Shown here one piece after another: positions 1 through 64,000 of a stretch of DNA of 64,000 nt. Both the position numbers and the translations under genes were made by a program. Positions within the stretch are counted from its first letter, which is position 1. Every line of letters starts with the position of its first letter. The stretch covers positions 3,697-67,696 of the forward strand of contig JBJXHC010000038.1 of NCBI GenBank assembly GCA_046160825.1, given 5' to 3'. Below the pieces are notes generated by a model. The model searched no databases, was not told the DNA's origin, and was given only the letters and a program-made list of their open reading frames with translations. Source of the DNA: Bacteroidota bacterium. Its GTDB lineage: Bacteria > Bacteroidota > Ignavibacteria > UBA10030 > UBA6906.

Positions 1-1193
1 TACACCACCACGGCATCACCGGAGTTGTTCAGCGTGGGGAATGCCGGAACATGGATGACTTGGGCTTCAATATCGGGATGGATATCCACAAATCCGGATG
101 AGTCCTTTGTGAGAATGATATACCCGCCCGCCGGGATTCTTCTATCAAGCGCAGTCAGCAGTTTCTTTGAAGTGGTGATATTATCAGACACCAACCAGTC
201 CTCCAAGGATATCGAATCAGATCGCGTATTGTATAGTTCCACCCATTCCGGTTCGCCGCTTGCCGGCGCGTACATAATCTCATTTACAACAACGCTCTGT
301 GGGCGATAACCAATCCCCAATAAACCAAACCCGATATTGTTTTGGAGATTCTGATCGGAACCATAAACTGCCTGGCCGATAACCTGATGTTCACCCACCT
401 CCCATACGCCCAAAAGGAGAACTACTTGTATACTATCGGCCGGCTGGAGAATGGATGCTATCGTTGCCGATGCGACAATCTCCGAGGGTTGAGGAAGGGA
501 ATCACGGTTCACATCATGGTATAAGTCTACGATAAAATCCTGGGCAGGGTCCAGTCCCGCATTCGCAATAGTGATCACTCCCTGGATGCTATCACCTTCG
601 AGTGGGGCAAGAGGAAAAAACGAGACCCGCTGGACGAGGAGGTCATGCGAAGTCAAGGCCGTCACGACAACATCGTCCATCCTCAACGTTCCTGTTGTCC
701 CAGTCGGGTCAGGAATAACCCGCCATCGAATTCGAACTCCGCCCTCGTATGCAAGCGTCTCCGGAAGCGCAAACTGATGGAACACATAATTTGTCGAACC
801 GGAATTCCTGAGGGTGTCGCCAATCAGGAACGGATACGAAACACCACTGTCAATTGAAGCTTCGGCAACCAGTCGGGCGTTGTGTGTTCCGGACCTGCGT
901 GTGTAGAATGCCAGACTCTCTGGTGCGAAGGTCGAAAAATTAAGAAGATGCGAATGAAGTTCTTGTGCGATAGTGGCATTCGTACTTAAAGCGGCGTTGG
1001 GGAAAGACCGTGGTGTTGAGGTTGTCGTCGTAAAGTCATCTGTCCCCGGAACACGGTTCTGCGAAGAACTCCACCCTGCGGGCAGAGCGGGTGCGGTGAT
1101 GGCATCAAACGATTCACCGTTCGGGAACTGTGCCCACGCTGAACTTGACACCAAGACAGTGATAACAATTGCAGACTGTAACCGGGACTTCAT
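1..1193 (-). CDS. Secreted lamin-tail-domain (LTD) protein, N-terminal part; the C-terminus lies beyond the window start
   Basis: An uninterrupted minus-strand frame runs from the ATG at 1191-1193 to the window edge. It is absent from the ORF track because there is no stop codon inside the window. The N-terminus MKSRLQSAIVITVLVSSSAWAQ looks like a signal peptide. Later residues VVVNEIMYAPASGEPEWVELYNTRSDSISLEDWLVSDN match the LTD (PF00932) signature. Confidence 0.6.
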   Translation of the reverse strand, partial: MKSRLQSAIVITVLVSSSAWAQFPNGESFDAITAPALPAGWSSSQNRVPGTDDFTTTTSTPRSFPNAALSTNATIAQELHSHLLNFSTFAPESLAFYTRRSGTHNARLVAEASIDSGVSYPFLIGDTLRNSGSTNYVFHQFALPETLAYEGGVRIRWRVIPDPTGTTGTLRMDDVVVTALTSHDLLVQRVSFFPLAPLEGDSIQGVITIANAGLDPAQDFIVDLYHDVNRDSLPQPSEIVASATIASILQPADSIQVVLLLGVWEVGEHQVIGQAVYGSDQNLQNNIGFGLLGIGYRPQSVVVNEIMYAPASGEPEWVELYNTRSDSISLEDWLVSDNITTSKKLLTALDRRIPAGGYIILTKDSSGFVDIHPDIEAQVIHVPAFPTLNNSGDAVVV

Positions 1194-1301
1194 GGAAACG
1201 AAGCGGCTGTTCGGACGAAGTAAAATGCTGCGATAATTGTAGTATAATAATTTCCGATATGCAAGCCTTTCGAGCGAAGACGTTCGGGATATGTGGGGCG
1301 G

Positions 1302-1330
1302 TTGACTTTTCCTGCAAGAATAAGTATATA
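1302..1330 (+). promoter_or_regulatory. Candidate sigma70-like promoter TTGACT-17-TATATA in the divergent intergenic region, upstream of the response regulator gene
   Basis: TTGACT at 1302-1307, a 17-nt spacer and TATATA at 1325-1330 lie in an AT-rich 158-bp divergent region between the LTD gene start and the response-regulator start. This is sequence-only and the organism may use FCB-type promoters instead. Confidence 0.3.
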
Positions 1331-1351
1331 CAGCAACATTTTCACGAGCAC

Positions 1352-1726
1352 ATGACAGCACAACGAGAAAAAATATTATTTGTTGATGACGATACCGAGT
1401 TGCGCACAATTGTGAAGGATCAGTTGAGCATCGCTGGGTATGAAGTCGAAGAAGCCGAGGATGGTCTCGAAGCCCTGGAAAAGATCAAGCATACAAGATA
1501 CGACCTCGTGTTGCTTGATATAACCATTCCAGGGAAATCGGGTCTTGATGTGCTGAAGTCAGCGAAGCAACTGCGGCCGGAATGCCGGGTCATTATTTTG
1601 ACCGGTGTTGTCGGACTGGCCGTGGCGATAGAAAGCTTGAAACTTGGTGCCATGGACTATGTTACCAAGCCCTACAACATGGAGTACCTGCTTACATCCA
1701 TCAAGAGGGCACTCGCACCATTATAG
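1352..1726 (+). CDS. Receiver-only (CheY-like) response regulator
   Basis: KILFVDDDTELR, DLVLLDITIPGKSG and the KPY motif are typical of a REC domain, and there is no output domain. The start was trimmed to ATG 1352 (the MTAQREK in-frame Met) from the track ORF 1169..1726. Confidence 0.8.
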   Translation: MTAQREKILFVDDDTELRTIVKDQLSIAGYEVEEAEDGLEALEKIKHTRYDLVLLDITIPGKSGLDVLKSAKQLRPECRVIILTGVVGLAVAIESLKLGAMDYVTKPYNMEYLLTSIKRALAPL

Positions 1727-1751
1727 AGCTGCGTATCATTTTCATGTAAAG

Positions 1752-1790
1752 AGAAAGGCGGCCTTGTAAGCCGCCTTTGCCGTTTCTCAA
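1752..1790. terminator. Bidirectional intrinsic terminator between the convergent response regulator and ahcY
   Basis: The stem AGGCGGC (1756-1762) pairs with GCCGCCT (1770-1776) around a 7-nt loop. It is followed by TTTGCCGTTTCTC on the plus strand and by a T-rich stretch on the minus strand. Confidence 0.55.
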
Positions 1791-1808
1791 ACCACTGATT
1801 TTTCTTGC

Positions 1809-3089
1809 CTACGTTCCTGAACTGTAATCGTCTATGTACGTCACCTGCTCTGCGGTCAGTTTGTCGATGGTGATTCCTTGTGTCTCCAGTTTCACCAGCG
1901 CGATTTGCTGATCCTGCAAAGGCGGAATGTCATGCACGGTGTTCGACAGGCGCTTACCCTTCTTGTCGGCCTCAGCGAGCCTCAACTGCGACATGAACTG
2001 GTTGGCGAATGACATGTCCATCACTTCCGATGGATGTCCCTCGGCTGCTGCAAGATTAACCAACCTGCCCTGCGCGAGGACATAGACGCGGTTCCCATTC
2101 TTAAGTACGTACTCATCATTGTTGGGCCGCACTTCACGCTTTGACTTCGAGACTTTGGCCAGATCGGTCAGGTTCAACTCGCAGTCGTAGTGTCCCGTGT
2201 TGCAAACAATCGCGCCGTCTTTCATTGACTGAAAATGTCGCTTGACAACAACGTCCTTCACGCCTGTTGCCGTGATGAAGATATCGCCCACCTTCGCAGC
2301 TTCATCCATCGTCATTACGCGGATGCCGTCAAGTGTCGCCTTGAGTGCGGCGGTTGCCTTGATTTCCGTAACGATGACATTGGCTCCGAGACCCTTTGCC
2401 CTGCTCGCAACGCCGCGCCCGCAATGACCGTAACCGGCGACAACAACGTTTTTGCCTGCAAACAAAACACTCGTTGCGCGAAGGATACCGTCAAGGGTTG
2501 ACTGTCCGGTCCCGAACACGTTATCAAAATCCCATTTTGTCTCGGCATCATTTACAGCAATCACCGGATATTTCAACGCTCCATCGGCAGCCATGGCGCG
2601 GAGACGATGGACACCTGTTGTGGTTTCTTCGGTCCCGCCAATAACATACTTCTCCGCAAATTCCGGATGTTTGTTATGAATGGTGAAGATCAGATCCGCA
2701 CCGTCGTCAAGCGTCAGGTTCGGATGGAATTTAAGCGTCTCCTCGATGCACCAGTAAAACTCCTTGACGTCCATTCCGTGCCACGCGAAAATCGAAATTC
2801 CTTCCGCCGCGAGTGCCGATGCGACGGCATCATTTGTAGAGAGCGGGTTGCAGCCACTCCAACTGACTTCCGCCCCGGCTTCTTCTAGCGTCCTGATGAG
2901 AACTGCTGTTTCCTTTGTTACGTGGAGACAACCGGCAATGCGGTATCCCTTCAATGGTTTTGTCTTGCGGTATTTTGCCCGCAATGCCATCAACACCGGC
3001 ATGCGTGATTCCGCCCATTCAATGAGTTTCTTGCCTTCGGCGGCCAGCTTCAGATCAGCGACCTTGTACTTTCCTGCTTTGTGATCCAT
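1809..3089 (-). CDS. ahcY: Adenosylhomocysteinase
   Basis: The protein is highly conserved with SAH hydrolase (GKNVVVAGYGHCGRG NAD-binding motif, about 426 aa). The start was trimmed to the MDHKAGKYKVADL Met. Confidence 0.95.
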   Translation of the reverse strand: MDHKAGKYKVADLKLAAEGKKLIEWAESRMPVLMALRAKYRKTKPLKGYRIAGCLHVTKETAVLIRTLEEAGAEVSWSGCNPLSTNDAVASALAAEGISIFAWHGMDVKEFYWCIEETLKFHPNLTLDDGADLIFTIHNKHPEFAEKYVIGGTEETTTGVHRLRAMAADGALKYPVIAVNDAETKWDFDNVFGTGQSTLDGILRATSVLFAGKNVVVAGYGHCGRGVASRAKGLGANVIVTEIKATAALKATLDGIRVMTMDEAAKVGDIFITATGVKDVVVKRHFQSMKDGAIVCNTGHYDCELNLTDLAKVSKSKREVRPNNDEYVLKNGNRVYVLAQGRLVNLAAAEGHPSEVMDMSFANQFMSQLRLAEADKKGKRLSNTVHDIPPLQDQQIALVKLETQGITIDKLTAEQVTYIDDYSSGT

Positions 3090-3130
3090 TGTTTCCTTAG
3101 TAAAATATGAATGATGATGTATGAACGCTT

Positions 3131-4294
3131 TTACCTGATGGCTCGCTGGAGCGTATTGATCAGGTCGAGTTTCTCCCACGAAAATTCCTTCTCATCCCTG
3201 CCGAAGTGTCCGTAGGCAGCAGTCTTTCGGTAGATCGGACGTCGCAATTGCAGTCGCGCAATCAACCCCGCCGGCGTCATGTCGATTTCCCTCTTGATCA
3301 CCCTCTCCAGCTCTTCATCAGGAATTCGACCTGTACCGATTGTATCGACGTGGATGGAAACCGGCTCCGCGACACCAATAGCATATGCAACCTGAATCAG
3401 ACATTCGTTTGCAAGTCCGGCACCGACGACATTTTTTGCTATGTGGCGGGCTGCGTACGCGGCGCTGCGATCAACCTTTGAAGGATCCTTTCCGGAAAAT
3501 GCGCCGCCGCCATGCGGTGCGCGGCCACCATACGTATCGACAATAATTTTTCTTCCCGTGAGTCCACTATCGCCGTGAGGTCCGCCAATCTCAAACTTGC
3601 CGGTCGGGTTCACATGAATAACGAGTGAACTGTCGCGCAAGCGCTTGGGGATGACGTATTCGATGACATGCTTCGTTACGTCGCGTTTAATTCTTTGCTG
3701 GCTGATATTGGGGTCGTGCTGTGTGGAAATAACCACCGTGTGAATCCGTATCGGCTTGCGTCCCTGGTATTCCACGGTCACCTGCGACTTCGCATCCGGA
3801 CGCAGATACGGCATCAACTTCGGATTGTTCTTGCGGATGTCGGCAAGGCGTTTCACCAGTTTGTGCGAGTACTGAAGTGCCATCGGCATGTATTCCGGTG
3901 TTTCGTCGGTTGCGTATCCAAACATCATTCCCTGGTCACCCGCACCCTGCTTCTTTTTCTTCTTTTTGTTCGCATCAACACCCATGGCAATGTCCGGCGA
4001 CTGGGAATGCAACGCCGCGAGAATGCCGCAGGAGTTTGCCTCAAACATGTACTCTGCTCGCGTATAGCCAATCTCTCTGATCACTGCCCGCACAACGTCG
4101 GGAATGTTCACCCACGCATTGGTCGTGACCTCTCCTGCAACAACCACCTGACCCGTCGTGACGAGTGTTTCGCATGCAACGCGGGAATGTGGATCCTGTT
4201 TCAGCATTTCGTCCAGCACAGCATCGGAGATCTGATCCGCTACCTTGTCGGGATGTCCTTCAGAAACAGATTCCGATGTGAATAGATACGACAT
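3131..4294 (-). CDS. metK: S-adenosylmethionine synthetase
   Basis: [25 protein letters not shown] and [22 protein letters not shown] are MetK hallmarks. It lies immediately upstream of ahcY as an activated-methyl-cycle pair. Confidence 0.95.
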
Positions 4295-4339
4295 GTTCAA
4301 CCTCAACTATGTATGTTAATGAATGATCTGGGACTTGCT

Positions 4340-5317
4340 CTAGTAGAAATCGATCTCTGACGAACCACCGACATTAATGCGCTTGTATCCGCCCTTGACG
4401 ACCGAACCGTTTCCGACAATGGAGTTGTCGAGCATCGCGCGTTGCACATGCGCGTCCTCTCCAATGATCGAGTTCTTCACGACCGATTCGGAGATCTGCG
4501 CATTGTCGCCCACCGTCGTGAAAGGTCCGATGATGCAATCTTTCAGAATGGCTTTGGGCGAGATATATACAGGCTCATTTATGACGACGCCTTCAATCTT
4601 GCGGGAGGTGGATTTTTTTTCAAGCAGAGCGCGGTTGGTGGAAAGAAGCGTTTCGGGCTTGCCACAATCGAACCAACCCTCAACATTAAACGTGGTTATC
4701 TTTTCCCCACGCTCGATCATCATTTGCAGGGCATCAGTCAGTTGATACTCTCCCTTTGTACGCAAGTCCTTATCAACCAGTTCGTTCAAACACGATACGA
4801 GGAGCGGTGTATTTATCAGATAATAGAGACCGACGATTGCAAGATTACTGATGGGTTTTTCAGGTTTTTCCACGAGACGTTTGATCTGTCCGTTTTCCAT
4901 TTCGGCAACACCGAAGCGCCGCGGGTCATCGACGTGCTTTACGCCAAGGGATGATGTCTTTGCCTTGAGCACCGGGCCAAGATCGACGTCAAAGATCGTG
5001 TCGCCAAGGATGATAAGCACAGGTTCGTTGCCGAGTGTCTGACGGGAAAGATAGATGGCATGACCAAGTCCGAGCCGCTCTTCCTGCTCGACAAAATCCG
5101 CGGCAAAGTGTGGATAGGCTTGAGAGACGTATTCCCTAATCTTGTCGCTCATATGACCGACAATAAACGTCGCCTCATTGATCTTTTCACCAATGATCTT
5201 ATCAAGGATATGACCAAGAATCGGCTTTCCCGCCACGTTCAACAGGACTTTAGGCAGCGTATAGGTATGGGGCCGGAGTCTGCTGCCGACCCCTGCAACC
5301 GGAATAATAGCTCTCAT
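4340..5317 (-). CDS. Sugar-1-phosphate nucleotidyltransferase (NTP_transferase domain plus a C-terminal left-handed beta-helix), G1P thymidylyl/uridylyltransferase-like
   Basis: The N-terminus MRAIIPVAGVGSRLRP...PKVLL fits the nucleotidyltransferase fold. The C-terminus carries hexapeptide repeats (VGDNAQISESVVKNSIIGEDAHVQRAMLDNSIVGNGSVV). The start was trimmed to the MRAIIPVAG Met. Confidence 0.75.
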   Translation of the reverse strand: MRAIIPVAGVGSRLRPHTYTLPKVLLNVAGKPILGHILDKIIGEKINEATFIVGHMSDKIREYVSQAYPHFAADFVEQEERLGLGHAIYLSRQTLGNEPVLIILGDTIFDVDLGPVLKAKTSSLGVKHVDDPRRFGVAEMENGQIKRLVEKPEKPISNLAIVGLYYLINTPLLVSCLNELVDKDLRTKGEYQLTDALQMMIERGEKITTFNVEGWFDCGKPETLLSTNRALLEKKSTSRKIEGVVINEPVYISPKAILKDCIIGPFTTVGDNAQISESVVKNSIIGEDAHVQRAMLDNSIVGNGSVVKGGYKRINVGGSSEIDFY

Positions 5318-5579
5318 TGCACTGTGGCTTTGGAAATCATGAATAACATCAGAATTGGTTAAAATCGACGATAAAGGTACGTAACAATACCAAGATATGC
5401 AACAAAGTAGGGTGCGCCGTAACACACACTCGAATCGATTCTCATGAAGAGCACTCACCAAATGCTGACTTATGTTTACAACATCGAAGAACTTCCCGCA
5501 CATTTGCGCGTTTTGGTTATCTTGCTTCTCTATAGTGAATTGGTTATTTTTTCGCGTAGTATCCCGACCATGTCAGCCA

Positions 5580-6650
5580 ATGCCAAAGAAAACTCCGCCG
5601 CGGGGTACACCGTCCCGCAAGAAGCAACACGTAGAACTTACGGTGACAAAAGATGTACGTTTCCAACGAAAAACCACAGGGCTGGCCGATCTGGAGTTTG
5701 TGCATAACGCGCTGCCAGAGATTGACCTCGCCGAACTCGATACTTCCACCAGGTTCTTATCCCACACAATCAGCCTCCCCTTCATGGTTTCATGCATGAC
5801 GGGCGGATATCCCGATGCACTGCGAATCAACCGGCAACTTGCCGAGATATGCGAAGAACTTGTCATCCCCATGGGGGTGGGAAGTCAGCGTCAGGCACTT
5901 GAGGATTCCAGGTACCATCGTACGTTCAGTATTGTTCGCGAGGCAGCGCCCTCCATTCCGATCGTCGGAAATATTGGTGCAAGTGAAGTCGCTCATCTCA
6001 CGTCGCCGGTCTCCATCCAACGACTTGTTGATTTGATTCGGGCCGATGCGTTCGCAGTACACCTCAACCCGCTGCAGGAATTTCTGCAACCGGAGGGGTC
6101 GACGAAATTCTCTGGAGTCCTTAAAGGTATCGAGCAACTGGTAAAGGGCCTGAATGTTCCTGTGATCGTCAAGGAGATTGGTGCGGGACTTTCCGCTGAA
6201 GTCTCGGAGCGGCTTTACAATGCCGGCGTCCGATATATCGACGTCGCCGGTGCAGGCGGAACGAGCTGGGCTGGCGTTGAAATACTCAGGAGTAAGAATC
6301 GGGATTTCGCCCGGTCCTTTTGGGATTGGGGAATTCCCACGGCACATGCCGTGCGTGAGACCGCCCGCCTGAAGACCGACTCACGCACATTCACCCTCAT
6401 CGCATCCGGAGGAATTGAGAACGGACTGGACGTGGCAAAATGTATCGCATTGGGGGCTGATATGTGTTCTGCGGCGCGACCGGTGTTACAGACATTGATG
6501 CTGCATGGCAAGAAAGCCGCCCTTCTCCTCATCGGTCAATGGACGCAGGAATTACGAGGCGCAATGTTCCTGACGGGTTCAAAAAACATTGCCGCACTCC
6601 AGCGCGCTCCACTCGTGACCTACAGGCCGCATGCACGCATCTCAATTTGA
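5580..6650 (+). CDS. fni: Isopentenyl-diphosphate delta-isomerase, type 2 (FMN-dependent)
   Basis: RKKQHVE...VRF at the N-terminus, MTGG, and the GAGGTSWAGVE glycine-rich FMN-binding signature identify IDI-2. The start was trimmed to the MPKKTPP Met. Confidence 0.85.
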   Translation: MPKKTPPRGTPSRKKQHVELTVTKDVRFQRKTTGLADLEFVHNALPEIDLAELDTSTRFLSHTISLPFMVSCMTGGYPDALRINRQLAEICEELVIPMGVGSQRQALEDSRYHRTFSIVREAAPSIPIVGNIGASEVAHLTSPVSIQRLVDLIRADAFAVHLNPLQEFLQPEGSTKFSGVLKGIEQLVKGLNVPVIVKEIGAGLSAEVSERLYNAGVRYIDVAGAGGTSWAGVEILRSKNRDFARSFWDWGIPTAHAVRETARLKTDSRTFTLIASGGIENGLDVAKCIALGADMCSAARPVLQTLMLHGKKAALLLIGQWTQELRGAMFLTGSKNIAALQRAPLVTYRPHARISI

Positions 6651-7638
6651 ACGCCGATATCAGACTCTTCGCTGGTTAGTCGACAAACGGGTCGCACGGC
6701 TTGCAGGAAAGTGGGAATCCAGCGACATTGAAAAGGGATGCCGGTATGTCCTCCGCGCGCGCGGCAAACGCGTCCGCGCGATACTTCTGCTTCTTTCATG
6801 CGAAGCAGTGGGTGGACATGCACGGAACGCTGTCGATGCCGGCGCGGCCGTTGAGGCGATGCATAATTTCACTCTTGTCCACGATGACATCATGGACAAC
6901 GCGGATGCGAGAAGGGGACGCCCCACCGTTCATCGCAAGTGGGATGCAAATACCGCCTTGCTCGTGGGCGATGTGCTGCTCGGACTCGCGTACAAAAGTG
7001 TGGGAAAAACTGATTCAAACAATCTCCGGAAAATCATTTCCCTTTTTACCGAGGGATTGCTTGAAGTATGTGAGGGACAGGCCTTGGATCTGGAGTTTGA
7101 ACGACGGGGCTCCGTCTCCCTTGATGAATACTTCGTTATGATTGAAAAGAAAACAGCACGGCTCATCTCGATGTCCACGGAGTTGGGTGGCTTGCTTGGC
7201 AACGGTACCGCCCAGCAAGTGAAACAATTGTACAAGTTTGGTCGTCATCTCGGACGGGCATTTCAACTGCAGGATGACCTGCTGGACGTCGCGGCCGACG
7301 AAAAGAAGTTCGGCAAGACCATCGGCGGCGATATCATCGAAGGCAAGAAGACCTTCCTGCTACTCACGGCATGGAAACGAGCGGTCGGAGGCGACAAGAG
7401 ATTTCTCGGGAGCATCATGCAACCAAAGCAAGCATCGCTGTTATCCTCAATTGCAAAACAAAAGAGAATCGCGACGGTCACAGCACTCTATGAAAAATAT
7501 GGGGTGATGGGTGAAGCGAGAAAACAAATTGCCCGGGAGACTGATGCAGCAGTACGGGCGCTTGCCAAACTTCCACACAACCGGGCAACCAGAATGCTCG
7601 GATGGTTCTCAGACGTTCTTCTGCACAGGACTGCCTGA
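6631..7638 (+). CDS. Polyprenyl diphosphate synthase (GGPP synthase-like trans-prenyltransferase)
   Basis: Both aspartate-rich motifs are present (LVHDDIMDNADARRG and FQLQDDLLD). It overlaps the fni stop by 20 nt, which suggests translational coupling. Confidence 0.85.
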   Translation: MHASQFERRYQTLRWLVDKRVARLAGKWESSDIEKGCRYVLRARGKRVRAILLLLSCEAVGGHARNAVDAGAAVEAMHNFTLVHDDIMDNADARRGRPTVHRKWDANTALLVGDVLLGLAYKSVGKTDSNNLRKIISLFTEGLLEVCEGQALDLEFERRGSVSLDEYFVMIEKKTARLISMSTELGGLLGNGTAQQVKQLYKFGRHLGRAFQLQDDLLDVAADEKKFGKTIGGDIIEGKKTFLLLTAWKRAVGGDKRFLGSIMQPKQASLLSSIAKQKRIATVTALYEKYGVMGEARKQIARETDAAVRALAKLPHNRATRMLGWFSDVLLHRTA

Positions 7639-7640
7639 CG

Positions 7641-7907
7641 GTGATTGAACGCGATGTGACCATACGGAATAGAGCAGGACTGCATACAAGACCGGCGGCA
7701 ACACTTGTCAAGACAGCCGCGCGGTTCAAGGCGGAGTTCTTCATTCAAAAAGACGGGTTCGAGATCAACGGCAAAAGTATTATCGGTGTTATGACTCTGG
7801 CTGCGGAACAGGGTTCCACGCTTCACCTCACGTTTGACGGTCCCGATGAGGAGGAAGCGGCAACAGCCGTGGTTGACCTATTTGAGCGCGGGTTCGACGA
7901 ACAATGA
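7641..7907 (+). CDS. ptsH: Phosphocarrier protein HPr
   Basis: A GTG start at 7641 gives an 88-aa protein with the active-site His at position 15 (RAGLHTRPAA) and a Ser46-type motif (GKSIIGVMTLAA). The 101-aa form in the ORF track overlaps the upstream gene and mis-positions His15. Confidence 0.8.
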   Translation: MIERDVTIRNRAGLHTRPAATLVKTAARFKAEFFIQKDGFEINGKSIIGVMTLAAEQGSTLHLTFDGPDEEEAATAVVDLFERGFDEQ

Positions 7908-9673
7908 GCGAAACAACAACAGCAGTCGAGACACAGGAAATTATTCTCAAGGGCATCCCCGCTGCGCCGGGCATTGCCATGGGTCCTGCGTACCTCTACA
8001 GCAAACAAGTCCCGCTTGTGAAGCTCAAGGAGATTGCCCCACCAGAAGTCGAGGCAGAAATCGAACGCCTGCGCGCATCAGTCCTGCGCGCCGAAAAAGA
8101 ACTCCAGAAGATTCTCTCGTTCGCTGAACAGAAACTCGGAACCCAGAGTGCCCGGATCTTCGAAGCCCAGATCATGATCCTGAACGATCAAATCCTGATG
8201 GATGCAATTGAACGACGGATCCGGACAGAATTGAAGAACTCTGAATATCTCGTCATGGACGAGATCAACAAGTACAAACGTATCATGCTGGAGGCTCCGG
8301 GTGAGTATATGCATGAACGGGCACACGACCTTGATGACGTGATGAACCGTATCATCCGCAATATTCAAGACCAGAAGTTGTTCTCGCGGCTCACTGGGGA
8401 GTCCATTATCGTCTCCGAATCCCTCACACCTGCCGACACTGTTATTTTCAGCCGCAACCAGATTCTCGGATATGCAACGGACTTCGGCGGCACCACATCG
8501 CACGCCGCGCTGCTTTCCCGTTCACTCAAGATTCCTGCGGTCGTCGCACTCCACTCCGTGACAAAGCAAATTCGTACAGGCGATTTTCTCGCCGTGGATG
8601 GCTACGGAGGCATTGTCGCCGTGAACCCGACGGAAGAGACGATCCAGAGAATGAAACGGAAGCAGCAACGCTTCAAGGATTTTGAGCAGGACCTCGTCTC
8701 CATTTCCGGACTCGCGGCTGAAACACTTGACCATCGTCAGGTCGAGCTTTCGGCAAATATCGAATTCGAAGACGAGACCGATTTTGCGCTTGAGCAAGGT
8801 TCCGCAGGAATCGGGCTCTATCGCACCGAAGGACAACTCATGGGCCGCAACACATTTCCCTCTGAGGATGAGCAATATGCAGAGTACAGAAATGTGGCTG
8901 AACGTATCCATCCCCACCCTGTCCTCTTTCGGACGTTCGATATTGGCGGGGATAAGATATCGCCGGATGCGCTGCATGAGGAGAATCCGTTCCTCGGCTG
9001 GCGCGGTATTCGCATTTCTCTCGACAGACCCGACGCTTTTCTGGCCCAATTGCGGGCGCTCCTGAGAGCGAGCACAAAGAAGAATGTCCGCATCATGTTC
9101 CCCATGATCTCCAGTGTGCAGGAAGTCCGGCGGGCAAAGGAACTTCTCGGACAAGCCAAGAAGGAATTGACAGCGAAAAATCTCCCCTTCGATCCCAATA
9201 TCCACATCGGTGTGATGATTGAAGTCCCCTCCGCTGCACTCCTCGCCGAAGAGATCGCCAGGGAAGTGGACTTCCTCAGCATCGGAACGAATGATTTGAT
9301 TCAGTACGTTCTTGCCGTGGACCGCGGGAACGCGGCGGTTGCCTCGCTTTACCAGGAATTCAATCCTGCCGTCGTCCGACTCATCAAGTCTGTGATTACC
9401 GCGGGACATAAGCACAATAAATGGGTGGGTATGTGCGGCGAGATGGCTGGTGACCCACTTGCAACCGTGCTGTTGGTGGGAATGGGATTGGACGAGTTCA
9501 GCGTGGTCCCCACCATCCTGCCGGAGATCAAGAAAATTATTCGATCCATCAAATTCAAGGAAGCGAAACGGATCGCGGACAAAGCACTGACGTTCTCCAC
9601 TGAAGACGAAATCAAAGCGTACCTTGCAGAATTCGTAAAGAGCAAGCTCCCTGACATTCCCATCGAAGCATAA
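7904..9673 (+). CDS. ptsI: Phosphoenolpyruvate-protein phosphotransferase (Enzyme I)
   Basis: It is 589 aa with the GGTTSHAALLSRSLKIPAVV phospho-His region and a PEP-utilising TIM-barrel C-terminus (IGTNDLIQY, CGEMAGDP). The ATGA overlap with ptsH indicates coupling. Confidence 0.95.
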   Translation: MSETTTAVETQEIILKGIPAAPGIAMGPAYLYSKQVPLVKLKEIAPPEVEAEIERLRASVLRAEKELQKILSFAEQKLGTQSARIFEAQIMILNDQILMDAIERRIRTELKNSEYLVMDEINKYKRIMLEAPGEYMHERAHDLDDVMNRIIRNIQDQKLFSRLTGESIIVSESLTPADTVIFSRNQILGYATDFGGTTSHAALLSRSLKIPAVVALHSVTKQIRTGDFLAVDGYGGIVAVNPTEETIQRMKRKQQRFKDFEQDLVSISGLAAETLDHRQVELSANIEFEDETDFALEQGSAGIGLYRTEGQLMGRNTFPSEDEQYAEYRNVAERIHPHPVLFRTFDIGGDKISPDALHEENPFLGWRGIRISLDRPDAFLAQLRALLRASTKKNVRIMFPMISSVQEVRRAKELLGQAKKELTAKNLPFDPNIHIGVMIEVPSAALLAEEIAREVDFLSIGTNDLIQYVLAVDRGNAAVASLYQEFNPAVVRLIKSVITAGHKHNKWVGMCGEMAGDPLATVLLVGMGLDEFSVVPTILPEIKKIIRSIKFKEAKRIADKALTFSTEDEIKAYLAEFVKSKLPDIPIEA

Positions 9674-9696
9674 TGTAAATCAACAGAAGGACCACC

Positions 9697-10746
9697 ATGA
9701 CGTTTGAAGAAATCTTTGCGGTCGATGTTTCCAACATGTACAATCTCATCAAGCAATTCCCCCAGCAGGTACGGGAAGCCGTGGCAATTGGCAATGCGGC
9801 CAGCATCAAAGTAAAATCAAAAGGAATTGAGAACATCGTGCTGTGCGGGCTCGGCGGCTCGGCGATCGGGGGCGACTTGTTGAAAAGTTATCTCGCCGGA
9901 GAGCTCACCGTCCCCTTCATCGTCAACCGGAGTTACACGTTGCCGAAGTTTGTCGGATCGAAGACGCTGGTGATTGTCTCCAGCTATTCCGGCAATACGG
10001 AAGAGACGAACGCTGCACACCGCGAGGCTATCAAGCGCCGGGCAAAAATTCTCTGTATCTCCTCCAACGGCACCACAGGGAAACTCGCGAAAGCAAAACG
10101 TACACCGCTTATCACAATCCCGGGCGGTCTTCCTCCTCGCGCTGCCTTGGGATATTCCTTCTTTCCTCTTCTCATCGCGTTGAGTAAGATGGGATTTATC
10201 AAGAACAAGGCGAGGGACATTCGCGAGACTATCACATTGCTGGAGGAAAAGTCCACCGATTATGGCACACCTGACGAATTGACCAACAATGCGCTTCAAC
10301 TCGCCGCGCAGTTGCGCGGACGCCTTGGCGTCATTTATACATCCACTGAGCGGCTCGATGCGGTGAATACGCGTTGGCGGGGACAGGTAGCCGAAAATGC
10401 AAAGTCGCTGCTCTTCGGGCATGTACTGCCGGAAATGAACCACAACGAGCTTGTCGGCTGGAAGGTACTGGGCGATCTGATGAGCGAGACCCAAGTGTTA
10501 TTTCTCCGCGACAAGGATGACCACAAACGTATTGCTTACCGCATGGACATCACGAAACAGATCATCGGTGAGCACACGGAGCGCATGACCGATGTATGGA
10601 GCGAAGGAACGACGCTTCTGGCGCGCATGTTCTCGCTTGTGTATCTTGGTGACTGGGTAAGCTACTATCTGGCCATACTCCATCAACAAGACCCGATGCC
10701 CGTTGCGGTAATTGATCACTTAAAGAATGAATTGGGGAAAATATGA
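9697..10746 (+). CDS. Bifunctional phosphoglucose/phosphomannose isomerase (SIS-domain, archaeal-type PGI/PMI)
   Basis: It has a SIS domain (VLCGLGGSAIGGDL, VIVSSYSGNTEET) and a C-terminal bact-PGI_C-like region, and is about 349 aa. Confidence 0.75.
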   Translation: MTFEEIFAVDVSNMYNLIKQFPQQVREAVAIGNAASIKVKSKGIENIVLCGLGGSAIGGDLLKSYLAGELTVPFIVNRSYTLPKFVGSKTLVIVSSYSGNTEETNAAHREAIKRRAKILCISSNGTTGKLAKAKRTPLITIPGGLPPRAALGYSFFPLLIALSKMGFIKNKARDIRETITLLEEKSTDYGTPDELTNNALQLAAQLRGRLGVIYTSTERLDAVNTRWRGQVAENAKSLLFGHVLPEMNHNELVGWKVLGDLMSETQVLFLRDKDDHKRIAYRMDITKQIIGEHTERMTDVWSEGTTLLARMFSLVYLGDWVSYYLAILHQQDPMPVAVIDHLKNELGKI

Positions 10747-11026
10747 CTCTCGGTAATCTCAAATCCTCAAGCATCCTATGAACATATCCCGCGAACATAA
10801 AATCGCCATCGTTGTCGGCGTAGTCCTCTTTGTTGTTCTTGTGTGGGTAAACATCTTCCGCGATGGAACCTCGTGGTAACCCATTGGACGCTATTGCTAA
10901 TGCCTGAGTTCTTTTGTATCCTGCCATCGTATTAATATGCTCCTCATTCATCACTGCTCCACCCGGTGAGCTTCAATCCGTTCGTACAACTCACCGGACA
11001 TCTCATCATCATCGCAGGAGGAAAAA

Positions 11027-11314
11027 ATGGAGAACATTTTGCCATTAATCATCCAACTGATCAGCGGCGCAGTTGGAGGAAACGTTGTTGGCAGCCTGGC
11101 AAAGAACCTGAACCTCGGAACGGTCGGGAATTCAATTGCGGGGATTGTCGGAGGAGGTCTCGGGGGTCAGATTTTGGGCATGCTCGGCACCGGCATGGAA
11201 ACCGGCGGCGGAATGGATGCCGGGAGTATCATCGGCAGCATTGCATCGGGCGGTGTCGGGGGCGGCATTGTGATGGCGATAGTCGGAGTTATCAAGAAAG
11301 CAATGGCGAAATAA
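11027..11314 (+). CDS. GlsB/YeaQ/YmgE family (transglycosylase-associated) small membrane stress protein
   Basis: It is 95 aa, glycine-rich with two TM helices (ILPLIIQLISGAVGGNVVGSL...GGGIVMAIVGVIKKAM), typical of PF04226. An AGGAGG RBS lies 8 nt upstream. Confidence 0.8.
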   Translation: MENILPLIIQLISGAVGGNVVGSLAKNLNLGTVGNSIAGIVGGGLGGQILGMLGTGMETGGGMDAGSIIGSIASGGVGGGIVMAIVGVIKKAMAK

Positions 11315-11327
11315 ATAGTTGACTTAT

Positions 11328-11358
11328 GTGGACGGGACGACCTGTCCCGTCCACAGTC
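11328..11358 (+). terminator. Strong perfect hairpin (12-bp stem TGTGGACGGGAC / GTCCCGTCCACA, 5-nt loop) downstream of the GlsB gene, a terminator-like element lacking a U-tract
   Basis: The inverted repeat is read directly from the sequence. It sits 14 nt after the stop codon and about 130 nt upstream of the next gene. Confidence 0.4.
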
Positions 11359-11486
11359 AGTTGCAGCCACAGGTTTGATCCCACCACCGCACCTTGCAAC
11401 TTCGCTCCATTCTCCCTATACTTTCAATGAGCCACCATCCTCACCATCTCCACGCCGTACTCCGAACAGTGATTGACGGGACTGTG

Positions 11487-14306
11487 ATGCGTCGTTTCCG
11501 AGTGCTGTCTATTTCCATCCTTCTTCTCATCTGTGGGTCCACCACCGTCGCGCAATTCTTCTATTTTGGCCGTAACAAAGTCCAGTACACCGATTTTGAC
11601 TGGCACGTCCTCAAGACCGAACACTTCGACATCTATTATTATCCTGAGATGAAAGACCTTGCCGAGCGCGGGGCGTTTTTTGCCGAGGAGGCGTACAAGG
11701 AACTCGAGACAAAATTCAACCATTCGCTCAACAACCGCGTCCCTCTCATTTTTTATAGCTCGCACCTTCACTTCCAGCAGACCAATACCACGGGCGGTTT
11801 CATCCCGGAAGGTGTTGGGGGATTTTTTGAATTCCTGAAGGGCCGGGTCGTCATCCCATCCGACGGTTCCACCTACCAATTCCGACACGTCATCCGGCAT
11901 GAGATGGTGCATGTGTTCATGCACAGCAAGATTGCGCGCGTCCTTATCGATCATCGCAAGACGCAGGATCGCTTTCCGCCGCTCTGGTTCACCGAGGGGC
12001 TCGCCGAATACTGGTCCACCGATTGGGACACACAAGCGGAAATGGTGATGCGCGATGCTGTGCTCAGCGATATTATCGTCGGCCTCGATGACATGGATCG
12101 CATCTACGGATCGTTCCTGATGTACAAAGAAGGACAGGCTGTCCTCGAATATATCGGCAAGACGTATGGTGAGGAAAAGATTCTCCTGCTGATGGAGAAT
12201 TTCTGGAAGGTGAGCTCGTTCAGTGAGGTCTTCAAAATTACACTCGGGAAGAACTACAAAGAATTTGACGAAGAGTGGCTCTACGCACTCAAGAAAAAAT
12301 ACTATCCCCTTCTTGCCACCTACGACTCGCCGAGTAGCGTCACGGTCAATGTCGTAAAGGAAGGGTTCAACGCGAAACCTGTGGTGTTCGAGCACGATTC
12401 CACCCGCGACGTGTATTTCATCGGCAACCAGACCGGGTACACGGGCATCTATAAAAAATCGTTGGACGACGAGAAACCGGATGCTTCCGCCACTAACGTT
12501 GTACAAGGTGAGAAGTCGGATGAGTTTGAGGCGTTCCATCCATTCCGTACCCGTATGGATATTTCCAAAGATGGCGTGCTCGCATTCACGACGAAGAGCG
12601 GCGAGAGTGATGTTCTGCACTTATATAATCTGTTCAACGAGAAAATTATTGAGACCTTCCGTTTTCGCGAACTCGTCAGCATCGGGTCAACGTCGTGGTC
12701 ACCAGACGGGAAGCACGTTGCGTTTGCTTCGATTAACAAGAGCGGCAATAACGATTTGTATATCCTGAATACCGAAACCCATGATCTCCGCAAACTCACC
12801 AACGATTATTATGACGACCGTGACCCGGCATGGTCGCCACGCGGCGACCAGATTGCCTTCAGCTCCGACCGGACGCCATACGGCAAGAAAGGCAAGTACA
12901 GTCTTTTTCTTTTTGATATCGAGTCGGGAACAATCACCTATCTCACATACGGAAACGAAAGCTCAGGCTCACCGGCATGGTCTAAAGATGGAAGCAAACT
13001 CGCTTTCACATGCGATGCAGACGGCGCACAAAATATCTGGATGATGAATATGCGTGATTCGGTGCTGGCCATGCGTTCCATGACCAAGGTAACGCATTTC
13101 ACCACTGCTGCCTTCGATCCGACCTGGACAAAAGACGGCGATCTCGTGTTCGCTGCGTTTGAAGGGTTCAGTTTCCAGATTCGAATGCTGAAAAATATCG
13201 AGTCTACATTTGACAGCGCGCGCACCGTCCGGATGATCGATCTCTACAAGGAAAAGCCCTGGGAGAGCAAGTCCATTGCCGGCGTTTCAGAGGTCAAGAC
13301 ATTCAAGTACCAAGGCGACTACAGTCTTGATATCGCACAGAGCGCGATTTCCACCGATCCGGTTTTCGGAACATCTGGAGGGGCGTTCGTTGCGTTGAGC
13401 GATTTGCTGGGCAACGATCAATACTATTTCCTGCTCTACAATACCGCGCAATCGCAGGACGAGCTTCTTTCCAGTTTCAATATCGCCATCTCACGCGTCT
13501 CACTAAGCCAGCGCACAAACTATGCTTATGGCATCTACCGGTTCAGCGGGCGGCGCTACGACCTGACGGACAAGGACGAATTTTATTATGAGCGAGTATT
13601 CGGCGGATACCTCGCACTCAGCTATCCACTGACAAAATTCCAGCGCATAGAAACCTCCGTCAGTCTAAGCAACTCCAACAAGGACGTGGACTTCATTATT
13701 GAAGACCGGAAGGCATTGCTTCTATCCAACTCTGTCTCGTTCACACACGATAATTCGCTCTGGGGTCCAAGCGGACCGTTGGATGGCAGCAGGTTCAACC
13801 TGACGCTCGCCTTCACGTCGGACATTCAATACTCGAACGTCAATTACTACACGGCGATCATCGACTACCGTCATTATTTCAGACTCTCGCAACGCAGCAC
13901 TTTTGCCTCGCGTGCTTGGCTCTTTTACAATGACGGCAAGGAATCGCGCCGATTCGTGATGGGTGGGAGTTGGGATTTACGCGGCTTCCCACGGTGGTCG
14001 ATTCGCGGTGAAAAACTCTGGTTGACAAGTCAGGAACTCCGCTTCCCATTCATCGATCAACTCGCGATCCGGTTTCCATTTGTCGGGTTGAGTTTCTGGT
14101 CGATCCGGGGGGCACTCTTCTTTGATGCGGGAAGTGCATGGGACGACGAGTATTCCGAGACGCTCGGCAGCGTCGGCGGCGGGTTGCGTATGAACCTCGC
14201 CGGGGCATTCGTCCTCCGGTATGATATCGGCAAAAGGATCGAGAATAATTTCAGTACGATCCAAAATGATCTGTTCCATCAATTCTTCTTCGGCTGGGAT
14301 TTCTAA
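11487..14306 (+). CDS. Outer-membrane protein with a fused architecture: signal peptide, HExxH metallopeptidase-like domain, TolB-like PD40 beta-propeller repeats, and a C-terminal Omp85/BamA-type 16-strand beta-barrel
   Basis: - The signal peptide is MRRFRVLSISILLLICGSTTVAQ.
- The HExxH motif lies in RHVIRHEMVHVFMH.
- PD40 repeats include SPDGKHVAFASINKSGNNDLYILN, WSPRGDQIAFSSDR and PAWSKDGSKLAFTCDADGAQNIWMMN.
- The C-terminus carries the conserved Omp85 loop-6 motif (MGGSWDLRGF) and a terminal aromatic residue (FFFGWDF).
- The start was trimmed from the track ORF 11394. Confidence 0.8.
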   Translation: MRRFRVLSISILLLICGSTTVAQFFYFGRNKVQYTDFDWHVLKTEHFDIYYYPEMKDLAERGAFFAEEAYKELETKFNHSLNNRVPLIFYSSHLHFQQTNTTGGFIPEGVGGFFEFLKGRVVIPSDGSTYQFRHVIRHEMVHVFMHSKIARVLIDHRKTQDRFPPLWFTEGLAEYWSTDWDTQAEMVMRDAVLSDIIVGLDDMDRIYGSFLMYKEGQAVLEYIGKTYGEEKILLLMENFWKVSSFSEVFKITLGKNYKEFDEEWLYALKKKYYPLLATYDSPSSVTVNVVKEGFNAKPVVFEHDSTRDVYFIGNQTGYTGIYKKSLDDEKPDASATNVVQGEKSDEFEAFHPFRTRMDISKDGVLAFTTKSGESDVLHLYNLFNEKIIETFRFRELVSIGSTSWSPDGKHVAFASINKSGNNDLYILNTETHDLRKLTNDYYDDRDPAWSPRGDQIAFSSDRTPYGKKGKYSLFLFDIESGTITYLTYGNESSGSPAWSKDGSKLAFTCDADGAQNIWMMNMRDSVLAMRSMTKVTHFTTAAFDPTWTKDGDLVFAAFEGFSFQIRMLKNIESTFDSARTVRMIDLYKEKPWESKSIAGVSEVKTFKYQGDYSLDIAQSAISTDPVFGTSGGAFVALSDLLGNDQYYFLLYNTAQSQDELLSSFNIAISRVSLSQRTNYAYGIYRFSGRRYDLTDKDEFYYERVFGGYLALSYPLTKFQRIETSVSLSNSNKDVDFIIEDRKALLLSNSVSFTHDNSLWGPSGPLDGSRFNLTLAFTSDIQYSNVNYYTAIIDYRHYFRLSQRSTFASRAWLFYNDGKESRRFVMGGSWDLRGFPRWSIRGEKLWLTSQELRFPFIDQLAIRFPFVGLSFWSIRGALFFDAGSAWDDEYSETLGSVGGGLRMNLAGAFVLRYDIGKRIENNFSTIQNDLFHQFFFGWDF

Positions 14307-14307
14307 C

Positions 14308-15441
14308 GTGAAAAAACTGTTCATCATCATCATCTTCCTCTTGTCCGGTTGCGGAGGGCTGCGCCTCAACCAACGACTTGTATTGGATGAGAACGACTGG
14401 CCGATGTTTGCCCGAACAACAACGCGTGTCGGCATTGCAACAGAGATGCTCGTCCCGCCTTTTGCAAGACTTTGGGAACATGACGTCACAAGCGGGTTTG
14501 GCACCGGATCGCCGGTCGTGGTCGACAGTTTCCTGATGCTCGGCAACCTCCGCGGCGAGTTGTACGTGGTGAATATACACTCCGGCAAGAGAGTCGGTTG
14601 GGTGGATATCGGCGACGCAATCAACGGAACACCTGTCTTCTCTGCCGGCGTGGTGTTTGTCCCGGTGTCCAACAGCGAAGAATCGCTCATCGCATTCGAT
14701 CTCGCAGAAGGAAAGCCGCTATGGAGTAAGAACTATGGGGACATTGAGGCATCACCTCTTCTTCTGGAGAAGAAACTATATGTGGGAAATACACGCGGCG
14801 CATTTTTCTGTATTGATATTGAAACAGGCGATCAGGTCTGGAAATTTGAATTGGAGAATAACACAAAGCGTAAAGGAATCCGTTCGTCGGCTGCCAGTAA
14901 TGGAAGCGCGATAATTTTCGGGGCCGACGATGGCGCGATATATTCCCTTGATGCGCAGAAGGGCTTGCTGCAATGGAGTGTACAGACTGACGCCGCGATC
15001 ATGGCCACCCCGTGCATTGTCGAAGGAAATGCTCTTGTGGGAAATACCAACGGCACCATGATTGCCGTTCGCATCAATGACGGAACGCTGGCGTGGAGTT
15101 ATGCGGCAGGAGCGAGTGTTTATTCAACTCCCATCCTGGCGGCCGGACTCAGCATCTTCGGAACCACAGGGGGAAAAATGATTGCTCTTAGACAGGATGG
15201 AAGCGCTGCGTGGACTTCCGACGTCGGTGGTGTAGTGAGTGCGTCTGCTGCTCTTTCCGGCACCACAATGTTTGTCGGAACCTTGAAAAAGGAGTTTCTT
15301 GCCCTCGACGCAATTACGGGATCCATCGTTTGGCGCGACACTGTTGCGGGGCGGATCAAATCCTCGCCCGCAATTGCGGACGGCAAGGTGTTTATTGCAA
15401 CGGACGAGCGTCTGGTGCTCGCGTATACGGAGAAGAAATGA
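14308..15441 (+). CDS. PQQ-repeat beta-propeller lipoprotein (BamB/YfgL-like)
   Basis: A GTG start lies 2 nt after the upstream stop. The lipoprotein signal is KKLFIIIIFLLSGC. At least seven PQQ-type repeats are present, including GDQVWKF, GLLQWSV, GTLAWSY and GSIVWRD. Confidence 0.75.
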   Translation: MKKLFIIIIFLLSGCGGLRLNQRLVLDENDWPMFARTTTRVGIATEMLVPPFARLWEHDVTSGFGTGSPVVVDSFLMLGNLRGELYVVNIHSGKRVGWVDIGDAINGTPVFSAGVVFVPVSNSEESLIAFDLAEGKPLWSKNYGDIEASPLLLEKKLYVGNTRGAFFCIDIETGDQVWKFELENNTKRKGIRSSAASNGSAIIFGADDGAIYSLDAQKGLLQWSVQTDAAIMATPCIVEGNALVGNTNGTMIAVRINDGTLAWSYAAGASVYSTPILAAGLSIFGTTGGKMIALRQDGSAAWTSDVGGVVSASAALSGTTMFVGTLKKEFLALDAITGSIVWRDTVAGRIKSSPAIADGKVFIATDERLVLAYTEKK

Positions 15442-16232
15442 TACCCCAACGATGGGCACTGATTGTTTTTCTGGTGGGATACGCTACTTGTGTCGCGGCC
15501 CGGGATTCGACACAAACCCAGGTGATCCCACCAACGCGTACTATCACAATTCTCTCCGATGTTGAAGGGGCAACAGCCTTCATCAATGGAGAAAAGAAAG
15601 GTCACACTCCCGTTTCCGCTGACCTTGCCGAGGGACACTATACTCTCCTGATCGTTCATCCCGATCACGACGACTGGCGCGCGGAGAGCATCCGCGACAG
15701 CTTTGAAGTGGAGGCTACTTCTCGGGACACATTGCATTTCCGGTTCGGACAATATGTCTCAATAACCTCGGATCCATTCGGTGCTGAGGTGGTTATCGAG
15801 GACTCGATCGTCGGTACCACACCGATGGTTTTTCAAAATAATGAGACCATTTCCGCCACACTGTTGGTCCGCAAGCCGGGGTATGAACCGGCTACACTCG
15901 ACCTTCGTTCCGATGGGACAAACAAATTCACGGTGACACTCGCACGACATGGTACGGGTACGGGTACGGATCCCTCCGACGTATTCTCGGATCATTCCTA
16001 CTCATCCTCTTCATCATTGCGACTTTATATTGCAGGCGCGGCTGCGGTGATTTCCGGAGCATTGGCTGCGCATTTCAAACTCAAGGCGGATGACAATTAT
16101 GCAGCGTACCGCTTCACTCGCGATCCTGCAGCACTCGACAGAACACATCGCTTCGACACGGCGGCAGCTCTGTCCATCGCTGCCACACAGATAAGTGTCG
16201 GCTTGTTTACGTACTTCATCCTCTCCGACTGA
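15438..16232 (+). CDS. PEGA-domain protein (two PEGA repeats plus a C-terminal hydrophobic segment)
   Basis: An ATGA overlap joins it to the upstream gene. The signal/TM segment is MIPQRWALIVFLVGYATCVAA. The two PEGA repeats are ITILSDVEGATAFINGEKKGHTPV and ITSDPFGAEVVIEDSIVGTTPMVF...RKPGYEP. The C-terminus carries LYIAGAAAVISGALAA. Confidence 0.7.
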   Translation: MIPQRWALIVFLVGYATCVAARDSTQTQVIPPTRTITILSDVEGATAFINGEKKGHTPVSADLAEGHYTLLIVHPDHDDWRAESIRDSFEVEATSRDTLHFRFGQYVSITSDPFGAEVVIEDSIVGTTPMVFQNNETISATLLVRKPGYEPATLDLRSDGTNKFTVTLARHGTGTGTDPSDVFSDHSYSSSSSLRLYIAGAAAVISGALAAHFKLKADDNYAAYRFTRDPAALDRTHRFDTAAALSIAATQISVGLFTYFILSD

Positions 16233-16353
16233 AGAGGAATATGAGCAGTTGATGCTTACGCGTTGCTTCCCTTGACTTTCATCACACAACAGCCTATATT
16301 CGCTACAGCATTTTGCATAAATGTGACTGCGCCTCCAGCCGACACAACTACTC

Positions 16354-16365
16354 AGTGAGGTCACT
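16354..16365. promoter_or_regulatory. Perfect palindrome AGTGA-GG-TCACT about 70 bp upstream of the Crp/Fnr-family gene, a candidate operator
   Basis: The palindrome is read directly from the sequence. A TGTGA half-site also occurs at 16323-16327. The spacing differs from the canonical CRP site (TGTGA-N6-TCACA), so its function is uncertain. Confidence 0.3.
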
Positions 16366-16434
16366 CTGAATACTGTCGCAAAAGAAGAAATAGAATTCCT
16401 TAAGAACGTTCCAATCCTTTGTGATCTTGAAGCG

Positions 16435-17061
16435 ATGGATCTCGACACCATCGCAAAGGTTGGCGTGCGGAAGAAATACAAGAAGGGAAGCATTATCCTT
16501 CTGGAAGAAGAAGCCGGTGCCGCCTTGTTTGTTATCATCTCCGGCAAAGTGAAAATCGTGAGAATGGATGATGACGGGCGCGAGGTGATCCTTTCCATTC
16601 TTGGCGAAAGTGATTTTTTTGGGGAGATGGCCATTCTCGACGGACTGGCACGTTCGGCAAGTGTCGTTGCCATCTCGAAGTCGGAGCTGTTCATGATTCA
16701 CCGGCGCGACTTCCTCAAACTTCTTCACGATTTTCCCTCGGTGGCAATCGCGTTACTCAAAGAGTTGACCATGCGGCTCCGCAAAGCGGATGCCCAGATC
16801 AAGAGCCTGTCGCTGAAAGATGCTGCAGGGCGGGTCGCCAACGTGATCCTGCAGTTGGCAGACGATATCGGCAAGATCCGCAAAGGTCGGGTCGAGATTG
16901 ACGAGCTTCCTCTCCAGCAAGATCTGGCGAACATGGCCGGCACGTCGCGCGAGACAATCTCACGCATGATTCATTCTTTTATCCGCGAAGGCCACCTGGA
17001 ACTTGAGCGAGGCAAGCTCATTATCAACGATTATGAAAAGTTTAAGAGCAGATATTTGTAG
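16435..17061 (+). CDS. Crp/Fnr family transcriptional regulator
   Basis: It has a cNMP-binding domain (GSIILLEEEAGAALFVIISGKVKIV...FFGEMAIL) and a C-terminal HTH (QQDLANMAGTSRETISRMI). Confidence 0.9.
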   Translation: MDLDTIAKVGVRKKYKKGSIILLEEEAGAALFVIISGKVKIVRMDDDGREVILSILGESDFFGEMAILDGLARSASVVAISKSELFMIHRRDFLKLLHDFPSVAIALLKELTMRLRKADAQIKSLSLKDAAGRVANVILQLADDIGKIRKGRVEIDELPLQQDLANMAGTSRETISRMIHSFIREGHLELERGKLIINDYEKFKSRYL

Positions 17062-17075
17062 GGGAGCGGCGGTTT

Positions 17076-17918
17076 GTGGTTCCTGGGTGGTTGTGCATGG
17101 AGGGTAAGGCTGATCTCCATATGCATTCCATCTACTCCGACGGTGTGTTGACTATTGAAGCACTCGTCAAGCGCACCAAGGAGGCGGGGCTCAACATCAT
17201 CAGCATCACCGATCACGACAATGCCAGCGGTATTGACGAGGCTATTCGTGTCGGGAAAGAGGTGGGTGTTGAGGTGATTCCCGGAATGGAAATCAGCGCG
17301 AATGTCGGCGAACAGGACATTCACATCCTCGGCTACTTCTTTGATCACACCGATACGAAACTGCAGGAATACCTCTCCCTTTTCCGCGCAGAACGCGTAA
17401 AGCGAGCCGAGCGCATCGTTGAAAAGCTGAACGGCATGAAAATCCCCCTGACCATGGAAGCTGTCCTTGACAAGGCGGGCAGGGGTTCTGTCGGACGCCC
17501 GCATATTGCCAACGCCCTTGTAGAAGGGGGCTTGACGGGCACATACCATGAAGCATTCTTGAAATACATTGGTTTCGGAAAACCTGCCTATGAGAAGAAG
17601 TATCAAATCTCACCCCGCGAAGCTGTCGAGTTGATCTCGTCGGCGGGCGGACTCTCTTTCGTGGCTCATCCCGGTAATTCCATCGATGAAAAACTCTTGC
17701 TCACACTCATAAGAGAAGGACTCGATGGAATAGAGGTCGTTCATCCTTCGCATTCCCCCGAACGAGTAGCATATTATAACGGTATCGTCAGTGAGTACTT
17801 CCTTCTCGCAAGTGGCGGGTCTGATTTCCATGGCGGCAAGAGAAACGATGCCGATGTTCTCGGAAAATATTTCATCTCAGAGAAGCATCTTGATATGATG
17901 CGGCATCAGTTACAGTAA
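17076..17918 (+). CDS. PHP-domain phosphoesterase (histidinol-phosphatase-like metal-dependent)
   Basis: DLHMHSIYSDG, ISITDHD, FVAHPG and GGSDFHG are the PHP metal-binding motifs. Confidence 0.85.
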   Translation: MVPGWLCMEGKADLHMHSIYSDGVLTIEALVKRTKEAGLNIISITDHDNASGIDEAIRVGKEVGVEVIPGMEISANVGEQDIHILGYFFDHTDTKLQEYLSLFRAERVKRAERIVEKLNGMKIPLTMEAVLDKAGRGSVGRPHIANALVEGGLTGTYHEAFLKYIGFGKPAYEKKYQISPREAVELISSAGGLSFVAHPGNSIDEKLLLTLIREGLDGIEVVHPSHSPERVAYYNGIVSEYFLLASGGSDFHGGKRNDADVLGKYFISEKHLDMMRHQLQ

Positions 17919-17933
17919 TCATATGCGCACCCC

Positions 17934-18434
17934 GTGAATCACATCAGTCAGACCTTTCAAGGTAGTCTCTCCGCCGGTGGACATTCATTCGGCATCGTGG
18001 TAAGTCGATTCAACAGTCTCATCACCAAGCAACTTCTTGAAGGTGCGTTGGATTGCCTCCTTCGACATGGCGCTGGCGAGAACGCAATCACCGTCGTACA
18101 TTGTCCGGGATCGTTCGAGCTCCCCCAAGTGGCGATGCAGCTCGCACAAACGGGCAACCATGACGCGATTATTTGTCTCGGTTGTGTCATTCGCGGAGAG
18201 ACCCCTCATTTCGACTATATTGCGTCCGAGGTGACCAAGGGTGTCGCTCAAGTCGCCCTTCAAACCGGTACGCCAACATCCTTTGGTGTTCTCACAACGG
18301 AAAACCTCAGCCAGGCCCTCGAACGAGCGGGTGCCAAAGCAGGCAACAAGGGCTGGGACGCTGCGCTCACCGCAATTGAACTCGTCCAACTCAAGAATCA
18401 ACTCATCAAAGGGAAGAAGCGGACAAGGAATTGA
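17934..18434 (+). CDS. ribH: 6,7-dimethyl-8-ribityllumazine synthase
   Basis: [18 protein letters not shown] and [16 protein letters not shown] identify the lumazine synthase family. Confidence 0.9.
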
Positions 18435-18484
18435 TAAGAAGTATTGTTATTGATTGACCAATAATTCTTATCTCGAGGAAGACG

Positions 18485-20752
18485 ATGAAAAAGAGCGTGT
18501 GGTGTGCCCTGCTGCTTGCGTTCCCATGTCTTGCCGTTGCCTCCGTCGGAACGTGGCAAAATTATACTTCCATGAAGGATGTACGCGATGTCGCGCATTC
18601 GGGGGAAACATTCTGGGCAGCAACAAGCGGCGGGTTGTTTGCCTGGAGAGAGGGATCGTTGGAGTTTCAGCGATTCACCAATGCTGAGGGTCTCCGGAAG
18701 ATTGATCTTACTGCCGTCGCGGTAGACACGAGAGGCAATATCTGGACGGGAGCCTCCACCGGCACAATCCACGTCTACTCCCCTTCCCAAAATAGCTGGA
18801 CTTACATTCTTGATATCGAAGCTGATGACCAGCAAACCAATAAACGTATTAATAAAATCGTCGTCCAGGGCGACACGGTACTTATTTGCACTGAATTTGG
18901 CTTGAGCCTGTATGACAATGATCGATTGCAATTCGGGGATACCTACAAAAGATTTGGCTCACTTCCCGCATCGAGCAGGGTGGCCGTGTATGATGCCCTA
19001 ATCCACAACGGAAGCATCTGGGCAGCGGTTGGCACAAGCCAAACTAGTAACTATGTCGCGGTTGCGAGCCTATCCAATCCCAACCTCCTTCCTGCCGAAT
19101 CCTGGACTCTCCAGAGTGTCGATCCATCGCTCGCGCAGATTCGAGCATTGGATGTTTTCAATGGTTCTCTGTATGCCGGGACAGCGAACGGTTTGTACAT
19201 GCTGAATTCCGGTACTTGGACGGGAATCACGTCAGTTGTGGGGCGCAATGTCGTCAACGTGGAGGCCGGTGACACCGGACTTGCACTATGCACAGCCACC
19301 CGCGAAGTACTTCTTGTTGATGCGTTGAATAACGCTACACCGTTTGGCACCATCCTTCCGTTCACGCCAACCTCAATCACGTTTGACAGCCAGAACCAGC
19401 CGGCCGTCGGCTCCGACGATGGAGGCATTCTCCGGTTCACGGCGGCTTGGGAATCATATTTCCCCAATGGCCCAAACTCCAATCAGTTCATCAGTATTAC
19501 TGTCGATCCCGATGGTGTGTTATGGGCGGCTTCCGGTTACAGTGGCAATGGTGCAGGATTCTATAGATACAACGGGAGAGAATGGAAATCATTCACAATG
19601 GAAAACAGTGGCCTGCCGACCAACGATTACTTCAGAGTGTCGGTCGGTTGTAATGGCTCCCTGTGGGCAAGCTCCTGGGGATGGGGCGTTGTGGAAGTGC
19701 CAAGAGGTGCAGAAAGCATTGACACGAGCAATGTGTACGGAAGAAACGTTGGAATGATCGGGCTGACCGTGAACCCCGATTATATTGTCATAAGCACTGT
19801 GCAGTGTGATCGATTCGGCAACACGTGGATGTCAGTGTTGGGTGCAACAGATAAGAACATCCTGGCCGTTCGGCGGTCCGATGACACCTGGTCAACCATG
19901 CCCGCATGGTTTGGCTCAACAAGAATGAACACGTTGCTCGACAATATTCCTGTCGATAGAACGTTCGCATTGGATGCATCGGGAAATCTGTGGGCAGCTT
20001 CCCGTGATGACTTTTACAAGGGGGTAATCTCCTTTAGTAATCGGGCGACCGACACCGTCAGGGTTCATCTCAGTGACCAGAATGGCCTTCCAAGCAATGA
20101 CATCAAAACCATCGTCGTCGATCGCGAGAACGACCTCTGGATCGGGACTGACAGAGGAATTGGCATTGTGCTTACCCCTGAAAACCCCACAGGATCAAAT
20201 GGCATTGCTACTTACCGGCCACTCAATGGACTGGTCATCAACACAATAGCGGTGGATGCCCTGAATCAGAAATGGGTCGGAACAACTGAAGGAGCTGTTC
20301 TTCTTTCCCAAGATGGTACTCAACTCCTTGCATCATACACCGTCGAAAGCACCGGAGGAAAACTCATCGATAACGATGTGAAGAGTATCGCTATTGACAC
20401 TGAGACTGGTACGGTGTATTTTGGTACAGTAAACGGGCTCGCCAGCCTGACGACGACCAGCGCAGCTCCCAAGGTTGCGTTTGACGAATTGGAATTCTCC
20501 CCAAATCCATATATCGTTCCAAGTGCAACCCCGCTTACTGTTGACGGCCTTGTCGAGAACTCGAGCATAAAAATCCTTTCGATGGACGGTCGCCTTGTCC
20601 GCAATTTGACAACCCCCGGTGGGCGTATCGGCTTTTGGGATGGCAGAGATGATATAGGGAACAGTGTCGCCACGGGTGTTTACCTCGTAGTTGCTTTTTC
20701 CGATGATGGAAGTAAAGTTGCCACCGGCAAGGTGGCTGTTGTGAGGAGGTAG
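18485..20752 (+). CDS. Secreted multi-repeat beta-propeller protein (two-component-regulator-propeller / Reg_prop-like repeats) with a T9SS-type C-terminal sorting domain
   Basis: It has a signal peptide and many G-W-x-GT-x-x-GL repeats, including NIWTGASTGTIHVY, LWIGTDRGIGIV and KWVGTTEGAVLL. The last roughly 80 aa (FSPNPYIVPS...IKILSMDGRLVRNL...GVYLVVAFSDDGSKVATGKVAVVRR) fit the Por/T9SS CTD pattern. Confidence 0.75.
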   Translation: MKKSVWCALLLAFPCLAVASVGTWQNYTSMKDVRDVAHSGETFWAATSGGLFAWREGSLEFQRFTNAEGLRKIDLTAVAVDTRGNIWTGASTGTIHVYSPSQNSWTYILDIEADDQQTNKRINKIVVQGDTVLICTEFGLSLYDNDRLQFGDTYKRFGSLPASSRVAVYDALIHNGSIWAAVGTSQTSNYVAVASLSNPNLLPAESWTLQSVDPSLAQIRALDVFNGSLYAGTANGLYMLNSGTWTGITSVVGRNVVNVEAGDTGLALCTATREVLLVDALNNATPFGTILPFTPTSITFDSQNQPAVGSDDGGILRFTAAWESYFPNGPNSNQFISITVDPDGVLWAASGYSGNGAGFYRYNGREWKSFTMENSGLPTNDYFRVSVGCNGSLWASSWGWGVVEVPRGAESIDTSNVYGRNVGMIGLTVNPDYIVISTVQCDRFGNTWMSVLGATDKNILAVRRSDDTWSTMPAWFGSTRMNTLLDNIPVDRTFALDASGNLWAASRDDFYKGVISFSNRATDTVRVHLSDQNGLPSNDIKTIVVDRENDLWIGTDRGIGIVLTPENPTGSNGIATYRPLNGLVINTIAVDALNQKWVGTTEGAVLLSQDGTQLLASYTVESTGGKLIDNDVKSIAIDTETGTVYFGTVNGLASLTTTSAAPKVAFDELEFSPNPYIVPSATPLTVDGLVENSSIKILSMDGRLVRNLTTPGGRIGFWDGRDDIGNSVATGVYLVVAFSDDGSKVATGKVAVVRR

Positions 20753-20857
20753 GATATGGACTGACGGCATCCTTCCCCCGATGAATCTTGATCGATCCGC
20801 TCTGTTGCTTATTGTCCGAACATGGTCGGGAGGACGTACTTGGGCGGACCATACAGA

Positions 20858-21184
20858 ATGACACAGAACTCACTATTTTTACACAAACACAGGGAGGGGC
20901 AGACCTTGGACAACAACGGCTACAAGGATGAAATCTTCACAAAACGCGTCCGCGCTGGAAAACGAACGTATTTCTTCGACGTGAAGTCCACAAAATCTGA
21001 GAAGGATTTCTACATCACGATCACTGAAAGCAAGCGCGTTGGCGACGATGACTATGAGAAGCACAAGATATTTCTCTACAAAGAGGACTTCGAGAAATTC
21101 CGCGAAGCACTTGCAGAAACTGTTGAATATGTGCAAACACAATTGTTGGAACCCATGGCTGCCGAAAAACAAGAATCTGCATAA
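20858..21184 (+). CDS. DUF3276 family protein (bacterial PUR-alpha-like nucleic-acid-binding repeat)
   Basis: VRAGKRTYFFDVKSTKSEKDFYITITESKR and KIFLYKEDFEKF form the characteristic PUR-like repeat pair. The start is either ATG 20858 or the track start at 20822. Confidence 0.65.
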   Translation: MTQNSLFLHKHREGQTLDNNGYKDEIFTKRVRAGKRTYFFDVKSTKSEKDFYITITESKRVGDDDYEKHKIFLYKEDFEKFREALAETVEYVQTQLLEPMAAEKQESA

Positions 21185-21211
21185 TCACAACCCTGAGTGA
21201 CCTTTCCTCAA

Positions 21212-21239
21212 GGCACCTCGTTTTTCCTCTCGAGGTGCC
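21212..21239 (+). terminator. Hairpin GGCACCTCG ... CGAGGTGCC (9-bp stem, T-rich loop) after the DUF3276 gene, a probable terminator
   Basis: The inverted repeat is read directly from the sequence about 28 nt after the stop. A pyrimidine-rich tail follows (CTTCTCGCGTTCTCTCCC) rather than a clean U-tract. Confidence 0.4.
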
Positions 21240-21394
21240 CTTCTCGCGTTCTCTCCCTCACTACAACACCAGCCTTGGTACTTTGCTTGACTCTCTTGGT
21301 AATTTTGAATATCTTTCTGCACATTTTTCAGCCATTTTCACACGTTCCTACCGGTATTCATGGTTACAATAGAACCCCGAGGAGTGGCCGAGCA

Positions 21395-21892
21395 ATGAGA
21401 ATTCAGGTTGGGGGGCTTTCGGAAGGTGTTCACGAGTATCAGTTCACCGCGACCGGAGAGGGGTTGGGACTTGGAGAGCCGTTCAAGAAAGATGTCACCG
21501 TTAGGGTAACGCTTGAACGATCCGGGGATCAGTTCCATATTAATGCCCAGATTCTTGCAACGGGTGATTTTGTTTGTGACCGATGTGCGTCTCCGTTCCA
21601 GACAGTAGTAGCCCCGTCGTATCGAATGCATTACATAACGAACCCGACTGAATCAGACGGGTATGATGCGTCTGAGGTTCAGGTTCTTTCGCCCGGCTTC
21701 ATGATTCTTGATATTGCCGAGGATGTCCGACAAACAATTCTTTTGGGAATTCCTCTGAAATTGTTGTGTCGTGAACAGTGTGCAGGTTTATGCCCGCATT
21801 GTGCAAAGAACCTCAACGAAGAGCTGTGTGACTGCAAGGACGACGTGGTGGATACGCGCTGGGAACAATTGCGCAAGCTGAGAACCAACTGA
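21395..21892 (+). CDS. yceD: YceD/DUF177 family protein (large ribosomal subunit accumulation protein) preceding rpmF
   Basis: Conserved cysteine pairs (CDRC...CPHC...CDC) are present. Its position immediately upstream of the L32 gene matches the yceD-rpmF-plsX-fab arrangement. The start was trimmed to the MRIQVGG Met. Confidence 0.75.
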   Translation: MRIQVGGLSEGVHEYQFTATGEGLGLGEPFKKDVTVRVTLERSGDQFHINAQILATGDFVCDRCASPFQTVVAPSYRMHYITNPTESDGYDASEVQVLSPGFMILDIAEDVRQTILLGIPLKLLCREQCAGLCPHCAKNLNEELCDCKDDVVDTRWEQLRKLRTN

Positions 21893-21926
21893 GTGGTTGA
21901 GATTACGAAACGAGGAGTATTCATTC

Positions 21927-22109
21927 ATGCCAAATCCCAAACGAAGACATTCCAAAACGCGCGGTCGGAAACGCCGGACGCATTATAAGGCCACTGCAGC
22001 CGCGGTTGCCGAGTGTCCGAATTGTCACACGCAAAAGCTTCCTCATCGCGCCTGCCCAAACTGCGGCTACTATAACGGACGCTCCATTAAAGTACCCAAG
22101 GCATCCTAA
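21927..22109 (+). CDS. rpmF: 50S ribosomal protein L32
   Basis: MPNPKRRHSKTRGRKRRTHYK...CPNCHTQKLPHRACPNCGYY is 60 aa. The start was trimmed from the track ORF 21897. Confidence 0.9.
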   Translation: MPNPKRRHSKTRGRKRRTHYKATAAAVAECPNCHTQKLPHRACPNCGYYNGRSIKVPKAS

Positions 22110-22118
22110 GCTAAAGCG

Positions 22119-23201
22119 TTGTATTGGTCCGGGGCCCGTTCGCCTCTTGCGGATTTCACTTATTATCCCTTGGCTGCAAACACTCAGAATATACGCATCG
22201 CCGTTGACGCTATGGGGGGAGACTATGCACCCGAAAACGTCGTGGCCGGTGCCATTGATGCGTTGCGAGAAACCCGAGGGCGTTTCGCAATCAACCTTGT
22301 TGGCCAGAGAGAGAAAATCGAACCTCTGTTGCACGATGCAAAGAAAAGGTCGGACTGGTCCCCTGAGTTATGCACCATCGTCCATGCTTCGGAAGTCATT
22401 TCAATGAATGATGCGCCGAATGCTGCACTCAAGACCAAGAAGGACTCCTCCATCACCGTCGGGGTGAACCTCCACCGCGAGGGAAAAGTCCATGCCTTTG
22501 TCAGCGCAGGCAATACGGGGGCCGTGCTCTCCGCCTCCACGCTAATTCTTGGACGGATAGCCGGGGTGGGGCGTCCCACAATCGGCGCAATGATTCCAAC
22601 AACATCCTCTCCCTGCTTGCTCCTTGATGCCGGTGCAAACGTGGATTGCCGCGCTCAACACCTCTTTGAGTTTGCCGTGATGGGATCCATTTATCTCTCT
22701 TCCGTGCTCGGGAAAAATAACCCGACAGTGGCACTCCTCAGTATCGGCGAAGAAGATACGAAGGGAAACGAGGTGAGCCTCGAAACTCACTCTCTCCTCA
22801 GAAAAAGCAAACTGAATTTTGTCGGCAATATTGAGGGGAGGGACATCCTCCATGGCAAAGTGGATGTGGTAGTGTGTGATGGGTTTGTTGGAAACATCCT
22901 CTTGAAGTTTGGCGAGAGCGTGCCTGGATTTCTGAAGGTCAAGTTTACGCGATTCGCCTCTCAGGGGATCCTCAACAAGTTGATGGTATTGTTTGCGCGC
23001 AAAGGAATGAGAAGCGTGCTCAAAGAGCTCGACTACCAGGAACATGGGGGCGTACCCCTTCTCGGCATCAATGGCGTTTCGATTATCGGTCACGGCGGTT
23101 CGACACCAAAGGCGATAAAAAATATGATCTACAGGGCCGAAGAGATGGTGCGCCATGGTGTGAACACACGCATCCAGGAAGCGATGGCGCAATATGCATA
23201 A
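22119..23201 (+). CDS. plsX: Phosphate acyltransferase PlsX
   Basis: IAVDAMGGDYAPE at the N-terminus and GxxDxxxCDGFxGN (VVVCDGFVGNILLK) are present. The exact start is uncertain; an in-frame TTG at about 22170 is an alternative. Confidence 0.9.
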   Translation: MYWSGARSPLADFTYYPLAANTQNIRIAVDAMGGDYAPENVVAGAIDALRETRGRFAINLVGQREKIEPLLHDAKKRSDWSPELCTIVHASEVISMNDAPNAALKTKKDSSITVGVNLHREGKVHAFVSAGNTGAVLSASTLILGRIAGVGRPTIGAMIPTTSSPCLLLDAGANVDCRAQHLFEFAVMGSIYLSSVLGKNNPTVALLSIGEEDTKGNEVSLETHSLLRKSKLNFVGNIEGRDILHGKVDVVVCDGFVGNILLKFGESVPGFLKVKFTRFASQGILNKLMVLFARKGMRSVLKELDYQEHGGVPLLGINGVSIIGHGGSTPKAIKNMIYRAEEMVRHGVNTRIQEAMAQYA

Positions 23202-23216
23202 TAACCGCAGATCACT

Positions 23217-24224
23217 ATGACAGAAAAGAAACTGCGAGCGACCATAACTGCCGTCGGGCACTACGTACCAGAGAAGATCATCACCAACGCCGATCTCGAA
23301 AAAATGGTGGATACCACCGATGAGTGGATCCGTTCGCGTACAGGGATATCGGAAAGACGGATGCTTGAAAATGGTGCAACGTCCGATATGGCCGTAAAGG
23401 CAATTCAGGCATGTCTACAGAACTCCGGCAAGGGGGTTGAGGAAATCGACTTGATCATCGTCGGCACGATTTCACCCGACATGTTCTTCCCCTCTACCGC
23501 ATGCGTCATTCAGGAGAAGATCGGGGCGAAAAACGCCTGGGGCTTTGACCTCTCTGCAGCCTGTTCGGGGTTCCTGTATGCCCTTGTAACCGGCAGCCAG
23601 TTCGTCGAAACGGGCGCGTACAAGAATGTTATTGTTGTGGGATCGGACAAGATGAGTTCGATTACAAATTACAAGGACCGCAACACGTGCATTCTCTTCG
23701 GCGATGGTGCCGCCGCCGTTTTGCTTGAGCCGACAACGGATACTTCCGCCGGGATCCTTGACCATAAACTCTACTCGGATGGTTCAGGGGGAAAATACCT
23801 CCGGATGCTTGGGGGCGGAAGCCTCAATCCCACAACGCATGAAACCCTCGACAAGGGAATGCACTTCCTTTTCCAGGATGGCAAGTCAGTGTTCAAAGTG
23901 GCGGTGATGGGAATGGCCGACGTTTCTACTGAAATCCTGAAAAGGAATAATCTGACAGGCAAGGATGTGGATTGGCTCGTCCCGCACCAGGCAAATCTCA
24001 GGATCATCGACGCATGCGCCGAACGCATGGGGCTCGACAAATCCAAGGTCATGATCAATATCAATCGATACGGTAACACGACAGCAGCAACCATTCCGCT
24101 TTGTCTTTCTGAGTGGTGGCAGGCCGGGAAATTGCGCAAAGGGCAAACAATCGTGCTCGCGAGCTTCGGTGCAGGCTATACTTGGGGAAGTGCTCTGGTA
24201 AAATGGTCTGCGGAGAACGCATAG
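23217..24224 (+). CDS. fabH: 3-oxoacyl-ACP synthase III
   Basis: It has the catalytic Cys (SAACSGFLYAL) and the His/Asn region (VPHQANLRI, GNTTAAT). Confidence 0.95.
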   Translation: MTEKKLRATITAVGHYVPEKIITNADLEKMVDTTDEWIRSRTGISERRMLENGATSDMAVKAIQACLQNSGKGVEEIDLIIVGTISPDMFFPSTACVIQEKIGAKNAWGFDLSAACSGFLYALVTGSQFVETGAYKNVIVVGSDKMSSITNYKDRNTCILFGDGAAAVLLEPTTDTSAGILDHKLYSDGSGGKYLRMLGGGSLNPTTHETLDKGMHFLFQDGKSVFKVAVMGMADVSTEILKRNNLTGKDVDWLVPHQANLRIIDACAERMGLDKSKVMININRYGNTTAATIPLCLSEWWQAGKLRKGQTIVLASFGAGYTWGSALVKWSAENA

Positions 24225-25136
24225 ATGGGTAAGACGGCGTTCATATTCCCCGGACAAGGCTCGCAGTATGTTGGGATGGGGAAAGAGTATTTCGAAAACG
24301 ACGCTCACGCACGCGCATTGTTTGAACAGGCTGACTCGTTGCTGGGCATTCCTTTGACGCGTATTTGTTTTGAAGGACCTGAAGAAGAACTTCGCCAGAC
24401 GAAGAACACCCAGCCCGCCATCTTCCTTCACAGTATGGTCGTTGCCTCACGACTTACCGACTTGAGCGCAGACATGGTTGCCGGACATTCACTCGGCGAG
24501 TACTCCGCTCTTGTTGCAGCGGGGGCGATTTCATTTGAGGATGGACTTCGGATTGTGCGTTTACGTGGAGAACTGATGCAACAGGCAGGCGAGATGTCAA
24601 AGGGCACGATGGCAGCGATCGTTGGTCTGGAAGCAGCGGCCGTCGAGGAACTTTGTCGTGAGGCAGCCAGCGCCGGGGTCGTCCAGCCTGCAAACTTCAA
24701 CTCACCCGGCCAGATCGTGATCTCGGGTTCGGTGGAAGGTGTACGAAAAGGAATGGAAATCGCAAAACAGCGCGGAGCGAAATTGGTGAAGGAGCTTGTG
24801 GTCAGCGGTGCCTTCCATTCTCCCCTGATGGAACATGCAAAGGATGGTCTCCGCAGGAAGTTGGACGAAACACCAATACAGAACGCAACCATGCCTCTCT
24901 ATGCCAACGTGAATGCAGAACCGGTCACAAAGGCTTCCGAGATACGCGAGTTTCTTTATCAGCAATTGACGAGTCCGGTACGGTGGGAAGAGACCATAAA
25001 GAACATGGTACGCGATGGTTGCACGCGGTTCCAGGAAGTAGGGCCGGGAAGGGTACTACAGGGTCTTGTGAAACGCACCGTCCCGGATGTCCTGGTTTCC
25101 GGATTCGACAAACTCACCGATCTACAACCAGTATAG
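24225..25136 (+). CDS. fabD: Malonyl-CoA:ACP transacylase
   Basis: FPGQGSQYVGMG and the active-site GHSLGEYSALVAAGA are present. Confidence 0.95.
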   Translation: MGKTAFIFPGQGSQYVGMGKEYFENDAHARALFEQADSLLGIPLTRICFEGPEEELRQTKNTQPAIFLHSMVVASRLTDLSADMVAGHSLGEYSALVAAGAISFEDGLRIVRLRGELMQQAGEMSKGTMAAIVGLEAAAVEELCREAASAGVVQPANFNSPGQIVISGSVEGVRKGMEIAKQRGAKLVKELVVSGAFHSPLMEHAKDGLRRKLDETPIQNATMPLYANVNAEPVTKASEIREFLYQQLTSPVRWEETIKNMVRDGCTRFQEVGPGRVLQGLVKRTVPDVLVSGFDKLTDLQPV

Positions 25137-25159
25137 GATTCTTTGTGTCCGACAAGCCG

Positions 25160-25759
25160 ATGGTGGAAATACAAGGGTATTCAGTCGCCCCGGAACTTTT
25201 TGAAAAGGGTTATGCCCAGGGTATGGGTCCCTGCACCTGCACTTCCACATGCTGTTCCGGTGGTGTCTATGCCGATATTAAGGAACGCGACAGCATCATT
25301 GCACACAAGGAACTGATCAAGAAATACATGGACGAAACACAGCCGAAGGATGAGGCGCTGTGGTTTGATGAGAGCGACTTCGAGGACAAGGATTTCCCCT
25401 CTCAACGCGCCATTGGAACAACTGTTCACAATGATAAGTGCGCGTTTCTTGACAAGCAAGGGCGTTGTTCCATTCAGCTTGCAACAACAACAGAGGGAAC
25501 GGGACGATGGGCATTGAAGCCATTGTTCTGCATCCTCTTTCCGATTGAGATTTCCAATAAAGTGATTGGCTTCGATGATCTCCTTCAGGGAGATGCGGCC
25601 TGTTGCTCGATCGGTGATGAGTTTCAGACTCCATTGTTCGAGGCCTGCAAGGATGAACTGGTGCATCTTCTGGGTGATGATGGATTTCGCACCATGCAGG
25701 AACACTACGCACAGATAAAGCCAGCGGTTGGCGCTCAAGCAAATGTGAGGGTTGCCTGA
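25160..25759 (+). CDS. DUF3109-like Cys-rich protein embedded in the fab operon
   Basis: It is 199 aa with clustered cysteines (CTCTSTCCSGG, CAFLDKQGRCS, AACCSIGDE). The start was trimmed from track ORF 24983 to ATG 25160, just after the fabD stop. Confidence 0.6.
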   Translation: MVEIQGYSVAPELFEKGYAQGMGPCTCTSTCCSGGVYADIKERDSIIAHKELIKKYMDETQPKDEALWFDESDFEDKDFPSQRAIGTTVHNDKCAFLDKQGRCSIQLATTTEGTGRWALKPLFCILFPIEISNKVIGFDDLLQGDAACCSIGDEFQTPLFEACKDELVHLLGDDGFRTMQEHYAQIKPAVGAQANVRVA

Positions 25760-25760
25760 C

Positions 25761-26507
25761 ATGAGCTCGTTGGCAGGCAAAACTGCGCTCGTAACGGGAG
25801 GCGGACGGGGAATTGGGAAGGCAATCGTGCTTGCCCTGTCAGACGCCGGTGCTGATGTGGCATTCACATATCGAAACTCGGCATCTTCCGCACAGTCGCT
25901 CGTTGACGAACTCACATCAAAGAGCCGGAAGATTTTGGCGTTGCAATCGGATGCAACTTCCACCGCTGATACAGCACGTGTGGTTGAGGTTGTGACCAAA
26001 GAACTTGGCCGGCTCGATGTCCTCGTCAACAACGCGGGCATCACCAAAGATGGACTGTTGATGCGGATGAGTGAGGAAGACTGGGATACTGTCATCGCTA
26101 ATAATCTTAAGAGTGTGTACAATTTTACCAAAGCGGCATGCAGGCCGATGATGGGACAGCGTTCCGGCAAGATCATCAATATCACATCCGTCGTCGGTAT
26201 TACGGGCAATGCCGGACAGACAAACTATGCCGCCTCCAAGGCCGGCATCATTGGATTCACAAAATCAGTTGCAAAAGAGCTCGGTTCTCGCAATATTCAG
26301 GTCAACGCCGTGGCACCCGGGTACGTTGAAACCGATATGACATCAAAGCTGAACGACGAACAGCGAAAGTCTTTAACAGAGTTTATTCCCTTGAAACGCA
26401 CGGCACAAGCGTCGGAAATTGCAGGAGTGGTCCGGTTTCTCGCATCAGCAGATGCGGATTATATTACCGGACAGGTATTGTGTGTGGATGGCGGCATGAC
26501 GATGTAG
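25761..26507 (+). CDS. fabG: 3-oxoacyl-ACP reductase
   Basis: TGGGRGIG Rossmann motif, NNAG, and the catalytic YAASKAG are present. Confidence 0.95.
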   Translation: MSSLAGKTALVTGGGRGIGKAIVLALSDAGADVAFTYRNSASSAQSLVDELTSKSRKILALQSDATSTADTARVVEVVTKELGRLDVLVNNAGITKDGLLMRMSEEDWDTVIANNLKSVYNFTKAACRPMMGQRSGKIINITSVVGITGNAGQTNYAASKAGIIGFTKSVAKELGSRNIQVNAVAPGYVETDMTSKLNDEQRKSLTEFIPLKRTAQASEIAGVVRFLASADADYITGQVLCVDGGMTM

Positions 26508-26561
26508 TACGACAAGACAGCAAAATCAATTCCCATATTATATACATAGGAGGTCACTACC

Positions 26562-26795
26562 ATGGATGTTGATGCAAAAGTGAAGGAAATTATCGTCAAC
26601 AAGTTGGGCGTTGACGACGGACAGATCACCCCGGAAGCTTCATTCACCAATGATCTCGGCGCAGATTCACTGGATACCGTCGAGTTGGTCATGGAATTTG
26701 AGAAGGCGTTCAATCTCCAGATCCCGGATGAAGATGCCGAGAAGATCACCACGGTCGGTGATGCTATTAGGTACATCAAGTCCAAGAGCGCATAA
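26562..26795 (+). CDS. acpP: Acyl carrier protein
   Basis: It is 77 aa with the phosphopantetheine attachment motif [14 protein letters not shown]. Confidence 0.95.
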
Positions 26796-26830
26796 TTCTT
26801 GTATCGTGAGAATGAATCCTGAGCAACGGA

Positions 26831-28075
26831 ATGAGTAAACGAAGAGTGGTGGTGACGGGCCTGGGGGCGTTAACCCCCGTCGGTCTGGGCATCGAGGAGT
26901 ACTGGAAGAACCTTGTCGCAGGCAAGAGCGGAGCGGGACCGGTGACGTACTTTGATCCCGCCGCGTACGATACCCGCTTTGCATGCGAGTTGAAGGGATT
27001 TAAGGCGGCGGATTTCATGGATAGAAAGTCGGTACAACGCATGGATCCTTTTGCGCAGTATGCCGTCATTTCCTCCGACATGGCAATGAAAGACTCGGGC
27101 ATTTCCGTGAAGGATATGGATCCGGACAGGATCGGAGTGGTCTATGGTTCCGGCATCGGCGGGATGATGACCTATCATACGCAATTCCAGAATTACGTTG
27201 AGGGAGGTCCGCGACGTATCAGTCCGTTCTTTATCCCGATGCTGATTCCGGATATCGCCGCAGGCTACATTTCCATCAAGCACGGCCTTAAAGGGCCCAA
27301 CTACGCCACGGTCTCCGCTTGTGCAACCGCCTCACACGCAATCGGCGACGCGTTCCGGATCGTCCAATATGGTGACGCGGATGCAATGGTATGCGGCGGT
27401 TCCGAAGCTCCGATTACGCCGATGGGCATGGGCGGGTTCAATGCCATGAAAGCCATGTCTACCCGCAACGATGCGCCGGAAAAGGCAAGCCGCCCCTTCG
27501 ATGCACAGCGCGACGGGTTCGTTATGGGTGAAGGAGCCGGGACACTTGTCGTCGAAGAGCTTGAGCATGCCCGGAAACGCGGGGCCCGAATCTATGTGGA
27601 GATCGTCGGCATCGGATTTACCGCGGACGCACACCATATCACGGCACCTCCGGTCGGTGGCGAGGGCGCTGTGCGATCCATGCAGCGTTCATTGCGCGAC
27701 GCAGGCATCCGGCCTGACCAAGTGGACTATGTCAATGTCCATGGTACATCGACACCCCTTGGCGATATCAGTGAGACGCTTGCGATCAAGACCGCATTCG
27801 GTGAGCATGCAAAAAAGATGAACATCAGTTCCACGAAATCAATGACGGGACACCTTCTTGGCGCGGCCGGCGGCATAGAAGCTATCGCCGCGATCATGGC
27901 GTGTGTTACGGATACCATCCCCCCCACCATCAACTATGAATTCCCCGATCCACAGTGCGATCTGAACTACACCCCCAACACCGCTCAACACAGAATTGTG
28001 AATTATGCACTGAGTAATACGTTCGGATTCGGCGGTCATAATGCAACGATTCTTGTGAAGAAGTATTCAGCGTGA
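26831..28075 (+). CDS. fabF: 3-oxoacyl-ACP synthase II
   Basis: It has the Cys/His/His KAS II architecture ([30 protein letters not shown]). Confidence 0.95.
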
Positions 28076-28082
28076 GACATGC

Positions 28083-28871
28083 ATGGGCTGGGTGAAGGAG
28101 CTTCTGCAGAAGCTCTCGGGAAAACCACAGATTACCACCTCGAGAGACCAGGAAGAAGCACAGAAGGATCTCCTGCGGAGTAACACGAAGAACTTTCAAC
28201 GCCTGATCGGGTATCCCATCAGAAATCAGGACGTATTCGTACAAGCGCTGTTACACCGCTCCTTTCTCACACGCGTCAACCGTCCGATCCGTTCCAATGA
28301 ACGCCTTGAGTTTCTTGGCGACTCCATTCTCAATCTCATCGTTGCAGAATATCTCTATCATAACTACCCCGATGCCGAAGAGGGTGAGCTGACAAAGGTC
28401 CGTTCCCGACTTGTCAACAGGAAGGCGCTCGCGGCATACGCGAAGGACATTAAACTGTCGGATTTCATTCTCATGAGCAGCAGTGCTGCCCAATCCATTG
28501 GCAAAGGTTCCGAGACAATTATCGCCGACACGTACGAAGCGGTTATTGCCGCCATTTATCTGGACGGCGGCTATGATGCTGCGCGGCGGTTTGTCGAGCG
28601 ACAGGTTCTCGCTGCTCTCAAGACCGGCTCTGTCATTACAAAGGACGAGAATTACAAAAGCATGCTGTTGGAGTTCTCCCAGTCGCATGGATTCGGCATT
28701 CCACGCTACGTGATAACGAAGGAAGATGGGCCGGACCATGATCGAACTTTCACTGTGGATGTGCTGTTGAATAATGAGCGCAAAGGCTCCGGTGCCGGCA
28801 AGAACAAAAAGGAAGCCGAGCAGGCCGCGGCGAATAAAGCACTGATGCAATTGGAACATAAAACAGACTAA
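28083..28871 (+). CDS. rnc: Ribonuclease III
   Basis: It has the RNase III signature [15 protein letters not shown] and a C-terminal dsRBD. Confidence 0.9.
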
Positions 28872-28893
28872 CGGGAAGAGAAGAGTACAAAGC

Positions 28894-31776
28894 ATGAACG
28901 AAGATCGGTTTCAATCGCGACACATTGGTCCCGAGGAATCAGAACAACAGGAAATGTTAGCCGCCATCGGCGTCCGGTCGCTTAATGAATTGATCGACCA
29001 GACAATCCCGCCGTCAATTCGACTGAAGTCGGCTCTGGCGCTGAATGCGCCAATGAGTGAATACGAATATCTGAAATACCTCCGTGCCGTCGCTGGAAAG
29101 AACAAGGTCTTCAAGACGTATATCGGTATGGGATTTTATGACTGCATTATACCACCGGTTATCCAGCGAAACATTCTTGAGAACCCGGGATGGTACACAC
29201 AGTATACACCGTACCAGGCAGAGATCGCGCAGGGACGACTCGAAGCGTTACTGAATTTTCAGACGATGATATGCGACTTGACGAAATTGGATGTCGCAAA
29301 CGCCTCACTCCTTGATGAGGGTACCGCTGCCGCTGAAGCGATGACGATGATTCACGGCATCGTGACAAGGAATACTGGAAAAGAACAGTCTCAAAAATTC
29401 TTCGTATCAGATACATGCTTTCCTTCAACTATTGATGTATTGCGCACCCGCGCCACTCCGCTCGGGATTGAAATCGTCGTTGGCGATCATTTTGCCACAA
29501 CACCGGGGAATGAATTTTTCGGCGCGTTGCTACAGTATCCCTCAAGAGACGGAGAAATCCATGACTACCGCGCGTTCATCGAAACAGCACACGCTAATGG
29601 TTTGCTCGTCGCCATGGCAACCGATTTGCTCAGCCTCGCTTTGCTGACGCCGCCGGGTGAGCTTGGCGCTGATGTCGCGTTGGGTTCAGCACAACGGTTC
29701 GGTGTACCCCTCGGTTATGGTGGTCCGCACGCTGCTTTCTTTGCAACACGTACTGACTTCGTGCGCTATATGCCGGGACGCATTATCGGTGTTTCCATCG
29801 ACGCCCAAGGCGCTCCGGGACTTCGGATGACGTTGCAAACGCGCGAACAGCACATCCGGCGCGAGAAAGCAACATCCAATATTTGTACAGCCCAGGCCTT
29901 ACTCGCAATCATGGCCGGAATGTACGCTGTCTATCACGGCCCCAACGGCATCAGGCGCATTGCGCAACGCGTGCATCAGAATGCAATCACGCTTGCATCG
30001 GCCTTGCACGCTCTTGGATTCCCACAACTGAATGCGGTATTCTTCGATACGCTGAGAATCAAAAGCTCCATCCCAACCTCCCAGCTTGGAAAGCTGGCGG
30101 AATCTGCCGGGATCAACCTCCGCTACGTTGACGACCAGCATGTCTGTATCAGTGTGGATGAGACCACAATGACGGAGGATATCGCGGCCATTGCCGGCGT
30201 GTTCGCAAAAGCAACAGGAAAGACACCAGCCACAAACGGGGCGCGGACTATTCCCGACTTGCCTGCGACCTTCAAACGAACAAGCGACTATCTGATGCAT
30301 CCGGTTTTTACCACGCATCATTCCGAGACGGAGATGATGCGATACATCAAGAGTCTGGAGAACAAAGACCTCTCGTTGACACACTCGATGATCCCGCTCG
30401 GTTCGTGTACGATGAAGCTCAACGCGGCGGCGGAACTTATGCCTATCAGTTGGCCGGAATTTGCTGGCATCCATCCCTTTGTTCCAGTGGAACAAGTGCC
30501 CGGCTACCAGCAGATATTCACAGAGCTTGAGTCAGCCTTATGCACAATCACCGGCTTCGCTGCCGCATCGCTGCAGCCCAACTCAGGTGCCCAGGGCGAG
30601 TATGCCGGACTTATGGTGATTCGTGCCTACCATGAGAGTCGTGGCGAAATGCATCGTAATGTCGCACTCATTCCATCTTCCGCGCACGGGACGAATCCCG
30701 CAAGCGCTGTCATGGCGGGAATGAAGGTCGTCGTCGTAAAATCGGATCAACAGGGAAGTATTGATGTCGCTGACCTCCGTAAGCAGGTCGAAGCCCACGG
30801 GAGCAACCTCGCCGCGTTGATGGTCACCTATCCTTCAACACACGGGATCTTCGAGGAAACCATCCAGGAGATCTGTACACTCGTTCATCACCACGGTGGA
30901 CAAGTGTACATGGACGGAGCGAACCTGAATGCCCAGGTGGGTTTGACAAGTCCGGCAACGATCGGCGCGGACGTGTGTCATATCAATCTTCACAAAACAT
31001 TCAGCATTCCCCACGGCGGTGGCGGGCCGGGGATGGGGCCTATTTGCGTTGCGAAACATCTCGCGGCATTTCTCCCGGGACATCCGGTGATAAAGACCGG
31101 TGGTGAGAAAGCAATCACCGCTGTCGCCTCTGCTCCTTGGGGCAGCGCAAGCATCTTGCTCATCTCATACGGTTATATCAAAATGTTGGGGGCAACAGGA
31201 GTGACGGATTCCACCAGCGCGGCAATACTGAATGCGAACTACCTGAAGAGCCAGCTGAAGCAGCATTACCCCGTATTGTATGTAGGGAAGAATGGACGCT
31301 GCGCGCACGAGTTCATCATCGATCTTCGGAGCTTCAAAGCAAATGCGGGAATTGAAGCCGAGGATGTTGCCAAGCGATTGATGGATTATGGATTCCATGC
31401 ACCCACTGTTTCTTTTCCGGTGGCCGGAACACTCATGATCGAACCGACTGAAAGCGAATCAAAAGCGGAGATGGACCGGTTCGCTGACGCGATGGTTGCT
31501 ATACGCGCCGAAATCCAGGAAGTCCTCGAAGGCAAAGCCGACAAGGCAAACAACGTCCTGAAGAACGCGCCACACACAGCACATGCAGCATTGAGTGAAG
31601 TCTGGGACCATCCCTATACACGCTACAAAGCGGTGTATCCGTTGCCATATCTCCGTCGGAGCAAATTCTGGCCGAGTGTCGGGCGCATCAGCAATTCCTA
31701 TGGCGATCGAAATATTATGTGCGTGTGTCCTCCCATTGAGGCGTATGCGGAGGAAACCACCGAGCCTGTGCGATGA
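28894..31776 (+). CDS. gcvP: Glycine dehydrogenase (decarboxylating), single-chain P-protein
   Basis: It is 960 aa. The N-terminus FQSRHIGP and a PLP-lysine region ([19 protein letters not shown]) are present. Confidence 0.95.
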
Positions 31777-31833
31777 CGCCAAGCTCCATGGCAGTGTAGC
31801 AGGGCCAAATGTTTTTATTTTTCACGGAGAACA

Positions 31834-33165
31834 ATGTCGTTTCTGAAGTATGTCGCGTCCATTCTTGCGCTTCTGACTGTTTCATCTCCCCTCATCTCAC
31901 AACCCGCGGATTCCATTTCAACAATAGCCTACCCGTTCGGCGTTATTGATACAATCATTATTGCCGGGAACCAAAAGACAAAAAGTTACGTCATCCTTGA
32001 TGAGATGACACTCCACCCCGGAGATACAGCCACATGGGAGGCAATGGAGTTCGATAAGAATCGAATTTACAGCCTCCAATTATTTAACCGGGTCGAGATG
32101 TTTTATGACAGCCTGCAAGGACTCCGTTTTCTGTATGTCGAAGTCCACGAACGATGGTATTTGATTCCGGTTCCCCTTTTTGGATTCCGTGATGGTGACC
32201 CGAAGCGTCCGTATTATGGGGGCGGGCTGTTACACAACAACTTTGCAGGGAAGAATCAGAGACTCTTTGGATCGATTGTCTTCGGTCATAACCCGTCACT
32301 CAATCTATCTTTCTCCGACCCGCTACTTGATCGTCCGATGAATCTCTATTTTTCCGGATCGGCTTCATATTCCCGGATCCGCAATAAGAGCAAGGCCGCT
32401 TCCGCAGTCACAGGCGATTTCGATGAATTGCACTATGACGTTAACGCAACGATCGGGAGACGCTTTTCGCTCTATGAAACCGCAGGGATCAATATCGGCT
32501 ATCAGATTGTGAAGATCGATGAGTACCGGCCGGGGCGGACGATTTCACCCGGCGGCAAGGACAACTACATCTATGCCCAGGTCAACTACTCGTATGATAC
32601 ACGTGATCTGCGCGAGTATCCATCCAGGGGAAATTCCTTCTCGGTGTATGCCCGGAAGTACGGGCTTGGAACATCCAAGTTGGATTTTGCTCGCTTCGGC
32701 ACGGACATCCGCACGTACAGGCCGTTACCGTTTGACCTCACATTCGCCGCGCGTGTTCATGGTGTCCTCACTTCCGGTGGTGCCACGCCGACGTATCAGC
32801 ATCTCTTCTTTGGATATGGGGAACGGATTCGTGGTTACTTTAAGACCGTATTCGAGGGGGAGAATATGCTCGGCTCGGTTGTTGAGTTACGGTATCCTTT
32901 GCTCAAGCCGCGGATGATTCACTTCACCGCTCTCCCGATCCCCGCGGAATTCGCGGTATGGCGCTTCGGCATAAGCCTGGCAATTTTTGCGGAGACGGGA
33001 ACGACCTGGTTTCGCGGACAAAAAGTCCAACTCGAGTCATTTCATTCGGGGTATGGTGGCGGATTGGATTTCCTTCTTCCCTACAGCGTCGTCATCCGTA
33101 CCCACTACGCGTTCAGTGACTACGGCGACGGACAATTTGTGCTCGACCTGCGCGGGGCATTCTGA
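31834..33165 (+). CDS. Short Omp85-family outer membrane protein (one POTRA-like segment plus a beta-barrel)
   Basis: It has a signal peptide and a POTRA-like stretch IIIAGNQKTKSYVILDEM. The C-terminal barrel ends in an aromatic residue (DLRGAF). It is 443 aa. Confidence 0.65.
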   Translation: MSFLKYVASILALLTVSSPLISQPADSISTIAYPFGVIDTIIIAGNQKTKSYVILDEMTLHPGDTATWEAMEFDKNRIYSLQLFNRVEMFYDSLQGLRFLYVEVHERWYLIPVPLFGFRDGDPKRPYYGGGLLHNNFAGKNQRLFGSIVFGHNPSLNLSFSDPLLDRPMNLYFSGSASYSRIRNKSKAASAVTGDFDELHYDVNATIGRRFSLYETAGINIGYQIVKIDEYRPGRTISPGGKDNYIYAQVNYSYDTRDLREYPSRGNSFSVYARKYGLGTSKLDFARFGTDIRTYRPLPFDLTFAARVHGVLTSGGATPTYQHLFFGYGERIRGYFKTVFEGENMLGSVVELRYPLLKPRMIHFTALPIPAEFAVWRFGISLAIFAETGTTWFRGQKVQLESFHSGYGGGLDFLLPYSVVIRTHYAFSDYGDGQFVLDLRGAF

Positions 33166-33167
33166 GG

Positions 33168-33875
33168 ATGGAATATTTCTACACTCCACCCGGGAATGTT
33201 TCCACTTCATCGCTCGTTATTGTGGACGAAGAGTTCAATCACCTGACACACGTCATGCGGAAGAAAGTCGGCGATCGTACGACCGTTGTGGACGGTATTG
33301 GGCACGCGTACGAGGTGACACTTGAAACTATCGGCAAGCACACAGCAACCTGCGACATCCATTCCGTCCGGAACCGGCTAAATGAACCGGATGTTAATCT
33401 CATATTGGCTGTGGCCATTCTGAAGCATACGGCGAATTATGATTTCCTTGTTGAAAAATGCACGGAGCTTGGGGTAAACAAGATCATTCCCATGACGACA
33501 CAACGAACAATCACACAACACGCACGTACGGACCGGTGGCAAAAGCTTGCTCTTGCAGCAATGAAACAGTCCGGTCGCTGTGTGCTACCGCGGATAGAAA
33601 GCCTTGTGACATTTGATGAAGTGTTGCAACACGCTGCTGTCGATACACTCAAACTCATACCTCACGAACAAATTTCCACCCCTCACCTTGCCAATATTGC
33701 CCGATCCAACACCAGCAACATTCTGATTTGTATTGGCCCTGAGGGTGGATTTACCGAAGTGGAGATACTGAATGCCACAGCAGCCGGATTTCAGCCAGTC
33801 AGCCTTGGGCGGCGCCGACTTCGGACAGAAACCGCGGCAATAACCGCAGCGAGTATGACGACGAGCGCATCTTAA
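33168..33875 (+). CDS. rsmE: 16S rRNA (uracil1498-N3)-methyltransferase
   Basis: It has the RsmE/DUF558 fold and CIGPEGGFT at the C-terminus. Confidence 0.8.
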   Translation: MEYFYTPPGNVSTSSLVIVDEEFNHLTHVMRKKVGDRTTVVDGIGHAYEVTLETIGKHTATCDIHSVRNRLNEPDVNLILAVAILKHTANYDFLVEKCTELGVNKIIPMTTQRTITQHARTDRWQKLALAAMKQSGRCVLPRIESLVTFDEVLQHAAVDTLKLIPHEQISTPHLANIARSNTSNILICIGPEGGFTEVEILNATAAGFQPVSLGRRRLRTETAAITAASMTTSAS

Positions 33876-34041
33876 TAGGATTGAGTTGCAGCGGTTTTAT
33901 TTTTTCGATGGAACACCGGCGGGAGGTCCTTTCAGACTTGATATTTCAATACATAAAGGGCGGGATGATAGCGTTGCAGAGCATTTCTGTCTCGAGTGTT
34001 AAAGACACCGAGATGAGGTCTGACGGAAAACGGTTGTAAGA

Positions 34042-34674
34042 TTATTCCTTCTTCATCGTTTTTCCCACCACCTCCATCATTTCTTCCAGCATCATTTTGC
34101 TGGTCTTGAGCAACGATTCCACTTCTTCCGATTTCCACCCGACGAATTCCGGATCTTCCAATCCGTTCAGGTTGATGCGCACATTCAACGCGGCGCCTTC
34201 GCAAGCAGCATTGAACATAAGCGCGCTTACCCCGGCATCGCTGATGGAGTTGACATTGCCGTTGGCCGCAACCTCTTGTGCGAGGGCCATTCCGTCAATG
34301 CAATGTTTCATCACTTCGAGCGGAACGAGGGTTGCTTCCTTGGTTGCCTCCCGGACTGCAGCGGCGCGCAATGCCTTCTGCGATTCATTGTCCTTGGGAA
34401 GAGTGTACGCCTCCATTACTTTATTGAAGGCATCCGTGTCCTTGTCGATGAGCGCCGTGAACGTGGTGCGCAGTATCTCGGATTGTGCCAGCACCTTCTT
34501 CATGTCGTCCTCTACATCGGCGTATTTCTTCTTGCCGATGGTGAGGTGGCACACCATGGACGTAAGAGCGGAAGCAAGTGCGCCCGAAAGAGCTGCAACA
34601 CTCCCCCCTCCGGGTGCCGGAGAGTTGGACGCAAGTTCACTGAGAAATGAAGAGACCGTTTTGTTGACAAGCAT
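34042..34674 (-). CDS. Formiminotetrahydrofolate cyclodeaminase (FTCD C-terminal-domain family)
   Basis: SPAPGGGSVAALSGALASALTSMV is the cyclodeaminase/cyclohydrolase signature. Confidence 0.8.
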   Translation of the reverse strand: MLVNKTVSSFLSELASNSPAPGGGSVAALSGALASALTSMVCHLTIGKKKYADVEDDMKKVLAQSEILRTTFTALIDKDTDAFNKVMEAYTLPKDNESQKALRAAAVREATKEATLVPLEVMKHCIDGMALAQEVAANGNVNSISDAGVSALMFNAACEGAALNVRINLNGLEDPEFVGWKSEEVESLLKTSKMMLEEMMEVVGKTMKKE

Positions 34675-34682
34675 GGCGAGTC

Positions 34683-35705
34683 CTAAAGTTGGTATTCGAT
34701 GACTTTCTTTTTGGGGTCAAATGTTTCAAGCTGGCTTAGTCCGAGGTTATCAATCGCTGCCTTCATCAATCCTTCGTCGGAAGAAGCCGAGGGATCATAA
34801 AATTTGCCGGCCATAAGCAGGGCCTCTTTCGGGGTGAGTCCGACGATCTCGCTTCCCGTTACAGTGACACCGAGCGTGGCCGCTTGCTTCTTCACTTCTT
34901 CGAACACCGCGTGAGGCGGAGTCACGAGGTAGTTTACCACATTGATGGAAACCTGCGCAATATTGTGCGCGTCCAGTAACACGCCCATCGCCTTTATTGC
35001 CTTCAGTGTTCCGGGAATATTCACTTTCTGTCCCCGTGCATCCAGCACCGGATTACCGGAAGCGTCCTTTTTCACTCTGCCACTTTCGCGTATCGTGAGT
35101 GCGATCTCTTGTGCGATCTTGGAATCTGCGGTAGCGAGATTGACATTGTAGGCGATCAGGAACATACGCGCTCCAGTCACGGTGCCACCGGATTTCGGGT
35201 TGAACACTGTCGGGCCATAATCCGGCACCCAGGCAGGATCCTGAAGCTTCTCAGCAAGTCCCTCGTACTCTCCCTTTCTGATGGTGGAGAGGTTCCGGCG
35301 TTCGGGGCGTGTTGCCGCTTCTTCATACAGGTAGATGGGGATGTTCAGTTCTGCGCCGGCGCGCTTGCCAAACCGATGAGCAAGTTGTACACACTCTTGC
35401 ATCGTCACGCCGGAGACCGGGATGAAGGGCACGACATCCGTTGCACCCAGTCGCGGGTGTTCTCCCTTCTGTTCCGTCATATCAATAAGTTCGCACGCTT
35501 TTCGGGTTGCCGCAAACGCAGCTTCAACAACCGCATCCGGTTCACCGACGAAAGTCACCACGGTGCGATTATAGTCCTTGTCCGGCTCGGCGCTGATGAA
35601 CTTCACGCCGGACACGGCGCTGATCGCTCCTCCGATTGCGTTGATCGTCTTGATATTCCGTCCCTCACTGAAGTTGGGGACACATTCCACTATCCGGGTC
35701 ATCAC
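34683..35705 (-). CDS. ftcD: Glutamate formimidoyltransferase
   Basis: ECVPNFSEGRN at the N-terminus and the FT N- and C-subdomains are present. Confidence 0.85.
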   Translation of the reverse strand: MMTRIVECVPNFSEGRNIKTINAIGGAISAVSGVKFISAEPDKDYNRTVVTFVGEPDAVVEAAFAATRKACELIDMTEQKGEHPRLGATDVVPFIPVSGVTMQECVQLAHRFGKRAGAELNIPIYLYEEAATRPERRNLSTIRKGEYEGLAEKLQDPAWVPDYGPTVFNPKSGGTVTGARMFLIAYNVNLATADSKIAQEIALTIRESGRVKKDASGNPVLDARGQKVNIPGTLKAIKAMGVLLDAHNIAQVSINVVNYLVTPPHAVFEEVKKQAATLGVTVTGSEIVGLTPKEALLMAGKFYDPSASSDEGLMKAAIDNLGLSQLETFDPKKKVIEYQL

Positions 35706-35720
35706 TATTCCGCTGGATAT

Positions 35721-36965
35721 TTAGAATTCGAGGATGGTGCCATTTTTCACAACGGTATTAATATGGTTCATACCAAAATGATATGCGAGAAACGTGTAGT
35801 CCGGAATGTGCGCGATAACCATATCGGCATTTTTTCCGACCTCGATACTTCCCACGCTTGTGGACATATCCAGAGCGGCGGCGGCATTCAATGTTGATGC
35901 GGTGATTGCTTCCTCGGGCGTCATCTTCATTTGTGTACAGGCAATTGTCATCATCAGCGGCATGGAGAACGACATACATGAGCCGGGATTGAAATCGCTC
36001 GCGATGGCCACAGGAACATCACCGTCAATTAACGACCGGGCCGGCGCGTATCCATGACTCAGAAAGAACGACACTCCCGGAAGCAATGTCGCCACAACAC
36101 CAGTGTCTCTTAGCGCGGCAATACCCTCCGGGGTCACATGTTCAAGATGATCCGCCGATGCAGCACCAACCCGCGCCGCAAGTTGAGCGCCTCCAAGGGA
36201 GGTCAGCTCTTCAGCATGAACCTTTACTCCCATCCCTTGCTGTTTTGCTGCATTCAGTATACGTTCCGAATCTTCGATCTCAAAGTACCCCTTCTCACAA
36301 AACACATCGGCAAATGTTGCCAGCTTCTTCCGACCGACATATGGTATCATTTCTTCGATCACCAATCGAACATACTCCGCCTTATTCTGCTTGTATTCGG
36401 GTGGAACCGCATGCGCGCCAATAAATGTCGGCACAACGGTCATCATCTCCTCCGTCTTGAGTTCATTGATCGCCTCAAGCATCTTGATCTCGGAGTCCAT
36501 ACTCAATCCGTAACCCGATTTTATTTCCACCGTTGTTGTGCCGTGTTTCATCATATCGGTCATGTATCGCGCAGTGGAACGCTTCAGTTCTTTCTTGCTT
36601 GCCGCCCGAACGTGCGAGAGGGTATTGAGAATCCCGCCCCCCTGCTCGGCAATCTGCTGGTATGTCGCTCCTTGTGCGCGCAAAGCAAACTCGTGTGCGC
36701 GGTTTCCGGCAAACATCATGTGTGTATGTGAATCCACAAACCCGGGAAATACGACTTTGCCTGCGGCATCAATCTCAGGCGTATCTTCACTCAAGGGCTC
36801 TGTGAAAGCATTCATTTCACCAACCCAGGCAATCTTCCCATTCAGACACAGTACGCCGGCATTACGAATGATTCCAAGGTCGCTCATCGCGCGACCAGTC
36901 TTCACGCGTTTCCCCCCGGATGCCACGGTCACCAATTGGGAAATGTTCTTGATGAAGAGTTTCAA
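35721..36965 (-). CDS. hutI: Imidazolonepropionase
   Basis: It is an amidohydrolase carrying FVDSHTHMMFAGNRA and HAEEL motifs. Confidence 0.9.
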   Translation of the reverse strand: MKLFIKNISQLVTVASGGKRVKTGRAMSDLGIIRNAGVLCLNGKIAWVGEMNAFTEPLSEDTPEIDAAGKVVFPGFVDSHTHMMFAGNRAHEFALRAQGATYQQIAEQGGGILNTLSHVRAASKKELKRSTARYMTDMMKHGTTTVEIKSGYGLSMDSEIKMLEAINELKTEEMMTVVPTFIGAHAVPPEYKQNKAEYVRLVIEEMIPYVGRKKLATFADVFCEKGYFEIEDSERILNAAKQQGMGVKVHAEELTSLGGAQLAARVGAASADHLEHVTPEGIAALRDTGVVATLLPGVSFFLSHGYAPARSLIDGDVPVAIASDFNPGSCMSFSMPLMMTIACTQMKMTPEEAITASTLNAAAALDMSTSVGSIEVGKNADMVIAHIPDYTFLAYHFGMNHINTVVKNGTILEF

Positions 36966-37072
36966 CGTGCCTTAATCAGTCGGAAGTGAATATCCAAACA
37001 GTTGAGTTTGGAGCGATACAGCGCGATGGAAAGATACGAAAAGGGGTCGGTAACCGCAAACAGATGAAAAGC

Positions 37073-38227
37073 TTACGGGGAGACCACAAGTTGCTTTTGG
37101 ATGGCAGGTGACAGTGTGGGGAGGTTGTTGTTCGAGCGCGTCAACTCAACATACTTGCCATAAAATTCCATTGGACCGAGAGCAATGGTAGCAGCGAGAG
37201 CAGGACGGCCAAGGGTGATATCAATTTGCCGCGCGATGAATAATCCGGTGATGGCTCCGTAACTGTCCCAGTATTCCGATGTATTGGATGCACGGATGAT
37301 CTCACCAGCGCGACGTGGCGAGGTTCGAGGAGAGAGCAGATCGGACGCATTCTTATTGAACTCATCGAACGACGCGTTGATGCGCTGATCCCAATCCTGC
37401 GGCAAATATCCACGCGAGCGTTGCTCGAATGAAAGATAGTGCGCGATACCTTCATTGTGGGTGAGTTCAAGAAGCCGGTCAAGGTATGTTTGACGTGAAG
37501 CGAAGTATTCCTGCCACACAGCAGATGAGTCCTGATACACGCCGAGCGTTGCATGAAAGACTTCGTGCGCAACCACGGCGAGGGTGCCGATAAATCGTTC
37601 GTCCAAATTCCGCCCGTAGTTCACGGCTTTGGCGAGGTTCACCACAATAGTCAGTTCACCTTCCCCTTCACCAACGAAGACCGGTACGTCTCCACGCCAG
37701 ACAACACGACGAACGAACGCGTCAATGTTGCCGTGGCCAAACGCGACAAAGAAGACCGGAATCGACGTGGAGATTTCAGTATTGACGGGGAACAACTGCT
37801 CCACCGTCCCCACAACACGACGGCCAAAATTCCTGCGCTTGATTTCATCCAACAATTCCCTCATCGCGAGTGCCTGGATTCTCGCCTCTCCCATTCCGTA
37901 GACATCCCCTTCGGAGCGTTGACCAAATTTCGCATCCGTGAGATTCTGGACAAGATGATCCATGCCGAACGTCTTCTGTGCAAGGAGTTCCGCCGTTGCC
38001 AAAGCGACCATACTGCCTCTGAGCGTCGCCACATCCTCCGGTCTGCCTGAACGTCCTTCGTACAACTCCACAGTCTTTTCTGCGGACTCCATATTAAGAG
38101 AAAGCCTGACATCAAAGTTCGAGTTGGTCTGAGCATAGACGGCAGGAGAAAAAAAGAATAAATACCCGGACATCACCCACATAACCCCGTCACTCCATCT
38201 CTCCAATACTCCGTGGCTCCCATTCAT
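37073..38227 (-). CDS. Secreted hypothetical protein with an HExxH motif (DUF2268-like putative zinc peptidase)
   Basis: It has a signal-like N-terminus (a possible start at the MWVMSGYLFFFSPAVYA Met) and VVAHEVFHATLGVYQ. It is inserted between hutI and the PP2C gene. Confidence 0.5.
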   Translation of the reverse strand: MNGSHGVLERWSDGVMWVMSGYLFFFSPAVYAQTNSNFDVRLSLNMESAEKTVELYEGRSGRPEDVATLRGSMVALATAELLAQKTFGMDHLVQNLTDAKFGQRSEGDVYGMGEARIQALAMRELLDEIKRRNFGRRVVGTVEQLFPVNTEISTSIPVFFVAFGHGNIDAFVRRVVWRGDVPVFVGEGEGELTIVVNLAKAVNYGRNLDERFIGTLAVVAHEVFHATLGVYQDSSAVWQEYFASRQTYLDRLLELTHNEGIAHYLSFEQRSRGYLPQDWDQRINASFDEFNKNASDLLSPRTSPRRAGEIIRASNTSEYWDSYGAITGLFIARQIDITLGRPALAATIALGPMEFYGKYVELTRSNNNLPTLSPAIQKQLVVSP

Positions 38228-38231
38228 TCCA

Positions 38232-39593
38232 TCACTCCGTTTTCACCACTACCATGGTCATATCATCGTGTTGTTCAGCCTGACCGACGAATACCTGGAC
38301 TTCCTTCGTGATCGCTTCAAGTATCTGGCTGGCCGAAAGAGTCGAGACCGGAAGCTGCTTTACAAACTCATCGAGTCGCTCGGATCCGTATTGTTCATCT
38401 TTGATATTCATCGCCTCAGTGAATCCATCCGTCATGAGGAGTAAGATGCTTCCCGGTGTGAGTTGTATTGAACGTTCCTGATACGTCGCCTCCTCGGTCA
38501 TACCAAGAGGGAATGTTGCGCCGTTGGCATTGAGCCACTCAACTGCTCCATCCCGACAGAGCAACGGTTTGATCTGTCCAGCATTTGCAAACGTGAACGA
38601 CTTTGCAGCAACATCAATCACTCCCAGGAGGAACGTCACAAAATGGCCGCGGCGTGAATACTTGTACACCGATTTGTTCAAGTGCGTGAGGATTTCAGCG
38701 GGCGACGATGCTTGTCGGGACTCACTGACAAACGCACCCGTGGTGAACACCGCCGACATTGCAGCGTGCATTCCCTTACCCGACACATCAAAAGTACTGA
38801 TGCCAAAGAGAGATGTGCTATTATTGAGATACGAATAATCAAAATGATCGCCGCCCACCACCTTCGCTGGAAGCGACTGTCCCGCAATATCAAACCCGGA
38901 GACCGGGGGGCATTGTGCAGGCATCAAGGAGACCTGCACATCGTGGGCGAGTTTGAGTTCTGTTTGCAGAGTCTCGCGCTCGCCGCGTTCACGCGACACC
39001 ACCCAACTGAGCAGATTGACTGCACCGAGCACAAGACATCCTGCCACAATCAGAGCCATCAGACCAGTCCCTATCTCAAGATAGGCCACAATGAGACCAA
39101 GGGTTATGAGCGTGTAGCTGATCGCAACAAGACGCTTTCTGTCATCGGGAAAGTCGGCGTAGATTTCATCGGTCCAGAGAAGCGAGAAAAGGAAAGCATC
39201 CCAAAGCTTTGTCTGCCCACCGGATGATTCCATCTTTCGTCGGTATACCTCTTTCTTCTCCAGCGCAATCACGGTTATTCTCTCCCACATGAAATAGAGA
39301 ATACCGGCTATTACAAGATCAAATCCGAACCGCGACCAGTTGTCGCTGCTTACGCCCTCCGCAATCGCGCCGAGAATTTCCAACGCAATAAGTACCTTTA
39401 TGATCGTGAGGATGATCTTTCTGAGCTTGATCGGATCAATGAATGGGGGATTGTTCAGCCGCTGGCCCACCGTACCCGCTGATTGCCGCTGCCACGATTG
39501 CTTTGCATCAGAAACCACTCCTTGCACCGAGGATTGAATGTCCTCAGCTTCCTTCCTGAAATATGTCCCTACACCGGCAAGAGTTTTTTTCAT
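38232..39593 (-). CDS. Membrane-anchored PP2C-family serine phosphatase (SpoIIE/RsbU-like)
   Basis: About five N-terminal TM helices are followed by a PP2C domain (VVGGDHFDYSY, DVSGKGMHAAM, LLLMTDGFTEAMN). Confidence 0.8.
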   Translation of the reverse strand: MKKTLAGVGTYFRKEAEDIQSSVQGVVSDAKQSWQRQSAGTVGQRLNNPPFIDPIKLRKIILTIIKVLIALEILGAIAEGVSSDNWSRFGFDLVIAGILYFMWERITVIALEKKEVYRRKMESSGGQTKLWDAFLFSLLWTDEIYADFPDDRKRLVAISYTLITLGLIVAYLEIGTGLMALIVAGCLVLGAVNLLSWVVSRERGERETLQTELKLAHDVQVSLMPAQCPPVSGFDIAGQSLPAKVVGGDHFDYSYLNNSTSLFGISTFDVSGKGMHAAMSAVFTTGAFVSESRQASSPAEILTHLNKSVYKYSRRGHFVTFLLGVIDVAAKSFTFANAGQIKPLLCRDGAVEWLNANGATFPLGMTEEATYQERSIQLTPGSILLLMTDGFTEAMNIKDEQYGSERLDEFVKQLPVSTLSASQILEAITKEVQVFVGQAEQHDDMTMVVVKTE

Positions 39594-39795
39594 CGTTGCT
39601 CATCACTTTCGATTGCATTCTGTCGTTCAAAACCCTGACATTCCAACACAGGCAGACGCGGATACTTGGTGAAGCGTGCGTCCGTCTGGGAGAGAGTACA
39701 TAGATAGAATGTACTCCCCCTGGGATTTATGATGATATCAACATATCGGCACACGCGGCATAGCCCAATATTGTCTGAGAATAAAGTTGTTGCCA

Positions 39796-41457
39796 TCATT
39801 TCATCATTGGCACGTTCACACCCTGGCTCTTCGCATTCTCAATCGCACGTTCATACCCTGCATCAGCATGACGGATAATTCCCATTCCCGGATCGTACGT
39901 GAGCACATGCTGTAATCTTGCTTCTGCTTCCTTGGTGCCATCAGCAACCACAACCATTCCCGCGTGGATGGAAAGTCCCATACCAACACCACCACCGTGA
40001 TGCACGCTTACCCAGCTTGCTCCACCGACTGCATTGAGCAACGCATTCAGGATGGGCCAATCGGCAATGGCGTCGCTGCCGTCTTTCATTTTCTCGGTCT
40101 CGCGGTTCGGTGAAGCGACAGAGCCACAATCCAAGTGATCGCGTCCGATGACAATCGGCGCTTTCACTTCTCCTCGTGCAACAAGGTCATTGAATATCTT
40201 CCCCATCTTTGCTCGCTCACCGTAGCCGAGCCAGCAAATCCGCGCCGGTAATCCCTGGAAGTGTATCTGCCTCTGCGCCTTCTCTATCCAGCGGCACAGC
40301 GGCTTGTTCTCCGGAAACGTCTCGAGAATAGCCCGGTCGGTTCGATAAATATCATCCGGCTCACCGGACAATGCCGCCCAACGGAATGGCCCTTTTCCAT
40401 CACAGAATAACGGTCGAATATACTCCGGCACAAAGCCAGGAATATCAAAAGCATTGGTCAAACCGTTTGCCAGCGCCTCACCGCGGATATTGTTGCCGTA
40501 ATCGAACGTTATTGCGCCCCTTTTCTGTAGGCCCAGCATAGCCTGTACATGTTCAACGATGGACGCCTGTGCAAGTTGCATGTACTTCTTCGGATCTGAT
40601 TTGCGGAGGGCAAGCGCTGCCTCATATGAAATGTGGGCGGGGACGTAACCGTTCAGCGTATCATGCGCCGATGTTTGATCGGTGAGAATATCAATCTTGA
40701 TGTTGCGAGCAAGAAGCTCCGGCAACACCTCGGCAGCATTCGCAAGCAGAGCAACGGACTTGGCTTCCTTGAGTTCTTTGGCGGTTTGCAAAATGAGCAA
40801 CGCTTCATCGAGTGATGTTGCCATCTCATCGACGTATCCGCTCTTGAGTCTCTTCTCGATGCGTGAGCGATCGACTTCAATAGCGAGACATGCTGCACCG
40901 TTCATCGTTGCGGCGAGAGGTTGCGCGCCTCCCATGCCCCCAAGTCCGGCGGTGACGAGGAGTCTGCCAGCAAGGCTCCCCCCATAATATTTCTCCGCAC
41001 ATGCAGCAAACGTTTCGTATGTCCCTTGGAGAATCCCTTGTGTGCCGATGTAAATCCAGCTCCCCGCGGTCATCTGACCGTACATCGTAAGGCCGAGAGC
41101 TTCGAGCCGACGGAACTCATACCCCGTCGCCCATTTGGGGACGAGCATACTGTTGGAGATGAGGACACGAGGAGCGTTCTCGTGCGTTTTGAAAATACCA
41201 ACGGGCTTACCGGATTGTACGAGCAGCGTCTCATCGTTTTCCAGGCTCTTTAAGCTGCGCACGATTGCATCGTAGCATTCCCAATTGCGTGCCGCTTTGC
41301 CGACGCCGCCGTAGACAATCAACTCATCTGGCTTTTCTGCAACGTCGGGATCAAGATTATTCATCAGCATACGTAGCGCTGCTTCCTGTATCCAGCCTTT
41401 GCAGGAGAGGGTGGTACCGTGGGGGGCTTTGATATTTGTCTTAGCTACGTCAAGCAT
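39796..41457 (-). CDS. hutU: Urocanate hydratase
   Basis: [23 protein letters not shown] and the rest of the sequence are HutU-like. The track ORF start (41517) was trimmed to Met 41457 because the extension [20 protein letters not shown] is a translated REP hairpin. Confidence 0.9.
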
Positions 41458-41482
41458 GAGCAATGCTCCATTGATTTCCTTT

Positions 41483-41552
41483 GACTTGCCACGAGCTTCA
41501 GCTCGTGGATATTTCAAATGCCAAAATATACCAGAGGGCTTTAGCCAAATCC
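41483..41552. repeat. REP-like repeat, left copy (palindrome 41489-41508)
   Basis: The repeat sits in the hutU 5' leader and abuts the tnpA stop. Confidence 0.7.
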
Positions 41553-41563
41553 ATAAGGGGTCT

Positions 41564-42001
41564 CTAGCCCTTCCTCAAAGCGGTGAATCCATACTCTTTC
41601 AGAAATTCATCATATTCCTCTGCGAACGACTTCTTCCGGTGGTGTTCTTCCTGATTCTTGATATACTCCCTCACGATATCAATCGTCGAATCGCTTACTG
41701 ATACTGCAATATACTCATCTTGCCACTCAAGCTTCGTGGGCATGAGTTGTTGTTGATTGAACCAATGTGATGATTCTCCTTTGAGAAGCTGAGCCACCTT
41801 GGCAATGGACTGATCCGCTCCAAGAGAAATCAAGGAGTGAATATGCTCGATATGTCCATTGATGAAGTCGAGATAAATCCCTTTTGCACGGGCGTTCTCT
41901 CTGATATGTGTGAACAACTGCAATCTGATCTCTTTGCTTAAAAGCGGCTCCCGGTTTTTTATTGACCAGATCAGATGAATCCAGATTCTGAGATATGGCA
42001 T
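41564..42001 (-). CDS. tnpA: IS200/IS605-family Y1 (HuH) transposase, REP-associated tyrosine transposase-like
   Basis: It is 145 aa with a HuH motif (HIHSLISL), LLKGESSHW, a Tyr region ([11 protein letters not shown]) and [11 protein letters not shown], matching the TnpA_IS200 (PF01797) pattern. There is no tnpB partner. Confidence 0.85.
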
Positions 42002-42147
42002 TTTTGTGTTTGGGTTAAAACCCCCAGTGGTGGGGAGTTGGGTTTCTTGTCCACGACCTAAAGGTCGTGGCTAGTCCTTTGGGAAAACTTGACTCTCCGG
42101 ACGCTCGGCAGAGCGGAAAGGTTATGGCTTAGTCTTCATTGGGGCAT

Positions 42148-42214
42148 GACTTGCCACGAGCTTTAGCTCGTGGATTTCCGAAAGTCTCAAAACGCTGAGG
42201 GCTTTAGCCAAACC
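42148..42214. repeat. REP-like repeat, right copy (palindrome 42154-42173)
   Basis: It is a direct repeat of 41483-41552 and abuts the RidA lipoprotein stop. Confidence 0.7.
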
Positions 42215-42216
42215 TC

Positions 42217-42699
42217 TCACTCCCCCTTCCACGCCACCACCGCAATTTCCACGTTCGCCTGTCGTGGCAACTCGCTTACGGCAACAGCTGTACGGGCGGG
42301 ATAGCTCTCCTCCGGGAAATAGCCACCGTAGATCAGATTCATCTTCGGGTAGTCATTCATGTTCTTGAGATAGACCGTTGCGTTGATGACGTGGGATGAA
42401 TCGTACCCGGCGGCGCGGAGGATATGCATGAGGTTGTTCAGCACCTGCCGTGTTTCGGCTTCGATATTCTCGTTGCGCACCGCGCCGGTTTCCTGGTCGA
42501 GGGCGATCTGTCCTGAGACAAAAAGGAACGGGCCAACCCGCACCGCCGGACTGTACGGTCCGATCACATCTACAGGTTTCACAATTTGCTTTCCCTCGTA
42601 CCGGGACATTTCCTCCTGGACAATCTTCCGGATATTCTCCTCATCCGATCCGCAACCGAACAGAAGACACGATACCGCAATGATAGCAAGTTGTTTCAT
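42217..42699 (-). CDS. RidA/YjgF family protein with a lipoprotein signal (periplasmic or envelope-located)
   Basis: The lipobox is MKQLAIIAVSCLLFGCG. The RidA fold is indicated by PYSPAVRVGPFLFVSGQ and the C-terminal EIAVVAW. Confidence 0.8.
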   Translation of the reverse strand: MKQLAIIAVSCLLFGCGSDEENIRKIVQEEMSRYEGKQIVKPVDVIGPYSPAVRVGPFLFVSGQIALDQETGAVRNENIEAETRQVLNNLMHILRAAGYDSSHVINATVYLKNMNDYPKMNLIYGGYFPEESYPARTAVAVSELPRQANVEIAVVAWKGE

Positions 42700-42701
42700 G
42701 A

Positions 42702-43040
42702 TCAGTCTCCTGCGACGAGCGTAATCTCAAGACGTTCTTCGGAGGTCTCTTCATCCTTCACCACCTTGAACGAAACAACCGCATGAAGCGCAATCATCGT
42801 CGTTGCGTCATCGCTCTCAACGGTGATGAAATCAGTCCCCACCTTTGCAAGTTTGCCCAGATTGGTTTGTTTGCCCACGTGCTTCGCAAGCATCTCTTTG
42901 AACGTCCCGGCAGATTGTGTTGTCTTGGGTTTCTCCGTCTTCTGGGACTTCTGTGCAACTGCCGGCACAACAAGCAGGGCGCAAAAGAGAATGGCAACAA
43001 GTGTTTTCAACAACGATGATCGTTTCATGTGTTCCTCCAT
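42702..43040 (-). CDS. Small secreted hypothetical protein
   Basis: It has a signal peptide (KRSSLLKTLVAILFCALLVVPAVAQ) and is about 108-112 aa. It is tightly packed (a 2-nt gap) with the RidA gene. Confidence 0.5.
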   Translation of the reverse strand: MEEHMKRSSLLKTLVAILFCALLVVPAVAQKSQKTEKPKTTQSAGTFKEMLAKHVGKQTNLGKLAKVGTDFITVESDDATTMIALHAVVSFKVVKDEETSEERLEITLVAGD

Positions 43041-43056
43041 GTGAAAGTCACGACGG

Positions 43057-44337
43057 TTAGGCCAACGACTTCAACGCATCAACCAACTTCTGCACTTCCT
43101 CCCGGCTGTTATATATGTGAGTGGAAACTCGATTGCAATTCAGGCCATTCTCCGGCACCATCCGTGTGATAATTTTATGGTTCTCCAATAAGGTTTTCTG
43201 GAGGATATCATACGCAATATTCTTTAATCTGAATCCCAACACGGAGCCATACCCGCTGGCTTCATCTGGAGTCAGGATCTCCACCTTGTCGCCCATTGAC
43301 TGCAACTCCGAGCGCAGGACTGACGTAAGCGCCTGGCCGCGCCGCGTGACGTTCTCCATTCCGAGATGGTGCAGGAAGTCGATTGCTGCGCCCAGCCCGA
43401 CGTACAGCGCCGAATTCTGTGTGGCGAAGTCGTATTTGTGTGCATCCTTGCGGAACTCCAATGTTCCTTTCTGCAAATCCCATCCCGTATCTGAAAGCGC
43501 GCCCACCCAGTATGGCTCCACTTCGTCCTGAACTTCCTTCCTCACATAAAGAAACCCCGTGCCCTTCGGTCCCATCATCCATTTGTGACCGCACGTTGCA
43601 AGAAAATCGCAGCCCAGTTCCTTCACGTCCAGCGGCAACATACCGGGCGTGTGGGCAGCATCGAGCATCACGCGCAATCCCTTCTCATGCCCGAGCTGAC
43701 ATATCGCCTTTGCAGGAAGCACCTGTCCGATGGTGCAGGTGATATGCGGGACAGCGATAACCCGCGTACGTGGTGTGATCAGATCATTGATCCGGTTGAG
43801 AATTTCATCGGCCGTGGACGCGAGGGTAACCGGTTTAACCACGATGCCATCCCGGCGCGCACGTGCAAGCCACGGCACTGCATTGCCGGCATGTTCATGG
43901 TTCGTGAGGATTACTTCGTCACCGCGCTTCAACGGAAGTCCACACGCCACAACGTTGATTCCTTCGGTAACATTGTGGGTCAATGAAATCTCTTCCACGC
44001 TCGCATTGATGAAGCGTGCGATCTTCGCCCGTACATCTTCCCAGCCACCGTAGCGAGCGGTGCGGTCCACTTCCTCCATTTCCGTCTTCACTGCATCAAT
44101 AACGACGTAAGGTGAGGGCCCCATGGTGCCGTTATTCAGGAATACTGGTTCACGTCTCAGTGGAAACTGCTCGCGCACCATGCGCCAGAAATGTTCGTCA
44201 TCCTCCGGTACGCGCTGATCGTTACTCAGAATGTACTTTGCGCGCGCATCATCGGGAAATGCGTACAGCATCGCCCCGCCAAGCGCACCACCGGCAAATG
44301 TTCGGAGAAAAGATCGTCGTGTGGCAGAAGGAAGCAT
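43057..44337 (-). CDS. Tat-exported class-V aminotransferase-fold PLP enzyme (cysteine desulfurase / isopenicillin-N-epimerase-like)
   Basis: The twin-arginine signal is MLPSATRRSFLRTFAGGALGG...ARA. The class-V fold is shown by VPHITCTIG and a PLP-Lys region (ATCGHKWMMGPKGTGFLY). Confidence 0.8.
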   Translation of the reverse strand: MLPSATRRSFLRTFAGGALGGAMLYAFPDDARAKYILSNDQRVPEDDEHFWRMVREQFPLRREPVFLNNGTMGPSPYVVIDAVKTEMEEVDRTARYGGWEDVRAKIARFINASVEEISLTHNVTEGINVVACGLPLKRGDEVILTNHEHAGNAVPWLARARRDGIVVKPVTLASTADEILNRINDLITPRTRVIAVPHITCTIGQVLPAKAICQLGHEKGLRVMLDAAHTPGMLPLDVKELGCDFLATCGHKWMMGPKGTGFLYVRKEVQDEVEPYWVGALSDTGWDLQKGTLEFRKDAHKYDFATQNSALYVGLGAAIDFLHHLGMENVTRRGQALTSVLRSELQSMGDKVEILTPDEASGYGSVLGFRLKNIAYDILQKTLLENHKIITRMVPENGLNCNRVSTHIYNSREEVQKLVDALKSLA

Positions 44338-44340
44338 GGG

Positions 44341-44958
44341 TCACTCCTCAGTAACGGCAAGATGTGAATGAAATGGAAGCCCCGCATTGGCTTCAGGTTG
44401 TTCGACGGCCTCGGTCGGTAGTTTCTCAAATCCCCAACTGAGTGAATGGTTTCCGGAAGAATCCCGCGATACCACCACTACGGCAAACACGTCGGAAGTC
44501 CAATAGCTCCGCATCAATCGCTGGTCGCCATTTTCCTGCAACTCCTGATGGTAGTTTCCAAATTGCATGGTATAAAATGATTGCAGTCGTCCGTATGTTG
44601 TCGCGCTCGTCATGCTGTCACCGGTAATCACAAACGAATAACGAATCAATGCGTCATCCTCAAACTTCATCTCAACAATTGCGTCCCACCCGGTCATTAC
44701 ACGCATCGTTCCGGATGCAATACCCGTGAGAGCTTGACCAGGGGCCGATCCGTTTCGTACTTCACCGAGCGATGGAAACCTGAGCTTTACATCGTTGTAC
44801 GATAAACCCAAAGGAAGATGATTGATCATCAACAACTGTTCCCGCTCAACAGAAAGAGTATCAACACGGGGAGGGTGCGATTCACTTTGCCTTCCGCAAC
44901 CGAAGATGCACGTGAAAGCCCAGAAGCCAACAATGACATAGCTGAAGTGTATTCTCAC
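44341..44958 (-). CDS. Hypothetical lipoprotein
   Basis: The lipobox is FTCIFGCG. It is 205 aa with no recognisable domain. Confidence 0.5.
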   Translation of the reverse strand: MRIHFSYVIVGFWAFTCIFGCGRQSESHPPRVDTLSVEREQLLMINHLPLGLSYNDVKLRFPSLGEVRNGSAPGQALTGIASGTMRVMTGWDAIVEMKFEDDALIRYSFVITGDSMTSATTYGRLQSFYTMQFGNYHQELQENGDQRLMRSYWTSDVFAVVVVSRDSSGNHSLSWGFEKLPTEAVEQPEANAGLPFHSHLAVTEE

Positions 44959-45443
44959 AGACCAATCCCCCTGATAATTTCAGGTGACAGAAGCCAGAGC
45001 AGGTGTGATTCCGCACGCGAAGCCTTCACCTTCAGGCCCGCGACACTGCCAGGCTGAAAGGCGACATGCGATGTCCCGGAAAGCAAATAAGAAACGAACA
45101 TGCTCATATCCGGCTGATGGCCGACGGCTGCAATACTTCCATCGCCACTCAACGCAACCAATTCATCAAGCAGCGACTTCTGCCGGAAACCGGGTGCAAG
45201 ATGTTCCGAAACATGAAAGATCGGGTTGCGACTTATAGCACGTCCGATGATTCCACCGGTTTGCACCGCTCTCACCAAAGGACTTGTCACAACCACATTG
45301 ATATTCGGGTCGAGCCGGACGAGCGACTTCCCAACGATTTCGGCATCTGCTTCGCCCACCGTGCTGAGAGGGCGATCGAAGTCCCGCCGGATGATTCCGC
45401 CAAGGGCTACGGCCTCGGCGTGTCGTACAAGATAGAGATTCAT
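44955..45443 (-). CDS. sixA: Phosphohistidine phosphatase SixA (histidine phosphatase superfamily)
   Basis: LYLVRHAEA (RHG motif) is present and the protein is 162 aa. An ATGA overlap joins it to the downstream lipoprotein gene. Confidence 0.75.
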   Translation of the reverse strand: MNLYLVRHAEAVALGGIIRRDFDRPLSTVGEADAEIVGKSLVRLDPNINVVVTSPLVRAVQTGGIIGRAISRNPIFHVSEHLAPGFRQKSLLDELVALSGDGSIAAVGHQPDMSMFVSYLLSGTSHVAFQPGSVAGLKVKASRAESHLLWLLSPEIIRGIGL

Positions 45444-45460
45444 GATTCTTGCGGGTGGAG

Positions 45461-45970
45461 TTATGTCCCTAGTTTTGGATTGTGGGGAACAAACCGTATC
45501 GCTTGCGTGGTCAGCTCACGATGATTCACCCGCATCCCTTTGAGTGTGACGACCAATTCCTCTCCCGCAATCTTCAACCATGGATCGGCAAGTTTGGTTT
45601 GATCGACGTGCCCTTCCAATCTGAGTGTCTCTCTCCCGCCGGGCAACACAAATGGAATATCCATCGGAATGAACTTGTCGTTGTACCGGTAAGGAATATT
45701 ACGAGAGGCAATCTTCACGTATGCGAGAGAGAGATCAAGGGTATCTTTGCCGGAGTTGTGTATTTCGACAATAATGGACGTTGTTATTCCGTCGCCAATT
45801 TGATACGAAGCTGAAACTGTGTATGTCACTCTTCCGGAGACGGCCTTAGCAGTGTAGGTGGCGCAACGGCAATCATCATTGAGTGCGTGGTAGGGATATG
45901 TCGACGTGCAGCCGTTTACAAGAAAAATACCGGCCGCGAGCAGCGCCCATACTGTATGGATGCGCTTCAT
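45461..45970 (-). CDS. Hypothetical lipoprotein
   Basis: The signal with lipobox is MKRIHTVWALLAAGIFLVNGC. It is 169 aa. Confidence 0.5.
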   Translation of the reverse strand: MKRIHTVWALLAAGIFLVNGCTSTYPYHALNDDCRCATYTAKAVSGRVTYTVSASYQIGDGITTSIIVEIHNSGKDTLDLSLAYVKIASRNIPYRYNDKFIPMDIPFVLPGGRETLRLEGHVDQTKLADPWLKIAGEELVVTLKGMRVNHRELTTQAIRFVPHNPKLGT

Positions 45971-45977
45971 CGGAGGA

Positions 45978-47066
45978 CTATTTCTTCAGACGCTGGCGGG
46001 CTTTTATGTAGCCCGGCTTGATCACATCATAAATCAACCGGATGCGTTTGTTGTAGGGAATAAACGCGCTCTTCATGGAATTGATGGTGATTTTTTCCAG
46101 ATCATCCAGCGAGAGCTTGAAGACCTGGTGCGCTATTTTGAATTCCTTCGTCATCGTCGTATCACTCATCAGCTTGTCGTCGGTATTCAGTGTCACCCTG
46201 AATTTGTATTTGTGAAATACACCGAATGGATGTTCCTCCAGACTTTTTACCGCTCCGGTATCCACGTTGCTTGTCAGGCATATTTCCAGCGGTATGCGCT
46301 TGTCCAAGACGTACTGCGCCAGATAGCCCATTTTGACAATCTTATGTGGCTCGCGTTTATCAAGGCCGACATCCTCGATCAATCGCGTCGCGTGTCCGAT
46401 ACGGTGAGCACCACACCATTGAATAGCCTGCCAGATACTCTCCTTGCCAAACGCTTCGCCCGCGTGAATGGTAATATTGAAGTTCTCCCGTTGGATATAA
46501 TGAAATGCATCCACATGCTTCTTCGGTGGAAATCCACCCTCCTCGCCCGCCAAATCGAATCCCACGACTCCGCGTTCGCGATAATCCACTGCAAGCTCGG
46601 CCATCTCCTGGGAAAGACTCATGTTCCGCATCGCGCAGATGATCAGGCCATACTCAACGCCAAAATCCTTGTATCCGCGTTCAAGGCCCTTGAGAACGGC
46701 ATTCACCACACCATCCCAGTGCAGGCCCTTGTCCGTATGAAAGATCGGTGAGAAGCGAGTCTCGACATACACCACGCCGTCATTGTACATATCTTCCATC
46801 ATCTCATACGCAACCCGCTCCAACGCTTCCTCGGTTTGCATCACACCGCACGTGTGGGCAAAGCCTTCAAGGTAGAGAGGCAAACTTCCACGTTTTGCTC
46901 CCCGATGGAACCACTCCTGAAGCTCTCCTGCGTCCGATGTCGGAAGTTTGTCATACCCGATATCCTTCGCCAATTCAATCACTGTTTGGGGCCGGAGACC
47001 GCCATCGAGATGATCGTGGAGAAGAACTTTTGGTAGTGTTTGGATGAATCGGTCGGATAGTCGCAT
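45978..47066 (-). CDS. add: Adenosine deaminase
   Basis: LPKVLLHDHLDGGLRP, HAGE and SLNTDD motifs are present. The start was trimmed from track ORF 47282 to the MRLSDRF Met. Confidence 0.85.
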   Translation of the reverse strand: MRLSDRFIQTLPKVLLHDHLDGGLRPQTVIELAKDIGYDKLPTSDAGELQEWFHRGAKRGSLPLYLEGFAHTCGVMQTEEALERVAYEMMEDMYNDGVVYVETRFSPIFHTDKGLHWDGVVNAVLKGLERGYKDFGVEYGLIICAMRNMSLSQEMAELAVDYRERGVVGFDLAGEEGGFPPKKHVDAFHYIQRENFNITIHAGEAFGKESIWQAIQWCGAHRIGHATRLIEDVGLDKREPHKIVKMGYLAQYVLDKRIPLEICLTSNVDTGAVKSLEEHPFGVFHKYKFRVTLNTDDKLMSDTTMTKEFKIAHQVFKLSLDDLEKITINSMKSAFIPYNKRIRLIYDVIKPGYIKARQRLKK

Positions 47067-47236
47067 GGTGAGGCCGCTTTGAGTTACTGTGGTGAGAAGT
47101 TGAATGCTGTGGTCAAGGTAAGAACAACACCATAAAGAATCAATAAATTCAACGGGTTGACGGGATTTCAGGTTGACTTTCGACGAGCTTTTCTCTATCG
47201 TAACCACGTGATCTCTCACTCGCGAGCGCAACGAAG

Positions 47237-47428
47237 ATGCCGCAAAGCGGATCGCAGGGAAATAACAAGGTTGGTACCGCAATACACATCAAAGAAGTCA
47301 AACGGATGCTCATCGAGACCATCCCGCAGAGTTTTCGTGGTAACAAGACTGAGTCGGCCAACATCCTCGGCTTCAGCCTGAAAACTCTCCATACCAAAAT
47401 CCAGCAATACCAGATCAAGTCGAATTGA
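47237..47428 (+). CDS. Stand-alone Fis-type helix-turn-helix protein (63 aa)
   Basis: The C-terminal 45 aa (IKEVKRMLIETIPQSFRGNKTESANILGFSLKTLHTKIQQYQI) match the HTH_8/Fis family pattern (GNKTxAAxLLGISRKTLYRKLKxYGI). An in-frame stop lies 12 codons upstream, so this is not a truncated larger regulator. Confidence 0.5.
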   Translation: MPQSGSQGNNKVGTAIHIKEVKRMLIETIPQSFRGNKTESANILGFSLKTLHTKIQQYQIKSN

Positions 47429-48498
47429 GCACCCGGGCAGTTGCTTTCGCCACACTCCCCACTCCCGTTCGCCAATCGTCAATCACTCTTCTCTACCTCG
47501 TCGTCGCGCTGATCATCTTTGCGATGTGGGTGTGGAGTGCGGAAACAGTTCACACATCACTCAATGGTGATCCCCGGTCAAAACTCTCCGATTTGATTCA
47601 CGGTCGGGCACACAATCCCTTTGTACAGCGAGCGCTTGTTCCACTTTTGACTCGAGCCGTTCATCAGATCCTGCCGGCCACCTTGACGGGTGATTTAGAA
47701 CTTTATCTCTTCTCTATCCCAAAAGTCAAGAAGGAAATGTTGCGACTCGGCTGGGAAGAAGAATACTTTGTCGAGTCCCTCGTTGCACTTTCGTGGGCGT
47801 TTATTGCCTTGGCGGCGTTTCCGTTCGCTGTTCAGGCCCTGTGGAAGGCCATCTACTCCACATCGGAATTCGTGACAGCCATGGTTCCAGTGATTGCACT
47901 TCTCTCCCTGCCGCCATTCTTTCATGTAGGAACCCATTATGTGTATGATTTCCCATCATTGTTTCTCTTTACTGCCGTGCTTGTCTGCGTTGTCCGACGG
48001 GCTTGGTGGCTGAGTTATATTCCGTTCTTACTTGGTTGTTTGAACAAGGAAACAATCATCTTTGCTTCGTTGACCGGCATTATTCTGTACTGGCATGACC
48101 GTGAGAGGACCAGAATGGCGCGGCATGTGGCCGTGCAATTCTTGTTGTTCATCGTGGTCAAACTAATGTTGATGCAAGTCTTTTCGGGCAACCCAGGAAC
48201 CTCCGCCGAGTTTGCGCTGTACGCGAATATTCACCAACTCCTCCTGGGTTATGATGCAGTCCCACTCACCATGACGGCGACGCTGGTTGGGTTGATCGGC
48301 TACCGGTTCCGCACGAAACCTGTAGTGCTTCAAAAACTATTGTGGTTGGCCCTGCCGTTTTTTCTCTTACTGATGTTGTTCGGTCGCATCGGCGAGTTGA
48401 GGGTGATGTATGAGATCGTTCCGGTTGTGCTCTTTCTCATTCTTCACACTCTGTTCTTCGACGTATTCAAGTTCCGGTATGCGCCGGTTGAACCTTGA
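47425..48498 (+). CDS. Polytopic integral membrane protein of unknown function
   Basis: It is 357 aa with about 8-9 hydrophobic helices. An ATGA overlap joins it to the Fis-like gene. Confidence 0.6.
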   Translation: MSTRAVAFATLPTPVRQSSITLLYLVVALIIFAMWVWSAETVHTSLNGDPRSKLSDLIHGRAHNPFVQRALVPLLTRAVHQILPATLTGDLELYLFSIPKVKKEMLRLGWEEEYFVESLVALSWAFIALAAFPFAVQALWKAIYSTSEFVTAMVPVIALLSLPPFFHVGTHYVYDFPSLFLFTAVLVCVVRRAWWLSYIPFLLGCLNKETIIFASLTGIILYWHDRERTRMARHVAVQFLLFIVVKLMLMQVFSGNPGTSAEFALYANIHQLLLGYDAVPLTMTATLVGLIGYRFRTKPVVLQKLLWLALPFFLLLMLFGRIGELRVMYEIVPVVLFLILHTLFFDVFKFRYAPVEP

Positions 48499-48521
48499 AT
48501 CATCTGCGAACGGAGTAATAA

Positions 48522-49325
48522 ATGATCATACATATTTCGGCCCTCGATCTTCCGGAGCTTCGACCGTACCGCACACTGCGGAGACACCAGCAACACAAGG
48601 ACGATGGCATTTTTGTTACCGAAGGTGAGAAGGTCGTGCGACGCCTGCTTGCCTCCGATCTTCGGATCGTTTCCATTCTTGTAACACCCGAATGGCTGGC
48701 AGCTCTTTTTCCACCGGGATCTGAACCGACCTGCACCGTGTATGTGGCCGAGAAGCCTCTCCTTGATACCATTGCCGGCTTCCGGCTTCATCAGGGAATC
48801 ATGGCCGTGGGGAAACTTCCGGAAGAGAGACCGCTCGATGATGTGCTCGCTTCACTCCGCACGCCATTATTGATTGTGGCTCTGGATGGACTGATGAACG
48901 CCGAGAATGTGGGTGTGGTGGTGCGGAACTGCGCTGCATTCGGTGTGCAGGTTATTCTCGTTGGCCAGACATCGTGCAGTCCGTATTTGCGACGGGCAGT
49001 GCGTAACTCGGTGGGTGCGGCGTTCAAGATACCAATTGTTCACGTGAACGATCTTGCCGATGCCCTGTCACGAGTCAAGCAACGAACGAAAGCACGCATC
49101 GTTGCAACATCCCTGCATCAGAGCATATCGATCCATCAAGCCAAATTCACAGATGATCTCTGTCTGGTATTGGGAAATGAAGAAACAGGCGTCGCTTCGG
49201 ATGTTCTTGCCGTGTGCGATGAACGGGTGGCCATTCCCATGTTAAATGACACGGATTCGCTCAATGTTGCCAGCGCAAGTGCAGCGTTCCTCTATGAGGT
49301 ACAGCGCCAGCGGTCGCAGACTTAA
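48522..49325 (+). CDS. TrmH/SpoU-family RNA 2'-O-methyltransferase
   Basis: It has a SPOUT C-terminal domain (LVLGNEETGV, NVASASAAFLYE). Confidence 0.85.
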   Translation: MIIHISALDLPELRPYRTLRRHQQHKDDGIFVTEGEKVVRRLLASDLRIVSILVTPEWLAALFPPGSEPTCTVYVAEKPLLDTIAGFRLHQGIMAVGKLPEERPLDDVLASLRTPLLIVALDGLMNAENVGVVVRNCAAFGVQVILVGQTSCSPYLRRAVRNSVGAAFKIPIVHVNDLADALSRVKQRTKARIVATSLHQSISIHQAKFTDDLCLVLGNEETGVASDVLAVCDERVAIPMLNDTDSLNVASASAAFLYEVQRQRSQT

Positions 49326-50725
49326 GACTCTCTTCCATTCGCAATCATCCCCATCCCCCACACTAACGCTGAGACCAGCAGTCCTGGAAACATTGGTTCA
49401 ATCCCCAGAGGATACTGATGCGAACTGCCCGCGGCCTGCGTCCATCCGGACAACAGCCACACTGTTGATGTGAGCCAGCCGAGGAGCATGGCTGCAAAGC
49501 AATACCCCGCCGCGACTTTCCAACGTTCGAAGTAGCTTGCCAGTACCGGCAGGAGCAATCCGGGAACTACTACGGTGCCGATGACGTACCATTGCCGGAT
49601 TACCGACGGGACAAAAACGCAAAGCAGTATCGAGAACAATGCAGTTGCGAGCATCGACCAGCGGATGTACTGTGCATCATTTATTCCATCGCGGTCTCTG
49701 TGGCTGCGCCAGAGAATATCACGGCCAAGTGATGTTGCTGAAACAAATGTGAGTGTATTGAGCGTCGACATAATTGTGGCAAGCATGCCGATGTAGAATA
49801 ACCCTTTAGCCACAGGAGGAAGCGTCACTTCCGCAAGCAACGGAAATGCCATCATCGGCTGCTCGAGTGCAGGAAGAGCTGCACGTGCATACAGTCCTGC
49901 CGTTGCGGTCATAGCGTCGAACAAAAACCAGAACAATATGGAAACGAGAATGCCCTTCTGCGCCACTTCGCCCGACTTTGCGGCAGAGCAGCGTTGATGA
50001 AATGCCGGATCAATCAACGTCCAGAGTGCGATCAGGAACCAGACAAGGACGAACTGCATGGAGTTGCCACCGTTCCAGGTAAGGTGGAGTGCAGGGATGT
50101 TCGCCGTGATAAATTCCATTCCGCCAAACTTCTGATACGCGAATGGAATGATAACACTGAACCCGAGGAACATCAGCACAAACTCCAGAACATCCGTATT
50201 CACGTCCGCGCGGAACCCGCCAAAGAAGAGATAAACAGTGGAGACAGCTGTTCCTATAAAGATGCAGAGTAATATTCCCCACCCGGTGACGAGGTGCATT
50301 AACATTCCGAGCATGAGAATGTATGGGGCGGGAGTAGTGAGAATGAACGTCAGCGCGCCGCCAAGCATCGCTGTACGGCGATCATACGCACGCTCAAGCT
50401 GATCCGGAATTGTGGTGAGGTTGGTTGCCCGGATTTTCTTTGCGAGGAAGAGTGCGAAGAGCAACGCAAACACATAGTAGGGAATGCCCTGTACAACCCA
50501 ATTGGAAATCCCATAGAGATAGGAGAATTCGCCCACGCCCAGTATTCCACCATACCACGTGGAGACAAGCGTCATGACAAACAACGGAAGAGTAAGCGAA
50601 CGTCCGGCGAGAAGGAACTCGGCCGCATCGCTTGGCTTCCTTTTGGTAAGGAAGCCGATAGCCAGCACAGCGATAAAATACAACGCTATGAGAGCCAGGT
50701 CCACCGGAGAAAGTGTGACATTCAA
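49322..50725 (-). CDS. Sodium:solute symporter (SSS) family transporter
   Basis: It is 467 aa with about 13 TM helices, and SSS-like with GGxxA motifs. It is convergent (a 4-nt overlap) with the TrmH gene and co-directional with the downstream thiN gene. Confidence 0.8.
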   Translation of the reverse strand: MNVTLSPVDLALIALYFIAVLAIGFLTKRKPSDAAEFLLAGRSLTLPLFVMTLVSTWYGGILGVGEFSYLYGISNWVVQGIPYYVFALLFALFLAKKIRATNLTTIPDQLERAYDRRTAMLGGALTFILTTPAPYILMLGMLMHLVTGWGILLCIFIGTAVSTVYLFFGGFRADVNTDVLEFVLMFLGFSVIIPFAYQKFGGMEFITANIPALHLTWNGGNSMQFVLVWFLIALWTLIDPAFHQRCSAAKSGEVAQKGILVSILFWFLFDAMTATAGLYARAALPALEQPMMAFPLLAEVTLPPVAKGLFYIGMLATIMSTLNTLTFVSATSLGRDILWRSHRDRDGINDAQYIRWSMLATALFSILLCVFVPSVIRQWYVIGTVVVPGLLLPVLASYFERWKVAAGYCFAAMLLGWLTSTVWLLSGWTQAAGSSHQYPLGIEPMFPGLLVSALVWGMGMIANGRES

Positions 50726-51354
50726 CTGCGTTTCGCCTTCCGGGAATCAAGTATCAACACGAGCATGTTGCCTTTCCCTACACTCACTTTGAAGGGCGAG
50801 CGAACAGCGACATTTGAAACCCCGATCTCACCAACGGTCATCCGCGCATTTGTAAGCGGGTATTTCAATCCGCTCAATGTTATTCCGGAACAAGACCCGA
50901 ATGGAATGAGGCTTACCGTCGCCCCGCGAGCGACCCGGCGTATGAGCTTTCGTTGTATGGGGAACGCCTGCCATCCATCACCAGCTACGGTGATATTTAT
51001 TTTCCCGGCATACTTCCACAGAACCGAGAGATTGCCAAGAGTAAAATCGAGTCGGCGACCGGTCGCGGCGACGATCACGACATTCTTCACCCGCGGGGAG
51101 AGAATGTCCAATGCCTTTTCAAGATCCGTATTGTCCTGCCGCTTCACGTGAATGATAAGAGAAGATGCAAAGTGTTTTCGGGTTGAGGCGCGCAACGAAT
51201 CGAGGTCGCCGATGATAATATCCGGACGCACGCCTGAGACTCGTGCAGAGTTCGCTCCGCCATCCGCGGCAACAATCAGATCCGCCGCACGGGCATGACG
51301 ACGAAGCAAAGTGCGGGATGGGGGTTCACCGTTACAGATTACGAGTGCTTTCAT
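50722..51354 (-). CDS. thiN: Thiamine pyrophosphokinase
   Basis: ALVICNGEPP, IVAADGGAN, IIGDLDSL and RQDNTDLEKAL are the TPK catalytic-domain motifs. The start was trimmed to the MKALVICNG Met. Confidence 0.8.
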   Translation of the reverse strand: MKALVICNGEPPSRTLLRRHARAADLIVAADGGANSARVSGVRPDIIIGDLDSLRASTRKHFASSLIIHVKRQDNTDLEKALDILSPRVKNVVIVAATGRRLDFTLGNLSVLWKYAGKINITVAGDGWQAFPIQRKLIRRVARGATVSLIPFGSCSGITLSGLKYPLTNARMTVGEIGVSNVAVRSPFKVSVGKGNMLVLILDSRKAKRS

Positions 51355-51361
51355 TGCATTC

Positions 51362-53782
51362 TCAAAGATGAATAGAAAGATTGAAGAACATGTTTCTTTC
51401 TGCCCCAACAAAAAACTGATCACCTTCGCCGTAGGCGGCATAAAGTCTATCAGAGAGATTATTTACCTGTAGCTTCGCCTCAATATTGACATCATCAAAA
51501 AGATCCTCCATTGTATACGCAATCCATCCATCACTCACGAAATATGCGTCGACGGTGTTCGTTTCATTCTTGAAGTTATCTGTATACTGTTTGCCGACAA
51601 ATCTTCCCGCAAGAGACACCGCCACATTTTCATATCGATACGTCACTCGCAGGTTTGCAAGAACATCCGGAAATCCGGCGATCGGATTATTATTCAGACT
51701 GAGCGGACTGTCCGATGAAAAATCCGTGTGCCTGACAAATGAGTTCCGACTGAATGTTGCATTGCCGCGAAGCTCAAGTGACGGAGCGGGTTTATAGGTG
51801 CCCGTGAGTTCAATGCCGATATGTCGCGTGCGGGATGCATTTCCAGTGATAGGCTGACCAAACCGATCCACTTGGCCGCTTTTCACAATTTCATTCGTAA
51901 ACTCCATCCAATACACGTTTGCCGTTGTGCTCACCTCTGGTGCGGAAAACCCGCCGCCAAATTCTATATCAAGTAGCCGCTCCGGTTTCACCAATGGTTG
52001 GTCAAAACTGAATTGACCATTTGCATCAACGGCAAACTGCGGAACAATCGCTCCCCATGATGCGGGGGTGCTCGCTTCCGCCGCATCATACAGGTTCTTC
52101 AACCGCGGTTCGCGGGAGGTGTAAGCAAGGCTGAGATAGGTGTTCCACTTCTCATCAAGATTGTAGTTGATGCCAATCCGGGGATTCAGGAAATGGTATG
52201 GAACCGCAAAGTTCGTATTCAAGAATTTCTCGTCGTGGAGACGGTAACAATTAAAGACGTACTGCAAATTCACCATGAGGTTGAGATCAGGCTGAAGAGA
52301 GTAAAGTTCGTGGGCGTAGAACGAGATAATGTCCTTTGCTCCTTTGTACTCGTAATAACGATAGTCCTCGGGAATGGAGACTGGGCTCATATCAACGCGC
52401 TGAAGTCTTCCCCAGTGGAGCGACCGGTGGAAACGCACCTCGGCACCGGCGATGAATTCCCCATCGTCGTGCTTCAGAGTTATCCTTGGCAACCAGCCGA
52501 ATTGTTTGTTTTTCACTGTTGCGCGAATCAGCGCACTGCCAAAGTACAGGGTATCGGGATCACCAACAATACTGAACCCGTTTCCCTGCGTGAGTCGATA
52601 ATACGAGAACGGTGCCCACGTTCCATCATAGTCGAAAAATCCGTCGCCAAGGATGATGAATGCTGTATTATTCAATGTCAGCGTAGGGGTCAAGCGCCAC
52701 TCATGTAGCAACTCATAATGGGGCTGGGAGAAATTCTCCATTTCCTCTTCGCGAAGGATTGGATTTGTGCGCCGCTTTGATTTGTCCTTCACGTCCAACT
52801 TGGGAATCCCATAGTAGGCAAGATGGTCGGAAATCGGTCCGCCATAGAAGTTCACCTGTGTCGTCATGCTTTCATCGTAGCGAATCGCACCGAAAAAATA
52901 ACTATTGAAATCAACCCAGGATCGGTCACGGTAGCCGCTGCTCAGAATCTTGGAAAGCCGACCGTGTAGCGCGTAGCGATTCTCGATCAGCCCGGAGCTG
53001 AACGACGCGGAGTATTTTCGAGTGTTAAAGCTGCCAACGCCCGCCGATAGGCTGAGCTCTCTCTTCCGCCCAAAGCTTGAGGTCACAAGATTGACAGAAC
53101 CGCCGATGGCCGGAGATCCATAGAAGGCACTCCCCGCTCCCCGCTGTACCTGTATATCCTCCAGACTCCCGGCAATGTCGGGGATATCCAACCAATAAAC
53201 ATTGTGATCTTCAGGATCGTTCTGAGGAATACCGTTAACCATCACGGCAATACGGCGTGCATCAAAACCGCGGATATTCAGATATGTATAGCCAATGCCA
53301 TTGCCCGCATCGGAGTAGTACGTTGTCGAGGGAAGTTCGGAGAGAAGGACAGGAATATCCTGCGTTGTGTATTGATCTCGTATATCCGTCCTGCTGAGTG
53401 TGGAGAATGTGACCGGTGTTTCGCGCTCACGACCTCGTGTACCACTTACCGTAATCGGCTGACCCGTAATCATGGTTGGTTCAAGCGTGAAGTCGATGGA
53501 TACGCCTTCCGTCGTCACGTCAACTCGTTTGGTTCTTGCAGCATAACCCACGAATGACACCCGGATTTCATACGCACCGGGAAGAACACCATCAATGCGG
53601 AATTCACCGGTGGCGTCTGAGAACGCGCCAAGCTGTGTACCGATAACGGTAACGTTTGCTCCGGGAAGGAGATTTGATGTGGCGGCCTCACGCACTTTGC
53701 CGGCGATGAATGCTGGTGTTTGTGCGAACGACAGAGGCGCGGCAAACAACAGAATGATCAGAATAGCAGAGAACCGATTCAT
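51362..53782 (-). CDS. TonB-dependent outer-membrane receptor (with an N-terminal carboxypeptidase-regulatory-like domain)
   Basis: It has a signal peptide, a plug and a 22-strand barrel, and ends in the terminal aromatic NLSIHL. It is 806 aa. It lies directly downstream of a TPP riboswitch. Confidence 0.9.
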   Translation of the reverse strand: MNRFSAILIILLFAAPLSFAQTPAFIAGKVREAATSNLLPGANVTVIGTQLGAFSDATGEFRIDGVLPGAYEIRVSFVGYAARTKRVDVTTEGVSIDFTLEPTMITGQPITVSGTRGRERETPVTFSTLSRTDIRDQYTTQDIPVLLSELPSTTYYSDAGNGIGYTYLNIRGFDARRIAVMVNGIPQNDPEDHNVYWLDIPDIAGSLEDIQVQRGAGSAFYGSPAIGGSVNLVTSSFGRKRELSLSAGVGSFNTRKYSASFSSGLIENRYALHGRLSKILSSGYRDRSWVDFNSYFFGAIRYDESMTTQVNFYGGPISDHLAYYGIPKLDVKDKSKRRTNPILREEEMENFSQPHYELLHEWRLTPTLTLNNTAFIILGDGFFDYDGTWAPFSYYRLTQGNGFSIVGDPDTLYFGSALIRATVKNKQFGWLPRITLKHDDGEFIAGAEVRFHRSLHWGRLQRVDMSPVSIPEDYRYYEYKGAKDIISFYAHELYSLQPDLNLMVNLQYVFNCYRLHDEKFLNTNFAVPYHFLNPRIGINYNLDEKWNTYLSLAYTSREPRLKNLYDAAEASTPASWGAIVPQFAVDANGQFSFDQPLVKPERLLDIEFGGGFSAPEVSTTANVYWMEFTNEIVKSGQVDRFGQPITGNASRTRHIGIELTGTYKPAPSLELRGNATFSRNSFVRHTDFSSDSPLSLNNNPIAGFPDVLANLRVTYRYENVAVSLAGRFVGKQYTDNFKNETNTVDAYFVSDGWIAYTMEDLFDDVNIEAKLQVNNLSDRLYAAYGEGDQFFVGAERNMFFNLSIHL

Positions 53783-53800
53783 AACTCTTCTTCCTCACTA

Positions 53801-53833
53801 AATAAAAAAGCCGTTCTCATGAGAGAAACGGCT
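53801..53833 (-). terminator. Riboswitch expression-platform intrinsic terminator (hairpin GCCGUUUCUCUC/GAGAACGGC followed by UUUUUUAUUU), 18 nt before the receptor start codon
   Basis: The minus-strand reading is AGCCGTTTCTCTCATGAGAACGGCTTTTTTATTT. A purine-rich RBS (GAGGAAGAAGAG) follows. Confidence 0.65.
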
Positions 53834-53863
53834 GAAGAAAAAGAGCGGGAACAATTCAGGTTG

Positions 53864-53948
53864 CCGTTTCCCTACGCTGGTATGGTCCAGATCAGGTTCT
53901 TAGGGTGTGATCTCAGTCCCACGTTTATTGGTGGGACACCCCTAACGG
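53864..53948 (-). promoter_or_regulatory. TPP (thiamine pyrophosphate) riboswitch aptamer (THI element)
   Basis: The minus-strand RNA reads CCGUUAGGGGUGUCCCACCAAUAAACGUGGGACUGAGAUCACACCCUAAGAACCUGAUCUGGACCAUACCAGCGUAGGGAAACGG. The conserved CUGAGA and ACCUGAUCUGGA..ACCAGCGUAGGGAA elements are present. The P1 helix is CCGUU/AACGG. Confidence 0.85.
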
Positions 53949-54002
53949 ATTTCGTAAGCAATATACCGACTCCGTGGTCGTATTGCAACCACGGATGAGG
54001 GT

Positions 54003-55412
54003 TCAGTACAAAGATTCTATCCTAAAGGCCCGGTACAGATTATATCCGGGGTTATCGACGGCGACTTCCCATTGCACAACTCCCGCGCTGTTCACTTCGA
54101 CGACGCGTTGGGCTGAGCCGAAACAAACCACGGTGTTGTCGTTCTCTAGTCGTTGTGCGAATCCCATGATGTTGCCGAAGAGCGAGGGCGAATGGCGATA
54201 TTCCCACACCATTTCTGCCACCATCGTTGACTCGTTGAGACGATACTCCACAGCGCGACTGACCGGCGGTGAATGTAAATTCCCATTGTCGAACAGGATG
54301 ATGTTACCGTTCGGCAAACGACGGATACCGTGTTGATGCGAGAATCCGTTGAGCGGATCGTTGACGAACGTGAACTGGTTGTTCTCGCCTCCCAGCCGCC
54401 AGATGATCTCACCTGTCTGCACGCTAATCTTGGTGATCTCGTCCATGTTCCTGAAGGATACCAGCAGGTTCCCGTCGTTGTCAACATCAATTGCATTGGA
54501 ATGCCACGGATTGACGTTCACACCCGTGATGCTGATATCAGAGACCGCATCGGTAATCTGGAGATGGTCGAATGTATTCCAGAAGAAATTGGGTTGGCCG
54601 TTTCTGATATATTCGATGGTCATTCCACGCACAATGGCGTTTGCCTGTCCACCGATGGCGGTCAGACTCGAATCCCTGTACTCAGCACCATAAAGACAAT
54701 GCGCACCGCCGTACAACCGCAGCTCATGTGCCCCTGTTTCTTCTCCTTGAAGAGTGGAGTATTGACCGAGAACATTCCCCAAGCGATCCAACTCGTAGAA
54801 AGCAAGATCGCTATCAATATTCGAGAAGACAGTGTACGTACCGGGGAATTGTTGCTGGAAGTCAATGACTGCACCAAGGAATTCTTTGTACCAGACAATG
54901 TGCCCGAGGTTGTCAAGAATCACCGCCGCATTCCATTGTCCCGCACCTGCGCCGGAAACGCCGATCATGACGTAGCCAGGCGTGGGCGACTGACTCCCGA
55001 TCAATGTAAAGTCAGGAAGGTTGTCAGGCAAAGGGTCTGTTGCAAAGAAAGTCTGGTCGCCGGTTGCCGTCTCGCCGCTGGCAGCCCATGCTTTCGCTCG
55101 AAGCTGGTACGTTTGATCCGGTCTGAGTCCAAGAACTGGCACCTCGGCAACTGAATCAACAACCGCAACGGAAGCGGTTTCGGATGTTGCGAGGGAATCA
55201 TTCCAGTATTCAATAGACACTGAAGCGGCATTTGCAGTACGTACGATAACCTTCGCGCTGAGGACGTTGTGCTCATTGGGCTGCACGACGAGAGAAATCA
55301 CACTGGGCGGTGGCCCCGCTTGTGGCGGTCCTTCCGGATTTTCGGAACAACCGGCAACCAATGCAACCGCGAATATGAGAGCATACAGAATGATTCCAAG
55401 CATTGATTTCAT
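54003..55412 (-). CDS. Beta-propeller lipoprotein, arylsulfotransferase (ASST)-like
   Basis: The lipobox is LVAGCSEN. Repeated propeller blades and the motif NNQFTFVNDPLNGFSHQHGIRRLPNGNIILFDNGN resemble ASST-family proteins. The family assignment is tentative. Confidence 0.45.
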   Translation of the reverse strand: MKSMLGIILYALIFAVALVAGCSENPEGPPQAGPPPSVISLVVQPNEHNVLSAKVIVRTANAASVSIEYWNDSLATSETASVAVVDSVAEVPVLGLRPDQTYQLRAKAWAASGETATGDQTFFATDPLPDNLPDFTLIGSQSPTPGYVMIGVSGAGAGQWNAAVILDNLGHIVWYKEFLGAVIDFQQQFPGTYTVFSNIDSDLAFYELDRLGNVLGQYSTLQGEETGAHELRLYGGAHCLYGAEYRDSSLTAIGGQANAIVRGMTIEYIRNGQPNFFWNTFDHLQITDAVSDISITGVNVNPWHSNAIDVDNDGNLLVSFRNMDEITKISVQTGEIIWRLGGENNQFTFVNDPLNGFSHQHGIRRLPNGNIILFDNGNLHSPPVSRAVEYRLNESTMVAEMVWEYRHSPSLFGNIMGFAQRLENDNTVVCFGSAQRVVEVNSAGVVQWEVAVDNPGYNLYRAFRIESLY

Positions 55413-55486
55413 TGTCCACCTGAGATGAGTAAATGAAGGAGCTGCACCTAAAGGTTAACAATCGGTGGGGGAATTGAGTTGCCTTG

Positions 55487-56857
55487 CTACTGATGCAGAG
55501 ACTTGAGGTTTGCCATAAGTTGTTCTGCTCTGCTCCAGTCCAGCGTTTCCACGGTGGTAATGGTGGAGCAGAGTTCTTCCAGAATCGCCTCCTGGACCTT
55601 TCCACGTGAGAGCGCCACTGCATACGGAATCCGATGGAATGTCACCATCGAGTATTTGGGGATGAACTTCCCCGGGAACCTCTGATGAAGTGCCTGTTCG
55701 ATTTTTTTCTTCAATAGAAATTTGGGCTGTGCGACCAGATCCCTCATCTCAACAAAATTCTCGACAGCCAGATCGGCGATAGCATCAGTATTGATCTTTC
55801 GTGCCCGCTCATATTCCCCAAACACCGATTCCCACCACTCTTCTCCGATCTCCGTCTCCAATTTCTTGCCAATGATTTCATTCAGGTATGTGCAATCTTC
55901 GAACGCACAGTTCATGCCCTGACCGAAGAACGGGACGATGGCATGGGCTGCATCGCCGAGCAGCGCCATCCTGCCACCGACATGCCATGGAGAGCATTTG
56001 ATAGTTACCATCGTCCCGGTGGGGTTGGCGAAAAACTGATCGACAAAGTCGGGCATGAGAGCAACGGCATCGGGAAAGTGTTCGTGGAAGAATGCTTCCA
56101 CTCGTCCCGGGGTATTCAAGGTCTTAAAACTTATCGCTCCTTCATGCGGGAAGAAGAATGTACACGTGAAGCTTCCATCAATATTCGGAAGAGCGATCAA
56201 CATGAATGTACCGCGTGGCCAAATATGCAACGCGTGTTTTTCGAGCAACCACGCTCCCATTGGGCCAGCCGGAATGGCAAGTTCTTTATGGCCGTACTCA
56301 AGGTATTGTTGGGATGAATTGAATTGGGGGAGTTCCTCCATTGCGGTGCGCAACGCCGAGGCCGAGCCATCCGTTCCAATCACCGTACCGGCTTGATCAG
56401 TGATATGTTCCCCACTTGTTTCATCGATCAGCTCGAGTTCTCCGCTTGCAAGATTCATTCCTGTACACTTGCGGTTGAAATGCAGTTTGACGTTGGGCAA
56501 CCGTTCTGCAGCATCCATTAACGCCATATTCAGTTGGCTGCGCGAAGTCGCGTAGATTACCTCTGTGTCATCCTTGCCGTATCGCTGAAACGTCAACTCA
56601 CCAGACACTGCGTGCATCATTCTTCCCTTCATCGGGATGGCGATTTTCATGACCTGTTCAAGAACTCCGACTTCCTTCAGCGCATGGATCCCGCGGGTGG
56701 ATAAGGCAAGATTGATGGAGCGGCCGCCGCCGATGCTGACCTTCCGCATGTCCGGTCGCCGCTCATACACATCAACGTCAAAACCGCGTCTTGCCAGATA
56801 GATCGAGAGTAGCGAGCCTGCCAGTCCGGCTCCTACAAGTGACACACGTTTGTTCAT
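55487..56857 (-). CDS. kmo: Kynurenine 3-monooxygenase
   Basis: It is a FAD monooxygenase (VSLVGAGLAGSLLSIYLARRG; GDAAHAIVPFFGQGMN) with the KMO-typical length and a C-terminal extension. Confidence 0.85.
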   Translation of the reverse strand: MNKRVSLVGAGLAGSLLSIYLARRGFDVDVYERRPDMRKVSIGGGRSINLALSTRGIHALKEVGVLEQVMKIAIPMKGRMMHAVSGELTFQRYGKDDTEVIYATSRSQLNMALMDAAERLPNVKLHFNRKCTGMNLASGELELIDETSGEHITDQAGTVIGTDGSASALRTAMEELPQFNSSQQYLEYGHKELAIPAGPMGAWLLEKHALHIWPRGTFMLIALPNIDGSFTCTFFFPHEGAISFKTLNTPGRVEAFFHEHFPDAVALMPDFVDQFFANPTGTMVTIKCSPWHVGGRMALLGDAAHAIVPFFGQGMNCAFEDCTYLNEIIGKKLETEIGEEWWESVFGEYERARKINTDAIADLAVENFVEMRDLVAQPKFLLKKKIEQALHQRFPGKFIPKYSMVTFHRIPYAVALSRGKVQEAILEELCSTITTVETLDWSRAEQLMANLKSLHQ

Positions 56858-58125
56858 TCCATTTCTTTCCCGAGGATCTTCACAAATTCAAACACATCGC
56901 TGAACGTGTTATACAGTGGCACGGGAGCTACACGAATAACGTCCGGTTCGCGCCAATCGCAGATAACACCCTGCCGTGTCAACGATTCAAAAACCACCCG
57001 ACCCTTTTGGCCGATCTGTAGGGAGAGCTGGCAACCACGCTGGGACTGATCGGATGGAGTGAGAATCGAAACGCCGGGTAACGCCCTCAGGAGAAACTCC
57101 AGGTATCCCGTCAGCTTCTCACTTTTTGCTCTGAGCATTGTCATACCGGCCTCATCAAAGATTTCCATCGAGGAACGCAACGCTGCCAGCGGAAGAATTG
57201 ACGGATTGCTCAGTTGCCAACTCTCCGCCCCCGGTATCGGATCAAACTCAGCGAGCATCTGAAAACGTGTGCTCTTGTTGTGTCCCCACCAACCGGAGAA
57301 CCTGGGAAGATCAAATGATCGGGCATGGCGTTCATGAACAAAGCACCCGGCGGTGCTGCCCGGACCGGCATTCAAGTATTTATATGAACACCAGACCGCG
57401 AAGTCCACACCCCAGTCATGGAGATGAAGCGGGATATTCCCGGCAGCGTGAGCAAGATCGAATGCGACGATACAACCTTTGGTCTGAGCTGACTTCGTGA
57501 TGCGCTCCATATCAAACACCTGACCCGTGTAATAGTTGACACCGCCGAGAAGAATGAGCGCAGTCGCCTCTCCCTCGATCTCAAGCATCTCCTCAATGTC
57601 TTCGATGCGAAGGGTTGTCTCTCCTGGTCGTGGGGAAAGCTCAACCAGTGAACGCTCCGGATCGAATCCATGGAACTTGATCTGGGATTTCACCGCGTAT
57701 TGATCGGAGGGAAACGCCTGTTGTTCAATAATGATTTTATGACGCAGTATGGTCGGACGATAAAACGATACCATCATCAGATGGAGGTTGACGGTGAGGG
57801 TGTTCATTACCACAACTTCCGAAGGCAATGCGCCGACAAGCCGCGCTGTTTGCTCGGTCAACAATTCGTGGTATGGCATCCAGGGATTCTTCGCGTGAAA
57901 GTGCCCCTCGACGCCAAGTCTGGCCCAATCCTCCAACTCCTGTTGAACGTACGCGCTCGCAGTCTTTGGCTGAAGACCAAGCGAGTTGCCGCAAAGATAG
58001 ATTGCTTCCTTGCCGGCTTGCGTCTTTGGAATAAAGAATCGGTTCCGATATGGTCCAAGCTGATCTGTCGAATCCGATTCAACCGCAAACTGCTTGTCCG
58101 TCTTAAATGACATCAACTGTTCCAT
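56854..58125 (-). CDS. kynU: Kynureninase
   Basis: It is a class-V fold protein with CSYKYLNAGPGSTAGCFVH (PLP-Lys region), about 420 aa. A 4-nt overlap joins it to kmo. Confidence 0.9.
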   Translation of the reverse strand: MEQLMSFKTDKQFAVESDSTDQLGPYRNRFFIPKTQAGKEAIYLCGNSLGLQPKTASAYVQQELEDWARLGVEGHFHAKNPWMPYHELLTEQTARLVGALPSEVVVMNTLTVNLHLMMVSFYRPTILRHKIIIEQQAFPSDQYAVKSQIKFHGFDPERSLVELSPRPGETTLRIEDIEEMLEIEGEATALILLGGVNYYTGQVFDMERITKSAQTKGCIVAFDLAHAAGNIPLHLHDWGVDFAVWCSYKYLNAGPGSTAGCFVHERHARSFDLPRFSGWWGHNKSTRFQMLAEFDPIPGAESWQLSNPSILPLAALRSSMEIFDEAGMTMLRAKSEKLTGYLEFLLRALPGVSILTPSDQSQRGCQLSLQIGQKGRVVFESLTRQGVICDWREPDVIRVAPVPLYNTFSDVFEFVKILGKEME

Positions 58126-58132
58126 TGCTTTT

Positions 58133-58169
58133 GACTAACGACTCTACAGACTCTCAACTCTATAGACTG
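58133..58169. repeat. Intergenic 9-bp tandem-repeat element (copy R0; units ACTCTACAG / ACTCTATAG)
   Basis: GACTAACGACTCTACAGACTCTCAACTCTATAGACTG lies between the dinB stop and the kynU start. It is in the reverse orientation relative to the R1 left arm. Confidence 0.6.
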
Positions 58170-58174
58170 ATTTG

Positions 58175-59392
58175 TTATTCATCAAAATCAAAATCCTCCG
58201 GCGAGGGGATATTGGTGAAAGCAATACGCGTCGGGGCTGCTGCCTGCAATGCGTGCATACCACCGAAATGCAGCAGATGGCCCCCGTATTTCGTGTTGAG
58301 TTTGTCCATCGCCTCCGAGAGTCGCGTGCGCTTCACTTCGTCAGAAAATAACGAGAAGTTATGCGCCGAGTCATGGACGAGGTCGAACAGCGTCACGCCG
58401 ACTGCCAGCAGCTTGCCTTGCGGCAGATTCTTCCAGAGTTTCTGCAGGGCTTCGAGGAGCGTGAGTGTATCCTGACTTTCAACGAATGAAATATGATCCG
58501 TCCAGGATGTGCGGTTCATGAATTTCACGTCCACCCTCAAGTGCGATGCCCAATAGTGCATGCGCCGGAGTCGCGCGGCGGCCTTGTGCAAGAGTTGCTG
58601 TGCGATGGCAAATGCATCCGTTGGCGTTCTCATCTTCGGAGGCAGGACATGCGAATGCCCGACGGTTCGACGACGCGTCAGGGTCTCCGTGAGATCTTCA
58701 CCACGCAACCAGTACCAATATCGCTCGCCGATAATCCCCTGCCAGATATTCTTCATCTCAGGCTTTGAGAGATTCAGTAATTGCTCGGCTGTCACTATCC
58801 CCCTCTGAGCAAGCCGTTTCTCCATATTCGCGCCAATGCCGGGGAAATCACGTGTCTTCAAAGGATACAATTTCTGCGGCAGGTCAGCCTGAGTAATGAC
58901 AACGAGGCCATCCGGCTTCTGCATGTCACTCGCCACCTTTGCAAGGAACCTGTTGGTCGCAATTCCAACCGAACAGCGCAACATTTCACCGACATCAGCA
59001 TAGATCGTCTGCTTGATCTTGGCCGCCAATGCGACGGCCTTCTCGACTTCGCGCTGGCTGCCTGTGAGTTGACATGCCATTTCATCGATGGACAGCACCG
59101 CTGCAACGGGTACGCAAGATTCAACGGCGGTGACAATCCTTGTGTGATACTCGACGTACTTCGCATGTCGAGCTTCGACAAGCAGGAGGCCGGGACACAT
59201 CTTCTTCGCATCACCAACGCGTGTGCCTGTCTTCACGCCAAATGCCTTGGCTTCATAGCTTGCAGCGATACAAAACGTCGTGTCTGCTATCAGCGGAACG
59301 ACGGCAACCGGCTTCCCCCGAAGCTCGGAACGCAGTTGCTGCTCGACAGAAGCAAAATAAGAATTGAGATCGACAAGAAGCCAGCGAACCAA
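58175..59392 (-). CDS. dinB: Y-family DNA polymerase (DNA polymerase IV-like)
   Basis: LLVDLNSYFASVEQ, SIDE and the thumb/little-finger organisation are present. It is 405 aa. The start codon is TTG as given in the track. Confidence 0.8.
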   Translation of the reverse strand: MVRWLLVDLNSYFASVEQQLRSELRGKPVAVVPLIADTTFCIAASYEAKAFGVKTGTRVGDAKKMCPGLLLVEARHAKYVEYHTRIVTAVESCVPVAAVLSIDEMACQLTGSQREVEKAVALAAKIKQTIYADVGEMLRCSVGIATNRFLAKVASDMQKPDGLVVITQADLPQKLYPLKTRDFPGIGANMEKRLAQRGIVTAEQLLNLSKPEMKNIWQGIIGERYWYWLRGEDLTETLTRRRTVGHSHVLPPKMRTPTDAFAIAQQLLHKAAARLRRMHYWASHLRVDVKFMNRTSWTDHISFVESQDTLTLLEALQKLWKNLPQGKLLAVGVTLFDLVHDSAHNFSLFSDEVKRTRLSEAMDKLNTKYGGHLLHFGGMHALQAAAPTRIAFTNIPSPEDFDFDE

Positions 59393-59413
59393 ATCATCCT
59401 CGGATAACTCAAA

Positions 59414-59522
59414 TGGAGTTTGTGGAGTCTGTAGAGTCTGTAGAGTTCATAGAGTTTATGGAGTTTCGGGGTGTCTCTATAGAACTCTATGAACCCCACG
59501 AACTCTCCAGACTCTATAAACT
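59414..59522. repeat. Intergenic tandem-repeat element (copy R1): six forward 9-mers (GTYYRTRGA) followed by an inverted arm, overall palindromic
   Basis: TGGAGTTTGTGGAGTCTGTAGAGTCTGTAGAGTTCATAGAGTTTATGGAGTTT...CTCTATAGAACTCTATGAACCCCACGAACTCTCCAGACTCTATAAACTG lies between the dinB start and the ACMSD stop, which it overlaps. Confidence 0.65.
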
Positions 59523-60512
59523 GCTCTTTCCCAGCCACTCCAACGCCGTCCCACGCAACAATTGCTCTTGTGTTTTCTTATCGAAGCCCAGCGATTCAAT
59601 CAACTTTCCCGGCTCTTGCTCACCGAGCGGGAAAGGATAATCAGAACCGAGAGCTATGCGATTCGCGCCGACAAGCTCAATGAGATACTTGAGCATCGCA
59701 GCATCGTGCGTGAGTGAATCAACGAAGAAGCGGCCGAGGTACTTGCGCGGGTTGACCGGGTTATCAATGGCGACAAGATCAGGACGGACATCAAAGCCGT
59801 GTTCAATGCGGCCGAGCGTTCCGGGAAATGCGCCGCCACCGTGAGCAAATGCAACTCGCAGTTTTGGCAGACGCTCGAACACGCCGCCGAAGATCATTGA
59901 ACAAATGGCAAGCGAGACTTCCGCGGGCATACCAACGAGCCATGGAAGCCAGTACTTCGGCATGCGCTCCTTGCCCATCATATCCCACGGATGGACGAAT
60001 ACGGCCGCTCCCAATTCCTCCGCTGCCTGGAAGACCGGGAACAGATTCGGATCATTCAGGTTCCAGTCGTTCACGTGCGTACCGATTTCTATTCCGGCAA
60101 GACCGAGTTGCTTGACGCAACGCTCCAGTTCTTTGATCGCCAGATCGGGCGACTGCATGGGCACGATACCGAGTCCGGCGAACCGCTGTGGATACGCGGA
60201 AACAACCGACGCGATATGATCGTTGAGAAGCTTGCAGAGATCGTGTGCGTCATTCGGCTTTGCCCAATAACAAAACATCACCGGCACTGTAGAAAGCACT
60301 TGCATCTGCACATCGTGTTGGTCGCATACGCCAATCCGCACCTCCGGACTCCAGAGATTTTCCTCCACGTCGCGGAAGTGCTTCCCATCGATCACCATTC
60401 TCGCACAGCCCGGTTTGTGATGTTCGAGGTTCACAAAGCCGCCATAGCCGTACTTCGCCTTAAAGTCCGGCAGGACCTTGGGAAGAATGTGTGTGTGGAT
60501 GTCGATTTTCAT
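59514..60512 (-). CDS. 2-amino-3-carboxymuconate-6-semialdehyde decarboxylase-like amidohydrolase
   Basis: The amidohydrolase-2 fold begins MKIDIHTHILP and carries HPWDMMG and FAHGGGAFP. The start was trimmed to the MKIDIHTH Met. Confidence 0.8.
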   Translation of the reverse strand: MKIDIHTHILPKVLPDFKAKYGYGGFVNLEHHKPGCARMVIDGKHFRDVEENLWSPEVRIGVCDQHDVQMQVLSTVPVMFCYWAKPNDAHDLCKLLNDHIASVVSAYPQRFAGLGIVPMQSPDLAIKELERCVKQLGLAGIEIGTHVNDWNLNDPNLFPVFQAAEELGAAVFVHPWDMMGKERMPKYWLPWLVGMPAEVSLAICSMIFGGVFERLPKLRVAFAHGGGAFPGTLGRIEHGFDVRPDLVAIDNPVNPRKYLGRFFVDSLTHDAAMLKYLIELVGANRIALGSDYPFPLGEQEPGKLIESLGFDKKTQEQLLRGTALEWLGKSSL

Positions 60513-60520
60513 TCTGTCAT

Positions 60521-61048
60521 TCACACCGGCTTCTGCGGCCTCTCCATCTTCGTCCCGCACTTCTTGCACGTGCAATGCTCTGCGTTGTTGTAGAACTTGT
60601 CGAAGATCGGCGGAAGCTGGGTGACGAGGTTTGTCACTTGCAGGAACTCCTCATACAACTTGTCGCCACACTTCTCGCAGAACCACAAGAAGCCATCAGT
60701 CTCACCGGGCGTCCGCTGGCGCTCAATCACGAGTCCCACTGTATTGGCAGGACGCTGCGGCGAATGCGGCGTCTTCGGAGGCAGAAGGAATATCTCTCCC
60801 TCACGAATCTTGATGTCCCTCGGCTTTCCATCCTCTACAATCTTGACCGTGATATCTCCTTCGACCTGATAGAAGAACTCCTCACCCTCGTCGTAGTGGT
60901 AATCCTTGCGCGCATTGGGTCCACCAACAACCATGACGATGAAGTCGGAATCCTCATACACCATCTTGTTGCCGACGGGGGGTTTCAATAAATGCCGGTG
61001 GTCGTTAATCCATTGCTTAAAATTGATCGGAGGTAGGAGTTTTCCCAT
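60521..61048 (-). CDS. 3-hydroxyanthranilate 3,4-dioxygenase
   Basis: It has a cupin fold with the iron ligands (HYDEGEEFFYQVEGD ... LLPPKTPHSPQR) and a C-terminal rubredoxin-like Cys4 (CEKCG...CKKCG). Confidence 0.85.
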   Translation of the reverse strand: MGKLLPPINFKQWINDHRHLLKPPVGNKMVYEDSDFIVMVVGGPNARKDYHYDEGEEFFYQVEGDITVKIVEDGKPRDIKIREGEIFLLPPKTPHSPQRPANTVGLVIERQRTPGETDGFLWFCEKCGDKLYEEFLQVTNLVTQLPPIFDKFYNNAEHCTCKKCGTKMERPQKPV

Positions 61049-61062
61049 GTAAACCTCTGGCT

Positions 61063-61097
61063 TAGTTTATGGAGTTTGTGGAGTTCATATAGAGTTA
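61063..61097. repeat. Intergenic tandem-repeat element (copy R2, forward orientation)
   Basis: TAGTTTATGGAGTTTGTGGAGTTCATATAGAGTT lies between the HAAO start and the four-helix-bundle gene stop. Confidence 0.6.
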
Positions 61098-61460
61098 TGT
61101 GCTTCTGAGATACTTGATGAGTCCTGAGATCATTCGTGAGATTTCATTACAATCGGAATAGAGTTTATCAAACGATTCCTGCGTGATGTATCGCTGGTCC
61201 ATTGCAACATAGAGTGCGGCTTGGACTTCAGCAGTTGAGCCATGTGCCACGAAAAGGAACTGACTGAATTCTTTGTTCGTTCTTCGAGCAAAGCCTTCCG
61301 CAATGTTCAACATAATCGAAACCGAAGCTCTTCGAATCTGATCCCGCAATCCAAAGTCCTTGGTGAACTTGCCGTCCGCGGTAATCCTGTAGACCTCACC
61401 AACGAGTTCTCTTGCTTTCTGCCATGCAAGTATGTCGTCGAACCTCTCGAACTTCGCCAT
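61095..61460 (-). CDS. Four-helix-bundle protein (23S rRNA intervening-sequence-protein family, TIGR02436-like)
   Basis: It is 121 aa. MAKFERFDDILAWQKARELVGEVYRI is typical of the family. Confidence 0.7.
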   Translation of the reverse strand: MAKFERFDDILAWQKARELVGEVYRITADGKFTKDFGLRDQIRRASVSIMLNIAEGFARRTNKEFSQFLFVAHGSTAEVQAALYVAMDQRYITQESFDKLYSDCNEISRMISGLIKYLRST

Positions 61461-61505
61461 CCCAACTCCATAGACTCCACGAACTCTATGAACTCTAAAA
61501 CACTG
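61461..61505. repeat. Intergenic tandem-repeat element (copy R3, reverse orientation)
   Basis: CCCAACTCCATAGACTCCACGAACTCTATGAACTCTAAAACACTG lies between the four-helix-bundle gene start and the RidA stop. Confidence 0.6.
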
Positions 61506-61511
61506 TCTCCG

Positions 61512-61931
61512 CTAAACCACTGCAATCACCTTCAATTCTATCGCTATCGGCGTTGGTAGCGCGTTTACTTCGATGGTCGTGCGACACGGCTGGTTGTCTT
61601 TGAAATATTCGGCGTAGATCCGGTTGAACGTCGGGAAGTCCTTTTTCATGTTGGTGAGAAACACAGTCACATCCACAATCTTACCCCAACTTGAGCCGGC
61701 ATCTTCGAGAATTGCCTTCACGTTTTTGAATAGCGAATGGCATTGTGCTTCGATGTCATAGGAAACGATGTTACCATTGGCATCAAGTTCCACACCGGGG
61801 ATTTTCTCCATCCCGCGTTCACGCGGCCCCACGCCGGAAAGAAAGAGAAGATTCCCCACCTTGCGCGCATGCGGATACAAGCCGACCGGTTCCGGTGCAT
61901 TCGAAGACATGATATTGTCAGACTGACTCAT
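61512..61931 (-). CDS. RidA-family protein (2-aminomuconate deaminase-like, from context)
   Basis: It has the RidA fold (GNLLFLSGVGPRE ... ELKVIAVV). It sits between the aldehyde dehydrogenase and the dioxygenase/decarboxylase genes. Confidence 0.7.
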   Translation of the reverse strand: MSQSDNIMSSNAPEPVGLYPHARKVGNLLFLSGVGPRERGMEKIPGVELDANGNIVSYDIEAQCHSLFKNVKAILEDAGSSWGKIVDVTVFLTNMKKDFPTFNRIYAEYFKDNQPCRTTIEVNALPTPIAIELKVIAVV

Positions 61932-61954
61932 TCGCTCTCGACCAACGGCTAATT

Positions 61955-61990
61955 GACTCTATGAACTCCATAAACTCTAAGAACTTATAG
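61955..61990. repeat. Intergenic tandem-repeat element (copy R4, reverse orientation)
   Basis: GACTCTATGAACTCCATAAACTCTAAGAACTTATAG lies between the RidA start and the ALDH stop. Confidence 0.6.
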
Positions 61991-63427
61991 TTTCACACAC
62001 ACATTCTTTGGTTCTGTAAAAAACCGCAACGCTTCCCATCCCCCTTCACGACCAAGACCGGAGTTTTTCATTCCACCGAACGGCGTCCGTAAATCTCGCA
62101 GCATCCAGCAATTCACCCAGACGATGCCGGAGTGAATCTCCGCCGCAAGGCGATGAGCGCGCGTCAGGTTCTCCGTCCATATAACCGACGCAAGGCCGTA
62201 CTGTGTGCTATTCGCGTTCTCCAATGCTTCCTCCTCGGTATCAAATGGCGCAATCGTTACCACCGGACCGAAGATCTCCTCCTGGTTCGTCCGGCAATGG
62301 GATGGCAACCCTGCGATCACAGTCGGCTCGATGAACCACCCGTCTGTGCAACGCCCCGCAAGCTTCACCTGATTTCCACCACAGAGTATTGCGCCTCCCT
62401 CCTGTTTCGCCAGGGAGATGTATGACATAATTTTTTCGCAGTGTTGTTGTGAGTTGATGGCACCAAGGTCACTCGTTGCCTCCGTCGGGTCGCCTACTCG
62501 GAGCTGCTTTACGCGTGCAACAAAGTCCTTCTTGAACTTCTCATACAATGACTTCTCAACAAGAATGCGCGAACCGCACAAACAAATCTCTCCTTGATTT
62601 TGAAATGACGATCGCACAGTGGTCGTCAACATCTCCTCGTAGTTGCAATCGGAAAAAATAAGAACCGGATTCTTGCCGCCCATTTCGAGTGAAAGCTTCT
62701 TGAACATCGGCGCCGCTGTCTTCGCTATCTCACTGCCGGTCTTTGTGCCGCCGGTAAACGTGACGACGGGAATCCCCGGATGCTTCGCAATTGCCGCTCC
62801 AACCTTGTGCCCATATCCATGCACAATATTGAGAACCCCGGCAGGAAGACCGGCTTCAATGCAGAGCTTCGAGAGCATGAACGCAGTCATGGGTGTTAAC
62901 TCGGAGGGTTTGCCGATAACGCAGTTTCCCGCAGCAAGCGCCGGGACGATCTTCCAGGTGAAAAGATACAGGGGAAGATTCCAGGGGGAAATTGCGCCGA
63001 CAACACCGATGGGCGTGCGCAGGGTGTAGTTGAGCGCGGAACCTGCGGTTGGATGAGCTTCGCTCGCAAAATGCAAAATTGCTGTGGCAAAGAACCGGAA
63101 GTTGCTGATTGCGCGCGGAATATCAACACTACGCGCGAGGTGAACGGGTTTTCCATTGTCCACAGACTCAGCAAGAGCGAACTGTTCCAAATCGCGTTCG
63201 AGCAGGTCGGCAATACGAAGTAGGATGCCTGAGCGACCTTCCACTGAGCTCTTCGACCACGAGGGGAACGCGCGCGCTGCGGAATCAACTGCGCTGCCCA
63301 CATCGCTCTCATCGGAGTCCGGCACAAGGGAATAGACACGCCCCATTGCAGGCTCGTAGTTATCAAAATACTTGCCGGAGATCGGGGGACAAAGGTTGCC
63401 GGTGATGTAGTTGGAGATTTTTTCCAC
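61985..63427 (-). CDS. NAD-dependent aldehyde dehydrogenase (2-aminomuconate-6-semialdehyde dehydrogenase-like)
   Basis: It is 480 aa with the ALDH catalytic Cys region (GEICLCGSRILV) and Glu motif (LEMGGKNP). Confidence 0.85.
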   Translation of the reverse strand: MEKISNYITGNLCPPISGKYFDNYEPAMGRVYSLVPDSDESDVGSAVDSAARAFPSWSKSSVEGRSGILLRIADLLERDLEQFALAESVDNGKPVHLARSVDIPRAISNFRFFATAILHFASEAHPTAGSALNYTLRTPIGVVGAISPWNLPLYLFTWKIVPALAAGNCVIGKPSELTPMTAFMLSKLCIEAGLPAGVLNIVHGYGHKVGAAIAKHPGIPVVTFTGGTKTGSEIAKTAAPMFKKLSLEMGGKNPVLIFSDCNYEEMLTTTVRSSFQNQGEICLCGSRILVEKSLYEKFKKDFVARVKQLRVGDPTEATSDLGAINSQQHCEKIMSYISLAKQEGGAILCGGNQVKLAGRCTDGWFIEPTVIAGLPSHCRTNQEEIFGPVVTIAPFDTEEEALENANSTQYGLASVIWTENLTRAHRLAAEIHSGIVWVNCWMLRDLRTPFGGMKNSGLGREGGWEALRFFTEPKNVCVKL

Positions 63428-63506
63428 AGAAAATAATTCTACTTGAGGAATGGAAAACGAAGGATCCCTTACGAGCCTCTCCCGCGTTATTTCTCAGTGC
63501 TCATCG

Positions 63507-64000
63507 TTATCGTTGAGAATAATAAAATCCGAGGTTCTTTTTCACGCCATCCGGCAACTGTGGCAAGCGCGAACGCGGAATCAGGAACGTTGACAGGTTG
63601 AACAGGTCGGTGAAGATCTTATACTTGTCCACGGTTGCCTTGAGATAATTGTAGCCGGTGGAACCACCTGTGCCGATCTTATTGCCGATCATCCGGTGCG
63701 CCATCAATGCGTGGCGGTAGCGCCATGTTGTCCATTGTTCATCCATATCCATCAACACCGTCAGCAAGCGGAACGGAATGTGAAGGATCGGTTCGTCGCG
63801 ATAAAGAGCAATCAGAAGCGCAGCCTTGGTGGCCTTGTGTGAAAGCCGTCGCTTCCCGTGCTCCACCAAATCACGGTGCTTCGATTCATCAATCAACGCG
63901 GCAAAGTTTTCTTCGTTCGCTTTCACCTCATTCAATTGCTGCTGCTTCTCTTCTTCTGAAGAAATCGCATTGCCCAGAATTGCGCCTCTGTCGCCTGCAA
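63507..64000 (-). CDS. kynA: Tryptophan 2,3-dioxygenase, C-terminal part (the N-terminus lies beyond the window end)
   Basis: LIALYRDEPILHIPFRLLTVLMDMDEQWTTWRYRHALMAHRMIG...GGSTGYNYL is a TDO signature. The frame stays open to the window edge. Confidence 0.85.
   Translation of the reverse strand, partial: AGDRGAILGNAISSEEEKQQQLNEVKANEENFAALIDESKHRDLVEHGKRRLSHKATKAALLIALYRDEPILHIPFRLLTVLMDMDEQWTTWRYRHALMAHRMIGNKIGTGGSTGYNYLKATVDKYKIFTDLFNLSTFLIPRSRLPQLPDGVKKNLGFYYSQR

Follow-up and report, generated by a model that had tools for sequence, protein, structure and literature searches.

A TPP-riboswitch-controlled operon with a CHT-like sodium:solute symporter that probably imports and activates thiamine in an Ignavibacteria-like Bacteroidota

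On the minus strand of a 64-kb stretch of DNA from an Ignavibacteria-like Bacteroidota (the window, by which the whole analysed stretch is meant), we have identified an operon that very probably, at roughly 85%, serves the uptake and activation of thiamine under repression by a TPP riboswitch. The riboswitch precedes three densely packed genes, which encode a TonB-dependent receptor (TBDR), a thiamine pyrophosphokinase (ThiN/TPK) and a member of the sodium:solute symporter (SSS) family, and the synteny of these four elements is conserved across related loci.

Judged from its sequence, the leader RNA is confirmed as a TPP riboswitch aptamer. The initial annotation had taken 53864-53948 of the minus strand for a THI element, and this assignment has held: cmscan with Rfam 15 places the TPP model RF00059 at 53852-53953 of this strand with 73.8 bits, above the gathering threshold (GA) of 54.3 bits (E 1.1e-12), the alignment spanning the whole model (1-105) and representing the sole gathering-level Rfam match in the 64-kb window. 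The CUGAGA motif of the pyrimidine-sensor arm and ACCUGAUCUGGACCAUACCAGCGUAGGGAA are both found in the aptamer, and CUGAGA as well as the motif of the pyrophosphate-sensor arm, ACCUGAUCUGG...CCAGCGUAGGGAA, have turned out to be invariant in 26 orthologous leaders. Stem P1 pairs 53948-53944 with 53868-53864, and the optional P3a stem is absent. Across the 26 leaders, 96.7% of the aptamer pair cells are paired, compared to 33-60% in slid controls, and both sides have changed in a compensatory manner at eight pairs; the observed covariation score has been reached by none of 500 shuffles. The helices P1-P5 are maintained by compensatory change, with P1 showing little variation among these leaders. 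Upstream, a consensus scan has matched a promoter-like pattern at 9 of 12 positions (TTGCAA, 17 nt, TATATT; 53960-53988, minus strand), a type of site that is no more frequent in the region than in shuffles. With it, transcription would begin at roughly the first base of the aptamer.

The aptamer is followed by a terminator-type (transcriptional OFF) platform with a mutually exclusive antiterminator, which is supported by folding and by a design kept in relatives. The terminator had been placed at 53801-53833, 18 nt from the start codon, and folding has reproduced it almost exactly at 53800-53833 of the minus strand: the hairpin AGCCGUUUCUC-UCAU-GAGAACGGCU (53833-53809, -13.4 kcal/mol) is directly continued by the U-tract UUUUUAUUU (53808-53800) with six U's, and 18 nt separate its end from the TBDR ATG at 53782. 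A generic terminator scan has not listed this element, because its stem contains a bulged U. According to duplex folding, the strand GGGAAACGGC (53863-53872, minus strand), which takes in the 3' strand of P1 together with the 3' portion of the pyrophosphate-sensor junction, is the 5' half of a 10-bp antiterminator with GCCGUUUCUC (53832-53823, -15.0 kcal/mol), and the 3' half of this antiterminator is at the same time the 5' arm of the terminator. At least 12 related leaders likewise possess a terminator whose 5' arm is of the GCCGUUUC type and complementary to an aptamer strand. In ligand-free folding, the minimum free energy (MFE) structure of a transcript ending before the 3' arm of the terminator has the antiterminator helix in place of P1. 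The full-length leader retains the terminator in its MFE structure whether or not P1 is enforced (-59.7 vs. -59.2 kcal/mol), and therefore switching would have to be kinetic. At low TPP, the nascent leader would pair GGGAAACGGC with GCCGUUUCUC, the antiterminator would block the terminator, and RNA polymerase would enter the operon. At high TPP, the bound ligand would lock P1 and the pyrophosphate-sensor helix, and the freed downstream strand would fold into the terminator hairpin with its U-tract, so that transcription would end before the TBDR gene.

A second layer may act on the ribosome. Directly 5' of the TBDR start codon (53782-53780), the Shine-Dalgarno (SD) region GAGGAAGAAGAG, read from the sequence at 53785-53796 (minus strand), pairs in folding with an anti-SD tract CUCUUUUUCUUC (53834-53845, minus strand) in a 13-bp helix of -16.3 kcal/mol, which forms an outer helix around the terminator. 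Equivalent outer helices of differing sequence have been found in five relatives, among them a Calditrichia MAG (L001, L002, L004, L023 and L025), which suggests translational control on top of termination; a read-through transcript may also fold this helix and thereby hide its ribosome-binding site. One could go further and propose that the riboswitch acts chiefly on translation and that the hairpin with its U-tract adds little as a terminator. The anti-SD:SD helix is indeed the strongest single element of the platform and has been conserved while its sequence changed, in some relatives (L002, L013 and others) the U-tract is missing or the aptamer abuts the start codon, and TPP riboswitches of Bacteroides have been reported in either mode (bioRxiv 10.1101/867226). 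We nevertheless regard a chiefly translational switch as unlikely, although it is the most serious of the alternatives: the hairpin in the window is canonical and runs into its six U's, its antiterminator is precisely matched with a 5' half inside the aptamer, and the terminator design is shared by no fewer than 12 relatives. The two modes are, moreover, not mutually exclusive.

The first gene behind the terminator-type platform encodes an 806-aa TBDR (51362-53782, minus strand), as the initial annotation had it, with a signal peptide, an N-terminal CarboxypepD_reg domain, a Plug and a TonB_dep_Rec_b-barrel domain of the 22-strand type (PF13620, PF07715, PF00593; 67.6 bits for PF07715 and 81.4 bits for PF00593). 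The protein scores below every NCBIfam equivalog cut-off. Based on its gene context, directly downstream of a TPP riboswitch as in the OMthi/Omr1 type, it is presumed to be an OMthi/Omr-type outer-membrane gate for thiamine. The second gene (50722-51354, minus strand; 210 aa) had been read as thiN lying 8 nt downstream; its identity as TPK stands, with 149.2 bits against the TIGR01378 equivalog (cutoff 76.4) and matches to its catalytic and B1-binding domains (PF04263, PF04265), while the spacer between the TBDR stop and the TPK ATG amounts to 7 nt. TPK converts thiamine and ATP to TPP and AMP, its established substrate being intact thiamine. The third gene (49322-50725, minus strand) encodes the 467-aa SSS protein (PF00474), and the overlap with the thiN stop that had been noted for it is borne out by a TTG start whose 4-nt overlap with the TPK stop reads TTGA. 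The NCBI (PGAP) annotation of the source MAG likewise lists these three genes, with identical lengths (MFN0157478.1, MFN0157477.1 and MFN0157476.1), the 806-aa product being named TonB-dependent receptor. Reading TBDR, TPK and SSS as one operon is supported by the 7-nt spacer, the 4-nt overlap and the synteny in 66 related loci. Within the 64-kb window, a Pfam scan of 49 of the 59 called ORFs (all those of at least ~145 aa) has revealed no thi biosynthesis gene.

The 66 related loci have been found through the SSS protein and derive from Ignavibacteriota, Calditrichota, Zixibacteria and others; tblastn searches of them have used only TPK and TBDR as targets, and their aptamers have been scored by a covariance model built from the 26 leaders, a simple TPP-core regular expression having missed 14. 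TPK adjoins SSS in 44 loci, often with overlapping codons, and TBDR homologs of 30-80% identity adjoin SSS in the same position, likewise in 44 of 66. A same-strand TPP aptamer lies upstream in 40 of the 66, and where a TBDR and intact upstream DNA are available, the riboswitch is present without exception (39/39). Twelve loci without TBDR have shown neither a TPP nor any other riboswitch in an Rfam rescan at the gathering threshold, so that riboswitch control goes with the loci that contain a TBDR, plus L013. No TPP riboswitch has been detectable in six TPK-SSS loci without TBDR. The genes next to about ten more distant members of the SSS clade (39-47% identity) bear no relation to thiamine. 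The layout of the window recurs in two loci from Calditrichia MAGs, L025 and L038, where TBDR is 47-51% and SSS 47% identical to its counterpart in the window.

The arrangement of riboswitch, TBDR, SSS and TPK is not new, as it has been reported in 2017 for Caldithrix abyssi, in which TPK and a sodium-solute symporter accompany a BT2390-like TBDR and a TPP riboswitch at Cabys_3975-3977, a locus read as serving thiamine transport in an organism predicted to be auxotrophic (Kublanov et al., 2017, PMC5317091). The likeness is drawn from this published description and bridges Calditrichota and an Ignavibacteria-like Bacteroidota MAG; the paper mentions the locus briefly, with no symporter role, expression-platform analysis or distribution survey (PMC5317091). 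The link between the TBDR and BT2390 likewise runs through the published statement on the Caldithrix homolog (PMC5317091). A better characterized counterpart is the OMthi-pnuT-tnr3 cluster of Bacteroides, where a TPP riboswitch stands over a TonB-dependent receptor, an inner-membrane thiamine carrier and TPK (Rodionov, 2002; Costliow and Degnan, 2017, PMC5613172) and where genetics have shown that both transporters matter at low thiamine (PMC5613172). The likeness to this cluster with another inner-membrane carrier, already pointed out in the initial annotation, is apt as an analogy, according to which the window operon would work in the same way (PMC5613172). The carriers differ, with PnuT being a PnuC-family facilitator and that of the window an SSS protein (PF00474) with presumable Na+ coupling, and so does the gene order, since TPK lies between TBDR and carrier in the window. 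As the carrier belongs to PF00474 and the operon contains no Pnu-family gene, the locus is not a pnuT-type member of the OMthi-pnuT-tnr3 group.

The SSS protein is assigned to the sodium:solute symporter family (PF00474 / TC 2.A.21) by 101.5 bits against PF00474 (cutoff 22.8), with a modelled LeuT fold and a predicted Na2 site. The AlphaFold model (pLDDT 82.8, pTM 0.85) shows helix breaks at 56-60 and 239, corresponding to the unwound TM1 and TM6 of the LeuT-fold substrate site, and matches SLC5 structures with TM-scores of 0.71-0.83 in Foldseek. The Ser-Thr motif of the Na2 site is kept among 53 clade members (S320 in 47, T321 in 46), position 239 is acidic (D/E) in all 53, and W57, Y58, Y83, Y84, Y135, F242 and W379 are near-invariant. 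Among NCBIfam models, PanF has matched best, with 96 bits far below its cutoff of 328. The protein belongs to a separate CHT-like clade in whose predicted substrate site aromatic and acidic residues are conserved, and on a neighbor-joining (NJ) tree nearly every subclade, including the deepest, is linked to TPK, TBDR or the riboswitch. Based on this context, SSS is presumed to be a Na+-coupled inner-membrane importer of thiamine. In the literature, we have found no transport assay on this clade and, on joining thiamine pyrophosphokinase, TPP riboswitch and symporter, no paper.

Known precedents within the family are ThiV of SAR11 and the algal SSSP and SSSQ, which are likewise SSS proteins under TPP-riboswitch control and linked to thiamine or HMP uptake. 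Sequences for comparison have been taken from the supplement of PMC11452348. Orthology to the SAR11 ThiV (SAR11_0811) has been rejected, with 12.9 bits in phmmer and no full-length BLASTP alignment, and ThiV/SSSP-type proteins form separate clades on the NJ tree. The ThiV/SSSP signature residues near SiaT 78, 139 and 254 (PMC11452348) are not found in SSS, which lacks their shared acidic TM3 residue: in a low-identity alignment of uncertain register, the Glu of ThiV, SSSP and SSSQ at SiaT 139 is Tyr in 51 of 53 members of the window's clade, and at SiaT 254 the clade carries Asp/Glu in place of Phe/His. In a thiamine-related operon, SSS might still import HMP, amino-HMP or thiazole instead of intact thiamine, as has been proposed for ThiV, whose tie to HMP uptake (PMC11452348) speaks for it. 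The TenA/THI-4-family gene that lies inside the operon of L003, between riboswitch and TBDR, fits with such a role and is a hint that some lineages traffic the pyrimidine moiety. We consider precursor import improbable, given that SSS is no ThiV ortholog, lacks the acidic TM3 residue, and has as its partner in two thirds of the loci (44/66) TPK, an enzyme of intact thiamine; the Pfam-scanned neighbouring ORFs of the related loci have contained no ThiD, ThiE or ThiM. The two clades also differ in their gene company, that of ThiV being tenA or salvage genes of the thiD type.

By sequence as well as by fold, the closest solved structures to SSS are choline transporters (CHT1/SLC5A7 and sfCHT; PDB 8J74, 9BFI, 9RWS), with 61.9 bits for sfCHT and human CHT1 as top Foldseek match, at an identity of only 17-25%. 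Both share a T-W-x-G-G motif in the unwound TM1, and W57, Y84 and W379 of SSS align with W62, Y91 and W406 of the CHT cage. The remaining cage positions differ, as W254 is replaced by D239 and W141 by a non-aromatic, non-conserved residue, so that three of the five aromatic residues (W62, Y91, W141, W254, W406) are kept and the complete CHT cage is absent. Choline and thiamine are both organic cations, and whereas CHT carries choline, the genomic context of SSS points to thiamine. That SSS carries choline, another quaternary amine, pantothenate or proline and is merely co-transcribed, as its solved homologs, the PanF match and the distant clade members outside any thiamine context might suggest, is highly improbable in view of the incomplete cage, family scores that all lie far under their cutoffs, the thiamine linkage of nearly all subclades down to the deepest, and the riboswitch at every testable TBDR locus.

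Returning to the preferred reading, TBDR would bring thiamine over the outer membrane, SSS would co-transport it with Na+ over the inner membrane, and TPK would pyrophosphorylate it to TPP, which would be trapped in the cell and in turn shut the switch.

We favor, with moderate confidence, the broader proposal that SSS stands for a so far uncharacterised family of thiamine importers coupled to Na+ that is widespread in phyla of the FCB group (Ignavibacteriota, Calditrichota, Zixibacteria, Marinimicrobia, Cloacimonadota) and in Elusimicrobia and has no orthology to ThiV. Its closest evolutionary relatives would be the choline transporters, whose aromatic cage would here be remodelled and supplemented by an acidic residue for binding the thiazolium cation. 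This CHT-like binding-site signature provides a concrete hypothesis open to mutagenesis. For the general understanding of TPP riboswitches and thiamine salvage nothing changes, and the present work is to be seen as good annotation, not discovery, giving a secure functional annotation to three genes that are generically named in the public record. The riboswitch-TBDR-(TPK)-SSS module also emerges as a recurrent system of thiamine acquisition in several poorly cultured phyla. Environmental vitamin-B1 surveys follow thiB, thiT, thiV, omr1 and pnuT-type genes (e.g., PMC10881298, PMC12442306), and a separate, probably thiamine-importing SSS clade would escape such marker sets. If the proposal is true, current vitamin-B1 gene surveys do not count this family, with which Omr/OMthi receptors of environmental bacteria would gain a partner in the inner membrane that has so far been missing.

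Among 4227 Rfam families scanned over the 64 kb, the TPP riboswitch (RF00059) has been the sole gathering-level match in the window, located at 53852-53953 on the minus strand. The match runs end to end, and the optional P3a stem is the only part of the aptamer that is missing from it. With 73.8 bits (gathering score 54.3; E 1.1e-12), and with both the CUGAGA and the ACCUGAUCUGGACCAUACCAGCGUAGGGAA motifs present, it bears out the initial annotation of a TPP riboswitch upstream of a TonB-dependent receptor (TBDR). The aptamer helices have been found to be well maintained across 26 orthologous leaders, with 96.7% of cells paired and compensatory changes at 8 pairs; slid controls of the same alignment were paired to only 33-60%, and the covariation score was matched by 0 of 500 shuffles. 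Immediately upstream of the aptamer lies a promoter-like TTGCAA-17-TATATT (53988-53960, minus; a pattern match only). On its upstream side the riboswitch adjoins the gene of an ASST-type arylsulfotransferase-like protein with a lipoprotein-like N-terminus (54003-55412, minus), whose stop is followed by an 8-bp hairpin, UCCGUGGU/ACCACGGA (53995-53971), without a U-tract; the promoter-like -35 hexamer falls inside the loop of this hairpin.

Downstream of the aptamer, a terminator hairpin, AGCCGUUUCUC-UCAU-GAGAACGGCU (53833-53809, minus, -13.4 kcal/mol), is directly followed by UUUUUAUUU, which ends 18 nt before the TBDR start codon; the terminator is thus found at the distance originally proposed, and folding supports its hairpin. 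The 5' arm, GCCGUUUCUC (53832-53823), can pair along its whole length with GGGAAACGGC (53872-53863), which comprises the pyrophosphate-sensor junction's 3' end and the 3' strand of P1, in a duplex of -15.0 kcal/mol. When the ligand-free transcript is truncated just before the terminator 3' arm, the MFE structure contains this antiterminator in place of P1, and such antiterminator/terminator competition is standard for transcriptional OFF switches. For the full-length transcript, the terminator is part of the MFE structure with or without P1 enforced (-59.7 and -59.2 kcal/mol); therefore, we infer that the decision must be kinetic. A second layer of the platform is provided by CUCUUUUUCUUC (53845-53834), which pairs over 13 bp (-16.3 kcal/mol) with the purine-rich Shine-Dalgarno (SD) region GAGGAAGAAGAG (53796-53785), and this anti-SD:SD pairing forms an outer helix around the terminator. 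Terminators with a GCCGUUUC-type 5' arm have been seen again in at least 12 related leaders, and the outer helix recurs with differing sequences in four related loci (L001, L002, L004, L023) and in the Calditrichia locus L025. Some relatives have no U-tract, or their aptamer abuts the start codon, and the family therefore mixes transcriptional and translational control.

The operon itself, all on the minus strand, comprises the 806-aa TBDR (51362-53782) with CarboxypepD_reg, Plug and TonB-dependent barrel domains, a 210-aa thiamine pyrophosphokinase (thiamine diphosphokinase, TPK; 50722-51354; TIGR01378, 149 bits against a cutoff of 76), and a 467-aa sodium:solute symporter (SSS; 49322-50725; PF00474). 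Between the TBDR stop and the ATG of TPK we have measured 7 nt rather than the eight first reported, and the described overlap of the SSS gene with the thiN stop holds, as the TTG start of the symporter and the TPK stop share TTGA. The NCBI annotation of the source MAG ("Bacteroidota bacterium") lists these three products too, at the lengths given here. The initial observation is thus confirmed and, minor details aside, its interpretation is supported. By Pfam scan, none of the thi biosynthesis genes has been found in 49/59 called ORFs of the window, which represents 64 kb of a genome.

The operon is closed at 49322-49325 by a convergent SpoU-type methyltransferase gene. Between this gene and an adenosine deaminase gene, a 357-aa predicted multi-pass membrane protein is encoded (47425-48498, plus), for which the Pfam scan gave no match. 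The window also carries a kynurenine-pathway cluster (55487-63427, minus) of a KMO-like FAD monooxygenase (55487-56857), kynureninase (56854-58125), an ACMSD-like amidohydrolase (59514-60575), 3-hydroxyanthranilate 3,4-dioxygenase (60521-61048) and an aldehyde dehydrogenase (61985-63427), with a DinB/Pol IV-like gene (58175-59392) inserted. This cluster suggests a tryptophan-to-quinolinate route or tryptophan catabolism, which is uncommon in bacteria. An IS200/Y1-type transposase gene (41564-42001, minus) adjoins histidine-utilisation genes for urocanase (39796-41517), an imidazolonepropionase-like amidohydrolase (35721-36965), and formiminotransferase and cyclodeaminase as two separate genes (34042-35705).

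With the symporter as query and one genome per GTDB species, 67 loci have been returned, 66 of which are real relatives (39-81% identity) from Ignavibacteriota, Calditrichota, Zixibacteria, Marinimicrobia, Cloacimonadota, Elusimicrobia and a few others. By tblastn with the window's proteins, 44 of these 66 loci have TPK directly before the symporter gene and 44 have a TBDR. With a covariance model built from the 26 leaders, an upstream, same-strand TPP aptamer was detected in 40 loci, including one (L013) in which it directly precedes TPK. Wherever a TBDR locus is not cut by a contig end, the aptamer is present (39/39). The layout riboswitch-TBDR-TPK-SSS occurs mostly in Ignavibacteria and Calditrichia and riboswitch-TBDR-SSS in Zixibacteria and others, while Marinimicrobia and Elusimicrobia carry TPK-SSS with neither TBDR nor riboswitch, the absence of the latter being confirmed by Rfam scan. 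In a Zixibacteria MAG (L052), tandem TPP aptamers (4174-4274 and 4459-4571; 71 and 75 bits with the 26-leader model) precede the TBDR-SSS pair, and in a Calditrichia MAG (L025, 5235-6146) an ORF of the PF04116 fatty-acid-hydroxylase/sterol-desaturase family is inserted into the riboswitch operon between the genes of the TBDR and TPK. Locus L003, otherwise identical in layout to the window's operon, has a 299-aa TenA/THI-4-family ORF with an N-terminal extension of ~87 aa between riboswitch and TBDR (3101-4000), a hint that the pyrimidine moiety may be salvaged, perhaps outside the cytoplasm; substrate range may therefore vary among lineages. Nine loci (L026, L030, L033, L036, L040, L041, L054, L057, L058) encode symporters of the same clade (39-47% identity) that keep W57, Y58, Y84 and the acidic residue 239; no TPK, TBDR or TPP riboswitch has been found near them, and their neighbours are unrelated (acyltransferase, response regulator, patatin-like protein, amylase).

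No NCBIfam model reaches its cutoff on the symporter, the best being PanF with 96 bits against 328, and identity to PanF and OpuE is ~25%. In a rough neighbour-joining tree with reference sequences from the supplement of PMC11452348, the 52 placeable locus symporters and that of the window form one clade apart from PanF, PutP and OpuE, with thiamine-linked context in nearly all subclades, the deepest included. ThiV, the SAR11_0811-type SSS symporter, appears as a long-branch neighbour, and the SAR11 protein has been rejected as an ortholog, being barely detectable (phmmer 12.9 bits). The solved proteins closest to the symporter are choline transporters (CHTs): by sequence, these are bacterial sfCHT (61.9 bits) and human CHT1 (41 bits), and CHT1 ranks first in the fold search (E 1.6e-12, TM 0.78), with SGLT2 just behind. 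In CHT1, the quaternary ammonium of choline is caged by W62, Y91, W141 and W254, with W406 nearby (PMC11589582; PMC13220886). The HMMER alignment sets W57, Y84 and W379 opposite W62, Y91 and W406; W254 faces the invariant acidic residue of the clade and W141 is not conserved, and the symporter is therefore not a CHT.

The symporter clade carries a strong signature of its own among 53 sequences, comprising T56-W57-Y58-G59-G60 (W 50/53, Y 53/53), P82-Y83-Y84 (53/53, 52/53, 53/53), P132-A-P-Y135 (Y 51/53), an acidic residue 239 (D 40/53, E 13/53), F242 (53/53), W379 (49/53), and S320 and T321 of the Na2 site (47/53, 46/53). In the confident AlphaFold model (pLDDT 82.8, pTM 0.85), helix breaks fall exactly at residues 56-60 and 239, and these are the unwound TM1 and TM6, which make up the substrate site of LeuT-fold carriers. 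Judged from alignments at 17-25% identity, such an aromatic-plus-acidic pocket would be expected for a larger organic cation such as thiamine.

Outer-membrane receptors (omr/OMthi) and PanF-like thiV symporters under TPP riboswitches have been known since the comparative analysis of Rodionov in 2002 (cited in PMC2211319). The riboswitch-regulated genes of Bacteroides thetaiotaomicron include OMthi (BT2390) and pnuT-tnr3, and both transporters are important when thiamine is low (PMC5613172). The most direct precedent for the present architecture is the Caldithrix abyssi locus (Cabys_3975-3977), reported in the genome paper, where 163 nt separate a TPP riboswitch from the gene of a BT2390-like TonB-dependent receptor downstream, with a sodium-solute symporter and TPK (PMC5317091); the architecture is therefore already on record. 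In the published literature searched, we have found no record of experiments on the symporter clade, of its separation from ThiV, or of its CHT-like binding-site signature. The thiamine operon annotation is sound and its added value modest: it shows how the module is distributed and that the expression platform is dual, and it offers, for an uncharacterised candidate thiamine importer, a binding-site hypothesis that can be tested.

Follow-up and report, generated by a model that had tools for sequence, protein, structure and literature searches.

A DinB-like polymerase gene, a four-helix-bundle gene and repeat arrays in a probable tryptophan catabolic operon of an uncultured Bacteroidota bacterium

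A stretch of 64,000 nucleotides from an uncultured Bacteroidota bacterium (hereafter the window) contains what is probably a chromosomal operon of a known kind for aerobic tryptophan catabolism, in which a translesion polymerase gene is an old acquisition and small selfish cassettes accumulate in the spacers. Genes were identified from open reading frames and by comparison with Pfam, NCBIfam and the PDB. Nine co-directional minus-strand genes were found, encoding TDO, an aldehyde dehydrogenase (ALDH), a RidA-family protein, a four-helix-bundle (4HB) protein, 3-hydroxyanthranilate 3,4-dioxygenase (HAO), ACMS decarboxylase (ACMSD), a Y-family polymerase, kynureninase (KynU) and kynurenine 3-monooxygenase (KMO) (Table 1). 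The same one-strand set, with TDO partial at the window edge, had been proposed in a sequence-only reading of this DNA and was confirmed.

Table 1. Genes and repeat arrays of the operon, in window coordinates
Feature	Position	Strand	Evidence or remark
TDO, C-terminal part, ~163 aa	63507..64000	-	PF03301 (Trp_dioxygenase); ORF cut by window end
ALDH, 2-aminomuconate-6-semialdehyde dehydrogenase (AMSDH)	61985..63427	-	Pfam Aldedh 544 bits; PDB
9-nt-period array, ALDH/RidA spacer	61955..61986		GAGU-type in mRNA
RidA/YjgF-family protein	61512..61931	-	PF01042 102 bits
9-nt-period array upstream of 4HB, one inverted arm	61464..61497
4HB protein, PF05635 '23S rRNA intervening sequence protein'	61095..61460	-	PF05635, TIGR02436
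9-nt-period array downstream of 4HB, other inverted arm	61063..61093
HAO, 3-hydroxyanthranilate 3,4-dioxygenase	60521..61048	-	PF06052 212 bits; TIGR03037
ACMSD, ACMS decarboxylase, eukaryote-like	59514..60512	-	PF04909; PDB
Two opposed 9-nt arrays, ACMSD/DinB spacer	59416..59523		Hairpin, 40-nt arms, no ORF inside
DinB-like Y-family DNA polymerase	58175..59392	-	Pfam IMS, IMS_C, IMS_HHH_1; PDB Pol IV 7yll
9-nt-period array, DinB/KynU spacer	58135..58168		Homologous to the DinB/KynU spacer of L206
Kynureninase (KynU)	56854..58125	-	TIGR01814 483.5 bits vs cutoff 246; KYNU_C
KMO, kynurenine 3-monooxygenase	55487..56857	-	PF01494; PDB

The polymerase gene between ACMSD and kynureninase

The polymerase shares the IMS palm/finger, thumb and little-finger domains with E. 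coli-type DinB/Pol IV and archaeal Dpo4 (PF00817, 130 bits; PF11799, 41 bits), and its nearest solved Pol IV, 7yll, was matched at E 7e-33 with only 117 bits. When the protein is aligned to solved Pol IV, the three catalytic acidic residues (Asp, Asp and Glu) and the aromatic steric gate coincide, with D8 and D103-E104 at the motifs VD(M)D and SIDE. D8, D103, E104 and Y12/F13 were invariant among nine aligned DinB orthologues. Judged by these residues, the polymerase is catalytically intact. It differs from Pol IV and Dpo4 in having a UmuC-like D-x-N in motif I and a conserved C-terminal extension of ~50 aa. Assignment to a Pol IV (DinB) equivalog was rejected, as all ten NCBIfam models fell below cutoff (best PRK03103, 209.7 bits versus 381), and the protein is most accurately called a DinB-like Y-family polymerase (DinB below). 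The E. coli dinB gene is a LexA-controlled SOS gene. It shares its operon with yafP, also an SOS gene (PMC3105422), whereas the window gene sits inside a catabolic operon.

Orthologues of DinB were found in the same slot between ACMSD and KynU in the related loci L206 (80% identity, beside 78% for ACMSD, 75% for ALDH and 70% for KynU), L211/L212 (70%), L207 and L208 (69% each), and L209 and L213 (68% each). Together with the window, seven assemblies carry DinB in this slot at mutual identities of 65-87%, a sample collected by DinB homology and therefore silent on the number of genomes in the clade that have DinB in another place. The DinBs from inside the operon group as a single clade, itself made up of two subclades. 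These patterns show that DinB was captured once, in the clade ancestor, with vertical inheritance afterwards. Since capture it has been inherited as a co-directional, closely spaced member of the operon, and throughout this lineage of uncultured Bacteroidota it belongs to the operon as a fixed member, a feature that is unreported, to judge by the literature consulted. Because of its position, spacing and strand, DinB is most likely co-transcribed with the pathway genes. A scan for sigma-70-type promoters, a model that may not suit Bacteroidota, returned nothing above chance.

As to why the gene has been kept, a little under half of our confidence lies with DinB being a neutral hitchhiker. The lineage's housekeeping Y-family polymerase gene would have landed here with no tie to tryptophan catabolism, and would persist because its loss would remove the cell's copy and expression in the operon is adequate. 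An Ignavibacteria MAG does encode a free-standing homologue of the same family (65-66% identity) in an unrelated gene context, and the spacers of the operon also house plainly unrelated passengers (toxin-antitoxin genes, DUF2281 and 4HB). Moreover, DinB is missing from the operon in three close relatives (L201, L202 and L204) and is therefore not needed for the pathway. However, the slot has stayed constant in seven assemblies, spanning two subclades with 65-72% identity, whereas other passengers come and go, and DinB is very tightly spaced in L207, with spacers of 15 and 23 nt (121 and 49 nt in the window, where they hold structured repeats). Constant slot and tight spacing are compatible with selection for co-expression and do not prove it. 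More tentatively, the reason that we prefer for the retention of DinB is putative lesion bypass against pathway intermediates that may damage DNA. The candidate agents are two o-aminophenols that auto-oxidise (3-hydroxykynurenine and 3-hydroxyanthranilate) and two enal semialdehydes (ACMS and 2-AMS).

The route encoded by the pathway genes

The TDO fragment covers positions 218-346 of the 346 in PF03301 (E 1.1e-43), and full-length orthologues in syntenic relatives measure 349-365 aa. HAO exceeded the NCBIfam cutoffs of TIGR03037 (266 bits, cutoff 146) and NF009763; ACMSD and ALDH reached no curated NCBIfam equivalog cutoff. The sequence-only reading had named the grouping of ALDH, RidA or ACMSD with unrelated pathways as evidence against it, and the best solved relatives of ALDH and ACMSD turned out to be kynurenine-pathway enzymes. 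Specifically, the top seven PDB matches of ALDH were AMSDH structures, including 4npi/4i1w (E 8e-139), and ACMSD matched the human enzyme 4ofc at E 4.5e-147 from residue 1 (the P. fluorescens ACMSD scored 243 bits); its start is likely the ATG at 60512 rather than the TTG at 60575. For RidA, a 2-aminomuconate deaminase (6izh) came second-best at E 1.6e-22, with generic RidA proteins scoring similarly. Most clusters also keep the RidA gene flanked by ALDH and HAO, and this position supports its probable role as the 2-aminomuconate deaminase. KMO likewise had kynurenine 3-monooxygenases (6fox/5fn0, E 6e-100) as best solved relatives, the next family being tropone monooxygenase (only E 4e-11); the beginning of its gene and the end of the kynureninase gene share 4 nt.

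The operon would thus serve aerobic tryptophan catabolism by the kynurenine/3-hydroxyanthranilate route, as had been proposed, with the gene set encoding the steps to 2-aminomuconate and then deamination. The predicted order is TDO, (formamidase), KMO, kynureninase, HAO, ACMSD, AMSDH and the RidA-family deaminase, taking tryptophan through N-formylkynurenine, kynurenine, 3-hydroxykynurenine, 3-hydroxyanthranilate, ACMS and 2-aminomuconate semialdehyde to 2-aminomuconate, with a side branch to quinolinate and NAD by spontaneous cyclisation of ACMS. The description of the pathway as complete held for TDO, KMO, kynureninase, HAO, ACMSD and AMSDH and failed for kynurenine formamidase, which had already been noted as unrecognisable in the window, as was borne out: the cyclase-type KynB of related clusters had no tblastn match anywhere in the 64 kb, and ten other mid-size ORFs of the window proved to be from unrelated families. 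The formamidase gene may be located beyond the window. The window also holds none of the enzymes acting after deamination, and complete catabolism is therefore putative.

It is unlikely that the cluster works mainly in de novo NAD synthesis via quinolinate, which would employ TDO, formamidase, KMO, kynureninase and HAO. Four of these enzymes (TDO, KMO, kynureninase and HAO) are all in the cluster, a NudC-like Nudix gene and ApaG come after KMO in the second subclade, and the bacterial route from tryptophan to quinolinate is established (Kurnasov et al. 2003, as cited in PMC10143591). On the other hand, nadC was not seen in the cluster, and the conserved ACMSD, AMSDH and deaminase in the operon draw ACMS off quinolinate (PMC10143591).

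The four-helix-bundle gene and the repeat arrays

The 4HB protein scored 128.6 bits against PF05635 (cutoff 33.8) and 125.6 bits against TIGR02436 (cutoff 24). Among the relatives, L201, L202, L209 and L213 lack its gene, L204 has it in two pieces, and L211 carries it in the DinB/KynU slot. Cross-phylum homologues have 64-68% identity overall, those of Geotalea (68%) and Chloroflexi (66%) being as close as the syntenic copy in L206 (68%), and a 92% copy lies on another contig. The repeat elements mentioned in the earlier reading are real: the 9-nt unit GAGTYYRTR had 13 matches versus 0 expected in 64 kb, all of them in five spacers of the operon, and the arrays occur nowhere else in the window. 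Inverted arrays surround 4HB in the window, L204, L206, L207, L208 and L211, with unit sequences that differ.

The inverted arms around the window 4HB are 82-86% complementary. In the ORF-less hairpin between ACMSD and DinB the arms are 83% complementary and the RNA fold reaches -47.5 kcal/mol (z -5.65, 0 of 200 shuffles as stable). Pairing of the flanks was found at z <= -3.4 in 8 of 13 4HB cassettes; the window cassette itself did not differ significantly from shuffled sequence (duplex z -0.9; whole-cassette fold z -0.48). Array-bearing contigs held 12 4HB genes in 0.68 Mb versus 0 in 1.37 Mb of control loci, and about 108 of the 120 array-bearing metagenome contigs had no 4HB gene adjoining the array. 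These results point to a small putative cassette of fixed polarity, made up of a 5' GAGTYYRTR-type array, the ORF and a complementary 3' array, which probably comes and goes among the spacers of the operon and among phyla. Its arms have probably been copied, whole or as remnants, into four more spacers, among them the one with the ORF-less hairpin.

The name of PF05635 comes from intervening sequences that carry an ORF inside 23S rRNA genes (Leptospira type), reportedly described by Ralph and McClelland in 1993. The window protein belongs to the same family, above curated cutoffs, and in both cases the ORF is framed by inverted repeats able to pair once transcribed. Since the arms can pair in mRNA, like the inverted repeats of rRNA intervening sequences, RNase III-type processing of the 4HB cassette is plausible. 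In contrast to the rRNA elements, the host transcript is an mRNA operon, and each arm consists of 7-9-nt units in tandem, with a unit sequence that varies by cassette. An rRNA intervening sequence proper was rejected, as 4HB lies between two protein-coding genes and Rfam detected no rRNA in the window. The DGR accessory protein Avd was rejected as well (NF033474, 19.6 bits versus cutoff 80; PF22296, 25.5 versus 40). Apart from weak similarity to that four-helix-bundle fold family, the cluster differs from a DGR in having no reverse transcriptase or template/variable repeat, and all neighbours of 4HB are pathway enzymes.

The sequence-only reading took dinB and 4HB together as recent insertions in a recombination-active, recently remodelled locus, which as a whole we find improbable. 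In its favour, inverted 9-nt arrays bracket both genes in the window, neither gene occurs in any of 80 distant loci, spacers are compact (8-28 nt) in the two closest DinB-free relatives, and 4HB and other small genes differ between relatives. Recent remodelling is a reasonable description of the 4HB gene and the arrays, both of which vary among relatives. For dinB it is contradicted by the slot common to seven assemblies, the single clade and the mutual identities given above. Furthermore, DinB in L207 is flanked by short spacers with no arrays, and the arrays are therefore not the ends of a DinB element.

A known kind of cluster with unusual contents

The pathway cluster itself is of an ordinary, widespread and already known kind. 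All six core genes (ALDH-RidA-HAO-ACMSD-KynU-KMO) were co-directional in 48 of 80 genome loci, with block order and the position of ALDH conserved, in Acidobacteriota, Alphaproteobacteria, Bacteroidota, KSB1, Gemmatimonadota and others. The earlier view that such a complement is rather uncommon in bacteria is not tenable in light of these loci and of clusters already in the literature. According to PMC10143591, these include reports by Kurnasov et al. (2003), Colabroy and Begley (2005), who treated a Burkholderia tryptophan catabolic cluster with a RidA-type 2-aminomuconate deaminase, and Lima et al. (2009), who treated eukaryote-like genes in Flavobacteriales/Xanthomonadales. The window shares with bacterial kynurenine clusters TDO, KMO, kynureninase, HAO, ACMSD, AMSDH and a probable RidA-family deaminase, its TDO and ACMSD being eukaryote-like. 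It differs in that its spacers hold the 4HB cassette and 9-nt arrays, that the lower pathway past deamination is not in the cluster, and that cyclase-type KynB, present somewhere in 21 loci and between ACMSD and KynU in a dozen related ones, is missing, with the Y-family polymerase occupying its slot.

The window locus is orthologous to those of its closest relatives. Its downstream flank (ASST, TonB receptor, TPK and SSF) matches L201 and, more fully, L202. Upstream, an HDAC-like gene is common to L201, L202 and L206-L209, and SfsA to L201, L202 and L206-L208, the L209 locus beginning inside the HDAC-like gene. The only Rfam match in the window was a TPP riboswitch.

That HAO-ACMSD-ALDH-RidA is an aromatic meta-cleavage block (such as 2-nitrobenzoate or 2-aminophenol degradation) is barely credible: Pseudomonas fluorescens KU-7 does have the HAO/ACMSD/AMSDH trio in its route for 2-nitrobenzoate (Muraki 2003, as cited in PMC10143591), and the best NCBIfam model of ALDH is 2-hydroxymuconic semialdehyde dehydrogenase, though below cutoff, but TDO, kynureninase and KMO lie in the same co-directional block with overlapping kynureninase and KMO genes, nitroreductase and mutase are not present, and the window ACMSD is nearer the human enzyme than the KU-7 type.

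As a tryptophan catabolic operon, then, the pathway adds nothing new and is not to be flagged as a rare trait. The main result is comparative, setting an old, stable polymerase capture against fast-turnover passengers (the 4HB cassette and toxin-antitoxin genes) in the same spacers. A stronger proposal, which we regard as doubtful, joins a pathway-coupled translesion polymerase with PF05635 4HB genes and their arrays as a distinct class of mobile cassette; no earlier report of either was found in the literature consulted. Under it, DinB would be under selection, switched on with tryptophan breakdown and tolerating lesions from aminophenols and enal semialdehydes, and polar inverted-array cassettes would insert in operon spacers and leave ORF-less hairpins. 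If true, this would be metabolism-specific DNA-damage tolerance wired at the operon level, and the 4HB cassettes would generalise the rRNA 'intervening sequence' to mRNAs. If the polymerase is co-induced with tryptophan catabolism, the operon would offer a natural, testable case of damage tolerance tied to a genotoxic metabolic route. The 4HB proteins, a very large family without known function, gain a concrete point of entry in three features of the cassette: its polarity, which is fixed, its inverted arms of periodic repeats, and the derivatives that lack an ORF.

The kynurenine operon and its relatives

Nine minus-strand ORFs with short spacers run from position 55487 to the end of the window. 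Profile and structure-database searches identified them as the nine-gene kynurenine cluster that a previous sequence-only reading had claimed (see table). The genes for kynureninase (KynU) and kynurenine 3-monooxygenase (KMO) overlap by 4 nt, and the ACMSD start was placed at the ATG at 60512 because human ACMSD aligns from residue 1. A grouping of the aldehyde dehydrogenase (ALDH), the RidA-family protein or ACMSD with other pathways, which would have refuted the earlier reading, was not seen: kynurenine-pathway enzymes are the best solved relatives of ALDH and ACMSD, and such an enzyme ranks second for the RidA-family protein. The window ACMSD scored 493 bits against human ACMSD and 243 bits against the Pseudomonas fluorescens enzyme (a twofold difference), and its TDO scored higher with the long Pfam model (150 bits) than with the bacterial TIGR03036 model (54 bits). 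Judged from these scores, the two predicted proteins agree with the eukaryote-like kynurenine genes reported from Bacteroidota.

Features of the window and of related loci
Feature	Locus	Position	Strand	Evidence
RNase III gene	window	28083-28871	+	
SSF transporter	window	49322-50725	-	
Thiamin pyrophosphokinase	window	50722-51441	-	
TonB-dependent receptor	window	51362-53782	-	
TPP riboswitch	window	53852-53953	-	Rfam RF00059, 73.8 bits
ASST-like lipoprotein gene	window	54003-55412	-	
KMO	window	55487-56857	-	PF01494; top solved relatives all kynurenine 3-monooxygenases, E 6e-100; next family E 4e-11
Kynureninase	window	56854-58125	-	TIGR01814, 483 bits vs cutoff 246
Array, DinB-KynU spacer	window	58135-58168		
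Y-family polymerase (DinB)	window	58175-59392	-	IMS, IMS_C, thumb
Array, ACMSD-DinB spacer	window	59416-59523		
ACMSD	window	59514-60512	-	human ACMSD, E 4.5e-147, aligned from residue 1
HAO	window	60521-61048	-	two NCBIfam equivalogs above cutoff
Array, 4HB-HAO spacer	window	61063-61093		
4HB	window	61095-61460	-	PF05635 / TIGR02436
Array, RidA-4HB spacer	window	61464-61497		
RidA-family protein	window	61512-61931	-	2-aminomuconate deaminase is second-best solved relative
Array, ALDH-RidA spacer	window	61955-61986		
Aldehyde dehydrogenase	window	61985-63427	-	top 7 solved relatives are 2-aminomuconate-6-semialdehyde dehydrogenases, E 8e-139
TDO, C-terminal 163 aa	window	63507-64000	-	PF03301, E 1e-43
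HDAC-family gene	L201; L202; L206; L208	5990-6913; 6001-6912; 2684-3613; 376-1299		
Short-chain dehydrogenase	L206; L207; L208; L209	4805-5593; 5146-5934; 2471-3259; 3491-4279		
ApaG and Nudix	L207; L208; L209; L211; L213	13927-14882; 11942-12912; 12067-13052; 11254-12191; 9421-10397		
Expanded HAO-ACMSD region	L211; L212; L213	616-4948; 2211-6543; 1946-4020		
Arrays 3' of operon	L204; L206	14459-14602; 12548-12664		

A kynureninase scan with one genome per species returned more than 573 relatives, and the best 80 loci were analyzed. The ALDH, RidA, HAO, ACMSD, KynU and KMO genes were co-directional in 48 of these 80, with TDO also on the same strand in 33 of the 48. Hosts of the six-gene loci were Acidobacteriota, Alphaproteobacteria, Bacteroidota, KSB1, Gemmatimonadota, Chromatiales and others. 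Clusters of this type, including the RidA-type deaminase, have already been described (Kurnasov 2003; Colabroy & Begley 2005; Muraki 2003; Lima 2009, as cited in PMC10143591), and a 2026 preprint (10.64898/2026.06.05.730449) treats the deaminase. The pathway is of a known and common type, and its occurrence across phyla together with the published clusters contradicts the earlier view that it is uncommon in bacteria.

Syntenic loci were found through HAO and DinB homologues. Contigs L201 and L202 (HAO identity 88% and 85%, respectively) share the flank downstream of the window's operon. This flank is complete in L202 (ASST, TonB receptor, thiamin pyrophosphokinase, SSF transporter); the L201 contig ends after ASST and a second, uncharacterised gene. 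Both operons have the compact order HDAC-like - TDO - ALDH - RidA - HAO - ACMSD - KynU - KMO, with no polymerase, four-helix-bundle (4HB) gene or arrays and with RidA-HAO and ACMSD-KynU spacers of 8-28 nt. The window thus carries the ortholog of this locus, with additions.

The ASST-like (arylsulfotransferase-like) lipoprotein gene lies 74 nt 3' of KMO in the window; L201 and L202 also carry ASST 3' of KMO, at 52-53% identity and behind a DUF6265 gene. The TPP riboswitch heads the TonB-dependent receptor, thiamin pyrophosphokinase and SSF transporter genes, probably a thiamin-salvage operon, in a gene order also seen in L202. DinB-bearing relatives and three genome loci (L001, L002, L007) carry a 262-aa short-chain dehydrogenase between TDO and ALDH, and one 57-63% identical lies directly 5' of ALDH in L012, L038 and L052, where there was no TDO match. 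The gene is absent from the window, where the TDO-ALDH spacer measures 79 nt. Loci of the second DinB-bearing subclade have, 3' of KMO, genes for ApaG (DUF525) and a zinc-ribbon Nudix protein (NudC-like NADH pyrophosphatase), a hint of a connection with NAD metabolism; the window has neither gene at this place.

As had been stated from the sequence alone, the window holds no recognisable formamidase. The cyclase-type KynB of related clusters had no match anywhere in it, and ten mid-size ORFs from other parts of the window fell into unrelated families. Cyclase-type KynB occupies the ACMSD-KynU slot in a dozen distant loci and lies elsewhere within the locus in nine more. Replacement of a formamidase by DinB in this slot was rejected for the window's lineage, because in the closest DinB-free relatives, L201 and L202, the spacer is only 8-15 nt and holds no cyclase. 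Six relatives (outside the window) carry a gene for an HDAC-family amidohydrolase (PF00850) 5' of TDO and co-directional with it; a secreted-protein gene separates the two in L207 and L209. The HDAC-like gene and the cyclase-type KynB of other lineages never occur together in one cluster, and 40 clusters have neither. The HDAC-like protein is a weak candidate for the missing N-formylkynurenine formamidase.

The polymerase within the operon

The polymerase is DinB-like but scores below all curated Pol IV cutoffs; it shows a D-x-N motif like that of UmuC, and its C-terminal extension is conserved. All DinB homologues of at least 68% identity with readable context occupy the ACMSD-kynureninase slot on the same strand. 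Identity to the window's DinB is 80% in L206 (no less conserved there than ACMSD at 78%, ALDH at 75% and KynU at 70%), 70% in L211 and L212, 69% in L207 and L208, and 68% in L209 and L213. The neighbours of a 66% homologue from an Ignavibacteria MAG are kinase genes, and all 80 of the more distant clusters (the best 80 of more than 573 kynureninase relatives) lack a polymerase. In a neighbour-joining tree, the seven in-operon DinBs formed one clade with two subclades (65-72% identity between these), and the Ignavibacteria DinB-like protein fell outside it. Residues D8, D103 and E104 never vary, and neither does the aromatic steric-gate position; the spacers around DinB in L207 measure 15 and 23 nt. 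The one slot, the clade, the conservation and the tight spacing show that DinB was captured once, long ago, and has since been inherited vertically under purifying selection; co-transcription with the operon genes is probable. The proposal that dinB is a recent insertion is contradicted by the slot common to these seven DinBs and by their single clade. A scan for sigma-70 promoters and intrinsic terminators found nothing above chance, with a sigma-70 model that may not suit Bacteroidota. No paper joining kynurenine with DinB or translesion synthesis was found in the searched literature, in which the conserved in-operon Y-family polymerase is an unreported variant.

Among the products of the operon are o-aminophenols that auto-oxidise and enal semialdehydes, which are reactive. 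A polymerase able to bypass lesions and induced together with the pathway would help under such conditions, and retention for lesion bypass is the explanation that we prefer, tentatively, on general chemistry. PMC10143591 stresses that ACMS and 2-AMS are unstable. DinB may also be a neutral hitchhiker with no functional tie to tryptophan catabolism, which is at least as likely as lesion bypass and has close to an even chance: L201, L202 and L204 manage without the polymerase, and plainly unrelated passengers occupy the same operon spacers.

The 4HB cassette, repeat arrays and other passengers

The 4HB gene occupies the RidA-HAO slot in L134, L204 (as two split ORFs), L206, L207 and L208 and the DinB-KynU slot in L211, and is absent from the operons of L201, L202, L209 and L213. 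Cross-phylum copies from Geotalea (68% identity to the window) and Chloroflexi (66%) are as close as the same-slot copy of L206 (68%), which points to putative horizontal turnover of the gene. A copy 92% identical to the window's lies on another 84-kb contig.

The repeat elements of the sequence-only reading are real: the 9-nt unit GAGTYYRTR has 13 matches in the window versus none in 100 shuffles, all of them in five operon spacers. In the mRNA sense, GAGU-type units stand 5' of the 4HB gene and complementary ACUC-type units 3' of it. The two types lie back to back in the ACMSD-DinB spacer, with no ORF between, as a hairpin of -47.5 kcal/mol (z -5.65). Inverted short-period arrays flank 4HB in several relatives, with a unit that differs between loci (GGTCYATYT in L204, AGTCCTTWW in L207, GTCATTNG in L211), and cassette flanks pair far better than shuffles in 8 of 13 cassettes. 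The window's 4HB arms are 21-22 nt long and 82-86% complementary; their duplex test against shuffles was not significant (z -0.9), and folding of the whole cassette revealed no long-range stem of significance (z -0.48). The view that the arrays mark the ends of a mobile element carrying DinB was rejected, because DinB in L207 has its two short spacers and no arrays. Other short-period repeats lie 3' of the operon in L204 (an 8-nt GAAATCCG-type array, and CCCACATC units) and L206 (GGAGAC(N) units), so these genomes may commonly carry intergenic arrays of short period and of more than one kind.

Arrays of three or more GAGTYYRTR units are widespread in metagenomes: an exact search returned at least 120 contigs (0.68 Mb), a mixed set that gives no clean census. 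Among the matches listed, most arrays had no nearby 4HB gene and some were long one-way tandem repeats (27 units in L151, 17 in L100), so the pattern is not specific to the cassette; these long one-orientation arrays may be unrelated tandem repeats. ORF-less hairpins like the window's occurred in 14 of the contigs listed. The 4HB profile detected 12 genes in the array contigs (among the matches listed), some nine of which adjoin an array, and none in 1.37 Mb of control loci. The 4HB gene with its 9-nt arrays acts like a mobile cassette. Among known elements, the intervening sequences with an ORF in 23S rRNA genes, from which PF05635 takes its name, come closest to it; the host here is an mRNA. 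By analogy, paired cassette arms could be cut by RNase III, and the window carries an RNase III gene. Almost nothing on PF05635/TIGR02436 was found in the searched literature, where the polar array-4HB-array cassette is an unreported variant.

The HAO-ACMSD spacer has grown to 2.4-4.9 kb in L211-L213 (about 3.3 kb of the insert is visible in L211, whose contig begins inside it). The contents vary by locus and comprise BrnT and PemK toxins, CopG antitoxin, DUF2281, DUF5655, a TPR protein and a conserved 180-aa protein with no Pfam match. The TPR protein is found only in L211 and L212, and L213 has DUF5655 and, as toxin-antitoxin genes, DUF2281 only. In the window's lineage, small selfish genes thus tend to settle in the spacers of this operon. 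The description of the locus as recombination-active is supported for 4HB, the arrays and the spacer passengers but not for the polymerase, an old and fixed member. The initial interpretation as a whole was partly supported, with the pathway and the 4HB and spacer turnover retained and rarity and recent dinB insertion set aside. New with respect to the searched literature are the in-operon polymerase and the array-4HB-array cassette, within a pathway that is itself known and common.

Follow-up and report, generated by a model that had tools for sequence, protein, structure and literature searches.

Tandem nonamer arrays in a kynurenine-pathway operon: probable members of an inverted-repeat element family that encloses four-helix-bundle protein genes

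Results

The window analysed here, a stretch of 64 kb, contains a kynurenine-pathway operon. Pfam and NCBIfam searches confirmed the assignment of its genes, which encode TDO, ALDH, RidA, a four-helix-bundle protein (4HB), HAAO, ACMSD, a Y-family polymerase, kynureninase (kynU), and KMO, all on the minus strand. Five arrays of 9-bp tandem repeats with the unit RGAGTYYRT are located between these co-directional genes, inside the operon, and all of them fall within 58.1-62.0 kb of the window. They occupy the gaps ALDH/ridA, ridA/4HB, 4HB/HAAO, ACMSD/polymerase, and polymerase/kynU, as given in a preliminary description of this DNA, whose coordinates were confirmed. A two-unit pattern allowing up to three mismatches gave 24 matches in the window versus 2.9 ± 1.8 in shuffled sequences. 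The matches within 58.1-62.0 kb all sit in arrays (18/18), while each of the six matches outside this region has three mismatches. Tandem Repeats Finder also placed motif-bearing period-9 arrays in this part of the window only, in agreement with the earlier statement that the motif is confined to the operon within the 64 kb.

Of the six gaps between TDO and kynU that measure 25 bp or more, five hold an array, versus none of 24 gaps elsewhere in the window (Fisher p = 4e-5). The claim that every junction of the operon is occupied was, however, too broad: the 79-bp TDO/ALDH gap (63428-63506) has no array, and two gene pairs, HAAO/ACMSD and kynU/KMO, overlap instead of being separated by a gap. 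The stop codons of ACMSD (59514-59516), 4HB (61095-61097), and ALDH (61985-61987) lie within arrays, as had been noticed before; the RidA stop codon falls outside. No promoter-like sites were found inside the arrays, and each of the downstream genes has its own ribosome-binding site outside the array.

The arrays are composed of two kinds of arms, namely G/T-rich arrays (S arms) and arrays complementary to them (A arms). The polarity is the same on either DNA strand: 5'-(RGAGTYYRT)n is followed by a spacer or cargo and then by the reverse-complement array. Among close array pairs, 16 had the order '+ then -' and none the order '- then +'. The operon contains one complete S-4HB-A element (ridA/HAAO), one cargo-less hairpin (ACMSD/polymerase), and two lone S arms. 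One of the latter, at ALDH/ridA (61952-61987, minus strand), comprises about four units, which in mRNA sense read TAAGTTCTT AGAGTTTAT GGAGTTCAT AGAGTCAAT; the ALDH stop codon is in the first unit.

The S arm of the complete element (61461-61500, minus strand) lies immediately 5' of the 4HB start codon and consists of four 9-mers ending at the ATG, AGAGTTCAT AGAGTTCGT GGAGTCTAT GGAGTTGGG-ATG. Its final GGAG, 5 nt upstream of the ATG, is Shine-Dalgarno-like. The cargo gene (61095-61460, minus strand) is the sole 4HB copy within the 64-kb window. It encodes a 121-aa member of the 23S-rRNA-intervening-sequence protein family (PF05635, E = 1.4e-37, 128.6 bits, cut-off 33.8; TIGR02436, E = 9e-37, 125.6 bits, cut-off 24) with the PDB relatives 2GSC (XCC0516; E = 8e-15) and 2RLD. 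The A arm (61055-61097, with the array proper at 61062-61097), in which units on the plus strand, opposite to the gene strand, are the reverse complement of the S units, is located 3' of the 4HB stop codon and 5' of the HAAO ribosome-binding site.

The S-spacer-A hairpin without cargo at ACMSD/polymerase (59416-59522, minus strand) has an S arm at 59480-59524 (units on the minus strand), with the ACMSD stop codon in the first unit, and an A arm at 59415-59468 (units on the plus strand). The long hairpin proposed for this gap is borne out by RNA folding, which predicts a minimum free energy of -55.8 kcal/mol (z = -5.6 versus shuffles). The remaining array is a lone degenerate S arm at polymerase/kynU (58133-58169, units on the minus strand). 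The gene for the Y-family DNA polymerase (IMS/DinB-like; 58175-59392, minus strand; PF00817, PF11799) is bracketed by arrays here but is not regarded as part of the element.

The duplex predicted for the S and A arms around the 4HB gene of the window has an energy of -32.9 kcal/mol versus -18.7 ± 3.8 kcal/mol with a shuffled A arm. Arm pairing around 4HB exceeded that of shuffled arms by 3-6 SD in the window and in the loci L111, L122, L123, and L124. Folding of the complete 481-nt S-4HB-A region gave no improvement over shuffles (z = -0.5), and the A arm is only partly used in its minimum-free-energy structure.

A sister genome carries the operon at 87% DNA identity and has an RGAGTYYRT-type array also in an unrelated gap (L046). 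Arrays are kept at the corresponding junctions in L206, L122, L123, and L124, with the S/A order unchanged. At the ALDH/ridA junction, the array of the window is present in L206, while L122 and L124, orthologous operons with arrays of a wholly different unit, have an array of that other kind. As 4HB diverges, several junctions switch to a new repeat unit together. Array length also varies: the ACMSD/polymerase gap measures 87 bp in L206 versus 121 bp in the window, and L206 has one unit fewer after 4HB. The polymerase/kynU array is absent from L206, where this gap is 3 bp; the same junction in CHB1 (L122/L059) has a long A arm and a weak S arm. The CHB1 junctions are occupied in the S/A order of the window, although the enzymes are only 61-84% identical. 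Two operons with the same enzymes, L120 and L121, have gaps of 6-27 bp and are array-free. As regards a likeness to MITEs, inverted arms are present, but comparison with L120 and L121 revealed neither a recognisable target-site duplication nor an insertion footprint.

The arms persist in L123 and L124 alongside a broken 4HB gene. The polymerase gene has array-free flanks in L124 and a one-sided array in L206, and L123 possesses arrays and 4HB without the polymerase gene. The distribution of the polymerase is separable from that of the arrays, and the earlier suggestion that these may explain the presence of dinB in the operon is not supported.

The association of 4HB genes with arrays was surveyed in 73 metagenomic 4HB loci, with 123 ORFs as controls. 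A strong array with a period of 6 to 10 was present in 63% of the flanks upstream of 4HB and 67% of those downstream, versus 7% and 10% in the controls. At least three 7-mers of the upstream flank recurred in the reverse-complemented downstream flank in 75% of 4HB loci versus 21% of controls. Period 7 was dominant, with periods 8 and 9 in the minority. The units agree between the two arms, and an RRGTY core is common to all three periods. Arrays numbered 2.9 per kb at distances of up to 150 nt from 4HB and about 0.1 per kb farther off. G exceeded C in 80% of the arms upstream of 4HB versus 16% of downstream arms. Of 61 upstream neighbours, 53 had the orientation of the 4HB gene, as did 52 of 60 downstream neighbours (87%; p ~1e-9); median gaps were 70-80 bp. 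Arm pairing was more stable in sense at 40 loci and in antisense at 33 (p = 0.5). Pairing is thus no more stable in sense than in antisense and gives no G-U signature of RNA-level selection; processes acting on DNA alone may keep the arms complementary.

The two closest relatives of 4HB outside the clade also have period-9 arms. Similarity of 4HB proteins rose slightly with that of their units (Spearman -0.14, p = 8e-5), the pairs being non-independent, and pairs with the same period shared 53.6% identity versus 51.1%. The Xanthomonas 4HB gene is located between accB and accC, encodes a protein 86% identical to that of PDB 2GSC, and has a GGGAATC array upstream and a complementary array downstream. 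This heptamer has 186 sites in X. campestris and forms 70 convergent pairs there (PMC4692102).

Other genomes, from many phyla, contain the same three-unit nonamer pattern in at least 119 stretches. Among the matches listed, about three quarters of the arrays lie outside long ORFs, beside unrelated genes. At least 17 contigs of the Acidobacteriota MAG CAYREJ01 carry such arrays, as do at least 8 loci in JACKAU01 and at least 6 in JACKAT01, both Anaerolineales MAGs. These counts of dispersed copies refer to other genomes, while in the genome of the window the arrays are known from the 64 kb. In other genomes, too, S arms border on the stop codon of the preceding gene and A arms are close to the start codon of the next. 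Two of the 119 array-bearing stretches among the matches listed hold a 4HB gene. L111, from another phylum (Chloroflexi), has a 4HB gene whose product is 59% identical to that of the window, between the same AGAGTTYRT arms.

Discussion

The five arrays represent one family of short-tandem-repeat inverted-repeat elements, of the kind that typically encloses 4HB genes. They are probably a passenger element, similar both to the 23S rRNA intervening sequences (IVS) and to the short tandemly arrayed repeats of the STRR type, that would be transcribed with the operon. Earlier suggestions of a REP/BIME-like element or a small non-autonomous repeat pointed in the right direction but missed that the arrays are arms of a 4HB-carrying element. 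The S and A arms would be present in the operon mRNA and pair there into long double-stranded RNA stems. By analogy with the 23S IVS of Coxiella and Leptospira, which are of the same design, these stems may be substrates of RNase III, and cutting could set the 4HB message free and break the polycistronic transcript into pieces. The elements would presumably insert between a stop codon and the following ribosome-binding site, be tolerated as passengers or mildly modulate expression, and have their arms kept complementary by homogenisation at the DNA level. Five arrays in 3.9 kb, as likewise in CHB1, are well above the approximately 0.1 per kb around other 4HB genes. This high density hints at something specific to the operon that lies beyond the passenger model.

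The closest likeness is that to the 23S IVS with an S23p ORF from Leptospira and Coxiella burnetii (PMC4990558), which also has a cargo of the PF05635 family. In Coxiella, tandem heptamers of variable number precede this ORF, namely two to three GACAGAT units depending on the strain, plus a degenerate copy, and the termini form a 28-bp stem that is cut by RNase III in vitro (PMC4990558). The shared traits are the sense orientation of the cargo within the host transcript (transcription being presumed for the window), short tandem repeats of strain-variable number directly 5' of the ORF, complementary ends that form a stem around it (predicted for the window), and decay of the ORF in some lineages with persistence of the stem. 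Unlike the IVS, which resides in 23S helix 25 or 45, the window element lies between protein-coding catabolic genes, ridA and HAAO, and the window gave no match to rRNA. The arms of the element consist purely of 9-mer units, while the IVS combines heptamers with unique sequence, and cargo-less hairpins and half-arms of the same unit occupy adjoining junctions. RNase III cutting is known for the IVS, whereas the window element is known from sequence alone.

Dispersed heptamer arrays have been described as GGGAATC in Xanthomonas and GGGGAYT in Nostoc (PMC4692102) and as TAACTGA in Beggiatoaceae, Cyanobacteria, and Bacteroidetes (PMC4679880). These and the cyanobacterial STRR resemble the window arrays in their short head-to-tail units, a mostly intergenic location that includes intra-operon cases, an occurrence singly or as convergent inverted pairs, a position conserved among relatives with varying length (121 versus 87 bp in the window and L206), and a patchy distribution across phyla. 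Those of Xanthomonas also flank the 4HB gene of that genome. The window unit differs in having 9 bp instead of 7, and the host lineage is a Bacteroidota/Chlorobi-like MAG group. A term search of the two array papers (PMC4692102, PMC4679880) retrieved no mention of the 4HB family. REP/BIME elements (REPINs) are likewise short extragenic repeats in both orientations, often forming inverted-pair hairpins inside operons, and the REPIN/RAYT system comprises one gene between repeats and numerous cargo-less copies at other sites, a layout that the arrays would share. However, a REP is an imperfect palindrome of 20-40 nt, while the window has a tandem non-palindromic 9-mer whose arrays gain palindromy solely from two opposed arrays. 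The flanked gene encodes a four-helix bundle of 121 aa, whereas RAYT is a tyrosine transposase of the IS200/IS605 type, and the unit is common to several phyla.

The arrays are not operator sites for a tryptophan-catabolism regulator. The dedicated regulator of the preliminary description fails because nonamer arrays recur in other genomes from many phyla (at least 119 stretches), among the matches listed mostly beside unrelated genes, and in an unrelated gap of the sister genome, the kind of finding named beforehand as speaking against it. Arrayed operators for such a transcription factor, in favour of which there is only the local clustering, are highly improbable and already contradicted by the array distribution: the arrays overlap stop codons away from the promoter of the operon, orthologous operons have a completely different unit, and L120 and L121 have no arrays. 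An operator or iteron array in general was also rejected, since the arrays are intra-operon and neither placed at a promoter nor restricted to a regulon. Neutral simple-sequence repeats, generated by polymerase slippage at permissive intergenic sites and possessing neither element identity nor function, are a very unlikely source. Slippage would account for the differing unit numbers in the window and L206, among Coxiella strains (PMC4990558), and among Xanthomonas species (PMC4692102), and heptamer over-representation has been attributed to it (PMC4692102). It leaves unexplained why S always precedes A (16 to 0), why paired arms are complementary, why periods 7, 8, and 9 have the RRGTY core in common, why the arrays are tied to one gene family co-oriented with its neighbours, and why one unit is used at several junctions of a genome and another in the next. 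We also consider it unlikely that the arrays are host-adaptive, REP-like post-transcriptional elements, retained because they adjust how stable the parts of the kynurenine-pathway mRNA are relative to each other, or how well they are translated, for instance to keep the enzymes around reactive intermediates in balance, with 4HB being incidental. The enrichment in the operon (5/6 versus 0/24 gaps), the conserved S/A order in CHB1 despite enzyme divergence, the very stable fold predicted at ACMSD/polymerase, the ribosome-binding sites left outside the arrays, and the position of S and A arms relative to stop and start codons in other genomes are consistent with such a role. On the other hand, L120 and L121 manage with the same enzymes and short array-free gaps, L206 lacks the polymerase/kynU array, identical arrays stand beside unrelated genes in many phyla, and the strand-specific signature in arm pairing was not found (40 versus 33 loci, p = 0.5).

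A further reading, tentative and on the doubtful side, makes the 4HB protein a dedicated trans-acting partner that binds the units, be they RNA, single-stranded DNA, or duplex DNA, and on which the spread, homogenisation, or maintenance of the arrays depends. One or a few 4HB genes inside one inverted pair would then coexist with tens to hundreds of dispersed cargo-less arrays, in parallel to RAYT and REPIN. The evidence is entirely correlational. The protein has only 121 aa with no catalytic domain recognised by Pfam or NCBIfam, its arms outlast the broken genes of L123 and L124, its Coxiella counterpart is apparently not made (PMC4990558), and the correlation between protein and unit is weak, with non-independent pairs. 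It is conceivable, if rather speculative, that 4HB proteins are the long-sought partner of STRR-like arrays in a RAYT/REPIN-like symbiosis across bacteria and some archaea. If so, the 4HB gene of each genome would reside within a single inverted array pair built from the unit of that genome, its product would bind, spread, or homogenise the tens to hundreds of cargo-less arrays, and the 23S IVS would be no more than a particular instance, with the element having landed in rRNA. Avd of diversity-generating retroelements, a 4HB homologue, is a pentamer that binds nucleic acid and reverse transcriptase. Nearly all sampled 4HB genes lie inside an array pair of the genome's own unit, and arrays far outnumber these genes (2/119 stretches among the matches listed; 186 arrays in Xanthomonas). 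Also in line with a partner role are the concerted unit turnover as 4HB diverges, the slightly greater similarity of 4HB proteins with similar units or the same period, the period-9 arms of the two closest out-of-clade relatives, and the AGAGTTYRT arms around the Chloroflexi homologue.

Tandem arrays and genes of the kynurenine operon

Direct reading of the region places all genes from TDO to KMO on the minus strand. Their names, as assigned in the preliminary description, were confirmed by Pfam and NCBIfam, which also identified the 4HB gene (61095-61460, minus strand) as a full-length PF05635/TIGR02436 member. Motif-bearing arrays of period 9 detected in the window by Tandem Repeats Finder were confined to 58.1-62.0 kb. 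When up to 3 mismatches were allowed, the two-unit pattern RGAGTYYRTRGAGTYYRT occurred in the window at 24 sites versus 2.9 expected; all 18 sites within 58.1-62.0 kb belong to the five arrays, and the 6 sites outside have 3 mismatches each. The copies are therefore truly similar and good matches are limited to this part of the window, as had been proposed.

Based on a simple gene model, arrays occupy 5 of the 6 gaps between TDO and kynU and none of the 24 other gaps in the window (p = 4e-5). The statement that every junction of the operon carries an array is overstated, as the TDO|ALDH gap has none. The overlap of arrays with stop codons is real, but it concerns the stops of ACMSD, 4HB, and ALDH. 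The copy between ACMSD and the polymerase gene is an opposed array pair with an RNA fold of -55.8 kcal/mol (z = -5.6), in agreement with the hairpin suggested initially.

With S denoting the G/T-rich array that is RGAGTYYRT in mRNA sense and A the complementary one, the order in the transcript is ALDH - S - ridA - S - 4HB - A - HAAO/ACMSD - S·A - polymerase - S - kynU. According to this order, the 4HB gene is enclosed by an S and an A arm. The S arm upstream of 4HB runs up to the start codon (GGAGTTGGG-ATG), and the A arm downstream starts at the 4HB stop codon. A foreign origin of the operon was rejected, since the GC content is flat across the window (0.50-0.54).

The Rfam search of the window and ten array loci gave no match at gathering thresholds except for a TPP riboswitch outside the arrays; the array region yielded just a spurious match to a plant microRNA precursor, far below threshold. 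The riboswitch (RF00059; 53852-53953, minus strand; 73.8 bits, E = 2.5e-12) is located upstream of a gene for a TonB-dependent receptor (51362-53782), with which it probably forms a thiamine-salvage unit. In the related locus L121, genes for a thiamine pyrophosphokinase and an SSF transporter come after that for the TonB-dependent receptor.

The nonamer in other genomes

The nonamer is widely distributed. A scan of one genome per species for the exact three-unit pattern revealed at least 119 stretches. Among the matches listed, 32 of 131 arrays (about one quarter) were within long ORFs, mostly as GGAGTCCGT-type coding repeats of high-GC actinobacteria. The remaining listed arrays were outside long ORFs and occurred in Anaerolineae, Dehalococcoidia, Acidobacteriota, Saprospiraceae and other Bacteroidota, Ignavibacteria/Chlorobi, Omnitrophota, Parabeggiatoa, and Competibacteraceae, as well as in two archaeal MAGs. 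No recurrent protein family adjoined the arrays among these matches, the neighbours being unrelated housekeeping genes. The idea that the arrays are sites for an operon-specific regulator is refuted by this number of stretches elsewhere, next to unrelated genes. A phage origin was also rejected: 2.9 million viral contigs contained 15 matches, coding and non-coding mixed, none with a 4HB gene.

The Acidobacteriota MAG CAYREJ01 has at least 17 array-bearing contigs (L008, L022, L052, L053, L055, L058, L063, L064, L069, L078, L080, L082, L097, L106, L107, L114, and L116). These often terminate in an array, which indicates that the element is numerous enough to break the assembly. Many short contigs of this MAG start or finish in a nonamer array, with the common inner flank AGAGTTGAGAGTTCCACAA. 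Two Anaerolineales MAGs possess at least 8 and at least 6 array loci.

The context of the listed arrays, where classifiable, comprised 42 co-directional, 6 convergent, and 6 divergent gene pairs. S arms adjoin the stop codon of the gene upstream; A arms are found near the start codon of the gene downstream. Close array pairs among the matches listed were ordered "+ then -" in 16 cases and "- then +" in none; the polarity of the element is therefore fixed, with S preceding A on whichever strand is read. The spacer between its complementary arms ranges from 21 to about 470 bp in these matches. In a Chloroflexi locus (L111) the spacer contains a 4HB gene, and in a Dehalococcoidia locus (L030) a 4HB gene directly adjoins the array. 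At orthologous sites of two Anaerolineae MAGs (L004, 4170-4260; L017, 2455-2545), an inner module beside the nonamer arm has opposite orientations. It consists of a stem (ctggagcg...cgctccag) around two small hairpins and seems to have flipped between inverted repeats of its own.

Tandem arms at 4HB genes

We collected 80 metagenomic loci whose 4HB proteins are related to that of the window with 45-69% identity; 73 of these, with 120 nt on both sides of the gene, were used for a flank survey. A strong periodic array, defined by matches at 19 or more of 27 positions, was present upstream of 63% and downstream of 67% of 4HB genes, versus 7% and 10% of 123 control ORFs from the same loci. When the downstream flank was reverse-complemented, it had at least three 7-mers in common with the upstream flank in 75% of the 4HB loci and 21% of the controls. 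Array density fell from 2.9 per kb in the 150 nt nearest the 4HB gene to about 0.1 per kb farther away. A period of 7 was the commonest, with 8 and 9 also found. The units vary among loci, yet both arms of one locus agree, and the common core is purine-purine-G-T-pyrimidine (e.g., GGAGTCT, GAGAGTT, GGGTTCA, and AGTCGCTC). G exceeds C in 80% of upstream but 16% of downstream arms.

Upstream neighbours share the orientation of the 4HB gene in 53 of 61 cases and downstream neighbours in 52 of 60, the median gaps being 70-80 bp. Accordingly, 4HB genes sit in sense orientation within host transcription units. STRR-like arrays and the 4HB family thus occur together as one element, which is usually sense-oriented within ordinary operons, such as the kynurenine operon and accBC of Xanthomonas, and not only in rRNA. 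A published survey recorded 18 genes of this family within cas loci (PMC3936711).

In Xanthomonas, the 4HB gene (L222, 4001-4330; L225, 4001-4381) is inserted between accB and accC, a pair that is otherwise highly conserved; a GGGAATC array precedes the gene, and the complementary array follows it. The protein shows 86% identity to that of PDB 2GSC, the solved structure of XCC0516. A further array, a lone one, is located 3.4 kb away. Arrays of this heptamer were described by Rehm et al. at 186 sites in X. campestris, including 70 convergent inverted pairs, with conserved positions and variable length (PMC4692102); the text of that paper mentions neither S23 nor 23S. Downstream of accC in X. 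campestris (L222, 5858-6327) there is also a 97-bp tandem repeat of 4.9 copies with 90% identity.

Comparison with known systems and possible role

The 23S rRNA intervening sequence (IVS) of Coxiella contains tandem GACAGAT heptamers directly upstream of the S23p ORF, their number varying between strains; its termini form a 28-bp stem, within which RNase III cuts in vitro (Warrier et al.; PMC4990558). This IVS has the same architecture as the window element, and in it one step of the mechanism considered below is supported experimentally. The window element is not itself an S23p-bearing 23S IVS, being located outside rRNA. It differs from the dispersed heptamer families (STRR, GGGAATC, and TAACTGA) in unit length and from REP/RAYT systems in unit structure and associated gene. 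We have filed it as an IVS-like, STRR-like nonamer element within a catabolic operon.

A promoter or intrinsic-terminator role was dismissed: no array contains a consensus site, and counts equalled those in shuffled sequences. The absence of such sites suggests that the arrays are co-transcribed with the operon. Their S and A arms may then pair in the transcript and, by analogy with Coxiella, paired arms could be cut by RNase III. Two results weaken an RNA-level reading: the plain minimum-free-energy fold of the 4HB region was no better than chance, with unconvincing long-range S/A pairing, and the strands showed no G-U asymmetry, sense and antisense pairing being equally stable. The element would most plausibly be a passenger or mildly modulatory. 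It is rather unlikely that the 4HB protein acts on the arrays as a RAYT does on REPs; such a partnership fits the ratio of one gene to many arrays and the weak protein-unit correlation, but what speaks for it is correlational. Assignment of 4HB to the HEPN-superfamily RNases was dropped, as the family is absent from the text of the HEPN survey.

Intergenic STRR/heptamer arrays (those of cyanobacteria, Xanthomonas, and Beggiatoa) and the 4HB (S23p) family have for some 30 years been described as two separate orphan features. The locus exposes a general, testable link between them, and arrays within operons should be annotated as element arms, not as operon-specific operators. In the literature searched, repeats beside S23p were noted only in the Coxiella study (PMC4990558), no paper was found with the repeat as a sequence string, and no general statement of 4HB genes within inverted tandem arrays was encountered, although the wider literature may hold one.

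Evolution of the locus

The arrays have persisted at the junctions of the window's operon. The operon of a sister genome (L206, a MAG), with 87% DNA identity to the window, has the same arrays at four junctions. Their unit numbers differ: the ACMSD|polymerase copy is 87 bp in L206 versus 121 bp in the window, and the polymerase|kynU junction of L206 is a 3-bp gap with no array. Elsewhere in the same MAG (L046), two unrelated co-directional genes are separated by an S·A hairpin built from the window's nonamer. CHB1 (L122) matches the window in the places of its 4HB and polymerase genes, in the five junctions occupied by arrays, and in their S/A order; the unit at four of these junctions is TTAGTCTRT, not RGAGTYYRT. 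In L123 and L124, decayed 4HB genes are still found within complementary arms of other units. Turnover of the unit has been concerted among junctions and between arms. Cognate S/A duplexes were 3-6 SD better than shuffled arms in every case, and non-cognate combinations paired well only inside one unit type.

The enzyme genes of L120 and L121 are separated by 6-27-bp gaps, and these operons have no arrays, 4HB gene, or polymerase gene. HAAO identity alone made them appear the closest relatives, which would imply repeated clean losses. This was unsupported by per-gene identities, in which L120 and L121 come no nearer to the window than do the operons with arrays. Hence, a single gain in an ancestor with subsequent long-term persistence is just as probable as repeated loss.

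Four related kynurenine operons have a gene for a Y-family (translesion) polymerase between the ACMSD and kynureninase genes (window, 58175-59392, minus strand; L206, 3811-5031; L122, 11719-12930; L124, 11699-12934); it is absent from L120, L121, and L123. The suggestion that the arrays served as a vehicle for this dinB-like gene finds no support in the relatives, given that the polymerase gene of L124 is without arrays and that of L206 has none on its kynU side.

Additional repeat families were seen in two of these loci. In CHB1, opposed arrays of the CACGAAG/CACAAAG type at TDO|SDR (6649-6744) and SDR|ALDH (7534-7637) form a second family beside TTAGTCTRT. Gaps of L123 (14461-14590 and 15647-15765) contain seven copies of GAAATCC, three of CCCACAT, and five to eight of a 14-mer, indicating that one genome can carry several unit families.
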